Source: Microbotryum violaceum (taxonomy: Eukaryota). Taken from it: DNA of 64,000 nucleotides. Shown one piece after another: positions 1-64,000 of the stretch. The notes beneath the pieces were generated by a model that was not told where the DNA came from, did not search any database, and saw nothing but the letters and a program-made list of their open reading frames with translations. The translations under genes and the position numbers were made by a program. Positions within the stretch are counted from its first letter, which is position 1. Every line of letters starts with the position of its first letter. The stretch is from NCBI GenBank assembly GCA_001244265.2, contig CDLV01000010.1, forward strand, positions 992,001-1,056,000. Direction: 5' to 3'.

Positions 1-186
1 ACCTGAGGCCCGAGGCACGAGGTACGTAAGTAAGAGAGCCGAAGAAGAGAGTAAAGATAGTTGGAGAAGAGAGAGAAGCGCTAAGGGCGCACGCACTTGG
101 AAGGCTAGAGGTGCGCGCGCGGCTAATATCAACAACTAGATACTAAACTATTCTAAGTGGGATGAAACAGGAATACCCTTTTGACA
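1..186 (-). repeat. 3' LTR of the copia element (partial, truncated by the window edge)
   Basis: Starts TG at 186 directly after the PPT and matches 7453-7562. Confidence 0.9.
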
Positions 187-204
187 CCCCCCCCCCCCCC
201 CCCC
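187..204 (-). other. Polypurine tract (G18) of the copia element
   Basis: C18 on the + strand between the pol stop (211) and the LTR start (186). Confidence 0.85.
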
Positions 205-210
205 GTGCTG

Positions 211-4003
<3,793 letters not shown>

Positions 4004-4120
4004 TGTAATACCCCAGGCCCTTCACGACTAGGTTACACAGTCCAAAAGACTGACAATTTCAATAGATGCATATTGAAATCAGAAGGGTAGTTAAATAGCG
4101 TAAGGCAACCGAGCCTTACA
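4004..4120. mobile_element. 117-bp solo-LTR-like element at the copia/LINE junction
   Basis: TGTAA...TTACA inverted ends. Copia gag coding stops at its left edge and LINE ORF2 coding stops at its right edge. Flanks GACGG / CTCCC do not match. Confidence 0.7.
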
Positions 4121-5123
4121 CTCCCCCCATTCCGGTATTGCCTCCAGATCCTGCACCCTCCCCACCAAATACTCCATCCGTTCCGTCCGCTCCCGATGCA
4201 ACCTCCTCGCCATCTCCCCACCCCTATCCCTGCACGCCTTCAGAATGACCTTGAGCTCCCCCACCGGCTCCTCCCCGCTTGCCCCTTCCAACCATCCTTC
4301 CATCATCCGCTGGAATTCCACCGTCTTAAAGGTTGTGGTGTTGATTCGATGTGGTAGGTAGGCTGGGCTGTGGGAGGGTCGCATCAGGATCGTCTGAGAG
4401 AGCCAGCACAATCAAGACCGGTCGGTGATCGGAAAGCTCCTTGGGATAGTCGTAGATCGTCGAGGCCTGATCGAGTCTTTTTTGGTGTGTCCGTTGCAGG
4501 AGAAAGTAGTCAAGCCGGGAGAAGGAGTTGGGTCGCTTGCGATTGGGATTAGGTCGAGTGAAGGATGGGGTGATGGGGTGTTTGTAGCGGATGCAGTCCG
4601 TGTAGGCCGAGTCGAGCTTGCCGATCAGGATTGGCCAGTGGTGGCCGCGCCGACTTTGGTTCCGCCGATCGACTTCTGGGCGCGGGCAGTCGTTGAGATC
4701 ACCGCCAAAAAGTCGGAGGTGGGATTTCTGTGTTTTGTGAAATAAGAGTTTGTCAAAGAATTTCGCTCGTTGCTTTGGGTCAACGGGCGCGTAAACGATG
4801 TTGATTTCTAGAATTTTGATGTCACCCCGCAGACGAAAGGACGTGACGAGGAGCCGGCCGTCGAGTGCCGAGTGGGTGCGCAAGAGCTCGGCGTCGATCA
4901 GGGGAGAGTCAGCCGGAATTAGGATCAGACAATGTTGGTTGATGAAGAGCTTGCCCTCGTACTCGTCCTTGATGAGTTGCCAGAGGTGCGGTCTGATGAA
5001 GTGCTCTTGTATGAGAATGGCCGATGCTTTGAAAAGGGATAGGAAGTTGTAAATGTCACGTCGTTTCTCCGGGACCCCCATGCCCCTCCTCACGTTCCAG
5101 GTGATGATGGTGTGCTTAATCAT
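4121..5123 (-). pseudogene. LINE ORF2 N-terminus: apurinic-like endonuclease, frameshifted near 4350 and truncated
   Basis: APE motifs ITWNVR, ILIQEH, IVYAP, GGDLND, SRLDYFL, SDHRPV in ORF 4326-5123; continues in ORF 4091-4411. Confidence 0.92.
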
Positions 5124-7377
5124 TAATGGGCAGTTGAGGTCGAAGCGCTCTTGGCGGTGGTGACGTCCTCAAAGAGGGGGAGGGCGGGCAGGACATCGTC
5201 CTCGGGCTCGTGGTCGGACCATCTTTTCTCCTCGGCTACCCCCTTTGCTTTCCCTCGGTCCACTTTCGTCACGCCAACCGGCATCGCCGCCGCCGCTGAC
5301 ATCGACCTCGTCACCCTCCGCCCCTCTGTTCCATCCTTGACAACGACGCGGCTCTTCCCTTTGATGATCACTCGCTTGGCGTCGGTCGGTTCGTCACTCG
5401 GGTCACTGAGGTCCGCCGCAGTCTGCGACCTCTTCATTACCGGCTTTTTGAACTTCGAAGCGGTCCCCCTGATATTGATGGAACGTATCTCACCGTCCTC
5501 ATCCCACTTGGCAAAGTTGTGACGCACCAAAGGGGTTTCAGCGTTGAGCCTCCTCTCGATGCTTTGGTCCCGCTCGAGTTGTGCCTGCTCAACCCAGTTA
5601 GCTCTGATCCTGTCCCACTCCTCCCCCTCGCGAAGCGACTTGGCAAGAGTTTCGGGTGACAAAGGTGGGGTTGGTTCGTGGGGTGTCGATTCGCGGGAAG
5701 CGGTGGCGGCGGTTGCGGTTGCGTCGCTGTCGTCGTCATTGTCCAGCCTGTTCGTCTCCCCTAAGTCCGTCGCTTCCGCGTTCTCCGCTTTCGTCGCTCC
5801 CCCTGCCTCGTCCACATCGTCCACCTCCGTCGCCACCTCCCTTTCCTCCATCTCCGTCGCCACCTTGCCTTCTGTTTCGCCCCTTCCATCCGCCATCACC
5901 TCATCCTCATCAATCAACTCTCCATCGGATCCTCCGCAGTCCTCTAAAACCGACTCGTCCTCGCTCTTAAGTTTGATGACCTCCGTTTTTACGGTCGCCT
6001 CTGATTCCATCTCCGAGTCCTCCGAGTCCTCGTCATCCGCCTTATCACCAGCGTCCTCCTCCCCCGATTCCTCTGGCCCCTGTCCGCTCTGGCCAGTTAC
6101 CGCTTCCTCCTGTCCCTCCTCAACCTCGAGCCGGGCGAATCGATTCTGTGATGCGATCCTGTTAACAACTGGCACAGGAATGGGGGCCTCGGCCTCCACA
6201 ATGTTGGTGTCGTTGGTGATGGTGTTCTTGTTGGCGTTGGGGTTGCCGTTGCCGTTGCCGTTGTGAGCCTCCTTTCGCTTGCTCTCCTGATCCAGTCCGC
6301 AGGTTCCCACGTGACCAACGAAGTGGCACCTACCGCAAGCCGCCTCCTTCTCATAGTCATGGCAAAGGGCGGTGACGGGGATGCCTCGAGTGGGAAGGCC
6401 GATTCTCGAAGGTAGGATCTCTTTCAAGGTCGTGTTAGGGCGTTTGAACAGGGAGTCGTCATCGAAGTGTAGGAAAGCTGAGTAGTCTCCGGCAACGTGG
6501 GCAAAGGCCGAGGCGTTGTCCACGCTGATAATGCGCAGAACCTGCACAAGTTGGCACGAATGTCCCTTGCCTGACAAGTCCTGCACTAGTAATTGGAACG
6601 GTTTTATGATGGCATCCATGGAAGGCACTCCTTGAACACCGACGTTGATTCGAAGCTCGACCATGTTATGGTGGAACCTGTGAGATTTCGCGAAGCGGGC
6701 CTTCGCCGATCGCCAAGTGAGAGCAGGGGGCGTCGTAAGCGCAGCGTCACGTGCCTCGCCGGTGACGAACCCAACCGTAACGCGATGGTGAGCCGCCCCA
6801 TTACGCAGGATTGATGAATGTTGTACGCCTAGGCTAGGATCTGTGGTCGATAGGCTGCAAGGTGGTCCGGCAGAGGAACTCCAGGCTCAAAGCAGATAGG
6901 AGAGATCGGCGATAACAGCCTTGTGACGCAGGCCACGAGATCGGTCTTGTCGGCATGAGACGCTCGCGAGGCGCTCTGGTGGGACAGAGTCACTTCAAGG
7001 GCGTAATCAAAGATGTTCTCGACAGACCGGTTCGCGTTCAAGGCCGAGAATTTCAGCGATGTGGCGGTGGCGACGGGGTAGAGTTCGGCGAAGTAGATGG
7101 CCTGGACCCAACAATCCATGCGGTTTCCGGGTACAGCACCCATGGCTTGTAGGAGGCTGCCCAGAGCCTTGGCACGCTGTTGTTGTTGTTGCTGTTGTTC
7201 AGGTGACTGAGTCGCCTGACTCGCAGCGGCGGCATAGTTGGGTGCGGCGGTGGCGGGGCCCGTGGCTTGCGTCTTCTTCGAGCTTATCGGGATCTGGTCG
7301 CGGGGTGGCTGGACGCTGGTGGCGGACACCGGTGGTGGCGGTGCCGGCGGTGGGGACCCAGGGTCTCCTGTAGACAT
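5123..7377 (-). pseudogene. LINE ORF1 (nucleic-acid-binding, CCHC zinc knuckle, long acidic C-terminal region); one stop and one frameshift
   Basis: ORFs 6829-7377 and 6604-6801 share a frame across a TAG; 5123-6664 is in a shifted frame. Motif CGRCHFVGHVGTC. Lies directly upstream of the APE ORF. Confidence 0.78.
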
Positions 7378-7452
7378 CTTGTCGGTGTATCACTTGTTAA
7401 CTCGAGCATCGAAGACTGCGGTAGGGCGATTTCGAAGTGAAGTGAAGTGAAG

Positions 7453-7562
7453 AGCGCTAAGGGCGCGCGCACTTGGAAGGCTAGAGGTGCGCGCGCGGCT
7501 AATATCAACAACTAGATACTAAACTATTCTAAGTGGGATGAAACAGGAATACCCTTTTGACA
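7453..7562 (-). repeat. First 110 bp of the copia 5' LTR
   Basis: Direct repeat of 77-186. Confidence 0.9.
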
Positions 7563-7618
7563 GGTCAAAGCCTTTCCGATTAATGGAAGTAACCCAGGTT
7601 CGACTCCGGGTCCAGCCG
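7563..7618 (+). pseudogene. 3' portion of a tRNA gene (D-loop onward), cut off by the copia insertion; isotype not assignable
   Basis: GGTCAAAGC (D-arm end), TTTCC-7nt-GGAAG anticodon arm, CCAGG-TTCGACT-CCGGG T-arm/B-box, TCCAGCC acceptor strand, then a T-rich terminator-like tract. The anticodon loop is atypical. Confidence 0.62.
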
Positions 7619-8346
7619 TTCTTCTTCTTTTGTTGATCATTTCATGATCATCGTTGATTCCAACACATCGATCAAAGCGTTCAAACTGATGTTCGTGCGA
7701 CAAGTCATCCCGGAAGAGGATGCGCTCATGCAAGCCAACCCACCCGTTCACCTCCCAATTGTTCAGCTAGTCGCCTCTCTCGCTCGATTATCATCCCAGT
7801 CTTGCATTGGCTTTGCTGGTTGACGACGAGTGCTTGGGCTTCTTCAAGAAATGCTAGGGCCTGTTGAATGCCGTCCAGGTGTGTCCTGCTCCGTTGCGAC
7901 GAGCGTGAGTTATATAGAGTGTAAGCTCGCCTTTGCGGCTCGACGCACCCACAAAGAGTGACCTAACTTGAAAATCCTATCCCACCTGCGGATGCCAGTC
8001 CTTCCTGGCGCACTCTCAACGATCCTCACACCGCCAGCAGCCTCCCAGATCGATCGCACCTGATCCCACCCCAACAAGGGACAGCCTCCTAAACCGATCG
8101 AGCTTCCAGAATCAGAACTGCAGAACAACAGTTTGACGGCCTGCGCGCTTCTCGAGGCATCTGGAATCCCTCGCGGTCGATGCCATGGGCACACGAAGCC
8201 GTGTCGCCAGACGGACGTGCTCAAGCAACCATTTGCGACGTTGATGAATAGTCTGAGACATGTGGAAGCGGCGAATGCACCGTCATCCGATGAACCACCG
8301 GGACAGCACGGATGATTGCTTGGGGAAATTTGTTACGGCTCAGTCC

Positions 8347-8527
8347 TGTAAGGCGCCGCTCCGTAAGCGCATCACAACGACGTCAAGCTTGATCTCGCTC
8401 GCGACGCCGCGGCGCCTCTTGCCCTTAGTCCTTTTAGTAGTTTCTCTTCGTCCGCGACTTACGCCGTTTGATCCTTTCAGTTGGGACTCAGATTCAGTGA
8501 GGCTTGAGAGCCATTTTGCGCCTTTCA
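8347..8527 (+). mobile_element. Solo LTR, diverged relative of the 16886-17084 LTR
   Basis: TGTAAGGCGCCGCTCCG...CCTTAGTCCTTT...CCGTTTGATCCTTT...GATTCAGTGAGG...GCCTTTCA is colinear with the reverse complement of 16886-17084. No TSD seen. Confidence 0.78.
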
Positions 8528-9405
8528 AGAGGCTGGCTGCTTGTTTATTAGCTTGCGTCTGAGTTGTACTTCTGCTTCTCTCTCCTCCTTCATTTGCCCT
8601 CGCATTACGACTGACTGGAGTTTCGCTCCGGTGTATTCTTTGCGATGTTCATAGCGTCTCTCCCACCTATCCCAAACCCTTGGAAGCTCGACATATTGTC
8701 TGACTGAGAAACACCATCATGGTGTCCATCGAGATGTCCAGATATCGAAGGGCAGACTCAGATTCGGGGTGTGACACGGGCAAAGAGGTCTTCAAACTTG
8801 GCGTTCGTGTCGTAGCACTCGGGACTCAGTAATAGTGCCTGCCGGTCTGATAGGGGTGTGGTACTATGGTAAAGCAAGCGGTTGATCAAAGATGAAATGA
8901 AAAGATAAGGGATAAGGACCCTAAGAGCTCCTAAGAGACCCAAGGCGAGAGAGACAAGAGGGACGAGCAGAGCCAAGAGACAGGGGTTTGAGAGCCGAGA
9001 AACGAGACTGGGACGCTGAGGCCGGAGACTGGAGAACGATGCGAAACGAGACTTGAGACACCAGAAAGTGAGAACCAGCTAGGATGCTGTATCGGTTCCT
9101 AGAAGTGGTCTAACTAAGAACAAGAAGCAAAATCCCCTCAAACGTTCCGACCATTCAAACCGCTGGGCTCGGGTCATTCTCCTTCATCCCTTCGTCCGCG
9201 CATCCGGCCCGGTCTTCCATTCAAATCCGGCCACATGATTCGTCGCTGACAGTCAAGTCTTGAGTCACCGAAGTGCTAAGTTTACCCGAGCCTGCTTAAT
9301 CGCTAAGAATTCTGCCGAAACCGGCGTCTTGACCCTTCCCGAACCGGTGGAACTTGAAACGACTCCCGAACTCTGCCCAGCTAAAATGGTCCGAACCCGC
9401 TACGA

Positions 9406-9480
9406 CCGAAATGACTCCTGAACCCGGCACGCTATGTCCAAATGACTCTGAACCCGGCCCGCTATGTCCGAAATGACTCC
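9406..9480. repeat. ~31-bp tandem repeat (about 2.4 copies), possibly a transposon subterminal array
   Basis: Unit (G)AAATGACTC(C)TGAACCCGGCMCGCTATGTCC repeated, with weaker copies upstream. Confidence 0.65.
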
Positions 9481-10229
9481 GACGGGATCCCGAGTACCAC
9501 AGTACAGGTAGCCGTAGCATTACTCGTGAACTAGACAAAGAGGGCCAAAAGGTGTTGCCGGCAGGCCCTCCTCCACGCCCGGCATCCAAGAGCGGCTTTC
9601 ACCAGGTCCTGGCAACCGTAAGTACGGTGAAAGCCCCTGAACCCGCAGTCACAAGAATCTGCATCTTCATTGCTGATGAGACCGACCAATATTCCGGGCT
9701 AAATGTGGTGGGTGATTTCATCGATCTCGTTTGGTAGCCTGCACGGGTGAGAGCGCGTAAAGAAGTTGCTAGGCTGCAGTGTGGCAGCCTCGACGGGGGC
9801 GGCGCGACGAGCCACTCGGACGATGATGGGCGTCTTTGTCTTTCGTACTTTCGGTAGCGCGTGTTTTTACGTGAAGATCGCCTGGCCGGACGAACTCGAT
9901 TCGCGCAGGGTGATTGCCGTGAAGAAGACCGAGTCACATCTTGGGAAGTAGGGGTGGAGGCTAGGCTTAAATTTGCCCTGTTAGGAGCTTAGAGCTGTCG
10001 GAAATAATGAGTTGAGCCGCTGACCACCAAGTCATATGATTCGGCGTCTGTCGGTTGCGAGGGCTTTACGTTGTGTAGTCATCGTTTTCTTATATTGTGT
10101 TCCACCTGAAAAGGGCGTAGCGCATGCCTGAGGGCCAAGATGATCCGGTGGCTAATGCCGCGAGAACAAGAGTGTTGCCAGCCATGAAGCACGGTAGTGA
10201 GTAGTTTCTGGGTTGCGGCAAATGTGTAA

Positions 10230-10520
<291 letters not shown>

Positions 10521-10563
10521 TAGAAATCGCTCTTGTCTTCCTTCTGCAATCTTGATCTCATAG

Positions 10564-10803
<240 letters not shown>

Positions 10804-11856
10804 TAAAAGATGCAATCTGAGATCCAGTAAAATATTGTACAAACAAGGACTGTCTAGCCTTCCTTATTCGAGCACTGCACCATAATGGCACGTGAAGGAC
10901 ATTCTGTTGTTCCAGGAAGTCATGCTGATAGGCTCTGTGACGTAGATCAGTTTTTTGTTACTGAACATACCAGGAGCTCAGTTCAATATCAAACCGAGCC
11001 TTGTGTATTCTGAAAAGGGCTTCCTTGCCTCGCCTAGTACTACTAGTAGTAGCAACACGCGAAAACACGCAATCACCCACGGCAGCGCCTGATCGAGAGT
11101 CGCTTCGCCAAGACCTCCACAAGCTACTAGATTGGAGTTCATCGTTTTGTACACGTTTTGTGATCGTAGAACCCCGTATTTGCGAGCTCTTTCGCGCCGC
11201 CGTCCCGGGAGTGGGGATCAGCCTCAACACCTGCAAGAAGTCGGCAACCGAGTACCCACTCTGCAAGCATTCAAGAAGGTGCATCATGCTGTGGAAAAAG
11301 GATGTGGGTTCCCAAATGTTTGCTCAGCATCCGGGTGCCGGTCGATTTTGTGGATGATGACCTCCGCTCAAAAGTTTACCAGAAGCCTAAATATCAACAG
11401 CAGAGCGCGCCGCGGGTGCTCAGCTCTTGCTATAAAAAGAGTGCTTCCCCAACGCTTGAGAAATTCGGTAGTGTATCACACAATGCAGCGGTGGTGGAGA
11501 AGTGGTCTTAGGCCCCTGTCGCCGTCGCCGGGCCGTGTTCAGGCTGCAAAAAAAAAAAAGCCAGCCTTCCGACATGAGACCTAGGAATTCGCTGCTCCAA
11601 GGTTTTGATGCGCGCGCGTGACAAATTTTGCGATCTGCGCGCAATGCATAAAAAGCCAGGTCGAGAACGTTCAAGATGCTGCGCGAAGTTATTATGTCCT
11701 CAGCAAATGCGTCGCACTTGGACGAGACATGAAGCAAGCGGGACACGGCTTTGAATCTGTCCGAACTTGCTCCAATTATGTAAAAAACAGTGAACGTGAA
11801 CCACATACCGACCTCAGCAGCTACCCACCGGGCCGCAAAAAAGAATCTTTCTCAAA

Positions 11857-11929
11857 AGCCCGATGCGGGGCTCGAACCCGCGACAACTTGATTAAGAGTC
11901 AAGTGCTCTGCCGACTGAGCTAACCAGGC
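11857..11929 (-). tRNA. tRNA-Lys(CTT), intronless
   Basis: Reverse complement of GCCTGGTTAGCTCAGTCGGCAGAGCACTTGACTCTTAATCAAGTTGTCGCGGGTTCGAGCCCCGCATCGGGCT. Full cloverleaf with CTTGA-ctCTTaa-TCAAG anticodon arm and a downstream T-run. Confidence 0.96.
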
Positions 11930-12012
11930 CCAATAGGAGTTGTTTTATCTCATGGTAGCCCGCGTTGGTAGGGTTTCTATATTCCATCCGGCCACAATCA
12001 CAGGGGGGCGGC

Positions 12013-14471
12013 GACGCCGTCGTCGCCGTCGCGGCGGGCTTGGTTTCACTCAACTCGCTCCATGACCTGGCGCTCGACTGGAGGCATGCAACGAATGGCC
12101 GGCTCAACACGGACAAGACGGTCGTTCTACCGATCGAACGCCGCTAGGACCCGGGGCAACGCCTGCTCGTCGTCAAGGCCGCAGGCGAGTCGCTCGAGTG
12201 GATCGGCCTCCCCTTCGACCCCAGTGGGGACACCGAACTCGCCTACGCCAATCTCATCGAACGCCTCGAGGCGACACTGGAGCGCGGCTCACGCACCACA
12301 CCCGTGCCTTTTACGTCAATCGGTACGCCATCCCCAAGATCCTGCACTTCCTTGCAGCCGACATCCCACCGCCCGAAGTCGTCAATGAGCTCGATGACTG
12401 CTCGTCGATTTCGTCCGTGGGGGCAAGGGTAGGACCAGCTACGGCAGAGACATCGTGTTCACAGCCAAGCTCAAGGGGGGACTCGAGGTGATCAGGATAG
12501 ATCAGGATGCAGGACGTCGTGGACGCGTTTGCGGCACGGATCTGGGACGTTCTTCTCGGCACTCCACCGAGCTCAGCCCGACCTCGACCTGGCCACCGAT
12601 CTCTGGCCACATCCATCCACTCCATCCCCAACGACCTCCATCCCCGATGGCGAGCAGCACTGGAGGTTCCGAAACATCACAACGCGCAGGTCAACCCGAG
12701 GGCCTTGACCACCGCGAACCTGCTCGCGCTGCCCACCCTGCTCGGCAGCCTCCACACCCCCATCAGAGGGAGACAGACCATCGACGCGGTTCATGTACCT
12801 GACTACCTTCGTCTCCAGGGCTACCCGAAGGTGGCGGGTCTTTATCGGCCTGAGTTGGATGCGGGTGGGATGCGGGTGTGGGGCTTCACCTTTGGACGCC
12901 GCCGGCGGATGTGCTCGGCGACAACAGCGAATACGATCGATGCGGGCTCCCGCAGCGACTGGAAATCGCGGCCTGGTACCGGTTCACTGTCGATCGACAC
13001 AAGAACACGCCCTTGGCGGTGGGGGTGGCGGCGGGACGGCTCAACGTGCCTCCCCGGATCGGCACCAGCGCACCGCTCGAGGCGATTCTCCCCAAGCCCG
13101 TGGCCCGCTTCGCAATGGAGCAGCGCCTTCCGGACCCGGTGCTTCCACAGCAGGCGAGCCAGTACAAGCTGCTGAACATGGCTCGACCGTACACCATCCG
13201 TCGCATCCGCCGGGTCCTGAACGCGAAGGCCTTTACCAACACGCTCGGGCTCAAGGGACCACCGCAGCCGGACGACCTCAGGAGCTTTTGGAAGGCGGTC
13301 AACACGAAGGCACTGACGGCGAGGGAGAGGGAAGTTTGGTTCAAGCTGATTCTCCGCTTCACCCCGACGCGCAAGCTGCAACACCAACAAAACCACGACA
13401 CTTCTCCCGCGTGCCTCGTCTGCGAAGCGCCGGTGGACGACACCGACCACTACTTTTTCGGCTGCGTTGACTCGCGGAACGTCTGGATCGCGGCAAGGGG
13501 CGTGCTCTGCGACGCACTCGGGTGCAACACGATCGAGGACGCCCAGTACACGACACTGCAACGGCTCTTTGGCCTCCCCAAGCTCAAGGCCAAGCTCAGC
13601 GAACAGGAAGGGGCGGGCAGGACGATCGAGATCTTCACAGGGATGGTTTTGGAGATGATCAGCAGTGGGAGATGGACGATGCAGAAGCAAGGGACGAGGA
13701 TGGAGAGCGTGGAGAGGAGGAGGGTGGTACTGGAGGAGAGGATGAAGTTGAGGGCGGGAGGAGCAAGAGGCCGGCGAGGGCGGGCAGTAGAGGCCGGGTT
13801 CGTATTCCCCCCCCCCCCCCCCCCCCCACCCCACCCCAAGCCCACACACCCCATCACACTTCATCTTCCAACGAAACACTGTATTCTACATATCTTGCCT
13901 TCCTTTTTTCATACGTTACAGGACTGCTTTCGTTGCTTATGGACCGGCTCGCGATTTGGGATTGACTCGACGGTGGCTCGCGCTCTTTGGCTTCGGGGTT
14001 CCGAGTCAAGGGAGGGATCAGCAGATACAGGCAGAAAGTCGGTTTTGAGGAGCCAGGGACTGCTGAGGTGGAGGTTTTGAGGGGTTCCACCGCGTCTTGT
14101 TGTGACCGAGCATAGACTTGGGACTTCGCGGGTCAGGGTAGCTGCGCAGTCGCTCTCCTGTCTTTGTCTCGACCGAGTTGGGAAGTGGGTGCGGGGTGGG
14201 CCTCTTGTCGTTAGTAAATCGTTTTATTACTCTTTCTCTTCCTTCTCTCTCTCTCTCCTCCTCATTCGTCTCCTGGGGGAGGGGCAAACCGCTTGGCTGG
14301 GGCACTTGAATCCGAAGTATCGGATTGGTGGACACCGGCCCGTTTCTCGCATCTTGCGGGCGGTTTGTGTTATCATCGGCGACTTCCATTAGTTTTTCCG
14401 TAGGCCAATCAGGGGGAACATGAACTGGGGGCAATATGATGAACAAGCTCTACAAAAACAAAAACAAAAAC
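12013..14471 (+). mobile_element. 5'-truncated L1-like LINE: RT C-terminal half, CCHC zinc finger, 3' UTR, (CAAAAA)n tail, 10-bp TSD
   Basis: Begins at the ADD motif region (DAVVAV...ATNGRLNTDKT). Thumb-like TRAFYVNRYAIPKILH; zinc finger CLVC...DDTDHYFFGC. Tail ACAAAAACAAAAACAAAAAC. TSD GGGGGGCGGC at 12003-12012 and 14473-14482. Frameshifts and a stop make it non-coding. Confidence 0.9.
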
Positions 14472-14472
14472 G

Positions 14473-14617
14473 GGGGGGCGGCTACCGCGTGTTTGGGTCA
14501 CTTGAAACTCGCATCCCGCGGGCCGTTCTTGTTGTCATCGTCGAACTGCATCTAGTGTTTGGGCTAAACAGGGGAACCAAGAACTGGAGGCAATACGACG
14601 AATGTTCCTACAAAAAC
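14473..14617 (+). mobile_element. Older, heavily 5'-truncated copy of a related LINE 3' end
   Basis: Colinear with ~14275-14459: CACTTGAA...CTCGCATC..GCGGGC...TCATCG...CAGGGG...GAACTGG.GGCAATA.GA.GAA...CTACAAAAAC. Confidence 0.75.
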
Positions 14618-14955
14618 TTGGGAGGGGTAGCCATGGGGAGCTCACGTACCATAGTACAATGACTGACTTACTATTTTGAGGCTCTAACCCACCGCAAAGG
14701 AAGCGGAGTTGTGGCAGATGATATCGGATCGGGGAGGAGACTTGGGTACAAGGGCCTGAAGCGAGAAGGGTGCCCTTGTCGACTGCGCGATGCGGAGTTG
14801 AGCGCCGGTGGGATCGTTGAAGATCGCTCAAGCATTCGACCAATTTGTGTCATTCGCTGTCTTCACAAAACTGAACATGTAGAGTTCTTACGCGTAACTC
14901 TACTCTACTTCAAAGCTGGGATGCCTTCGCTGTTGTCCGAGACACAACCCCACTC

Positions 14956-15001
14956 TGTAAGGCGCCGCTCCGCTTACGCCTCACGGCGACTTCGAGCCAA
15001 C
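14956..15001 (+). repeat. 46-bp LTR fragment at the inner end of the left arm
   Basis: Identical to one end of the 16886-17084 solo LTR and breaks off at 15001. Confidence 0.85.
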
Positions 15002-15518
15002 GTTCGTCGCGAGTTGCCGACTTGGTCAGTCGAGCGTTGTGAACCTGCACAAAGATTCAAGATTCGTGAGTCCCCCGTCAGTCAACCTGGGATAAACTGA
15101 TCCGAACACTGATCCGAACACCCAACGACGTACCTCAGCACCCGACCTGGATTTTCAGAATGTGATGGATCAATGGAATGGGGAGTTTGTGGTGAATCTC
15201 GCCCAGGATCAACATGTTTTTCGTCACCTTGGGCGCCATTTCACCATAAACCTATTACGTGAAGCATTGCAGGGCACATTGCGGGCCTGCTCGACGGCCT
15301 CCAGTGGCGGACTCATAGATTTTGCTGGAAAGTTATTTTTGTAGAAATCACGGTGTTATATGGACCAACTACTTCCTGAATATATGCTCCTTAGCCTCAT
15401 TGAATAAAATCAAGTGAAGCGCCTTTTGATGGGATTTTAGCACAGAAACTTGTTGGGGTCAAGAAAGCAATCCGCCCGCTCGTGTGCAAGTACAGGCTTT
15501 GCAGTTACATATACGAAG

Positions 15519-15749
15519 TGTAAGCGAGGTCAAACGTCAAGCGCGCGTTAAGCGATCCTTAAGCAGGGCGAGTCATCGCAGCGCTGGCTATGCGCGGATT
15601 ATGAGGTTCACCCAATTCAGCCGCGCGCGTATGCGTCCTTATGCACACCTTATGCACCGTTAAGCGCTGTTAAGCGCGCGTAATCTCGGGCGAATCCTTA
15701 AGCGGGTTCGCGCGCGTGGCCATGTTGCTCTTGCCCCCCCCCCTTACTG
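15519..15749. repeat. Cluster of TTAAGCG/TTATGC motifs ending in C-run-TTACTG; possible orphan DNA-transposon end
   Basis: About ten short related motifs in 230 bp; no partner end found in the window. Confidence 0.4.
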
Positions 15750-15790
15750 AAAATATGCAAGCTCCGCACTGACCATCGAGGTAAGACGGC

Positions 15791-16657
15791 TTGGTTGGTC
15801 TGGAGGACGAGAGGGGGATATTAATCAACCGAGCGGGATCCTTGACCGTAGTTGCCAGCAAGGTCAGCTTCCGCGCCAAGGGCGGTGTCGTCCCTCCGTT
15901 GGGTCTCCTCTGGGCGGCCGAGCGTCGGCATCTGGCGCCAACGACGACGGGCGAAATCGATCAGGCGCTGCGAGAACAACCGGGTCGTGACCCGATCAAG
16001 AGTTTGTCCAATAGGGAGAACGCCGTCGCTAGCTTCGATAAGGAGCCGATTCAGTTCAATGATGCCCTGTGGTTGATCCGCGCCTTTGTCAACGACTACC
16101 TCGGCTCTGATGGTGGCGTCGTGTACACGAGTCCGATCGACGACCCCGCAGTCCCCGACGACGTTCAAGGGCGGTCGATCGCGAGCCTGTTCCCGTACTT
16201 TCTCCAGTACAGGGGTCTCATCAGCCACCCATGGGCCGAATACTTGCTCTCGTGGTGCGATGACCTCGGCACCCACGGCAAAGATTTTGCGGCGAACATC
16301 GCTTTGTTCCGAGACGTCACAACGAAGCGCGACTACCGAAACTTGAAGGGCACGGCGATCACGATTCAACCCATCACACCCACCTCTACTTCCTCGGCTC
16401 CTTCGACGTCGCCGATACCTCCATTGAGGGGCAGCGGAGTAGAAGTGGACCCCTCCACGCTTGAGCCTCGTCCTGTCGCAAGCAGCCCGTCGCGCTCGCC
16501 GAGGTCCTCGGCACGGTCGTCCACGCCAACTGCATCATCGTCGACAAGTCTACCGACCGGTGTCGCTGGACCGGTTCCATCAACCTTGTCGGCTCTGGGG
16601 AGGCGAACGCGGGCCAGGGTGGTGGAAAGCGAGGAGAAGGAGGAGGAGGAAGCCTAG
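15791..16657 (+). CDS. Hypothetical 288-codon ORF in the inverted-repeat spacer; probably a 5'-truncated gene or TE fragment
   Basis: Long open frame with protein-like composition and a Ser/Pro-rich then acidic tail. No in-frame ATG and no recognised domain. Confidence 0.4.
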   Translation: MVGLEDERGILINRAGSLTVVASKVSFRAKGGVVPPLGLLWAAERRHLAPTTTGEIDQALREQPGRDPIKSLSNRENAVASFDKEPIQFNDALWLIRAFVNDYLGSDGGVVYTSPIDDPAVPDDVQGRSIASLFPYFLQYRGLISHPWAEYLLSWCDDLGTHGKDFAANIALFRDVTTKRDYRNLKGTAITIQPITPTSTSSAPSTSPIPPLRGSGVEVDPSTLEPRPVASSPSRSPRSSARSSTPTASSSTSLPTGVAGPVPSTLSALGRRTRARVVESEEKEEEEA

Positions 16658-16885
16658 GAGCATCGGTAGGACGTTTGTGGACTCGGTTTGTGCTATTTCG
16701 TGGATTCTTTTGTGCTATTTCGTGGGTTCGTTCGTGCTGGTTAGAACATCAGTACCCATTTGCTGCAGTCTACGTGTCAATAGACCTGTATTGTTCAGGA
16801 ATTTTCGATTACGACGTACTCGGGGGGTTGGAGTGGACTGGGCCGAGCGCCCACCCCTTTCGGTATCATGGCGGTCCGACGAGTG

Positions 16886-17084
16886 TGAAAGGCACGAGAT
16901 TGCTCTCGAACCTCACTGAATCGAATCTAAACATAAAGGATCAAACGGTTTATTCGCAGGCGGAGAAAGACTACTTAAAGGACTAAGGTCAAGAGACGCG
17001 GCGGCGCCGCGCGCGAGGGCAAGCGTGAGGCCGCAGAGGTTGGCTCGAAGTCGCCGTGAGGCGTAAGCGGAGCGGCGCCTTACA
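16886..17084 (-). mobile_element. Intact 199-bp solo LTR with 5-bp TSD
   Basis: TG...CA ends, flanked on both sides by GAGTG (16881-16885, 17085-17089). Confidence 0.9.
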
Positions 17085-17422
17085 GAGTGGGGTTGTGTCT
17101 CGGACAACAGCGAAGGCATCCCAGCTTTGAAGTAGAGTAGAGTTACGCGTAAGAACTCTACATGTTCAGTTTTGTGAAGACAGCGAATGACACAAATTGG
17201 TCGAATGCTTGAGCGATCTTCAACGATCCCACCGGCGCTCAACTCCGCATCGCGCAGTCGACAAGGGCACCCTTCTCGCTTCAGGCCCTTGTACCCAAGT
17301 CTCCTCCCCGATCCGATATCATCTGCCACAACTCCGCTTCCTTTGCGGTGGGTTAGAGCCTCAAAATAGTAAGTCAGTCATTGTACTATGGTACGTGAGC
17401 TCCCCATGGCTACCCCTCCCAA

Positions 17423-20024
17423 GTTTTTGTAGGAACATTCGTCGTATTGCCTCCAGTTCTTGGTTCCCCTGTTTAGCCCAAACACTAGATGCAGTTCGAC
17501 GATGACAACAAGAACGGCCCGCGGGATGCGAGTTTCAAGTGACCCAAACACGCGGTAGCCGCCCCCCCGTTTTTGTTTTTGTTTTTGTAGAGCTTGTTCA
17601 TCATATTGCCCCCAGTTCATGTTCCCCCTGATTGGCCTACGGAAAAACTAATGGAAGTCGCCGATGATAACACAAACCGCCCGCAAGATGCGAGAAACGG
17701 GCCGGTGTCCACCAATCCGATACTTCGGATTCAAGTGCCCCAGCCAAGCGGTTTGCCCCTCCCCCAGGAGACGAATGAGGAGGAGAGAGAGAGAGAAGGA
17801 AGAGAAAGAGTAATAAAACGATTTACTAACGACAAGAGGCCCACCCCGCACCCACTTCCCAACTCGGTCGAGACAAAGACAGGAGAGCGACTGCGCAGCT
17901 ACCCTGACCCGCGAAGTCCCAAGTCTATGCTCGGTCACAACAAGACGCGGTGGAACCCCTCAAAACCTCCACCTCAGCAGTCCCTGGCTCCTCAAAACCG
18001 ACTTTCTGCCTGTATCTGCTGATCCCTCCCTTGACTCGGAACCCCGAAGCCAAAGAGCGCGAGCCACCGTCGAGTCAATCCCAAATCGCGAGCCGGTCCA
18101 TAAGCAACGAAAGCAGTCCTGTAACGTATGAAAAAAGGAAGGCAAGATATGTAGAATACAGTGTTTCGTTGGAAGATGAAGTGTGATGGGGTGTGTGGGC
18201 TTGGGGTGGGGTGGGGGGGGGGGGGGGGGGGGAATACGAACCCGGCCTCTACTGCCCGCCCTCGCCGGCCTCTTGCTCCTCCCGCCCTCAACTTCATCCT
18301 CTCCTCCAGTACCACCCTCCTCCTCTCCACGCTCTCCATCCTCGTCCCTTGCTTCTGCATCGTCCATCTCCCACTGCTGATCATCTCCAAAACCATCCCT
18401 GTGAAGATCTCGATCGTCCTGCCCGCCCCTTCCTGTTCGCTGAGCTTGGCCTTGAGCTTGGGGAGGCCAAAGAGCCGTTGCAGTGTCGTGTACTGGGCGT
18501 CCTCGATCGTGTTGCACCCGAGTGCGTCGCAGAGCACGCCCCTTGCCGCGATCCAGACGTTCCGCGAGTCAACGCAGCCGAAAAAGTAGTGGTCGGTGTC
18601 GTCCACCGGCGCTTCGCAGACGAGGCACGCGGGAGAAGTGTCGTGGTTTTGTTGGTGTTGCAGCTTGCGCGTCGGGGTGAAGCGGAGAATCAGCTTGAAC
18701 CAAACTTCCCTCTCCCTCGCCGTCAGTGCCTTCGTGTTGACCGCCTTCCAAAAGCTCCTGAGGTCGTCCGGCTGCGGTGGTCCCTTGAGCCCGAGCGTGT
18801 TGGTAAAGGCCTTCGCGTTCAGGACCCGGCGGATGCGACGGATGGTGTACGGTCGAGCCATGTTCAGCAGCTTGTACTGGCTCGCCTGCTGTGGAAGCAC
18901 CGGGTCCGGAAGGCGCTGCTCCATTGCGAAGCGGGCCACGGGCTTGGGAGAATCGCCTCGAGCGGTGCGCTGGTGCCGATCCGGGGAGGCACGTTGAGCC
19001 GTCCCGCCGCCACCCCACCGCCAAGGGCGTGTTCTTGTGTCGATCGACAGTGAACCGGTACCAGGCCGCGATTTCCAGTCGCTGCGGGAGCCCGCATCGA
19101 TCGTATTCGCTGTTGTCGCCGAGCACATCCGCCGGCGGCGTCCAAAGGTGAAGCCCCACACCCGCATCCCACCCGCATCCAACTCAGGCCGATAAAGACC
19201 CGCCACCTTCGGGTAGCCCTGGAGACGAAGGTAGTCAGGTACATGAACCGCGTCGATGGTCTGTCTCCCTCTGATGGGGGTGTGGAGGCTGCCGAGCAGG
19301 GTGGGCAGCGCGAGCAGGTTCGCGGTGGTCAAGGCCCTCGGGTTGACCTGCGCGTTGTGATGTTTCGGAACCTCCAGTGCTGCTCGCCATCGGGGATGGA
19401 GGTCGTTGGGGATGGAGTGGATGGATGTGGCCAGAGATCGGTGGCCAGGTCGAGGTCGGGCTGAGCTCGGTGGAGTGCCGAGAAGAACGTCCCAGATCCG
19501 TGCCGCAAACGCGTCCACGACGTCCTGCATCCTGATCTATCCTGATCACCTCGAGTCCCCCCTTGAGCTTGGCTGTGAACACGATGTCTCTGCCGTAGCT
19601 GGTCCTACCCTTGCCCCCACGGACGAAATCGACGAGCAGTCATCGAGCTCATTGACGACTTCGGGCGGTGGGATGTCGGCTGCAAGGAAGTGCAGGATCT
19701 TGGGGATGGCGTACCGATTGACGTAAAAGGCACGGGTGTGGTGCGTGAGCCGCGCTCCAGTGTCGCCTCGAGGCGTTCGATGAGATTGGCGTAGGCGAGT
19801 TCGGTGTCCCCACTGGGGTCGAAGGGGAGGCCGATCCACTCGAGCGACTCGCCTGCGGCCTTGACGACGAGCAGGCGTTGCCCCGGGTCCTAGCGGCGTT
19901 CGATCGGTAGAACGACCGTCTTGTCCGTGTTGAGCCGGCCATTCGTTGCATGCCTCCAGTCGAGCGCCAGGTCATGGAGCGAGTTGAGTGAAACCAAGCC
20001 CGCCGCGACGGCGACGACGGCGTC
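17423..20024 (-). mobile_element. Duplicated LINE stack (old 3' end 17423-17567 plus 5'-truncated LINE 17569-20024)
   Basis: Mirror image of 12013-14617. Confidence 0.88.
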
Positions 20025-20107
20025 GCCGCCCCCCTGTGATTGTGGCCGGATGGAATATAGAAACCCTACCAACGCGGGCTACCATGAGATAAAACAACTC
20101 CTATTGG

Positions 20108-20180
20108 GCCTGGTTAGCTCAGTCGGCAGAGCACTTGACTCTTAATCAAGTTGTCGCGGGTTCGAGCCCCGCATCGGGCT
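20108..20180 (+). tRNA. tRNA-Lys(CTT), intronless
   Basis: Cloverleaf with A-box TAGCTCAGTCGG, B-box GGTTCGAGCC, anticodon CTT and a T6 terminator shortly downstream. Confidence 0.96.
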
Positions 20181-20763
20181 TTTGAGAAAGATTCTTTTTT
20201 GCGGCCCGGTGGGTAGCTGCTGAGGTCGGTATGTGGTTCACGTTCACTGTTTTTTACATAATTGGAGCAAGTTCGGACAGATTCAAAGCCGTGTCCCGCT
20301 TGCTTCATGTCTCGTCCAAGTGCGACGCATTTGCTGAGGACATAATAACTTCGCGCAGCATCTTGAACGTTCTCGACCTGGCTTTTTATGCATTGCGCGC
20401 AGATCGCAAAATTTGTCACGCGCGCGCATCAAAACCTTGGAGCAGCGAATTCCTAGGTCTCATGTCGGAAGGCTGGCTACGGGAACAAGATGATCATGGA
20501 ATGGACACTGTGCCGAGACGATCGGTAGTGAGCTGCCAGTGACCCCGACTTCGGTGGCCGACGCTGGGATCTACGATGCAAGTCAAGATGCACTGGGAAC
20601 GGAGATGAAACGGTGAACTTGATGGAGTTTTGCCACACGGGAATCGAAATAAGGGACTGCTATTGGACGCATTTCTCACCAAGCTCGAGACCGCCAAAGT
20701 AGCAGACAGTGACTGTCGATTGCAAGAGCGGCTTTTGTACACTAAAATTCAAAGGAAGCGCAT

Positions 20764-22763
20764 CTAAAGGGAAGCTACATGGTGTGCAATGACCCCGTCC
20801 AAACTCGTCGCGGCCTGGTGCACATCGCGGAACGAGTTGTACAGCGGGACGGGCGCGAGACGAATGACGCCAGGCCTCCTCTCGTCGCCGAGCACACCCG
20901 CACTCCTCAGCCCGTCAAAGATGACGTCCATTGCTTCGGGCGGACCGAAAAGAAGCGAGAGCTGCGCACCCCGTTGCTCTGGGTCGCTTGGGGTGATGAG
21001 GGTAAACTTGATTTGCTGGCGCTCCGTCGAATGAACGCGCTCCATGCTGACGTAGTAAGGGCTCTGCTTCAGCAACGCCTCGAGGTAGCCCGTCAAAAGC
21101 AAGCTGCGGTGCCTCAGGGCGGCCATGAACGACGCCGATCCCGCAGACGCCGACGAGCCAACGGACTGAAAGACTTGCAGCGAGCTGTATAGCGAGATGA
21201 CGTCGAGCACCGAAGGGTTTGACAACTGCCAGCCCGCGGCGCCGGGGCTCGGCGCAAAGACATTGGGCATCGCGAAGCGCGTCGAGGTATCGTGGCCCCA
21301 CCATCCAGCAAGTCTGCACAGTCATAGTCGCGAGGAGACACATCAAGTTCAGAAGGGCTGATCTCCAGTCTAAGAGAAGGACGGCGGACCGAAGGGCTGC
21401 TTACCGCTTCTTGTCGGCCCAGCGCTCGTGGACGTAGAGGCCAGCGATACCACCCGGTCCTGAGTTGAGATACTTGTACGAGCACCAGGCGGCAAAGTCG
21501 ACGCCCCAGTCATGTAGACGGATGGGTACGTTGCCGACGGCGTGGGCGCAATCGAACGCGACGAGGCAGCCCTTAGGTGAGGAGATCGAGTTCAGTCTGC
21601 GCTACCGACGGTGCACATCACGACGGGGAACGGCGCAAGGTACTAACCTTGGCATGACCAGCCCTGGTGATCGTTTCCATGTCAAACCACTGGCCCGAGT
21701 AGTACTGCACGGCGCCAAAGCAGATGATGGCGATCGAGTCGCCTTGCTCTTCGATCATGTGAAGAATGTCTTCGGTGCGGAGCGTGTACTCGCGGGGGCG
21801 CGGGTCCATCGGCAGCAGCGACGAAGGGGCGAGACCGCGCATCTCGACTTGGGAGGCGAATGCATACTGCATGTAATAAGTCGACAGACAGGCAACGTGA
21901 GCTTGTGGGCGAGTCCATAGGCGGGGGTGCGCGAAAGGGGCCGGGACGTACCTGATCCGAGGGGAAAGCCTTGCCTTCGTACAAGATCTTGTGGCGATCC
22001 GAGGTCGGCCGGTAAAAGGTCGTGAAAAGGATGTGGATGTTGGAGGTGAGGGAACCCATGCAAGCGACCTCGGAGGGTTTGGCCCCTATCCCCAAAGATA
22101 GCATGTAGCTTTCAGCCACCCTGGCCGAGCGAACCTAGGAGAAATCGAAAAAACCGGGGGCAAGGACTGACCCACGATCTCGGCCAAAATCGGGGTGACG
22201 ATTTCGTCAATTTTGACCCAAGGACGTTCGTAAGGATGCTCGACATGGCCCAAAACACCCCTGTCGTACGCGGGACCGAACGAGAGCGCGGGAGGCGAGA
22301 GAAGACGAGGTGGGGTTGAGCGGGTGTGGGGGTGCGCACGGACGGACGGGGGCAACGGGGGGCGGGGGGGTCGTCAGCAGCAGCAGCGGCCACGGACACC
22401 GCGCACGGTTCCAGATCAATCCGATGCGATGTGTACTTACTGTGACTTCCAGGCCTCGAGTTCCTCTTGTATCAACTTGGGTGTCGAGTTGGGCATGAGA
22501 CCCAAGCTGTTGCCGGCGAGATAGACGCTTGGCTCCGAGTCTCGCGCCGAGCTCGAGGCGGTGGCCTTGGCCACACCCGGCGGACGCACGGTCGCAACCG
22601 AGGGAAAACTGAATTGATCCGAACGCGAGACGGTCTCCTGCTGGTCGAGGTAGGCGGCAAACTTGGGCGAAGTGAGCGAGGATTCTCCCGAGGCGGCGAG
22701 GGCGGCGGCGAGACGACGCTGGACATCATCGTCCGCGTGGGGCTGCAACGAGTCCATCATCAT
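20764..22763 (-). CDS. BNA5: Kynureninase (PLP-dependent), about 6 exons
   Basis: [87 protein letters not shown] introns. Confidence 0.95.
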
Positions 22764-22893
22764 CGATCACTTGGGAGCGTGCGGGCAAAGGCGACGAGCG
22801 TAAAGAGGGGAACGAGCTTTCAAGATCGGGGAACTGGGATGTGACACGTGAGAGGTGAGATGAGGGGGAGGGGGGACGGTTAGAAGTGGGGTC

Positions 22894-23143
22894 TGAGAGC
22901 CTAACTCATTGCTATTAGTCTTGGTTAATACTTTATTCTGCGCGCGCGCCTATCTTTGTCTTTGCGTCTTTTTTCCTTCTGGGTTCCTTCTCCACGCTAT
23001 TCTCATCATCTCACTCGTGTATCTCGGAGCTGAGTCGTGGAGTACCTCTTAGGTTAATTACTGCAAAGCCACGCTATTCTCATCATCTCACTCGTGTATC
23101 TCGGAGCTGAGTCGTGGAGTACCTCTTAGTCCTTGTTGCAACA
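22894..23143 (+). mobile_element. Solo LTR (250 bp) with an internal 61-bp direct repeat
   Basis: TG...CA ends; flanks GGGTC / GGGAC (4 of 5 match); repeat copies at 22992-23052 and 23069-23129. Confidence 0.75.
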
Positions 23144-24238
23144 GGGACCTAGGAAGAAGTGGCAGAGGCACAGTACAAAGGGTGGGGTGGGTCGCAAACA
23201 GATTCGGACGGGTCCGTTCGTCTCCGTTCGCCGCATCGCATCCTCTTTGGTTGAGTGTTCAGTTATTAATCCTTCTAGCGCACCGCTTGCATCCGAGTTT
23301 AGCATAGTATCGCAATTGCGCCAGAGTAGTCAGTTCCATCATCATTTTCGGCTTTTTTCACCACACTCCCATCAGTACTAGACGAGTTTCGCTCACTCCC
23401 CTCTCGGACAAGTTCACCTCAGAGCTAGCGCCGTCTGAAACGTGTTCATGCAAGGTATCCACTGGATCGGCTCCACATGGCGGTGTAGCGCTTTTCGATG
23501 AGCTGAGGTACCACTAATTGACTGTAGGGGTGCTCAGTAGTCCCTGCAAATGGATCTGCTGCTGTAATACAAGCCGCTGGCGGCTTGGCTCATCGCCCGA
23601 GTCCGTTTCCAAACAAGTTCAAATGGGGATGATTTTGTATGTGTTTCAAATCGACGCGGGCATACGGTTTTGGGGTGGTTTTATTGCTATGTAGCACACG
23701 TTTGCCAGCAAGTGAAAGCCCTGGTCCCGTCCTACTTCGGAGATGAGGTCAAAGAGGTCACGTCTACTAATGATGGGAGTGTCACTGACTCACTATGGTT
23801 AAGTAGTTTGCGTCGCCTTTGGCTACGAAGAAGTCGAGCAAGGCTCGGCTTACAATGAGCTGTCACAAGCTTCCTACGGAATTGACCGTATTTGCACATC
23901 TTGAGTGAAGAGATGTGCCGGAAAGCGCCCACTATTACGTAACGCGAGGTCGAGCCACAGAGATCACGTGACCGTCCACGACGTGCTCAACCGCCGAACC
24001 TGATCCTATAACCTCCGATGAGATCGGCGCCGGGAGCCGTCCCAACTTCTGAATCCTGGATTGCTGGGTGGTCATTCTAACTAGTAACTTCTAAGGGAAG
24101 CCTGCGTAAACGGATGGGCCATCTCTGTGGTCAAACATTATTAAAGGGCTTGCTGTCGGCCTTGCTGTTACAACCTTTAGTAAACGAATAGTAGCCGTCC
24201 GTGGCGACTCTGGCGACTCGCGAGATACTACTTAGTTA

Positions 24239-25070
24239 CTAGTCCCACTCAAAAACCCCGTAGAGAAAGCGCGCCGAACCATTATCTGAGAAAGTCTAAT
24301 TCGAAAAAAAACGAAAGCGATTTTCGTCAAGGTCGAGTTTCTGCGGACGTTGCGAACGCGCACGCGGCAACCTTTTCCGCCTTTCAAAAACTGAGGGAGA
24401 TGGTCTGTGCGCAAGCGATCTGACATGAGAACGAAGACGCGTCACGCGATAACCCGATAGGAGCGTCTGCCGGCGCGTCCTTCCGCGACTCGTTGGCTTA
24501 GGGGTTCCTTTCCGACACCCTCCGGCACATCTTCTCCTTTGGCCTCTTTGGTTTCCCACTCCCTACTCGTACTACTCGGCGTTCAGAGCGTCAATTTCGC
24601 CTTTATTAGAGGAAAATGGGGCAGCGCTGCAGCACTAGTCGCGGCCTAGGAACGCTTTAAGTTGGAAGAAGAGGTCCGAGCGCGAAGCTCGAGGGCGTCT
24701 AACCACATCTGCCTTCGGCCAATCTCCGCGTGCTGGAGTTGAGCGTTCGAAGAAAGGCCCTATCCGGCGGGGCGACACGAGCTCACGAAAGGAGCGCGAC
24801 AAGTTCATTTATAGGGGCCACCGCCGCTCGGCGTTCCACGTGACCTTCGCAATCTACATCACGAAATAACATAAAAGTGAAGAGATCTGGCCAAAAATCC
24901 GAGGCCGAGGTCAGATTTTCAAAAGCGCCTCAAACGCGTTTGCTTTTCAAAAAATGAAGCGATCGCGATCGAGCCTAACCCAAAGAGGAAGGCGCGAGCG
25001 ATTTCACAAAGTCTAAAGTTCAGAATTTGAAGCGCTCGGACGGTCGTTTGGGGTTTTTGAGTGGGACTAG
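24239..25070. mobile_element. Non-autonomous TIR DNA transposon (MITE-like; TA target suggests Tc1/mariner superfamily)
   Basis: Perfect 21-bp TIRs CTAGTCCCACTCAAAAACCCC (24239-24259) and its complement (25050-25070), with TA on both sides. No transposase ORF. Confidence 0.85.
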
Positions 25071-25308
25071 TAACTGGCAGCCGCACGTCATCGGGGGGGA
25101 GTGGTAATATTCGTGCGCAAAAAGACCGCCGACGGACAAAAACCCGACAAGCGGGCGGGCGCGTTCGGCGCAACATTACCCGCCTGACGGCCGACTTGCC
25201 TTCGCAAGCGGCGTGCGCATTAGTTGACCCAGGCGTGACTTCGTAACTCGACCTGTCGACTGGCGCTCATCGTCCGTCTATCCGTCAACGCGCGGCCACT
25301 CGATCACG

Positions 25309-28279
25309 ATGTCGGCTCGACCCCAATCCGTGAACAACAAACAAAACAAGCCCAAAAAGATTTCTCGCAAGCAGGCCGAAAGGCAGGAACTGCAGCTGCT
25401 GCAGCAGCGCGTTGATGACTTTGTCGCACCAGACGAGCTGCAGCTCTTCGCTGAGTTGCCCCTGTCCTCTCCTACGCTGCAAGGCCTCAAGTGCGTCGCG
25501 ACCACTACGCAAGCGAAGCGAAACCACACCGAAGCAAGTCAGTGTCGCTGACCCAGCTCTCGCGCTCGGATTTCCCCTGCACAGGTCGGCCTACTACAGC
25601 AAAATGACCGACATTCAGATCAAGGCGCTCCCGCTCGCACTAAAAGGGCTCGATGTCCTCGGAGCAGCACGGACGGGCAGTGGCAAGACGTTGGCGTTCC
25701 TCATCCCCGTCCTCGAGGTCCTACTGAGAAAAAAGTGGGGTCCTAACGATGGCCTCGGCGCGCTCATCATCAGTCCGACCCGAGAACTGGTCAGTCTTAC
25801 GAACTCCGCGATCGAGTCGCGACCCCTACTTGGGCGCTTTTAGTGTGTATGCTGACGGCTTCACTTCTTCTCCTCCATAACGACCCCAGGCGGTGCAGAT
25901 TTTTGACGTGATGCGCAAGATCGGCCACAAACACTCATTCTCGGCCGGGCTCGTCATCGGCGGCAAGTCGCTCAAGGACGAGCAAGACAGGCTCGCGCGC
26001 ATGAATATCCTCGTCGCGACTCCCGGTCGATTGCTTCAGCACATGGACCAGACGCTCGGCTTCGAGTGCGACCAACTCCAAATTCTGGTCCTCGACGAAG
26101 CCGACCGGATCCTCGACATGGGTTTCCAGGCCTCGCTCAACGCTATCGTAGCGAATTTGCCGAAGCAGCGCCAGACCTTACTCTTCTCGGCGACACAAAC
26201 CAAGAGCGTCAAAGACCTCGCGAGGCTTTCGCTCAAGGACCCGCAGTACGTCGCCGTTCGAGAAGGGATGGCGTCCGTCAAGGGCAAGGAGAAGGCCGAG
26301 GACGGGGCGGAGGACTTCAACTCTGCTCAGGCAACGCCCAAGAACCTCGAACAGCACTACATGGTCGTCGAACTGAACGAAAAGATGGACGTACTGTGGT
26401 CGTTCATAAAGACGCATCTCTTCACTAAGACGATCGTGTTTCTTTCTAGTGGCAAACAAGTGAGTCGAATTCTCCTACACCAGTCTCAGCCAAACTAGCT
26501 GACGAAGGTCTGAACATGCCCGAGCAGGTTCGCTTCGTCTATGAAAACTTTCGTCACTTGCGACCAGGTGTACCGCTGCTGCACATGCACGGCAAGCAGA
26601 AACAGATGCAACGCCTCGATATCTACCAGCGCTTCATCTCGGCCAAACATTCGATCTTGTTCGCGACCGACATCGCTGCGCGCGGTCTTGATTTCCCCTC
26701 GGTCGACTGGGTTGTGCAGGTCGACTGCCCCGAGGACGTCGAGACGTACATCCACCGCGTCGGTCGAACGGCGAGATACGTGTCCAAAGGCAAGGCGCTC
26801 TTGTTTTTGTTACCGAGTGAAGAGGCGGGGATGGTGAAGCGGCTCGAAGCGAAAAAAGTCGACATTGGCAAGATCAAGGCCAACGCCGCGAAGCGACAGA
26901 GCGTGCAGAGCCAATTGCAAAACGCAGCGTTTCAGTTCCCCGAAATCAAATTTTTGGCACAACGAGTGAGCAGCGTCGCGGTGGGAGATGTCCCATGCAC
27001 TACTGACATGGCGAAACGATTCTTCCCCCAGGCTTTCATCTCCTACGTGCGCTCCATCTACCTGCAAAAGGATAAGACCATCTTCAATCTCGACGACCTG
27101 CCGCTCGAGGCGTTCGCAACCTCGCTCGGTCTCGCCGGTGCTCCCAGAATCAAATTCGTCAGCAAGCAAGCAGCCTCGGTCAAGAAGAACGCGGTGCGAC
27201 AGATCGAAGTTCTGAAGAAGGATGCGAGGATCAAGGTCGCAGGATCGGACCACGAGAACGACAGCGAAGAGGAGAGTGAGGGATCAGTTTCCAGATCAGG
27301 CTCCCATTCTGGGTCTGGTTCGGACGAGGATGAGATAAGTGGTGGCGAAAAGAGCGAGGCTGGAGACGATGAGCGTACCACAGCGAATGCACCAGACGTA
27401 AAAGTGAGTCTCGTTGATCCGAGCGCATGACGATCTACCTAGCTAAACATGCCCGTTGACGATCACGTTCAGGAAAAGAACGGCGGTGTCAAGACCAAGT
27501 ACGATCGAATGTTTAGCCGCAAGAGTCAAACCATCCTGTCGGACCACTACTCCAAACTTGTCGATCGATCTTCGGACGAAGAGGACGGGGGTGCGGGTCG
27601 AACAGCCCTCACTGGCCACCACGGTGCCGACGGCGGCGATGGCGATGACTTTATCACGCTCAAACGTCGCGACCACACCATCGACGAGGACCAACTCCCT
27701 GAGTCGCACTTCATTTCGAAACGCAAGCTCAAGATGGGGCAGTCGAAAAAGGCCATGCTGAACAAGCACGGCAACCCGACCAAACTTGTCTTCGATGACG
27801 ATGGCGAGGCCCGGCAAATCTACGCGCTCAAGGACGAAGAACACTTCAAGGCCGAGGGCGACGCCGCCGAGCAGCGAGCTAAGTTCGTCGAGGAGGAACG
27901 ACAAAGGTTGGCCAAGGCCGATGTGCTGGACAAGGAACGAGCTAAGGAGAAGCGACGGGAAAAGAAGAGGAAGCACAAGGACTACGATGGCGCGTACGAG
28001 GATGAGGGAGGCGTTGAGGTTGGCGACCTGTCCGACGTCGACGATGGCTACGTCTCGCCCGATTTCAACCTACTCGATCTCGGCACGAGCGAGGAAGAAG
28101 ATGGTCCACTGTGGTATAAAGCCCAGGACCGCAATACAGCAGAGACATCGGCGACGCCTGCACCAAGCGAGAAGAGGAATAAGCGTCAGCGCAGGAACGG
28201 ACGCAGTGATGCTTCGGCAGCGGCGGAGCCGGCGGTGGATCTGGAAGCGCTTGCTCTGCAAGCCTTGGGCGGAAAGTAG
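25309..28279 (+). CDS. DBP4: DEAD-box RNA helicase Dbp4/DDX10, multi-exon
   Basis: [63 protein letters not shown], and C-terminal [20 protein letters not shown]. Confidence 0.93.
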
Positions 28280-28461
28280 TAATTTGTATTCGCAATGGTC
28301 TATGCACCCCTTTTCCCGAAATACTTTTGGTCAATGTACGCGCTCACATTCCGCCTCTCCATGCTCTGCGACCATGGAGGCCAGACGTGTTCCGCTGGGC
28401 TCTCTCTCGGCCGCCATTTCGGCACATGCGCCTGAAAGCACTACGAGTCATGTATTACAGA

Positions 28462-30876
28462 CTACTGAAAGCATTCTACTTCCAGCAATACAACAGCACT
28501 CGCGACCGTGCTCAGGATGGGCAAAAAGAGGCAGTTCCACGCGGCAAATTCGCGCGCTTTGACGTGGATTCCCTTTTGCTTCAGAATAGAAACCCACAAC
28601 AGACCTGCCAAGCTGCTTGAAAAGGTCCAAGAAAAGGCTCCTAGGTTGGAAGCGAGAGCAGTCGAAAAGATGGCACCGGCGAGGATCTTGGGGCTCGCGA
28701 CGATGTGAGGAGCATGTGAAAACTTGGGGTCGCGCAGGATCTCGACGAGCAGGATCGTGGCGCCGATGTTGGTACCGCACAGCGGGCATAGGACGAGCGC
28801 GATAAAGTAGCCGAGAAAAAAAATAGTCACAGCCGGGTTGATGGAGATCTTCGCCAGCCACAAGGCAAAGATCGACGTCCAGCCGAGCGAGGTCAGCGCG
28901 CGGGCGAGGACAAAAATCCCTCCCGCAAAGGGGAGCAGCGAAAGGGGCAACCGCGAGATCGTTGTCGCCGTGGTCGGAAACTGCCGCCGGAAGGCTCGAC
29001 CAAACGCAGGCAGTGAGTAGCGAGGTTCGTACCTAGAGGTAGATACGATGACGCGGCCGAGGTTGATGCCCTCGGGCTCTTGTGGCGTCGACAGCGGATG
29101 CGATCCCCGTTCGGTCCACAAATCGCGCAGCAAGGCGATGATGCCTCCCGGCGCGGTCACCATCCAGACCTCGACGCTCTTGACGAAACTCGTTCCCACG
29201 AGGACGACCAACGTGACTAACATCAGGGCCGAGTGGAAAACTGCCCCCTTAGGGTCCAGCAATGCCGAGCGAGGATCGACGTCGGGTGGCGTCAGCTGGG
29301 CGGGAATGTACGCCGGTACGCCGGAGGTTCCATCCTTTCGAGGTACCTTCAACGTCTTGAAAGTGACCAGCAACAGAGGGTAGGCAACAACAGCTCTGTC
29401 GATAGAAACATATGTCGTATTTAGGTTCGTGTATGCTACGCCGTACAAGTAGCATCGACTTGCGTGATGACGGAGGGAAGTAGCGTGTTCTTGGTATACC
29501 CCGTCAAAAAATTGAGTTCGAAAGCCTGCAATTTTTTTGGATGATCGTCAGGTTCTGTTTTCTTCATGCTATATATCTTTCTCTTTCTTTGGCCGTCTCG
29601 AAAAGCCTTGAACTTACCCCGGCGATCAACACGTTCGTCGGATTGGACGAAACGAGAGCTGCACTGGCAATGTTGGCGGCGATGAATTGAGAAAAGGTCC
29701 ATGCTGTGGGGGTGGTGATGCCCGTGACCCGAGTCATGTAACCCAAAAAGGCGGTCTGGATCGTGTTGGTGAACCAGTGGGCTTGATCAGTGCCGTGGCC
29801 ACCTGCGCAGAGGCAGCCGAGTTCAATTGTTCACCCCGGACAATACGATCGGGTCATTTCCAACGATGACACCCGCGACAAACCAGAACACGTATAACGT
29901 GGTATAGAGCTGTACCCCGCTCGCCGTCTTCTCGGCCGAAGGAGGGGACAATTGCGGCGTGCGGGCGGATTTCTGCGAGATGAAGAAAGCCAAAGCGCGC
30001 AACCCCCCGGTCGAATCGAGTGCTGTCGAAATGTAGGCCTTTGAATTTTGAAATCGGTCAAAGTGTACAAGCCAGGTGAAGAACACTGAATACATTGATA
30101 TAACGGATTTCTGTAACTTAGTATAGCAACTCACCAACGAGATAAAGAGCACCAAGACGTCGTAAGGTCGGACGCCATCTTCTCCAACGATTCCCTTGCG
30201 CAACACCGATCCGTCGATCGTAGTCGTGAGCAAAAGCAAGATGACACCTGCGACAGGGGCCGTTCTCAGATCGATGGGGATTGACCACCTCTGTCCCTCG
30301 CTACTCGGTTGCCCCGACCGTGACCCGTCGTGGTCAGCCGTCGAATCTGCATCTGCCATATTTCGCACAGGGTTCGAAGAGTTCGCCTTTGCCGCCGATA
30401 CGTTGACCCCGATCTTGTACTCGCTCCTGCTTCTCGATGAGAAACTAACGGATGAGCTGTCCACGGCTATAGGGTTCGTTGATCCGGACTGCGTGGGTGC
30501 GTCGTGGTCGCCATTCGCTGACGGCGCCGGACTCAAGGGCATCTCCGACTTGGGTTCGGACTTGGACTTGGACTTAGACCGTGTCGACCAGTGCGAGTGG
30601 GGTTCGATCGGATCTCGAAGCCTCAGCAAGATCGCAAGCTTGAGCAAAGCTCGGGATATGGCGAGAGGTATCGGTACTTGAACGCCCTTCATCACAAAGC
30701 CCACTAGAGTACAAGATGGTGGAGGCAGTGTTGCGATCAGCCATTGCCCCAGAAACGTGCGAGATACCTCCACCGTGCAGGTGAATGCGCTTCCGCTCCG
30801 CTACTGTCTACAACTCACTGACGGCGAAGTAGACGACCAAGCCGAACCAGCCGAATCCATTGATACTTGCGACCAT
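28462..30876 (-). CDS. ArsB/NhaD-like (arsenical pump / anion permease family) membrane protein, multi-exon
   Basis: Many hydrophobic segments. PYDVLVLFISL-AYISTALDSTGGLR, GNDPIVLSG, ANIASAALVSSNPTNVLIA, TNIGATIL, ASNLGAFS...SSLAGLLW. Confidence 0.8.
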
Positions 30877-31162
30877 GTTGAGTGTCACTGGTTAGGCGAA
30901 CGTCCAGATGTGCGGGAACTCAAGGTGAGCACCGTCACCCGTCACGGGTCTTGTGGATCCAGCTGCAGACTGCAGAGCACGTTGACTTTCGTTCGCGCAC
31001 GCGTGCGTCATTTGGATCCCAGAATAGCTCGAGCGCTCTTGTCGATCACTTCGCAGATCCCCGAATCACAACGATTCGCGGTCAGTGGCGCGCAAAAATA
31101 CCGAGTAGGTAACATAACATGTCCCCTAGGTAGCCGGCCAAACTATTAAAACGACGGCATTA

Positions 31163-33177
31163 TCACGCTTCCAGTTTCAAATATGTCGATCGCACGTCTT
31201 CTGCCCCGGGGCCACTGAGGACCCCTCTCAACAGCTCCACCTTGGCCCCCATGCTCTTGTCGGTCCGTAGCTCGAGTAAAATCGCGTAATTGAAAATGAT
31301 CGTTTCGGAAGCATATGCCGTCGATGGCTTGGTAGAGAACAATCCGGCGAGAAGATTGATGGCCTGCGCGAGGTTATCGGGTGGTCGTAGGTTATTCAGC
31401 CGAGTCTCTCCGAAAAAGGCTGCGGCGTCAAGTCGCCGAGGTCCCACGCACCTCGTTCAGTCTGGAAGCGAACAACAAGACGACGGCAAGATTGTTGAGA
31501 GCCTGTAGTCCGAATGATGTTAGCGTTGATGGTCTCACTACGCTGGTGCGGTCGCTTGGGCGTACCTCGGCGTCTCGGTCATCCTCCTGCACGAGTGCTC
31601 GCCAGTCGGCCTCTGCGGCGGCCCAATCCCCTCGAGCGACCTTGCCCAACGCCAACATCTTGCGCGTTGTTCGATCGTGTTTGGACGGTGTATTCGAGGC
31701 GGCGACAGTCATTGATAGCCCCACGATGTCGCCCGTCGCGAGTTGCAGCCGAGTTAGAGCCGGGAGCAAGGCCGAAGAGAGAGGCTTGGTACGCGAGCCC
31801 GCGGTCAGGACGTAGGTTGCCGAAGGATAGGCCTAGGTCACCACACAAGACATCTCGTTGTCAGTAGAACGTAGACCGAAATCGCACCATAGCATCTCGA
31901 TAGTACCGACCTTGATCTCGACTAAAGCTGCAGCGATCATACCCGCGATCCTCTCTGCTCTCGTCTTCCACTCTTGCGCAATATCGTGCTCGTCGCGCCA
32001 CTCGCACACCCACATCTCGCAGCGAATGTTCTTGAGCAACACGCTCAAGTTCCCGACTGAGCGTTCTGGATCGCCGCGGAGGGCGGGTAGGGTGGCGAGC
32101 ATGACGTGGAGTTCGAAAGGGATCACGGGGATGAAACGTGGTGGGGTGATGCCCGTGGGTCGAGCAGGTGGGGGAGTGAGCGAGACGAGTGGAGGCAGGA
32201 TCGCGATAAGCCCTAGGAGCTCTGTGGCAAAGTGCTCGACGAGATGCAGTCGCAACAGGCAGTGAAGTCGAAGAAGCCAGTGCTAGAGCATATAGTTGGA
32301 GGTCAGCACTCTTGGGGTCACGCAGGAAGAAACTCCAGGAGCGTAGACTGACGCCGAGAAGAAACGATGTCGCTTCTGGCGAGGAACTCATAATGACATC
32401 GTGACAGAGCTCGGCCAGTCCTCGCCATTTTCGTGCCGTCTGTTGGAGTGTGCTGGCAATGTTCACATCAGCGCCTGAGTTCGGAATACATGGTTTCACA
32501 TGGCGACTAACGATCAGCTCTTGCACGGTCTTACCCTTGCCGTCCGCGCCGCTCAGGTCACGTGGAGCCGAAGGACCAAGGTACCTCTCGACCAGAGGTG
32601 TGAGATTATCGGTCTGCGGACAAAAGTCGAATAGAATCGGGTGAGCCTGTAATCCCCTGTTCGACGATCCATTCGGTCATAAGAGCCTGCTCACGTTAGG
32701 TAAGACAACAAAGAGGTGGGGTGACATGAGGCCCGGGATATAGTCTTCGTCCGGTGACGTACTGGCCGTCGCGAGATCGGATGCGTTCGAGGTGCTTGCG
32801 ATCGGGAGTGATTGCTGAAGTTGATATTCGGTAGCCCTTGGTGTTGGCAGGAAGGCGGCCTCGCCACTCAGCTGTTGCAGCGAGCTCGCCAGTGAGTACG
32901 GGGCGGTGGAGGAAGAAGCAAGGGGGGTCGATTCGGGGTTGGGGCTGTAGCCGTGGAGAGGGGGGCGAGGCAAGGGAGGCAAGGGAGGCGACACAACTTG
33001 AGCTTGATGTGGGAAAGCATACGGCGAAGATAACGAGGGCGGCGGCGGAGGTGGGTGAGTGCCAGGGGCTGCGATCGAGGTCGGAGGGGGCGAAGGTGGG
33101 GCCGACCCGAGCGCGTACTGAGCATCGGCGGCAATCGGGCCGACCTTGAACCGCTCGTTTGCGTCGTAGGACTGCAT
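31163..33177 (-). CDS. TPR protein resembling TRAPPC12, multi-exon
   Basis: C-terminal NNLAVVLLF...IIFNYAILLELR and internal IPFELHV motif; Pro-rich N-terminus; start uncertain. Confidence 0.65.
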
Positions 33178-33726
33178 CGTGACCCAAGTCGACGAATGTG
33201 CCGTGAAGGGGTGGAGACCACGATCCAACACAGTATGTGGAAGGGGTGCGGAGGGGGAAAGAGGGGCACTGTGGACTATAACCGCACCAGCGCGCCAGTA
33301 GCGAGCGCCTAATACTGCCTCATACTGCCTAGTGAGTGCCTAGTGGCGCCGCGTAGCGCCGAGTAGCGCGCAGTGCCAGGCCGACGCAAGGTCAACTTCG
33401 GACCGTCGGACCGTCGCACGCACCCCGTACTTCAGATCTTCCGAAGCGGCGGTCGCACATACCTGGTGTCAGCAGAGTCGTCTCCCAGCTTTGGGCTTGC
33501 AGTGACCTCGCGTGCGATCAGTCGTCGACGACCGCCGGCCAAGGTCATTTTTCACGCGTTGCATTCCGTTCCGTCGCGCGACGCGTGACGACAGTTCTCA
33601 TTTCTCGCTCGCCCATTTCGCAAGCGCCGCGTCGGACAAGTTCCCCTTTCAGCAGGGCCGGTGCTGATCACGCCTCGAACCACGCAGCCCAGGAGATGAT
33701 ACCAGCTCGACGGCGACGGCGTGAAC

Positions 33727-36582
33727 ATGCATAGTCATGCCCGCAACTACCGCACTGGCGCGGCGGCCCTTCCCGACTCGAAGAACGATCGCACCCCCGC
33801 CGCGTCGTTCAAACCACCTCGACCGGCGGTCACGGCCATCTCAGTACCGACCGCTTTCGGCGCCGATCCGCACACGGACAGGAATGGACATCGCACCGCA
33901 AACCATGACAGTCGCTTCTCGCCTCGGACGCGCTATGCGCCCGTCAGTCAGCCATCGCGAAGGCCACTCACCTCGTTCCAAGCACGTGCCCCCGCCGCCG
34001 CGTCTCCGTCGTACCGCGCGACCCCACCTGCCGCTCCTCGGCTGTTCTCGGGCCGCACCGAACGTATCGTCTCAGCCTACGCTATGGATGAATGTGCGCC
34101 CTACGATGCTCGTGCAGAAGCGGCCAGGGAAGCGCAAGCACGACTGAGCCCGTTTGTATCTGCGGGCGAGGCGCGCAACGGCGCGAGGCAAGCATTTCAC
34201 ACCGAGCGTCGACGCACGGACGGCTGCGATTCCGATTCCGAGTCAATCCGCTACAAGCCCTCACGATCCTACGGTGACAATAATCAGTACGTGTTCGATA
34301 ACGATCGCCAGGTTCGGATCAAGCAGCAGCAAACACGCGACAAGCAAAAGTCCGAACGAGCACTACAAAAGGAGAAACAGCTCGCGCTCACCCCGGCTTA
34401 CCAGGCCGACGAGAAGAAGCGAGCTGCCAACAAGCTCGAACGACTTCGCGCCGAGGGGCCCTCGACGGTCGGTAAACCGCTCAAGAGACGCAACGCAGTT
34501 GACGAGAACATCTCGACCAATAGCTCCGGTGCTGCCTCGGTCAAATCGAGTCGTCGTCGCTCTCCAACGTCCCAGAAGGCTGAGGAGGTACTGGGTTTCC
34601 TCGGCCCGGAGAAATGCGCCGCGAGCTCTAGGACAAAACTTTCGCAAAAGGTCGACTCTGACGATGATGTGCTGTCCCTGTCGTCCTCGCCGGTCAAAGG
34701 ACCCACGCCCGCCTCGAGAAAGGTAAAGAAGAAACACCGGAAGAAGCTCCGGCAGCACTCTGACGATGAGCTCTCTGAGTATGCGACGGCTCCGATGCGC
34801 ATTTCATTGAGCCCGTCGCCCGCGCCCGCCGCCCTCGTACCGAAACCAAAAGTTGTCTACGACTTGGCTACTCTTTTGGCGGAGGAGGACGCGTCCGTCA
34901 AGGTCGAGGTCAAGTGGCTGAAGCGCGCCCGGAAAATGAAGCGATCCGAGATCAAGGATGATGTTGACACGAGCGATTCGGACAGCGGGCAATCGGACGC
35001 AGACCGCCAACTTGTACACCAGGAGATGCGGATCCGACGCGAGAACCAAGCCTCTCCGGACCCTTTGCTCGAAGGCGAAGGTCTGTTTGCCCATGATTCG
35101 CACAGAAACGCCTCGAGTCGTGACTGACGGTACACTTCCTTTATACAGACGAACTGCCGGATCCTTCGACGCTCTGTCCGTTCTGCAGCAGTGTTCTTCC
35201 CTCAGAGCCCTCGAAAGAGCTCTCATCACTGAAAAAGTACTTGCTCGGTCGACCGAATGTCACTCCCAACCCCAGCAAGCGCAACCCCTTGGGCAAGCGA
35301 TTGCCCGTCGTCGAGACGGCATCGTTTTGTCGTCGACATCGATGGGAGACCTCCGTCATTCCCGAGGGCAAGGCTCGCGGTTGGCCCACTACAATCGACT
35401 GGGAGGCTTTGCCCAAGTGGGTCACACCGGTCTGGGTAGGGTTGATAGTGGCGATAAGGAAAGCTGACGCGAGCGTGTATGACTCGCAGGCGAGTGGGCG
35501 CTCGGGAATTTTCGGACCATTTGTCCCAAATCATAATGCAGAGGAAGCCCAGCCGGTTCTTCGACATTGCCAAGAGGGAATGGGAAGCCAAAGGTAGCAA
35601 AATCAACAACATTCTGTCCGAATTCAAGTCGTCCGAGGTCGAGTTGCCCGGATAGTCAGTCTTCCCCCTCTCTACCAGAGCTTTTCCTGTCCGCGCGCTG
35701 ACTTCGACTCGACTTTTCGATACCAGCTACGGTTTGATTGGGCAAGAAAAGCTAATTCACCTACTGAATAAGCTCTTTGTCGTGGATGCACCACTCCTCA
35801 CGACGTACAAAGCTTTGCCACTCGACGTCAGCGCCTACATCCGCCGCGTCCTTGTGCCTGAAACGGCAGTCGAACTGATTCGGCGGGACCTTGAACTAGA
35901 TCTCGGCGACCCGGACACCCGCGGCGAGGCCGAGCGCGTGTGCCAGGAGTCACGCGAGTTCGGCCAGGCCATGTTCTCGACGACCCAAAAGGAAGAAAAG
36001 GAGATGAGGGCCAACGTACTCGACGAACAACGCCAAAAGTCGCGGAAGAAGGAAAAAGAGAAGGAAAAAGAGCTGCAAAGACGCAAGGAGAAGGCCAAGA
36101 AGGAGACGCAGCGGAGGAAGAAAGAGATTCAGGCGCGAGCGCTGCGCAACGCCCTCCGGCTTCAGCGTGGAGGCTCGGTAGATCTCGGAGAAGACTCGTC
36201 GTCGGCTGTCGGGATGCCGAACGGTACGGCAAGTGACACGGAGACAACTAGGGCTAAGCGGAAACCTCGCGCTGCATTGCACCGGGAGCAGCAGCTGGCG
36301 AACAGCAATGGACGGTCTACGGCGGCGCCAGCCGAGGCCGCCAACCTTCCCGTGCGAGGCAGCAGCGGAGACTCTGACGACACCGATTCTGATCAGGAAT
36401 TGATGGTGCCTCTGTTTGAAACGAGCGAAAGGATCTCTCTCGAGACGACGTCCCCCCCGAAGCGCATACCAAGGAAGAAACTGGATCTCGGGTTGAGGGG
36501 AAAGAAGCGGAGGCTGGGGGAGGAAGAGGGGCCTGCGGTCGTGACCCTCGAAGAATCGTCGGATGATCTCAACACTGATTGA
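33727..36582 (+). CDS. RTC4-like domain protein with long low-complexity regions, multi-exon
   Basis: FCRRHRWETSVIPEGKARGWPTTIDW, then LPG|YYGLIG across an intron, VLVPETAVELIRRDL and ESREFG. Confidence 0.7.
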
Positions 36583-36999
36583 AGATGTGTGCAGTAACTC
36601 TCAAAAGAGGGGGAATATTGTACGTTCATGTTGTATCTGTTTCTATTGCTGCAGTTTCAGCATACCGCATGCGCAAGCACCATTGCTTGCCACCGAGTAA
36701 ATTATTGGCCCGCACACAGATCGGAATTTGGAAAAATACCCATCCACAGTCAAAGCTCGAAGGCAGAACATGTCATCTTCAAGAGCACGGTTAACTGCAT
36801 TTTTATCGACCCAAAATGATTGGACCTTTTTGGGGGGGGTTTTGGGGTTTTTTTTTGGTAATAACCAGTGGGATCCCCGTTAAATCAACGGGCGGATGAA
36901 TCCAAATCGCATGAGAATCGAAGAACAGTCTACATGATTTCAGCAGAGGTAAACAAAAACAAACAAAAAGCGCAAAAATTTTCCATTCATCGCCGAAAC

Positions 37000-37210
37000 A
37001 GCCTGCCCATTGAAATATTCGTGCAATGAGATCTGGACGGTGGCATGCTTTGTCGTTCGGCCAAAGTGCAGCCTTGATTTCCGGCCATTCGCGAATGGAG
37101 TCGCGCGTCACCGTGATGAACGGCACGGAGGCTTTCCAGGGTTGACAACGCACGCCAGCGTAACGTCCGTGCAAGTAGTACGCAAAGAATTGTGAGCCTG
37201 ACACCGCTGG
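37000..37210 (-). mobile_element. Helitron Rep-domain remnant
   Basis: FITVT...WPEIKAALWPNDKACHRPDLIARIF resembles the Helitron motif FITxTxNPxWPEI...DRPDxxxRVF; degenerate. Confidence 0.75.
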
Positions 37211-37249
37211 CGCGCCGCATCCCGTGACAGACGCTAGCCTCGCCCCGCG

Positions 37250-37386
37250 CGTCAGGCCGTCAGGCGTCAGGCCGTCAGGCGTCAGGCCGTCAGGCGTCAG
37301 GCGCCAGGCCGTCAGGCGTCAGGCGCTCAGGCGCTCAGGCCTCAGGCGTCAGGCGCTCAGGCGCTCAGGCCTCAGGCGCCAGGCGG
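37250..37386. repeat. 7-8-bp minisatellite (GTCAGGC / GTCAGGCC / CTCAGGCG variants, about 18 units)
   Basis: Directly visible, with higher-order 15-bp and 30-bp units. Confidence 0.9.
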
Positions 37387-38199
37387 AGCTCTGCTGTAGA
37401 AGCAATGTCATGCAAAGCCACGCGCTTGCCGTCCATTAAATACAATATAACTGTAAATACTGTTTGACATCAACGAAAAAGTGAAGGAAAATATGGGGAA
37501 CGCTGTAGCTTCGTTGGAACGGCGCGGAAAATACAAAAGTCACCACAGGGCTTGTACATGACTTCTGATCGGAACATGGACACCACAGGCAGGTGCGGCA
37601 GACACAACAGTATGCTGGTACATCCACCACAGGCCGCAACCTAGTTAAAAACAGCGATTTTAGGGTAACATTCCTTAACTCACACTTTTTTTTAACTAGT
37701 TAGGGTAATCCTAGAGGCACTCATATATATGAGGCGCCGGGACTCATAGACCTCCGCTTGTCTCGCCGCTCGCGCGCTTGCGCCGGCTGTATGAGGCGCT
37801 GGCGCTTGAGTGCGCTCACCACCAGCTTCCACCAGCGCGGTGCGCCTCGCTCACCACCACAGCACGGTGCTGCGACGGGCATGCATGCTGCTGGGCGGGG
37901 CACGCTTGCCCGTCTTTTTTCTTCCTTACCTTGGGCCGCCCGCTCCTCTCCATCGCCATCGCTGACTCGCTCCCCGGTAGGTTTTGAATTGCTTGCACCA
38001 AGGTACGTGAGATGTATCCCAAATCCGAGGATCCGTGCGCCCCCACATGTCGGCCTTCGCAGCCCCACCACTGACACTCTCCTCCACCTCCCGCACGCCC
38101 ACCCACCACCAGCCGTGGATCAAGTCACTAGCTCCGCCCCACCCCAACCGCGGCGCAAACTTCAACAGCCCCGCACGACCGACGACCCGCCACCCCACG

Positions 38200-41156
38200 A
38201 TGCAATCGTCGCTACAGTCATTACGCGAATCAGTGCACGACAGCGATTGCATGCTTGAGCTCTCGAACCAGTTGCCGGACTGCTCACTTCCTTCTTCGCC
38301 CCGTCACGGCTCGACTTGTTCGGCCAGGCTCAGTGGCGCCACGAGGTCGTCACAAGAACCCGGCAGTGCGACCCGTAATCTTATTGAGGAATCACAATCG
38401 CGCCGCCACGCGTCGTCACGCTCCGTCACCCGTCCACGCTCCAACTTCTCGCGCCCGGACTCCGTCACATCCACCCGGCCCACTACGCCTGAGCTTCGTC
38501 ACCCGTCGCGTGCACCATCGAAACAGTCATTACAGCACAACTTTTCTACTCCCAGCATCTCGACGAGTGATTCTTGGGATGAAGATGAAACCCCTTACAG
38601 TCAAGCTCGACAACGTCTCGATGTATATTCGCAATACATCGCCAGCCAATACGACGGCGAGGACGACAATCTGGCTCACGCTTGCTCCGAGCTCGGCCCA
38701 GCCTCGAGCGGATACGCGGCTTCGCACGACGACCGTCGCGTCAATACCGAATCCAAGCCCTTCGATATCCACGTCGAATCGGATCTGTACGCAACCTCTG
38801 CGCGAGCCCGCGACTCGGAGCTGCCGAGCGTGTGGTCGAGCCGCGAGGTGCAAGCGCTGGCTGACGAGATGCCGCAACCCCCTCATTTGCGCAAGTGGCT
38901 GAGCGACCTTGCCGCGCTCAATGCGAGCCCACAAGATCAAGAGGTGCCCGTGTCGTCGTCCTCGGTTTGTGACCACCCAAGCTTTCTTGATGTGTTCTTT
39001 TGTACTGCTGCTTACGGTCTTCTGGGTCGACGCGAACAGATCCGTGGTTACGGCTCGCTCCTCTCGGACGCTGCATCCCTCATCTCGGAAGCGACAAACT
39101 CGAGAGTGGTCGACTCGCTCTTCCGAACAGCTCCAGAAGCAACGCCGCGTAGTGCCTGGTCTTTGGCGTCTTGTAGCTCCCGGGAGTTGGAAGATGATCC
39201 ACTTTTACCCGGGGATTATTCGTTCGATACCGAAGAGCCCTCGGGGTACCTCGAGAATGTCTCTGAAGCCACGGATGAAGCATCATCGAGGTAGGTCTCA
39301 CGCGCTCGGTGGAGTACATGCCATGATTTCTGATATCTCTGTCTACATTCAGCATCATTCATGCTAAGCAAGTGAGCGCGTTCCAAAGCGAATCCACTCT
39401 GAGTGGGTCCTTGGCATCCCTCCCTGCCAAGGGAACCGGCGTGTGGCGTCTCGTCTCGCTCGCGCTCGCTGTTGGTTGGACGGTGACGATCGCTCGGTCA
39501 TACTGGATTTCCGACCGGGCTGCTCTCGAAGAAGCCGCTCAAGCTCTATCAGCAATCCTGCTCGAAGAGGTTGCTGTGTCCATGATCAGCGCGCCCGCTG
39601 AAGAAGTCGTCGTTGCAGCCCTACCAGGCGATACCGAGTCACCTTCAACTATGCTCTTGATCACGCTCGTCTTCGGTGCCGTCATCATCCCGTTCATGAC
39701 TGCGCACCACCGGCAACAACCCAAGGGTGAATTCAGCCCCCCCGAAAAAGGTTCTTCCGAGGCTGAAAATGCCGACTGCATGACCGAGGCCATTGAGGCG
39801 TACACTCGCGGGCACTTGCATAAGGCAAAGGCATTGTTCGAGCGTGTGGCGACGGGCACACCGGAGCAAAATCGTGACGCTCTCGAGTTCCAAGCTCGCA
39901 CCTTGTACAGGATAGGTCGCGTACAGGATTCGGAGAAATGCTACAGCGAGGCTTGGGAGCTCTTCCACCGCGTCATCGAGACGGACAAGCTGTCCGGATG
40001 CGAATCAAGCAGCGCGACGGCCAAAGCTAGCATGGGTCGCACCATGTTCCGCCAGGGCAAAGTCGACGGGGCGAGGATCATGCTCGAACAGGCGCTCAGG
40101 CTCGACAGCAAGCTTGCGTACGCGCATGAGTACCTCGCCAAGGTCATCGCTTCGATGCAACTCGGTGCGAAGGGGGAAGTGACGGTCCTCGGTCACCTCA
40201 AAGAAGCGCTTCGGATTGATCCGGACCGATACACCGCGCGTGCTTTCCTTGGCGAATGGCTCCACCTCAACTGCAAGGGTCTGACGGGCAAAAAGACGAC
40301 GACACGTCTGCGACTAGCCGAAGAAGCACTCGAGCACGTCGTCACGACTCGTCCAGACCATGTGTCTGCATATGCTCGACTTGCGCTGCTGGCCCGAACC
40401 CGGGGCGACCGCGAGGCTGAGCTCGCTCACTGGAAGCGAGTGCTTTTCATTCGCGAAGAGGGGTTCTACGATTTTGACCTTTCAAACGAAACGAACGACC
40501 ACGCGCGCGGCGATTTGCTCATCGTTTCGATCTGCCTGGGGCTCAATGTGTCTCGTGAAACCGAACGGCTTGAAAGGATCCGACTCCTAAGCGACGCACT
40601 CTCCAAGCCGTCGAGGGCTAATGCTCTTCTTAGGCTCCTCCAATCAATCGCAATCATCCACACGAGTCGAGACCTGTCCCCGAAAACCGTCAAGATCGTC
40701 TTTGGTGCCGAGAACGGCAAAGTCGCGGCTTCCGACTCGGAGGACAGCAAAACGATCAAGGCCTCTGAGAGCCCCGTCGCGGCCAACACCCGCAGTCGCA
40801 GTCGCAAGAGCTCTGCCAGTGTCGCCATGGCGGTCAAAGAGCCCCTTCAAACACTCGCAACGGCTAAGCAAGTCTTGGAGAACGAAGAGGCATCGCTTCG
40901 AGGCCAGATCAGGCAAGGGACACCCAGGGACAAGGTCGAATTACACGGCTTGTTGGCGCTGGCGCTCTACGGGCTCGGCAAGTCCGCGGAGGCCAAGGAG
41001 CAAGTCAAGTACTACCACTACTGGTTGCAGCTTTACGCAATCGCGACCGACGAAACCGCGGCGACCCCGTCCGACCTAAATGCAACGCAGCGTGAGATGG
41101 CGTTGCGGTGCGAACTGATCGGACGCGCTCTGCTTGAGATGGCGGTGATGACTTAG
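38200..41156 (+). CDS. Hypothetical TPR-repeat protein with two hydrophobic segments and a disordered N-terminus
   Basis: ORFs 38035-39294 and 39372-41156 with TPR-like helices (ARIMLEQALRLD..LAYAHEYLAK; LKEALRIDPDRYTARAFLG). The exon join is inferred. Confidence 0.65.
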
Positions 41157-41398
41157 GAGAATCGGATATTTGCGGCCGTGGCTCATGTAGATCAATCCTG
41201 TCAAGTTCGAGTCTCTCTTCTTAGCACTCTGGAATTCTAGAATTATTAACTATTGCACAAGAGAGAATGGTCGGTCTCGCCTCCCATGCGTAGCGGACGA
41301 ACAAGAAGTATAGAGGGGGAATATAGGAAAGACACCGAGCCACACTTTCTACGAAAGAGCGAAAGCAAGAAGGAAAGGCTATTATGGGGGAGGGTGAT

Positions 41399-44300
41399 CT
41401 AGTTGAGGACGAGCAGCAAGAGCGCCATGCGGACGAACAAACCGTAGCGCATCTGTCGGAAGTAGGCCGCGCGGCGCTGGTCAAAGTCGACTTCGGGGTC
41501 GAGCTCGGCGTTGCGGGGCAAGGGGTGCAGGACGATGCAATTGGGCTTGGCCGAAGCGAGGACCTCGTTGTTGATGATGTACGAGTCCTTGACGGCTTCG
41601 TACTCGACGACGCTGGCGAATCGCTCCTGCTGTGTCCGGGTGACGTAGAGCACGTCGGTGCTGCCAATCACGCTGGCAAGGCTCGTCGTCTCCATCACGG
41701 GTACGCCAGCTTTGATCGCTTCTTCCGTGACCGACTCAGGCATCGACAAGGATGCGGGGGAGACAAAGTTGAGCGAAACCGAGTACTGCGAGAGCAAGCG
41801 CACGAGCGAATGCACCGTGCGGCCGTTCTTGAGGTCTCCGACCATTGTGATCGTCAGGCCGTTGACCGTCCCGAGCTCTTCTCGGATGGTGTAGATATCC
41901 AAGAAGGCCTGTAGGAGGCAATGAAAATATGTCAGCCAATCGGAAATCATAGGACGTCGTTCGGTCTGATGCTTGCCTGAGTAGGATGCTCTCCGATACC
42001 ATCGCCAGCGTTCAGAATCGGCACGGGCGAGAACTTGGCCGCCGTCTGCACCGACCCAGCCGCGGGGTGGCGTAGGACGATGGCGTCACCGTAGCAGCCG
42101 AGCGTTCGGACCGTATCGGCGAGCGATTCACCCTTCGTGACCGACGATGTCTCGGGTGTGATCGCGACGACCTGGCCGCCGAGTCGGCACATGGCCGCCT
42201 CGAACGAACTCGACGTCCGGGTCGAGGGCTCGTAGAAGAGCGTGCAGAGCACTCGGCCCCGGAGCAAGTCAACGGGCACTTGTCGCTCGACGAGCATGCG
42301 CAATTCGGAGGCCACACCGAACAAGGCGTGCAGGTCGTCTCGGTTGAAGGAGCGAACCGACAAGACGTGCCTCCGGGAGAACACCGAGGACGATTGCGAC
42401 AAGAGTGTCGTCAGCGAAGAGGTCGGAGAGGCACCGCGCGTAGCCACCACTGCCGAGCTAGCGGCGTGCTGCAACGACAGACCCATGAGGCTGGGCTGGA
42501 GCCCACCGTCGTTGCCATCGAGTCGCGGTGACTTGCTACCCACGAGTTTCGGCGACTTGGTCAGGGCCTGGCTCGAGGCCGACTGAACGACGGGGAAAGA
42601 AGGGTTGACGTCGAACGGCTTGCTCGGGAAGCCCAGCGACTGGAGGGAGGGACGAGCCGACGACATGGAGAAGCGGGCTAACTTGCGGTCCGACTTAGGA
42701 GCACCGGCCAGAGCCGAGATGTTGCGGCCGCCGGCGGGTCGGGTGGGGAAGAAGGTGCCGTCAAGGAAGGCCGTGTCGCCACGGAGCACGACTCGGTGGA
42801 TTGCACCGGCCACGGACTGGCCCTCGAGGGGCGACCAATAGGAGCGGCGAGCGAACGTCGTCGCTCGGTCGATCTCGACCTCAACGTAGGTATTGGCCAC
42901 GGCCGCGGGCAAATCAAAGATCGCACGAGGGTTATCGGACAAACGAGCGGTGAGGTCTTCGATCGTTAAGCGGCCGTCTTGGACGGCGGAGAGCAACATG
43001 AGCGTCGACTCTTCCATACCCGAGCGGGGCGAGTAGGGCAAGCCGAGCTCGGTCGCCAAGCGGTAAGGGAGGGCGCCGACCGAAAAGGTATCGATGGTCG
43101 CCATGTTGCTCCAGAGCGCGGCTTGGTCGGCCGCCGACGGCAGGCAGGTCGCCTTGGGGTACGCCTCGGCGGACAGGAAGAGCGAATAAACGGACACGTC
43201 GCAGGTGACCTTGAGCTCCTTCTCCTTGCTGAGCGCGATAAGCGCGATGTCGGCTTGCGACTGCACGTTGCTGACGTGGACACTGCGGCCGTGGAGACTT
43301 GCGACGAGAAGTACCGAGGCGAGGTCGACGGTCTTGGCGTCGGTCACAATCGGCTTGTTAAGGGGCCAAACCGAGAAGTGGGCCGAGATCTGCAATATCA
43401 AATGTAAGGTGGGGTCAGCTCTGGGTTCAAAGCACTGCCGTCCTCTGCAATCCCACTTACTGCCGAAACCTTGTTGGCCGCATCCGAAAGCTTGGTGAAG
43501 GGCAAAAAGAGACTACGCGCGGACTGGATGAGCTCGGCATTCATCCTCGTCGAGTTGTCGACGGTGGCGGCGATGCTGAGAGCGTAGTCGCAGTGGGCGT
43601 GGCCCGCGGCGTTCGCCTCGGCAAAATCGAGCGTCAAGGCGTCTTCGACACTCAACGAGGTACCGATCGGCAGGAGTTGCACAGTCGTGAAGCCGCCGGC
43701 GAGGGCGGCCTCGGTGGCTTGCTCAATCTCGACCGATCCGGTAGATGCAACGGCGATGTTGGGAATGAACGTGCGGGTGTTGATGAAACCAGGAAGCGTG
43801 ATCGTGCGGTGCGACGTCTGAAAGTCGACGCTCGAAATCTTGAGACTGGGTCGGCGTGCCAAGGCCTCAATCAAGAGTTTGGCGCACTTGACATTCGTGA
43901 CGAGCGGGACGGCAAAGTCGACAGCCATACGACGCGAGCGGTAACCCTTGGACATGTAGCTCGCGGGCCGGCGGTATCGGTTTTTGGACGGCAAGTTGAT
44001 GTACAAATCGATGAGGTTGTTAGCGATGTGCTGGTTGAGCGAATACTCGGACTTTTGCGCGTCGTCAACCTCGAGCGCTTCAAGGTATTTTACGGGCACG
44101 CCGTGCTCCTGCAGGAAATCCGAGGTACCGGCGGTCGCAAAGATGTTATAGCCGAGCGTGTGAAGCTTCTGCACCGAGGGGAGCATCTCGAGCTTTTCCT
44201 TGAAGGAACCGATCGAGAAGAGCACATTTTTCTTGGGCATGGTCATGCCCGTCGAGAGTAGCGCCTTGAGATAAGCCTCGTACTTGTCCTTGCCGAAGCA

Positions 44301-47300
44301 AGCGACCTCACCGGTCGACGCCATTTCGACACCGAGAATGGGGTCGGCGCCGGCAAGACGACCGAATGAGAACTGCGGCACCTTGATTCCAACGTAGTCG
44401 GCGGGCATCGTCGACTGTGGGTATGGCTCGACGGGCAAGCCGAGCATGACGTCCGTGGCCAACTCTATGGCGTCGATACCCGTGACCTTGGAGACGAAGG
44501 GGTATGATCGAGCAGCGCGAACGTTGCACTCGATGACCTTGATCTCGTTGTTCTTGGCGATGAACCTGTTGGAAGGCTCACAGTAGGTCAGTAAGTGTCA
44601 ACCGCACGCCAGAGCGGTGCGGGCCCGGAACTAACTGGATGTTGAAAGGTCCGCTGACGTTGAGCGAGGCGGCGATCTTGGCCGTAGCGACCTCGATGCG
44701 GCGCACGGTCTCGGGGTCGAGATCCTGAGGGGGCAAGATCAAGGTGGCATCTCCAGAGTGCACACCAGCGTTCTCGACGTGCTCCGAGATGTAGTGCATG
44801 ACGAGCTTTCCGTCGCGCGCGACGGCGTCCATCTCGATCTCCTTGGCCTCTTCAATGTACTTGGTGACGACGACGGGGTACTCTCGCGAGACGGCCGAGG
44901 CGAGGCTGAGGTAGGCGTTGAGGTCGTCGCTCGAGTAGACGACGTTCATGGCGGCGCCAGAGAGCACGTACGAAGGTCGGACGAGGACGGGGTAGCCGAC
45001 CTTGTCGCAGAACTCGTGCGCGGCATCGATCGTCGACAACTCCTTCCACAGCGGTTGGTCGACGCCGATCTTGTCAAGCATGCGCGAGAACTTGTAGCGG
45101 TTCTCGGCCATGTCTATCATCTCGGGCGAGGTACCGAGGATCTTCACGCCTTGGCGGTGCAGAGGCAGAGCGATGTTGTTCGAGGTTTGACCTCCCATCG
45201 ATACGACGACACCCGACGAGGCTTCGACCTCGTAAATATCGAGGATCGTCTCGAGGCTGATGACCTCAAAGTACAGGCGATCAGCCTCGTCGTAATCGGT
45301 CGAGACGGTCTCGGGGTTGTAGTTGACCATGACAGTTTTGAAGCCACGGTCGCGGATCGTGCGGATCGCACGCACGGCGCACCAATCGAACTCGACAGAG
45401 GAACCGATACGGTACACACCCGAACCAAGAACCATGATACCCTTGTCCTCAAACTTAACGTCATGCGCGGCGGCGTTGTACGTCGTATAGAGGTAGTTGG
45501 TGAAGCAAGGGAACTCAGCGGCAACAGTATCGATCTGTTTGACGCAAGGCGTGATGCCAAAGTCAGTGCGCACGCGGCGCACGGCAAGCTCGTTCGAGCC
45601 GAGCAACTTGGCGAGCTGCGCATCGGCGAAACCCATCTGCTTGGCGTGGCGCAAGAGAAGCGCCGGGATCTGCGTTGCCGAGAACTTGGAGACGATACGT
45701 TCAATGTCAACGATGTGCTCGAGCTTGCGCAAAAACCACTTGTCGATCTTGGTCAGGTCGTGAATCTCCTCGACCGTGCGGCCCGAGTGCATCGCGTTGG
45801 CGATCGCGAACACGCGTTGATCGGAGGGGTTCTTCAACTCCTCGTCAATGTCCTGGCTGAATGAGTTCTTGCCGAAACCGGCGAACGAAGGGTCGATCGC
45901 GCGGATAGCCTTCTGCATCGTCTCTTCAAACGTTTTGCCGATAGCCATGACCTCACCGACAGACTTCATCGACGAAGAAAGCGCGGTCGAGACGCGGGTG
46001 AACTTCTTGAGATCCCATCGAGGAATCTTGACGACGATGTAGTCGAGCGAAGGCTCGAAGCAGGCCGAGGTGTTCTTAGTGACCGAGTTACGGATCTCGT
46101 TGAGCGGAATGTTAAGACCGAGCTTGGCGGCGATGAACGCGAGCGGGTACCCGGTGGCCTTGGAAGCGAGTGCGGACGAGCGCGAGAGACGCGCGTTGAC
46201 CTCGATGATGCAGTACTCTTGCGAGTGCGGGTTGAGCGCGTATTGAATGTTGCACTCTCCGACGACGCCAAGATGGCGGATGACGTTGACAGCCGTCGTG
46301 CGCAGCATGTTGTAATCCGAGTCGGACAGGGTTTGCGACGGCGCAACGACGATCGAGTCACCTGTGTGGATACCGAGAGGGTCAAAGTTCTGCAAGAGGG
46401 GTGAGCAAAGAACCATGTCAGTCATTCGCTTGGCACCAAGCGCACTGCGCCGAGAAGACTCACCTCCATGTTGCACACGGTGATGCAATTGTCGCGACAA
46501 TCACGCACGACCTCGTACTCGATCTCCTTCCAGCCCTTCATCGACTTCTCGACGAGCACCTGCGACGATGTGGCAAAAGCCTTGGTGCAGAGCTCGACGA
46601 GCTCGGACTCGTTGTAAGCGAAACCGGAACCGAGACCTCCGAGGGCGAAAGCGGCGCGGACGATGATGGGGTACCCGATCACGGTCGCGGCCCTGACGGC
46701 TTCGTCGACAGTCACGGCCGAAGCGGACTGGGCGCATTTTTCGCCAATTTCCTCCATCGCGGAAGCGAAAAGCTCACGATCTTCGGTCGTTATGATCGTC
46801 TCGATCGGAGTACCGAGGACCTTGACGCCGAGACCGGCGAACTCATCCTTGAGCTTGATACCGACCGAAAGGGCGGTTTGACCACCGAAGGTGCAGTAGA
46901 TACCGTCCGGTCGCTCGTGCTCGATGACCTTGCGGACGGAGTCAGCCGTGACGGGCAAGAAGTAGACCTTGTCAGCGAGACCCTTGGACGTCTGAATCGT
47001 CGCGATGTTGGGGTTGATCAGGACCGTGTAAATTCCCTCTTCCTTCAAAGCCTTGATCGCCTGACTACCCGAGTAGTCGAACTCTCCGGCTTGACCGATG
47101 GAAAGACCACCGGAACCAAGAACGAGGACCTTGCGGACGTCGACGCGGGGCGCCTTGGCCGCGTTCTCGGCCGCATCACCTCCGGGGAAGCTGACGGCGC
47201 CGACGAGTTGCTTGCCCGCCGACACGAAGCTCTTCTGGATCGCACCAATGAAGGTGTCAAAGAGGAACTCGGTGTCGCGGGGACCGGGGGCGGACTCGGG

Positions 47301-48826
47301 GTGGAACTGGACCGAGAAGAACGGGCGCTCGGTCGAGTAGATGCCTTCGTTGGAGCCGTCGTTGGCGTTGACGAAGAGCTCCTTCCAACCTTGCTTAAGC
47401 GTGGCCGTGTCGACAGCGTAACCGTGGTTCTGCGAGGTGATGTAGCATCGACCGCTAACGAGCGAGGTGCAAGGGATGTTGGCACCTCGGTTGCCGTACT
47501 TGAGCTTGAGGGTGCTTGCACCACTGGCTCGGGCGAGCAATTGGTGGCCGAGACAGATCCCAAAAATGGGGAAGTTGCCGAGCTCGATCGCCTTGGCGAG
47601 GACGGTTGTCGTCGCGGTCAAGGTGGCCGGGTCACCGGGGCCGTTTGACAGGAACAACCCATCAAAGGGCTCTTCAGTCGGGGTGAGATAGTTGTAGTCG
47701 TACGGGACGACCTTGAGCTCGACGCCTCGCTTGGTGAAGCATCGAATCTGGTTGTACTTCATGCCGACGTCGACGCAAAGGACTCGCAGGGCCCGGCCCG
47801 ACGGGTGCAATAGGGGCTTGACGGTGCCGTCGGGCTCATAGAGGGTCGCCTTGCGAGTCGACACGGCACCAACGAGGTTGTCGCCATTGGGGTCGTGGTA
47901 CTCGATTTTTTCATACGCCTTGCGCCATTCGGCACCGGACGAGAGTGCTTCGGCACCGGCGACGGGCGCTGAAAGACGACCGATGGTGCTGCCTCGTTCG
48001 CGCAACTTTTTGGTGAGGTCACGCGTGTCGACACCAAAGATGGCGGGAACGCCTTCCTCCTTGAGCCATTCGGCGAGCTCGGTTTTGGCGGCGTGATTGG
48101 AGAAATCTTCACCTGCGCCCGAGTAGTTGCCGACAACCAAACCGGCGACGTGAATTTTGTAAGATTCAAACTCGCTCGGCAACTTGGCAGGGTCGACGAC
48201 ACCCTTGGACGGCCGCGCGGGAACACCGTACGAGCCGATGAGCGGGTAGGTCAAAATGAGAATTTGGCCGGCGTACGAGGGGTCGGTCAAGGACTCGGGG
48301 TATCCAACCATGCCTGAGTGGTGTTAGGTCAGATAGCGGAGGAAGGGCGCGACGCGAGCGAGGACGGAGAAAGCAAATTCACAGGAGACGAGACGTGTCG
48401 TGTCAGCTTGGAATGATCATAGCATTCCAAAAAATACCATACTCTCGTGGACTGACCGGTCTGGAACACACACTCTCCAGCAATGGACTTTTCGGCGCCG
48501 AAAGAGAAGCCTTCGTACGCGCTGCCGTCGGCAAGTTCGAGCAGCATCTTCTTGGTCGAGACATGGTTCGAACTCGACTCCGAGGTAGGCGCGAACTGGT
48601 GCTTGATCTCGGCCGTGGTCGGGTAGGTCGTCGGGGGTACGGGTTGACCGAACGGCCTGGTCGCGTCGGGGGAGAGCGAACGTACGGCGGAGGACGAGGT
48701 GACGGCCGCGGATGAGGCAGCACCGGCCAAGGGGGACGAGGCCGGGTTGGAGCTGGGCGAGGCCGTCGGACGCAGGGGAGGCGAGCGAGCCGAAGCCGGG
48801 TCGAATTCGAACGAGGAGGTGCTCAT
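41399..48826 (-). CDS. URA2: Multifunctional carbamoyl-phosphate synthase / pseudo-dihydroorotase / aspartate transcarbamylase
   Basis: GATase ([20 protein letters not shown]); CPS ([45 protein letters not shown]); ATCase ([29 protein letters not shown]). Confidence 0.98.
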
Positions 48827-49613
48827 CGTGCGGTCGAGCCTAGTTGCGACGGCGGTGGGGAGGGGAGGAGAGTTGCGGGAGACTTTTCGGTACGGCGCGC
48901 CGGGCGGGTTGCGAAGGGGTGGAAAGCGGAAGGAGATGCGCGGTGTGAGCGATCAATGGAGACGCGTGCGCGAAAACGTCAGGAAAGTATACACACAAGC
49001 TGAAAGCGAAGACGACAAAGGGATAGCCGATCCGAGGTCCCGCTCGTTCGTCCTCAACTGTCGCATGAGCTTGGAGCAGCAGAGGAGTAGGGGAGACGAC
49101 AACCGAAGGCGCCTCAGCAGGGCCAGCTCTAGCTGAGCTAGCGCACTGAAGTGGCAGCGAGCCGTGGCGCGAGCCGTGGCGCAAGCCAGGCGCGTGTTGA
49201 GCTCGGACCCATGACGCAGCTTGCCGTTCCTGCATGCAGACCGGCTTCAGAGCTTTGAGTCACTGTAGAGCTTAGTCGATTGGATCTCTGGCAGCTGCAG
49301 AGGATGCCAAGGCCGCGACAAAAAGTTGTATATGCAGTCAGTTAGGAGTGCCGCTTCCAACAACCAAGAACCCAAGAAGCCGGGAAGATTCGTCAAGATG
49401 CCATCAACACGGTGTCACGTCCGTCCCAATTCACGTAGCCAGCCAAGTCTCTGCTGCCCGACCGGTGCCCCGACCGTGCCCGACGCTGCCCGACGCTGCC
49501 CGACGCGGAGAGACGCGGACTGGCGCGCGCGTCGGGGCCGGGGGGGCTTGGTAATCTCTCCCTCTCCTGCCCACCAGCCCCCACCGATCTCCGAGTCCGA
49601 AGCGCCGACCAAG

Positions 49614-51114
49614 ATGTCCGAGTTGGCTACTACGCCTCTTCGTTCTTCTCGTCCCTCGGCTCTCGATCCGGCGCAATCGACTCCGCTCCTGCCCACGAGC
49701 CCATCCTCACCCGTTGCTGCACTGACCGAGTCGGCCAAGAAAGCGGTCTCGTTCGCTGCTGCCCCAGTCACGTCGGAACCTTCATCGGCCTCGTCATCGT
49801 CGTCATCGTCGTCATCGCCAATTTCGTCAGCCTCGAACGCGATCTCGTCCTCGATTCTGAACGCGACCTCAGCTTCTGCCTCTCCATCCACGTCCAAGCA
49901 CGCGTCCTTGTCCGACACGCCTTCCAACCCCGCGAGTCTCACGCCCCAACCCAAGCGCCGTCGATCGTCCCTGAAAGCCGGCACCAAGATGCCCGTCCAA
50001 CCACCGCCAGAACATTGGAAACACGCCGACCCTTTGCTGCGTCGATTACGTCTCCGTGACCCCCTCAACAAGGGCCACTATGCGAACCTGCAGCACACCT
50101 TCCGCGATGCCAAGGTTGTGCTCTTTATGTTTGGGTCAGTTGGGCTCGCATGCGCCCGCCCTCACTGCTCTTCAAACTCACGCTGATGTTGTGCCGTTAT
50201 CGATTCATAGATCAACATGGCCTGGAATGAGTAGAGAACCGTACCAGGTAGGCCCTAATCCATACGGCGTCATCTCTCACGCTCGAACCTATCTCTGACG
50301 CGAATCACTCGCCACCGCCCGCCACATCCACGCCCACATCCACAACCTCTCCTATCTCTTTGTCCCTCAGCTGGTCGAACGCTTCGCAAGGGAGAACCCG
50401 CACCGGTGTAAAGTCGTCTACGTCTCGGTCGATACCTCGGAAGCGACCTTCAACTCTCAGATTCAGGGTAAACCATGGCTAGCGATGGAGTGAGTGCAGG
50501 CGGACCGTCGATTCTGCCGAGCTCGGGTGTGATCCTGATCAGTTAGGCTCGACGTTCTGATCGTTCCAGATGGAACGACGGTTCGAACCTCTCCGAAGGG
50601 AGCGATTCAAGTGACCACGGGGTGCCTTCCGAACCTTTCCTCCTCGCAGGTGACACCGATCTTGAAGAAGACCTCCACCACAGTGACCCTCAAGGATCCC
50701 TCTACACCCGTCCTTATTCGCGCGTGTTCTTGGCGGAGAAGCACGGCGTTTTGGGGGTGCCGAACTTGTTGGTCTACCATTTGGAGAAGAGGGAGGTGTT
50801 GACGACGCATGCGAGGTTCGATTTGTTGAAGCCGGAACGGTGGCAGGGGACGTGGGAGAAGTGGGAGAGGGGGGAAAAGATTAGCTTCAGTTTGGGCGGT
50901 GAGTATTCGAAATATTGGGTGCTCATGGTTCTTTATCGGTCGACTGACGCGCGCTCATTCATCCACAGACGTATTCGGAGCAATGAAGTGGACACTGGCT
51001 TTCGCCGCGGCGGGGACGGCTTACCTCGCTGCGGTGCATTTGGGTGGTGCACCAAATCTGATCCGTGGCTACACCGAAACCTTGTCACGAACGTTCTTGA
51101 CGAGGGGCGCATGA
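49614..51114 (+). CDS. Thioredoxin-fold (nucleoredoxin-like) protein with a Ser-rich N-terminus and a C-terminal hydrophobic segment, multi-exon
   Basis: KVVLFMFG, KVVYVSVD.SE..F, KPWLAMEW, GVLGVPNLLVY; no CxxC found. Confidence 0.65.
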
Positions 51115-51383
51115 TACTGAGATGGGAGTGTAGAATGTGTGTTGAGGTGTCGTTTTCTTCGGAGTAACCCTTTCCTCCGTGTGCAAGATCAGCTGGCTTG
51201 GTTCCTTCTCTTCCACAACCCGAATATTCCAAAAGTGCAGTGATGTTGATCCGTATTGCAAGGAGGAACAGACGAGAGGGAAAGGGAATAGAACGTCGTC
51301 GGACGAAGACGAGAAGAAGAAAAGGGGAGGGGGACCCTTTGTATTACACCACGACACACAGCCCAAATGATACCTTATCCTGT

Positions 51384-52510
51384 TTAGATGGATTCCATTT
51401 GTTGGACAACCTGTTGAGAACGAATCGTCAGTAAACCGCATTAAATGTCCAAAGTTGGAAACGCGTTTGGCGTACCTCGTCGAGTTCGCGCTTGGCCTGG
51501 TTGTACTTCTCCAGCGCCTCCTCGGCCTTCTTCTCCATGTGGTCTCGTTCCTGCTCGACCCGTGCGACCTGTCGTTCAAAGTGTTCGGCCTTGACATCGA
51601 CTTGGCGCAGTCTGGACGTCAACGAAAATTTTCGGTCAGTCATCTGCATCCATCGGCGAGTTGCGGTTTGCGAAAAAGCACTCAACTTGTCGGTGGTCTC
51701 CTTCAACTGCTTCTCGGCATTATCCAACTCCCCTTCCAAAAGTGCGACCTTCCTCGACAGACTCTCGACCGAGGACTTGTGTTGTTCCGAATCCTCCGAG
51801 ACGGACTTGTGTTCGCCGAGTTTGGTCTCGAGCTTGTCGAGGTCGGCTTCGAGGTTCTGGATCTTGTGGGTGAGGGACACGATCTCTTGGTCTTTGGTCA
51901 TGAGTTCGTGGTCGAGTTGCTTGTTCTTGGCCTCGGCTCTGATGGTGGAGCGGCGCGATGCGGAGTAGAGTCAGCTGGTGGTCGTTGCGGTAGCTGACTA
52001 TCGACTAGCGCTGGCTGTGGCTGCGGCTGCAGGCTCCACGTCATGGGACCCGACAGCGACGACGCCTGAACCGATCCACAGAAGGACGGCTCTACACTCC
52101 TCCGTCGTTCGACCGCATCCTTGCACCCCGCAAGTGAGTAGCAAACCATTGCACCCGCACCGCCATGCCACTGTCCCCAAGATCTACCCTCATTCACGTG
52201 AGACGCGTCATAACTCAACGCGCCCCTCGCGACGAGAGAATGCACTCACGCCTCTGCTCTCGCATAAGCGGCATCAGCCTCGGCTCGCAAAGACGCCAAT
52301 TTCTAAGGGCGACGACGGGGTGTACAGGGTCAGCTGATGTCGGCGAGGAGGTACGTGCGCGTGGGTTTGTTGGGGTCCGTGTAAGGGACGAGCGGTGGAG
52401 AGGAACTGACCTCCTTGATCTTGTCCTGGAGTGGGGGGGAGACGGGGTAGGGTCTGGGTCAGCTCTGGAGGGGGCAGAGTGAGAACTGGGTGTAAGGTGA
52501 GGCTGACCAT
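51384..52510 (-). CDS. TPM1: Tropomyosin (fungal, Cdc8/Tpm1-like), about 6 exons
   Basis: Spliced product M|DKIKE|KLASLRAEADAAYARAEA|AEAKNKQL...KDQEIVSLTHK...ETTDK|LRQVDVKAEHFERQV...ELDE|VVQQMESI*. Confidence 0.9.
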
Positions 52511-52861
52511 TATAAGAAGAGAGAGTGCGTCTGTGTGTGTGTGGAGAGAGGGAGATGAGCTCGAGGCGTACGCGCCGAGGGTGGGGTGGCGCGTGGGTCG
52601 ACCCCGCTCTAAATACTTCCCTATAGCTCTCTTTAGCCCGCTCTATATAAGCCCGCTTTGTGTTATTACCGCGACTTGCTGATCCGCGCTAATCCCGAAT
52701 TGGGTGGCTATCATAGCCCGCGCATTCACCCCAGTTCGCTCCGCGCTTCCACGCTGCCTCTGTTGCGCACAGACCCACCAGGACCCACCCACACACTCGT
52801 GCTGCCGTGTCGGTCAACCGTGCCGCGCGCCTTTTTTTATCCCCGCTCAACTTCGCTCAGG

Positions 52862-54638
52862 ATGGATCAATCTGCATTCCGCGCCCTCCTCTCGTCAAGC
52901 AACAAACCGAGTGGGACGAGCAGTGGTACAGCCGCGTCGACACCCAGGTTTGGCGCCCCACCTCCCAAACGATCCGCTGCTGCAACCGCGCCTGCTCTCC
53001 ACGAGTTAGTCGACCACACATACTACAGCTCGATCGACAAGCTACTTACACCGCTCTCCCGCTCTCCCGCTCTCCCCATCACAGCCCCACAGCGCCCACA
53101 AGCTCAACCGAGTTCAAGCCGCGCAACCAAAAAGACAAGTCAAAGTACAAGCACAAACAGGCTGACGCCGACGAAGCCAAGTCCAGTTCGGCTTCGACTT
53201 ATAGGGATCGAGCCGCCGAACGCAGGACGGGAGCGAGGCATGATTTTGCCGATGCGGAGAAATTGTTGGAGGTGGGTGATGATCGATGATCGATCAGCGC
53301 TCAGCGCACGACGAGTGGGCAGGGAGCGCCAGAGAGTTGACGCCGAGTTTCGACCTCCCAGGACTTTAAAGCGCGTGTAGGCGACGATGACAGTCTCACA
53401 AAGGATGAATTGGAAGAAAAGTTGAAGTACCTCGTGCGTTTCACTCCTCTCTGCGGGGCACTCTCCCTTCAGGAGCTCACCCGATCCGGGGCTGGATATG
53501 TGCAGGGAGGCGACGCCGAACACACCGTGCTCGTCAAAGGACTCGACATGGCCCTCTTGGAACGCATGAAAGCACAACAAGCCGCAGGTGCGGACCAATC
53601 CCTCGAAGACGTCGAAGACGAACTTGATCTCGTGCTGGCAGACAAAGCGAAGAAGGCAGAGGAGAAGAAGAAGCGCACGAGGGACGATTTGATTGCCGAG
53701 CTGAAGGCTTCGAAAGGGGGCAGTAAAAGTGATCGGCCTGCTGCAGGTGGGCAGAGCGTAAAGGATCCGAGATTCAAGCCTGTTGGGTTTAAGCCGATCG
53801 GGCAGGGTTCAGAGACCGAACCCAAGATGAAGAAGAAAAAGAAAAAGGTCAAGGTCGCTGAACAGGTCGCAACGGCCGGCGATGCAGCTGCGTCGGCATC
53901 TAAAGTGTCGAAACCTCTGCCGATACCTCCACCGACCATCAACGTCGAAGCCGATGACGATCTAGACATATTCGGGGACGCTGGAGAATACAAGGGGCTC
54001 GACACCGATTCAGACGACGACGACAACCACGAGGCCACTGCGGCCAGGAAGGAGCCCACCTTCGAGCAGACAGCTGCACCTCCAAGGAACGCGACAGCGG
54101 CGGTCAAGAGGAGTTACTTTGATGACGACGAGGAGAAAGATGAGGACGTTGAACGCTCAACCGCACCCGACTCGGTAACAAATCTCGCCAGCTCGAAACA
54201 GCCGGCGGTCAAGATGACGGATTCGAATGCGATCATGGAAGAAGGAGAGGAAGAGGAGGAGCAGCGACCGTTGCGGCTTCAGCCTTTGTCGAAGTCGGCG
54301 ATTCCGAATGTCAAGGAGCTGTTGGCGATGGATGCGGCTGCTGAGAAGGAAGAGAAGAGGAAGGAGGTAAATCTTGACCGGTTGTCGTTTATCACTTGAC
54401 GAAAGAGGGTTGGGTGTCTGACCCTTCGTGATGTCTCTCATCTCAGCGCAAGCAACATTACCAAATGAAGGCCGCCGACAAGAAGGAAGCTACACTCAAA
54501 GCCATGACACCGCAACAGCGGGCCGAGCATGAACACCAGGTCATGATGACCTACCTGGAGAAGAAAGAGCGGAGGGCCAAGGGGGAGAGCACGAAGGAAG
54601 ATGATGAGGACGAGGATGTCGCGAATGGAGGGTTTTGA
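52862..54638 (+). CDS. RED/IK-like splicing factor (RED N-terminal domain), multi-exon
   Basis: MDQSAFRALL, YRDRAAERR, KYL|GGDAEHTVLVKGLDMALL. Confidence 0.82.
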
Positions 54639-55490
54639 TGCGAGGCTTTTTATACGAAATCCTTTTGTTGTACTTGTCCCAGATGATATCTAGTGCTCTC
54701 TCTCTCTCTCGGTTGGTTTTGATTGCGCATGAGAGCTTTACTTTGACGTACAACGAACGCATTCGGCACCAAAGCTACGATTGCGCACTGGATATTCCAA
54801 TCCGTCCACTATCAGAGAACTATTGCTTCAACATCCAAGCATACGGCTATCTATTGACCCAAGCTCCAAAACCCATAAGAATGTGTATCCAGCGAGCCAC
54901 TCCGAACTCCTCAAGCAAACACAACCACCGTATCAAAGTAGGTCGGTGTCATCCTCGTCAATGATCTCGTCCCAACTCCTCGTCGATTGAGACGCGATCG
55001 AGTCCTCTAAAGGAGCTCCATCGTACGGGTTCCGTCTGGCCCAGTGGTTGCACTTCGTTGAACCGTTGAAAGGTCGACTACTTTTCCAACAGCCGCGCTA
55101 CGACGCCGATGAAGGCTGAAGGAGCCACTTCAGGCTGAGTCGTGGATCGGGCCGGGTGCGGACATCGGAGGCTTGTAGATCGACGAAGATGGGTCCGATG
55201 AACGGGTGCGTGGGTTCTGGTGTTGCGCGAGAGGTGGAACGGTTGGCAGCGTAGCGTTGGATTCGACAAAAGTGCTCTATGTGGTGAAGAGTTTGAAGGG
55301 CGAAGAGGAGGAGTCGGAGCCGAGCGACTTGTTTTCACCGTGGAGAGTGACAGGGGCTTCTAAGACGTCGGCGGCGAATGGGCTCGGGGTAGGATGCTGG
55401 CGATGGGGAGGGTCGCAGGGGTCAGATGAGGGGTCGAAAGGGGATCGGCGGCCAGGGGTGTGATCACTGCGACGGCTGCTGGTCGAGGTG

Positions 55491-55735
55491 TGTTGAAGTA
55501 AATTACTCTTGCCTTAAATCCGCACTACGCGCGTCTCCACTTTGTATTAGTCGCGCGCGCTATTCGCGTCTTTGTTTCCTCTTCTTCACTTGATTACGAA
55601 CTCATTGGCTTGTCCCTGCCGCCAACTCGTTCAGGTATGTGAAGAACTCCTTTATTGCAATCTTCACTTGATTACGAACTCATTGGCTCGTCCCTGCCGC
55701 CAACTCGTTCAGCACATCGCTGTTCAGTTGCAATA
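55491..55735 (+). mobile_element. Solo LTR (245 bp) with 5-bp TSD and an internal 52-bp direct repeat
   Basis: TGTTG...CAATA ends (one change from CAACA), AGGTG on both sides, repeat copies at 55583-55634 and 55661-55712. Confidence 0.85.
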
Positions 55736-56954
55736 AGGTGAAGATATGCTGGGGCTCGAGCGAGTTGTGCCCGTTCGAGGAGGGGTCGAGGCAAGAACGC
55801 GGCTTTGAGTTTGACGAGCTCGTCCAGTGCACATCATAATAATTCGAGAATATGCCAGATACCAGTCCCAGAGATCCAACATGGTCTATGTGTACTCACT
55901 GGCTCGACCCCCAACGACTCTGCCGTATGATTCCTCGGCGAGCGTACGCCCGCATGAGGCGCAGCAAAGAAGGGTTGCGTCCTTGCTGCGAGAGTCGAAG
56001 ACTTGCCTTGTTGTCGAGGTCGTTGGTCGATCTTCTCTTGGGTGATTCTGATCCAAGGTCACTCTAGTGGGAGAGGGGCGGCGGCGGGGGAAGTAGGGGA
56101 AGGAACGGGGAGGAGCGAGATGAGACGGGGGAAGGAGAAGCCAAGCAGCATAGAGGAGAGTGGCTTAGACGATCAGAAGGGTGGTAACGAGCGGTGCGAG
56201 TAGTGCGAACAGGTTGCAGTAGATGGTCCGGACGGGTTGCAACGAAGTGGTGTGAAGGGTGAGAAAAAAGAGCTTGATGTTCAGCTGCTCAAGATCATTC
56301 GGCCCGGACGTCGCAGGGTGCAACAATTCGCTAGTGTTGGTGCAGACGTTCGGCTACAAATGTCCGTCCCGCTTCGCGACGCATTTTACGGCCGATGAGG
56401 CACCTCCGAGTCCCAACCGCTCCCAACCGTGTCGGACCCGCTCATCATCCCGTTCGCCAGTATTCACCCTGCTGTATCATCTAGAACTGGCGACGGTACA
56501 GTAGACCCATCTACTATTCATCGAGCATGGGCGAGAAGCTACTTCAAGGGAGAAAAACACGAACAAACAACAAGTCATCGAACGAATCCACGGGTGCTGC
56601 CTCGCGCCCAGAAATGACGCTCAGAAACGAGTGCGGCTCCTAGAGCTTTTAGCTTCCGCGCGCGCGTCACTGGCAGTCTCGGCGTCGTGCGCGAACCGCT
56701 GACTTGTGATGTGATGGGAGTCTTGAGATCCCTTTAACGATGTCGGAACATAGTGTCGATATTCTTGTCGGCACTTGTCGACACAAAAACTTGGTCATCG
56801 TATGACTTGCAGCAAGCCCCACTGCAGCCACCGCCAAGACCGACGAGGCGGTCTTGACCCCACGTCCAGGACATCCCCCCGGCGCGAACGGCACTTGGAG
56901 TACCCCTCCTGCCACACCATTCGCTGCTAGAAGAACCCGGTCATATTCCTCCAC

Positions 56955-58584
56955 TTAAGCTGGAGGTAAGAACACAGCCCACAATACACTCGACACCTGA
57001 CCCCAAACTAGAACGTAAAACCACCAAGCCCGACCCAGTCTCGTGCTCCCTCGAGCAAAATTTTGGGTCCCCGAAGCTGAGAGGAGGTCGGTGCGAATGA
57101 GTGACGCGACAAACCAAAAAAGGACAGGGTTAACGACGCAGAGACGAAGGATGATCTGGACGTGCGAGTAGAACAAGAGGAGCGAGACGTTGAAGGTGTG
57201 CAGGTGGACGATTGGGACCACGTCGAGGGGGGTATCGTGCAGAAATGACGAGGTTGGTGAGACTGCCGGGTTTTGGGGTAGTATCCGAGCAGGTAAGAAA
57301 GGCAGGGTGGAACCAGCGACCGTGTGTAGGTTGGTCCGATAGTAGCGATACGATGCAAGGATGGAATAGTACAGTACTGGTGCGGCGAACATGAAGTTGG
57401 GGATCTGCAAGGGACGCCAATAGTTGAACAGCCCATTGTTCCTGTAGGAGAGATCTGAAGATGAGTAACATGACCGATATAGTGGTTTCTACGTTGAGGA
57501 ATGACTGCACCAATAGTGGGACTGCACGAAGCTGTAAGAGATTTTCAAGCCTTTTGAGCACCAGGGGCGTGGCTCGGCGCCGACGGGTAGAGCGAGGCAG
57601 AACTCGCGATGTACGAGCAGTTCAAAGAAAACGAAAGGCGCAGTGGAGATGGTCGAGAAGAAGATGAAGCGAGGGATTCGCGCAAGCAGAGTCTGTCCCG
57701 GCCCCGAGCGCGGAAGGCGTCAGTCGTCGCACAGCAGCAGCGATTTCGGGTCGAAGTAACTGACCGAGATCTCGTACCTGGTACTCCTCCGTCTCGGACC
57801 TCGGAGGATGTACTCCCACCCAAAAAAGCCAAGTCCAAGCACGATACTCTGAGCTCTGAAAGCCGTCCCTAATCCCCATACGATCGCGGCAAGGAGGTAT
57901 TGCTGTTTGAAGAAGGCGGCCATGCCGAGAAAGGACAGAGCGGCGCTGAAGGGCTCGTTGTAAGGCACGGCATGGAGAGTCGAGGGTGATGGAGCAAAGA
58001 GGTAGATGAGAGAGGTGATATGGGCGAATTGAAAATCAAAGAGGGTCAAGGTAAGGCTGTGCGGCGGAGAAGGAGAGGTCAGGTGCTGATATGTGGGGGT
58101 TCGCGATGCGAGCTGGGTCGGTGACTTGGGAGGCGTGGGAGACGTACTAGTACAGGGAGAGTACAGCGGCGACACTGCCAACAGTGGAGAGCGCCATTCC
58201 ACACAGAACAATGTTCTTGATCGTAGGTGCACTTGCTGGCGTCCAGTCCAGTGAGAGATCGATCGTCTTGCCTTCAATCCCCTGCGCCCCCCACCTCATC
58301 ATCATCGGCAACAAGGGCATGAACGCCGTCTCCTTCTCTTGCTTGTACCCCTCCACCGCGATCCTGACAAAGTGCTCGGTATCCCAGCGGTTCCATGCTT
58401 CGACCGCAGCGATGGTAGGGTCGTCGAAGGACTCGTGCAAGGTCGTTCGCTCCCACGATGGCAAGAGCTGGAAGTAGATCCATAGAAGTGCAGTCGTCCA
58501 GATGCGTAGTGCTAGGCAGAGCAAAATCAACGACCAGATCGGTCGAGCACGCGTCTTGGTCACCAGTCTGGCCAGGACATCCAT
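56955..58584 (-). CDS. GPI18: GPI mannosyltransferase 2 (PIG-V), multi-exon
   Basis: RWDTEHFVRIAVEGY..EKETAFMPLLP, PYNEPF, NGLFNYWRPLQIPNFMFAAP, HVQIILRL, C-terminal FLPPA. Confidence 0.9.
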
Positions 58585-58867
58585 CAACGAGTCGGGGAGG
58601 GGGAGCGGAAGGCTGTGAGAGGCACGAGACGAGAGACGAGAGCGCGACGGGAAGCGCGTCGAAGGAGGGCACGTAAAAATCTGAGACCTTCTGCGACGAT
58701 CTGGAAATACTCGGCCGAGCGAGGTCAAATTTGCCAGAGTAAATGAACAATTTCGTGAGATCCGTTACACAGCATGAAAATCATGAAATAAGAGCTCCGA
58801 TGGTAACCAACTTCCAACACTCTCATCGATCCTCGTCTCAATTCACCGAAAAAGTGATCTCGGGCCC

Positions 58868-61073
58868 CTACTCGTCCGCGACGGGATAAGCCACCACAAA
58901 CATGGTCCGATCATGCAACAGCAACTCCTGGCCATCCATAGAGAACTTCAATCCATTTGCTTGGAAATCGACATTCCGAGCTGGGATACCGACACCTTCG
59001 ACGCAAGCTTTGGAGGAAGTCGATCGTGGATCGGGTCCACGCCAGGTCGTGAAGGATTTGGTTCCTGTTGCGATCGCGAGTTCTTCGGGGAGGTTCGGGG
59101 AGGCTGACCACTCGAAGGACGTGACGGCTGTGTCGTGGACGATCAGTGAGTGGAGGGTTGGTCGGATCGTGCGGTTCTCGATCGAGTCGCCGTCGGGCGA
59201 GGAGGCAGGCGCAGAGAAGGAGAAGACCCACAGAGCCGTCGGGTAGGTTTCTAGAAACAACGTTTTGGTAAATCATCAGCTGCGTAAGCTGCGTACGAGC
59301 AGCCGCCAACACTCTTCAACTCACGGTGGTGAGATGCAAGCCATTCCCCGGATTTGGACCAGGCGAGGTGCTTGACGCCCATCTGAGGCATCGGTCGATC
59401 GAGGTCGGGTCGAATAGAAGGCGGGTTAAAGGGCGTCGAGGAAGTCTCAACTGGGAAGAGATATCACAACGTAAGCCTTGGCCTCTAATACAAGAGAAGA
59501 TGTCGGCATCTGACTTACAAGGAACGATGCCGTGACCCAAGGTGCGTGAGATCCAAGACGAAGGCTCTTCAAAGACGGCCTGTGAAAGTAGTCGAAGTGT
59601 TTAGATCGCGTTCCGAAATGAGTGAATCAGTGCCAAGTTAGAATAATCACCACGCTGGAGGGAACTTTGGCGGGATGCAAGAGCTCAGCCATGGGTCTCC
59701 ATCCGAGACGAGACAGAATTCGGATCTGTGCAATTTAGGGGGGAGATCAGCCCGGTGTCCCGCATGCCTCAGAAAGGACATATGTTGGAACTCACCTTTC
59801 CATCCCAACCCCCAATCGCGAGGTATTCCCCACTCGGATGCCATCGGATGCTTCGGACGCCCATCCCGACCCAGCCCTCGGTCAATCGTTCCTCCCTCCG
59901 AAGCTCCTTTTCGAGCATTCGCTTCTTAGGCTCGTCAATCTCCTCGTCCTGGATATTTCCACTAGCACTATGCTTGGGTTCCACCCCAAGGTTCGTTGAC
60001 GAATAGGGGGCGAACGTCTTGAGGAGCTGACCACTCTTGGAATAGATGTGCACAATCAGATCATTGACGGCGTGCTCCCAGACGGCGAGGTAGCGACCAC
60101 AGGGGGAGAAGGCGACGTCGGCGACGTCCGAGGTGTGGGAGGGGAGTTGGAACGAATTTATCAGGGTCGTAGTTTGGGGTCGCGAATGGTAGATGGCGAT
60201 CACGTCACGGGAGTTGTGGCGCTCGACGAGGGCAAAGATGGAAGGCTGAGTCGGGGAGTGGGAGATACCTGAGGGGGGTAGCACAGGGTGCTCAGCACGA
60301 GCAACACTATCACAGCAAAGGGAGTAAAAACTGACCTAGGGGAAAGACAAGTTTGGGGCTGAGGATATGAGCGCTCTGCCTCGGTTCGGTCAGGTCATAG
60401 ACCGTCAGGCGGATCTGTTTGGTGTCGGGCCGGCGACGAAATCTTCACGTCAGCGTCGTCGTCGGCACCTCTCTCCACATGCGCGTTTCGCCAAATAGAT
60501 GTACTGACATGGTTCCCACTCCAAGCAAGCAATCGAGATCCATCCGAACTCCAAGCGATAGCCGCACACCCTTCGGCACCAATCTCGAGCCGAGCGATCG
60601 GTTCCTCTGACTCGATTGACAGGACCCAGGCGGTGGACACCTTGGGGGCATATACGACGATATGATGCGGCTCATTCGGCGAGATGGACAGATGGGTCAA
60701 GAGGGGAGCTTCGATCGCGGGTTTGTGGGTTGTCGGTGACGCTGGTCGGGCCACGGAGGACGAGTTGCGCTCGCGGAGAGGCTTGGCCGCCGTTGTGGTT
60801 GCGGTTGCCGTGGGGCGCTGTGCGGGTACGGGTAGGGTCCAGGTGCGTTGGATCTCGAGCGTATCAGATCTACGGAGAATGACTCGCTCCTGATGGGTCG
60901 AGACGACGAGGAGCGAGGCTGGGAAGAAGACCGTCGACGACGCATGCCTGTCTGTGTAGTCGAAGCAGTACTCGACTAAGCGATTTCACCGACGACGTGG
61001 GCTATGAATCTGACTCACAAACGGGTGACAGTTCCCAAGAGCACGATGCGGGTGCATAGATCATGCTGGCCAT
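58868..61073 (-). CDS. WD40-repeat protein, WRAP73/WDR8-like, multi-exon (start tentative)
   Basis: RVILRRSDTLEI.R.W, ARLEIGAEGC..IAWSSDG, ERHNSRDVIAIY, FSPCGRYLAVWE, GVRSIRWHPSGEYLAIGGWDGKV, PTALWVF. Confidence 0.78.
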
Positions 61074-61438
61074 GGCTCAAACACGCGCTGTGTGAGTCTG
61101 ACGCGCAGTCGCGTGAGCCGGTCACGTGAGCGCGTGAGCAGCAGCGGATGATCGACAGGTGCAGGAGCAACTTGAGCGGGACTCTTGACGCGTCTGGTTG
61201 AGGTGATGGGGGCCGCAGAAGAAACTCGGGCGGAAACGATGTGCGTGTTGTGTGCACGGTGATGGGATGAGGATGGTGAAAGAGCGTGAGCGTATGCTAT
61301 ACCCGTGCTGGGTTTCTACCGTGCCCAGGGTTTTTCAAGTTGGGCACAGATTGTTGAGTGAGCGCTGAGCGGCGCGCGGGGATCCGCTGCTGCGCGCTCA
61401 AGCTTGCTCTTCCTCCTCTCCCCGGCTGCTCGTACAAG

Positions 61439-64000
61439 ATGAGCAGTTTCACACGGCGTCCCACCCATGCGTCGACCAACTCGTCGACATCTGGCTCCTT
61501 GTTACGACGACCGGGCTCAGCAATGGGGATGCATCGGCCGGCGAACCTGGTGCACACCTCGGCCGTTCCCTCGGGCTCGTCTTCTAATACGGCTCTGAGT
61601 GCCTCGACCGCTTCCAGTCTCACCTCGCCTACAACAGCGCACCTCACCAAGGCACTCAAACCCCCAGTGGGTGCAGAAGTCGAGAACAACATCAACGTCG
61701 TCGTACGCGTTCGGTAAGTATCATCAGATGCACTCGGCATTTACCCCTCGTTATCTTGCCGTATCTTCCGGCTGATCACAAAATGAACCAACTCCCTCAG
61801 GGGACGATCGTCGGCCGAAGTAGAAGCTAGAGAGCCTCTCGTCGCCCAAGTTGATGGCCTGCGATCTCCAAACGTAACCCTGGTCAATCCCAATGCTTCA
61901 ACCTCGTCCTCCTCCTCCGCTGCTGCTCCAGCTTCGACCCCATCCTCGACCAAAACATACGACTTTGGATTCCGACCCGCGAATGGCAAAGCCGAACCGG
62001 TCGGCAATGTCTTTGGCCCCGATGCCGATCAGGTCATGCTCTACAACGATGTGGCCAAGCCCATTCTCGATCAAGTCTTGCAGGGCTACAACTGCACCAT
62101 GTTTGCTTATGGCCAAACGGGGACAGGCAAGACGTGAGTGCCGTCGTGAGAATGATTGAGGCCTGGAGACCAATCGGATCGGTCTTCTCTCGCAGGTACA
62201 CCATGGAAGGCGATCTCTCCGTTACGAATGGGTACTCGATCTCGCCTCAAGCCGGCATCATCCCGCGCACGCTCTACTCGCTCTTCGCCAAACTGTCCGA
62301 GGACCAAGCCGAATTTTCCGTCAAGTGCTCGTTCCTCGAACTGTACAACGAAGAACTGCGCGATCTCAATGCGTTAGACTACACTGATCCTGAAGCGACA
62401 ACTCCAAGCACGAATACTGCCAAGACAGCTCCTGCACTGGCGGGATTGAAGATTCAGGAGGACGGTAAGACCGGCGTGGTCGTGCAAGGCTTGGAGGAGA
62501 CGATGATCAAGACGGCCGAGGAAGGCATCAAGGTGCTCAAGAGGGGATCCGATAGGCGGCAGGTCGCTGCGACGAAATGCAACGACCGATCGAGGTGCGT
62601 CTAACGCGATCTCACAGTTTGATCCACAACAGCTGACATGAAGCCTTCATTCATTGCAGTCGCTCCCATTCCATCTTCACCATCACCATCCACGTGAAGG
62701 AGAACTCCGCGCGGACAGGTGGCGAGGATTTGCTCAAAGTTGGCAAGTTGAATCTTGTCGATCTAGCGGGATCGGAAAATGTCGGGCGATCGGGAGCGAC
62801 GAACGGTCGCGCGAGGGAGGCCGGCAACATCAACGCGAGTCTGTTGGCTTTGGGACGAGTCATCAACAAGCTCGTGGAGAAGGCCCCAGGGGCCAAGAAC
62901 GGTGAAAAGACTCACATCCCGTATCGGTAAGGGAATGTGCAACGCTCTTCACCTTATCAGAAACCTCACTAAGGCTTCGCCACGCCGATGCCCAGGGATT
63001 CCAAGCTCACCCGACTACTTCAAGATTCTCTCGGTGGCCGGACTAAGACGACCATCATCGCCGCCATCTCGCCCGTCAATTTTGACGAAACCATCTCGAC
63101 CCTCGACTATGCCTCGAAAGCGAAATCAATCCAAAACCGACCTGAAGTCAATCAACGCATGTCAAGGAACCTCCTACTGGGCCAATATGCCAGCGAGATC
63201 GAGCGGCTCAAGCAGGACCTCGTCGCTACCCGACAAAAGAATGGGATTTACTTCTCGGCCGAGTCGTGGGAGATCTTGTCGGCCGAACAAGAGGCGGCTA
63301 GGGTTGGATTATCAGAGTCGAGACGAGCGCTCGAGCTGTGCGAGGCGCGAGTTGATGCGGTCAAGGATCAGTATGAGATGAGCTTGAGGTTGGTTGGGAT
63401 GAGGGAAAAGGAGTTGAAGCAGGCTGCCGTCCTTTTGGATGAGGTGAGGGACGAAGTGACGTCGCTGATGGGGCGCCTCGAAGAGCGGACGCGCGAGCTG
63501 GACGAGGCCACATTGCTGGGCGACGCTAGGGAGTGCTCGAGGCAGGGCTGGAGGGACACCGCTCGTGTTGCCGTCAGCCATGTGTCGCTACTTTACGACA
63601 AGGTCGACCGCAAGACCAAAGTCGAGCAGGACAACTTGATCATCGTATCGACAGGGGAAAAGGCGCTGACGACGCGGACCAAGAGCCTCGCCAAGTCCCT
63701 GGCCTCGTTCGCTCACACCCACGACAGTATCGTGCTCCGTGGGAAGAAGCGATTGGCCGACACGATCGAACGTGGTCGACAGGCAACTGCTTCGACGATC
63801 GCTTACGTCGAGCAACAGAGTGTGGCGATGAACGAAAGGGCACAATCTGCGCTCGACCTAATGGGCCGACTGGAAACGAGAGGCGAATACTTTGCGAGCG
63901 CCGTCGAGACGTCGCGGGAGGAGCTCGCTGCTGCGCTCGTGCAAGCGAATGAAGATCTGGTGGCGACGAACCGAGAAGCAACCGAGCTACAGCGCCGGGT
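61439..64000 (+). CDS. bimC: Kinesin-5 (BimC/Cut7/Eg5 family) motor, 3'-truncated by the window end
   Basis: [64 protein letters not shown]...[28 protein letters not shown], then coiled coil. Confidence 0.92.

What the first reader, a model, noticed from the sequence alone, without database searches (positions are those of the whole stretch)
11857..14617. Candidate tRNA-gene-targeted (TRE5-like) LINE system in a basidiomycete
Seen: a 5'-truncated L1-like LINE (12013-14471, TSD GGGGGGCGGC) starts 84 bp upstream of tRNA-Lys with its 5' end facing the tRNA. The duplicated 10-mer appears to be the first bases of an older truncated LINE end (GGGGGGCGGCTACCGCGTGTTTGGGTCACTTGAA vs GGGGGAGGGGCAAACCGCTTGGCTGGGGCACTTGAA in the younger 3' UTR). 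So the older copy began ~74 bp upstream in the same orientation and was pushed outward. With the 7452 insertion, all three independent LINE insertions share this geometry, and the target sequences differ. Established: Dictyostelium TRE5-A inserts ~50 bp upstream of tRNA genes in fixed orientation via TFIIIB; yeast Ty1/Ty3 (LTR elements) target Pol III genes. I do not know of a description for a basidiomycete LINE. Inference: convergent, position-specific Pol III targeting. n=3, and the two large fragments do not overlap, so shared family membership is unproven.
Basis: partly seen in the sequence, partly recalled or inferred. Interest (0 to 1): 0.85.

Follow-up and report, generated by a model that had tools for sequence, protein, structure and literature searches.

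The report
LINE nest upstream of a tRNA-Lys gene
Two copies of one jumping gene (a LINE) of the anther-smut fungus Microbotryum landed one after the other at the same spot about 75-85 bases in front of a lysine tRNA gene, which hints at, but does not prove, tRNA-directed insertion of the kind known so far only from social amoebae.

Summary
The core observation is real. A 5'-truncated L1-like LINE (12013-14471, +) is flanked by a perfect 10-bp duplication (12003-12012 / 14473-14482). It lies 74-83 bp upstream of an intact tRNA-Lys(CTT) gene (11856-11930, -), in divergent orientation. The duplicated 10-mer is the start of an older, diverged LINE 3' stub (to 14617). So one site was used twice.

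New here:
- The organism is a Microbotryum.
- Fragments 4121-7447 and 12013-14471 belong to the same LINE family; one 1966-aa Microbotryum protein matches both at 95%.
- The whole tRNA/LINE locus is duplicated as a 3.44-kb palindrome (17039-20478), so the second tRNA-Lys is not an independent case.
- The '7452' case is weak. That LINE abuts a 115-bp copia LTR copy, followed by a 5'-cut, tRNA-like piece of a high-copy repeat, not a tRNA gene.

That leaves n = 2 nested events at one tRNA, plus one ambiguous case. The decisive genome-wide distance and orientation test could not be run because no genome is held for this window. My searches found no description of a tRNA-targeted LINE in fungi.

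Verdict: partly supported. P(Pol III-linked targeting) is about 0.4.

The parts
11856..11930 (-). Intact tRNA-Lys(CTT) gene, followed on its own strand by T4 and T6 runs
   Evidence: ARAGORN. Rfam RF00005 at 65.6 bits, 11857-11929. Sequence and downstream T runs printed.
11931..12002 (.). Spacer between the tRNA gene and the insertion site. It is not LINE sequence.
   Evidence: Sequence. A contig of run X1 covers 11559-12003 at about twice single-copy depth and ends where the repeat begins (table 8, record 5).
12003..12012 (+). Left copy of the 10-bp target-site duplication GGGGGGCGGC
   Evidence: the 10-mer occurs on the + strand only at 12003 and 14473.
12013..14471 (+). LINE B, a 5'-truncated copy. 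It holds the end of RT, the zf-RVT region, the C-terminus of ORF2 and a 3' UTR of about 0.7 kb with a (CAAAAA)3C tail. It is degenerate, with frameshifts and small duplications.
   Evidence: Pfam zf-RVT. blastx/tblastn to P0001 aa 1391-1955, 95% over aa 1663-1955. Indels relative to other copies at 12398, 12490, 12560, 12621 and 12869 (tables 4 and 5c).
14473..14482 (+). Right copy of the target-site duplication. It is also the first bases of the older stub.
14472..14617 (+). Older LINE 3' stub of about 145 bp, ending in CTACAAAAAC, in the same orientation as LINE B
   Evidence: Aligns to the last ~190 bp of the LINE B 3' UTR: 102 of 147 identical, with a 34-bp gap. 0 of 500 shuffles reach the score; blastn E = 2e-10.
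17039..20478 (-). Inverted duplicate of 11559-15001. It carries a second tRNA-Lys (20107-20181, +), a second LINE B (about 17568-20024) and a second stub. These are copies, not independent insertions.
   Evidence: blastn 99.913% over 3443 bp, 0 mismatches, 3 gaps. tRNA. Contigs of the arms have about 2x depth in X1, X9 and X10 (table 8).
4121..7447 (-). LINE A: the 5' end, ORF1 (CX2CX4HX4C knuckle) and the APE endonuclease of the same LINE family. It is cut at 4121 in mid-ORF2, before RT.
   Evidence: Pfam Exo_endo_phos. Collinear with P0001 aa 19-1021 at 95-96%. A LINE-depth contig of X9 ends at 7448 (record 26).
7448..7562 (-). Copy of the short LTR of the copia element at the window start. 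It lies between LINE A and the tRNA-like piece.
   Evidence: 66-186 matches 7444-7562 at 96.7%; alignment. At 186/187 the same sequence follows a G17 polypurine tract and the end of copia pol.
7563..7618 (+). tRNA-like 3' piece (T arm and acceptor strand, then a T run). It is part of a high-copy repeat and is not a called tRNA gene.
   Evidence: Rfam tRNA only as a 5'-cut match, model positions 17-71, 12.1 bits, E = 5.7. Not called. 15-20 contigs per run cover 7608 and 7644, and they read T at 7608, which would pair in the T stem (table 3).
187..4120 (-). Internal part of a Ty1/copia element (gag knuckle, integrase, RVT_2) that abuts the cut end of LINE A
   Evidence: Pfam RVT_2, rve, gag_pre-integrs, zf-CCHC_5. 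Junction read.

Best explanation
The region is a nest of two copies of a high-copy, L1-like (APE-RT-zinc finger) LINE family of Microbotryum.

1. A short 5'-truncated copy, the stub, inserted by target-primed reverse transcription about 74 bp upstream of an intact tRNA-Lys(CTT) gene, with its 5' end facing the gene.
2. A second, 2.46-kb copy of the same family later inserted at the same distance and in the same orientation. It duplicated the first 10 bp of the stub and pushed the stub outward.
3. Still later, the whole 3.44-kb locus was duplicated as a palindrome.

My preferred reading of the site reuse is a real local integration preference tied to the Pol III gene. Either the pre-initiation complex (TFIIIB/TFIIIC) or the chromatin it organises guides the LINE's first nick to a narrow zone upstream of the tRNA gene. 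This is as in Dictyostelium TRE5, but about 30 bp further out.

Shown: the anatomy, the duplication, the order of events and the family identity.
Inferred: that the tRNA gene is the cause of the site choice, and any protein contact.
For: - The perfect 10-bp duplication sits exactly at the element's ends. It occurs nowhere else in the 64 kb apart from the mirrored copies.
- The stub is significantly homologous to the LINE 3' UTR and begins with the duplicated 10-mer, so the same spot was hit twice in the same orientation.
- Stacking of new copies at a fixed distance, with older ones pushed outward, is what position-specific targeting predicts.
- The tRNA gene is intact and has terminator T runs.
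- The orientation is opposite to the tRNA, as the review states for TRE5.
- tblastn with 47 LINE proteins finds only three LINE regions in the 64 kb: 4115-7377, 12046-13750 and its mirror copy 18289-19991. Both independent fragments point their 5' ends at a tRNA or tRNA-like sequence about 84-100 bp away.
- The family has dozens of copies. In X9 depth is about 330-1900 against 22-26 for single-copy parts. That is not more than the 134 tRNA genes reported for M. lychnidis-dioicae (passage) could accommodate.
- With 392 LINE copies, 134 tRNA genes and 26.1 Mb, random placement predicts about 0.1 LINE ends within 100 bp upstream of a tRNA in this orientation in the whole genome. This is my own arithmetic.
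Against: - There is only one intact tRNA locus. Its two events are not fully independent, because the second could have been drawn by the first copy rather than by the tRNA.
- The finding was picked because it looked like this, so chance coincidences are enriched.
- The third case is not at a tRNA gene. The tRNA-like piece lacks positions 1-16 (box A region), scores only 12 bits, and is separated from LINE A by an LTR copy.
- Both readable 3' junctions are followed by G-rich sequence (GGGGGGGCGGC; TTGGGAGGGG), which fits a sequence preference.
- The distance (-74 to -83) is outside the 44-54 bp window given for TRE5.
- Two other copies seen through joints have their truncated 5' ends next to other repeats: 5323|16886 and 9502|14086 (table 5). 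Only joints within the laid stretch can be seen, so this is weak.
- No genome-wide test was possible.
Confidence: 0.4

Rival explanations
1. The preference is for a sequence or for the element itself, not for the tRNA. The endonuclease prefers a G-rich motif that also occurs in the LINE's own 3' UTR (GGGGGAGGGGC at 14276-14286). The second copy therefore homed to the 5' end of the first, and proximity to the tRNA is incidental.
For: - The duplicated target GGGGGGCGGC is LINE-derived sequence, homologous to the 3' UTR motif.
- The stub's 3' flank is also G-rich, TTGGGAGGGGTAGCC.
- Known fungal L1-type elements can be sequence-directed: Zorro3 goes to poly(A) tracts (passage).
Against: - Runs of six or more G or C are common, 32 in this 64 kb. 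A pure motif preference makes a second hit in the same run very unlikely.
- Among the 15 of 23 joints shown, none links a LINE 3' end to the internal motif of another copy; 8 joints were not shown.
- It does not explain why the independent LINE A also faces a tRNA-like sequence.
Confidence: 0.25
2. The pattern reflects chance and survival. LINEs insert more or less anywhere but persist only in gene-poor, TE-tolerant DNA. This window's first 20 kb is such a TE nest, and the tRNA gene merely lies within it.
For: - The left 20 kb holds copia, LINE A, an LTR copy, a tRNA-like repeat and further high-copy stretches (8751-9632, 10074-10955, 16689-17100).
- LINE A itself is nested with a copia element.
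- The genome is compact; the mean distance between coding sequences is given as 1.2 kb. Selection against genic insertions should therefore be strong.
- The finding is a post hoc pick from a very large scan.
Against: Reuse of the same 10 bp in the same orientation is not explained by tolerance of a region several kb wide. The TSD is sharp, and the second insertion lies exactly at the stub's edge rather than anywhere in it.
Confidence: 0.3

Closest known systems
TRE5 (TRE5-A/B/C) tRNA gene-targeted non-LTR retrotransposons of Dictyostelium discoideum
   Same: - Two ORFs. ORF2 has APE, RT and a zinc-finger region; the review files TRE5 under L1.
- Insertion upstream of a tRNA gene in the opposite transcriptional orientation (passages).
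- Here: APE-RT-zf-RVT, divergent orientation, and repeated use of one site.
   Different: - The distance is 74-83 bp here, against 44-54 bp for TRE5.
- Only one tRNA locus has been seen.
- ORF1 here is far longer, about 745 aa by the positions of the ATG at 7378 and the ORF end at 5123, with a frame shift near 6830-6886. It carries a CCHC knuckle, whereas TRE5-A ORF1 is given as 51 kD of unknown function.
- No TFIIIB contact was tested.
- The host is a basidiomycete, so any shared behaviour would be convergent.
NLTR-B of Polysphondylium pallidum and NLTR-A of D. purpureum
   Same: Non-LTR elements, filed under L1 in the review, that sit at set distances upstream of tRNA genes: 39-64 bp and 2-6 bp (passage).
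   Different: They are amoebozoan, with different distances. Relatedness to the Microbotryum family was not tested.
Zorro3 of Candida albicans (fungal L1-superfamily LINE)
   Same: A fungal L1-type LINE with an ORF1 zinc finger and a defined target preference (passages).
   Different: Zorro3 targets poly(A) tracts with no known regional preference. Here the tail is (CAAAAA)n and the target is G-rich, next to a tRNA gene.
Human LINE-1 ORF2p (solved structures 8uw3, 8c8j, 8sxt)
   Same: It is the best solved-structure match of the family's RT: E = 8e-22, against 1e-13 for R2 proteins. The APE-RT order is the same.
   Different: The match covers only the RT core (about 250 aa). L1 has no Pol III targeting and carries a poly(A) tail.
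Ty1 and Ty3 LTR retrotransposons of yeast
   Same: They integrate upstream of Pol III genes through contacts with Pol III or TFIIIB (passages, and listings).
   Different: They are integrase-based LTR elements, with a different mechanism from target-primed reverse transcription.

Membership tests
L1-like (APE-type) non-LTR retrotransposon | N-terminal apurinic/apyrimidinic-type endonuclease in ORF2 | tested here: met
   Pfam Exo_endo_phos in 4326-5168(-), E = 8.8e-10, and in the full-length relatives P0001, P0009 and P0010.
L1-like (APE-type) non-LTR retrotransposon | Reverse transcriptase domain, closest to L1 among references | tested here: met
   RVT_1 in P0001, P0009 and P0010. Best PDB match is human L1 ORF2p at E = 8e-22, against R2 at 1e-13. 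The window itself holds only the RT end in LINE B. No clade phylogeny was made, so L1, Tx1 and Tad1 are not resolved.
L1-like (APE-type) non-LTR retrotransposon | Marks of target-primed reverse transcription: 5' truncation, 3' A-rich tail, target-site duplication | tested here: met
   LINE B starts at about aa 1367 of 1966. It has a (CAAAAA)3C tail and a perfect 10-bp duplication.
TRE5-type tRNA gene-targeted LINE | Most copies in the genome lie at a set distance upstream of tRNA genes | not testable with these tools
   No genome is held. Read laying shows no flanks outside the stretch. The metagenome scan gave 2 distant loci with no tRNA.
TRE5-type tRNA gene-targeted LINE | Insertion window 44-54 bp upstream of the mature tRNA coding sequence | tested here: not met
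   The duplication lies at -74 to -83 and the element starts at -84. The TRE5 window is taken from a passage seen.
TRE5-type tRNA gene-targeted LINE | Opposite transcriptional orientation to the tRNA gene | tested here: met
   LINE B and the stub are on +, the tRNA-Lys on -, and the LINE 5' ends face the gene. This is one locus with two events.
TRE5-type tRNA gene-targeted LINE | ORF1 protein binds TFIIIB subunits | not tested
   No TBP, Brf1 or Bdp1 sequence of this fungus was in hand, so no complex prediction was sent.
Sequence-specific LINE (Tx1/R1-like behaviour; family names recalled, from no call) | The same target sequence at all insertion sites | tested here: inconclusive
   Only two 3' junctions are readable. 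Both are followed by G-rich sequence but they are not identical. The LINE A site is lost.

The most novel reading that the evidence does not exclude
A basidiomycete (Microbotryum) L1-like LINE family has independently evolved position-specific integration about 75-85 bp upstream of Pol III-transcribed tRNA genes, and perhaps of tRNA-derived repeats, in fixed divergent orientation. This would be the first tRNA gene-targeted non-LTR retrotransposon outside the dictyostelid amoebae and a third independent origin of tRNA-gene 'safe haven' targeting.
Probability: 0.35. Interest if true: 0.65.

Novelty: new member of a known kind. Interest (0 to 1): 0.42.

Why it matters
Targeting of tRNA genes is the textbook example of how mobile elements survive in compact genomes. 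For LINEs, the 2018 review's table lists it only from social amoebae (passage). My five literature searches turned up no fungal case.

A fungal LINE with the same habit would show that target-primed reverse transcription can be steered to Pol III genes more than once in evolution. It would also offer a second, genetically tractable system for asking how a LINE's proteins read the Pol III pre-initiation complex.

If the genome-wide test fails, this is an ordinary nested LINE insertion in a TE-rich region.

Tried and rejected
2. A tRNA gene at the 7452 end. ARAGORN with introns, Rfam at gathering score and Rfam at E <= 10 on 7300-7800 found none. Only when the stretch was started at 7563 did a 5'-cut tRNA match appear, at 12.1 bits and E = 5.7.
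3. My idea that LINE A keeps the LINE's true 3' end. It rested on a 13-base match, CTGGAGGCAATAC, near 4121 (E = 0.6). I rejected it: LINE A is collinear with P0001 only to aa 1021 and breaks at 4121 within coding sequence.
4. The rest of LINE A lying just left of the copia LTR (1-65). No frame there encodes the continuation of P0001.
5. The tRNA-like piece as a read-through copy of the copia primer tRNA. I rejected this by reasoning on orientation: the piece lies before the U3 start, not after U5. No call tested it.
6. A simple solo LTR at 7448-7562. The 5-bp flanks differ (TGAAG / GGTCA, read). How the copia, the LTR copy and LINE A came together stays unresolved. One deletion after a LINE insertion at the LTR edge is my guess.
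7. Metagenome scan with an alignment of 7 ORF2 proteins. It gave 2 loci at 22-25% identity with no tRNA on either, which is uninformative.
8. Read laying.
   - Runs X10 and X15 gave almost no cover in 11838-12278, and X15 none in 15807-16688.
   - The X15 contig on the tRNA flank ends at 11930.
   - I draw nothing from these gaps.
   - No joint across 12013-14472 (an empty site) was among the 15 of 23 joints shown.
9. Protein Atlas on ORF1. The best score was 0.87, below the 0.9 lead threshold. It pointed to CCHC-knuckle clusters only.
11. No RT phylogeny was made, because no reference LINE sequences could be brought in.
Full report
WHAT IS IN THE SEQUENCE

ARAGORN and Rfam agree on two tRNA genes in the 64 kb. 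Both are tRNA-Lys(CTT), at 11856-11930 (-) and 20107-20181 (+), each at 65.6 bits. The first is followed on its own strand by T4 and T6 runs. Upstream of it there is first a 72-bp spacer, then the 10-mer GGGGGGCGGC (12003-12012). A LINE fragment follows, starting at 12013 and ending in (CAAAAA)3C at 14471. Then come one extra G and the same 10-mer at 14473-14482.

In the whole window the 10-mer occurs only at these two places and at their mirror images, 17558 and 20025. Counted from the Rfam start of the tRNA (11929), the duplication covers -74 to -83 and the element starts at -84. The LINE is on the + strand and the tRNA on the - strand, so the LINE's 5' end faces the gene.

THE STUB

The 145 bp after the duplication (to 14617, ending CTACAAAAAC) align to the last ~190 bp of the larger copy's 3' UTR. 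102 of 147 aligned bases are identical, there are 37 gap columns, and one gap is 34 bp long. The local alignment score is 50.5, against 8.9 +/- 1.3 for 500 shuffles, none of which reaches it. blastn gives E = 2e-10 for 116 bp at 75%.

The stub begins with the duplicated 10-mer, which corresponds to GGGGGAGGGGC in the other copy's UTR. So an older, short copy lay with its 5' end about 74 bp from the tRNA. A second copy then inserted into the stub's first 10 bp in the same orientation. I could not read the stub's own duplication. Its 3' flank (TTGGGAGGGGTAGCC) resembles the G-rich start, which may reflect microhomology at the truncation point, but that is only an inference.

WHAT THE ELEMENT IS AND WHOSE IT IS

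The 280-aa endonuclease ORF of the other LINE fragment (4326-5168, -) found 47 longer proteins. All but one are from Microbotryum silenes-dioicae, M. saponariae and M. intermedium; the best is 96% identical. The window therefore comes from a Microbotryum, an anther-smut fungus of the Pucciniomycotina.

P0001 is a 1966-aa gene model that fuses ORF1 and ORF2.
- It matches 4121-7447 (LINE A) at 95-96% over aa 108-1021.
- It matches 12872-13750 (LINE B) at 95% over aa 1663-1955.
- It gives a weaker, frameshifted match over aa 1391-1665.

The two large fragments do not overlap each other, but they are parts of one family.

Full-length relatives carry Exo_endo_phos, RVT_1 and zf-RVT. Among solved structures the RT is closest to human L1 ORF2p (E = 8e-22) and next to R2 proteins (1e-13). 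ORF1 has a CX2CX4HX4C knuckle (read) and no Pfam match. 'L1-like' is fair. The clade (L1, Tx1 or Tad1) is not resolved, because I could make no reference phylogeny.

LINE B is not pristine. Compared with other copies it has:
- one-base losses at 12398 and 12621;
- a 10-bp and an 11-bp tandem duplication, at 12490 and 12869;
- a 34-bp loss at 12560 (tables 4 and 5c).

COPY NUMBER AND AGE

I laid Logan contigs of four runs on 3900-17100. In run X9 the single-copy parts have depth 22-26, LINE A about 330 and LINE B 420-1900. The family therefore has dozens of copies with the usual 3' excess.

Contigs that run from within the LINE B tail (14393-14411) through the duplication and the stub to 14982 are present in X1, X9 and X10, which carry three different organism labels. 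The nest is therefore older than the split of these closely related lineages.

First, 11559-15001 is repeated in inverted orientation at 17039-20478, with 0 mismatches and 3 gap positions over 3443 bp. Contigs of the arms have about twice the single-copy depth in X1 (372-380 against 197-260), X9 (51 against 22-26) and X10 (13 against 5-8) (table 8). The palindrome is therefore probably real and not an assembly error. The second tRNA-Lys with its LINE is a copy and adds no independent event.

Second, the '7452' case is not at a tRNA gene.
- LINE A's 5' end is at 7447/7448; a LINE-depth contig of X9 ends at 7448.
- Next to it lies 7448-7562, which is 96.7% identical to 66-186.
- At 186/187 that same sequence follows a G17 polypurine tract and the C-terminal end of a Ty1/copia pol (RVT_2, rve). 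It is therefore the start of a short copia LTR on the minus strand.
- Only after this LTR copy comes 7563-7618. That piece has a T arm, an acceptor strand and a T run. The tRNA model matches it only as a 5'-cut piece (positions 17-71) at 12.1 bits and E = 5.7. No tool calls it a tRNA.
- The piece belongs to a high-copy repeat: 15-20 contigs per run cover 7608 and 7644. They read T at 7608, which would restore a pair in the T stem (table 3).
- LINE A is also cut at 4121 in the middle of ORF2, where copia internal sequence begins. Its 3' junction and duplication are therefore lost.

If the tRNA-like piece were complete, its start would lie about 99 bp from LINE A's 5' end, in divergent orientation. 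That is curious, but the 99 bp are mostly the LTR copy, and the box A region is missing. I count this case as ambiguous.

HOW IT MOST LIKELY WORKS

The shown steps are two target-primed insertions at one spot, followed by a palindromic duplication. Three readings could explain why that spot was used.

(a) A Pol III-linked position preference.
- It predicts exactly this stacking: each new copy lands at the same distance from the gene and pushes older copies outward.
- It predicts the fixed divergent orientation that the review gives for TRE5.
- It would also account for the independent LINE A facing a tRNA-derived sequence.

(b) A preference for a G-rich motif that the LINE itself carries.
- It explains why the target is LINE sequence and why both readable 3' junctions are followed by G runs.
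- However, runs of six or more G or C are frequent, 32 in this window. A second hit in the same run would be rare.

(c) Chance plus survival in a TE-tolerant region.
- It fits the TE-rich left 20 kb.
- It fits the post hoc choice of this finding from a very large scan.
- It does not fit the reuse of the same 10 bp.

The M. lychnidis-dioicae paper gives 26.1 Mb, 134 tRNA genes and 392 LINE copies (passages). From those figures, random placement would give about 0.1 LINE ends within 100 bp upstream of a tRNA in this orientation per genome (my arithmetic). I put (a) at about 0.4, (b) at 0.25 and (c) at 0.3.

COMPARISON WITH WHAT IS KNOWN

The 2018 review of Pol III-targeted retrotransposons lists, as non-LTR cases, only TRE5, TRE3, NLTR-A and NLTR-B, all from dictyostelids. 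It gives TRE5 as 44-54 bp upstream in opposite orientation, with ORF1 binding TBP, Brf1 and Bdp1 (passages only). The 2016 survey of compact genomes found no TRE-like elements outside dictyostelids among the amoebozoans it examined (passages).

A 2020 review of yeast TEs gives Zorro3 as poly(A)-targeted and Cnl1 as telomeric, and names no tRNA-linked LINE in fungi (passages). Five full-text searches returned no paper describing a tRNA-associated LINE in Microbotryum or any basidiomycete. This covers only the held library, and supplements were closed.

The element works like TRE5 in orientation and in site reuse. It fails the TRE5 distance window, and the defining genome-wide association and the TFIIIB contact could not be tested. 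I therefore do not file it as a TRE5-type element. It is a member of the APE-type, L1-like LINEs.

VERDICT

- Observation: partly confirmed.
- Interpretation: partly supported, with the decisive test still open.
- As things stand, this is a well-documented nested LINE insertion upstream of a tRNA gene in Microbotryum, with a fair chance (about 0.35-0.4) of being the first sign of tRNA-gene targeting by a fungal LINE.

Noticed in passing
window 11559-15001 and 17039-20478: A 3.44-kb perfect palindrome: 0 mismatches and 3 gap positions, with a 2.04-kb spacer at 15002-17038. It duplicates the tRNA-Lys gene, LINE B and the stub. Depth is about 2x in three runs, so it is probably real. The left outer edge follows an A12-13 run at 11547-11559.
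   Followed up: partly
window 7563-7647: A tRNA-like sequence (T arm, acceptor strand, T run) plus about 30 bp downstream is present in many copies per genome; 15-20 contigs per run cover it. It could be a tRNA-derived SINE or a pseudogene family. The M. lychnidis-dioicae genome paper lists 0 SINEs, and a 2024 survey found no tRNA-bearing LTR elements (Helenus) in Microbotryum.
   Followed up: partly
window 62-4120 and 7448-7562: A Ty1/copia element on the minus strand, with a G17 polypurine tract and a very short LTR of about 115-125 bp. A second copy of the LTR lies 7.3 kb away, on the far side of LINE A. The 5-bp flanks do not match, so the order of events (LINE into copia, then a deletion?) is unresolved. 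The sequence after 4120 forms a perfect 7-bp hairpin, GTAAGGC/GCCTTAC, where a primer-binding site would be expected.
   Followed up: partly
window 8383-8527 and 16886-17028: A 145-bp inverted repeat at 79% identity, 8.4 kb apart. 16689-17100 is high copy (about 30-40x). Another LINE copy elsewhere in the genome has its truncated 5' end joined to a copy of 16886 onward (joint 5323|16886). These may be ends of a DNA transposon.
   Followed up: no
window 8751-9632 and 10074-10955: Further high-copy stretches (15-50x single-copy depth) lie between LINE A and the tRNA-Lys gene. 9380-9480 holds short tandem units, and variable joints occur at 9421-9502.
   Followed up: no
window 12480-12500 and 12860-12880: LINE B carries two small tandem duplications, of 10 bp and 11 bp. 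It also lacks 34 bp at 12560 that other copies have. These explain its broken reading frame.
   Followed up: yes
window 41947-48323 (-): A large multi-domain pyrimidine-synthesis gene: glutamine amidotransferase, two carbamoyl-phosphate synthase halves and aspartate carbamoyltransferase. It is URA2/CAD-like and shows that the right part of the window is ordinary gene-bearing DNA.
   Followed up: no
window 13805-13830: A run of about 20 C, followed by CACCCCACCCC, lies right after the ORF2 stop of LINE B. Contigs break there (skipped repeats).
   Followed up: no
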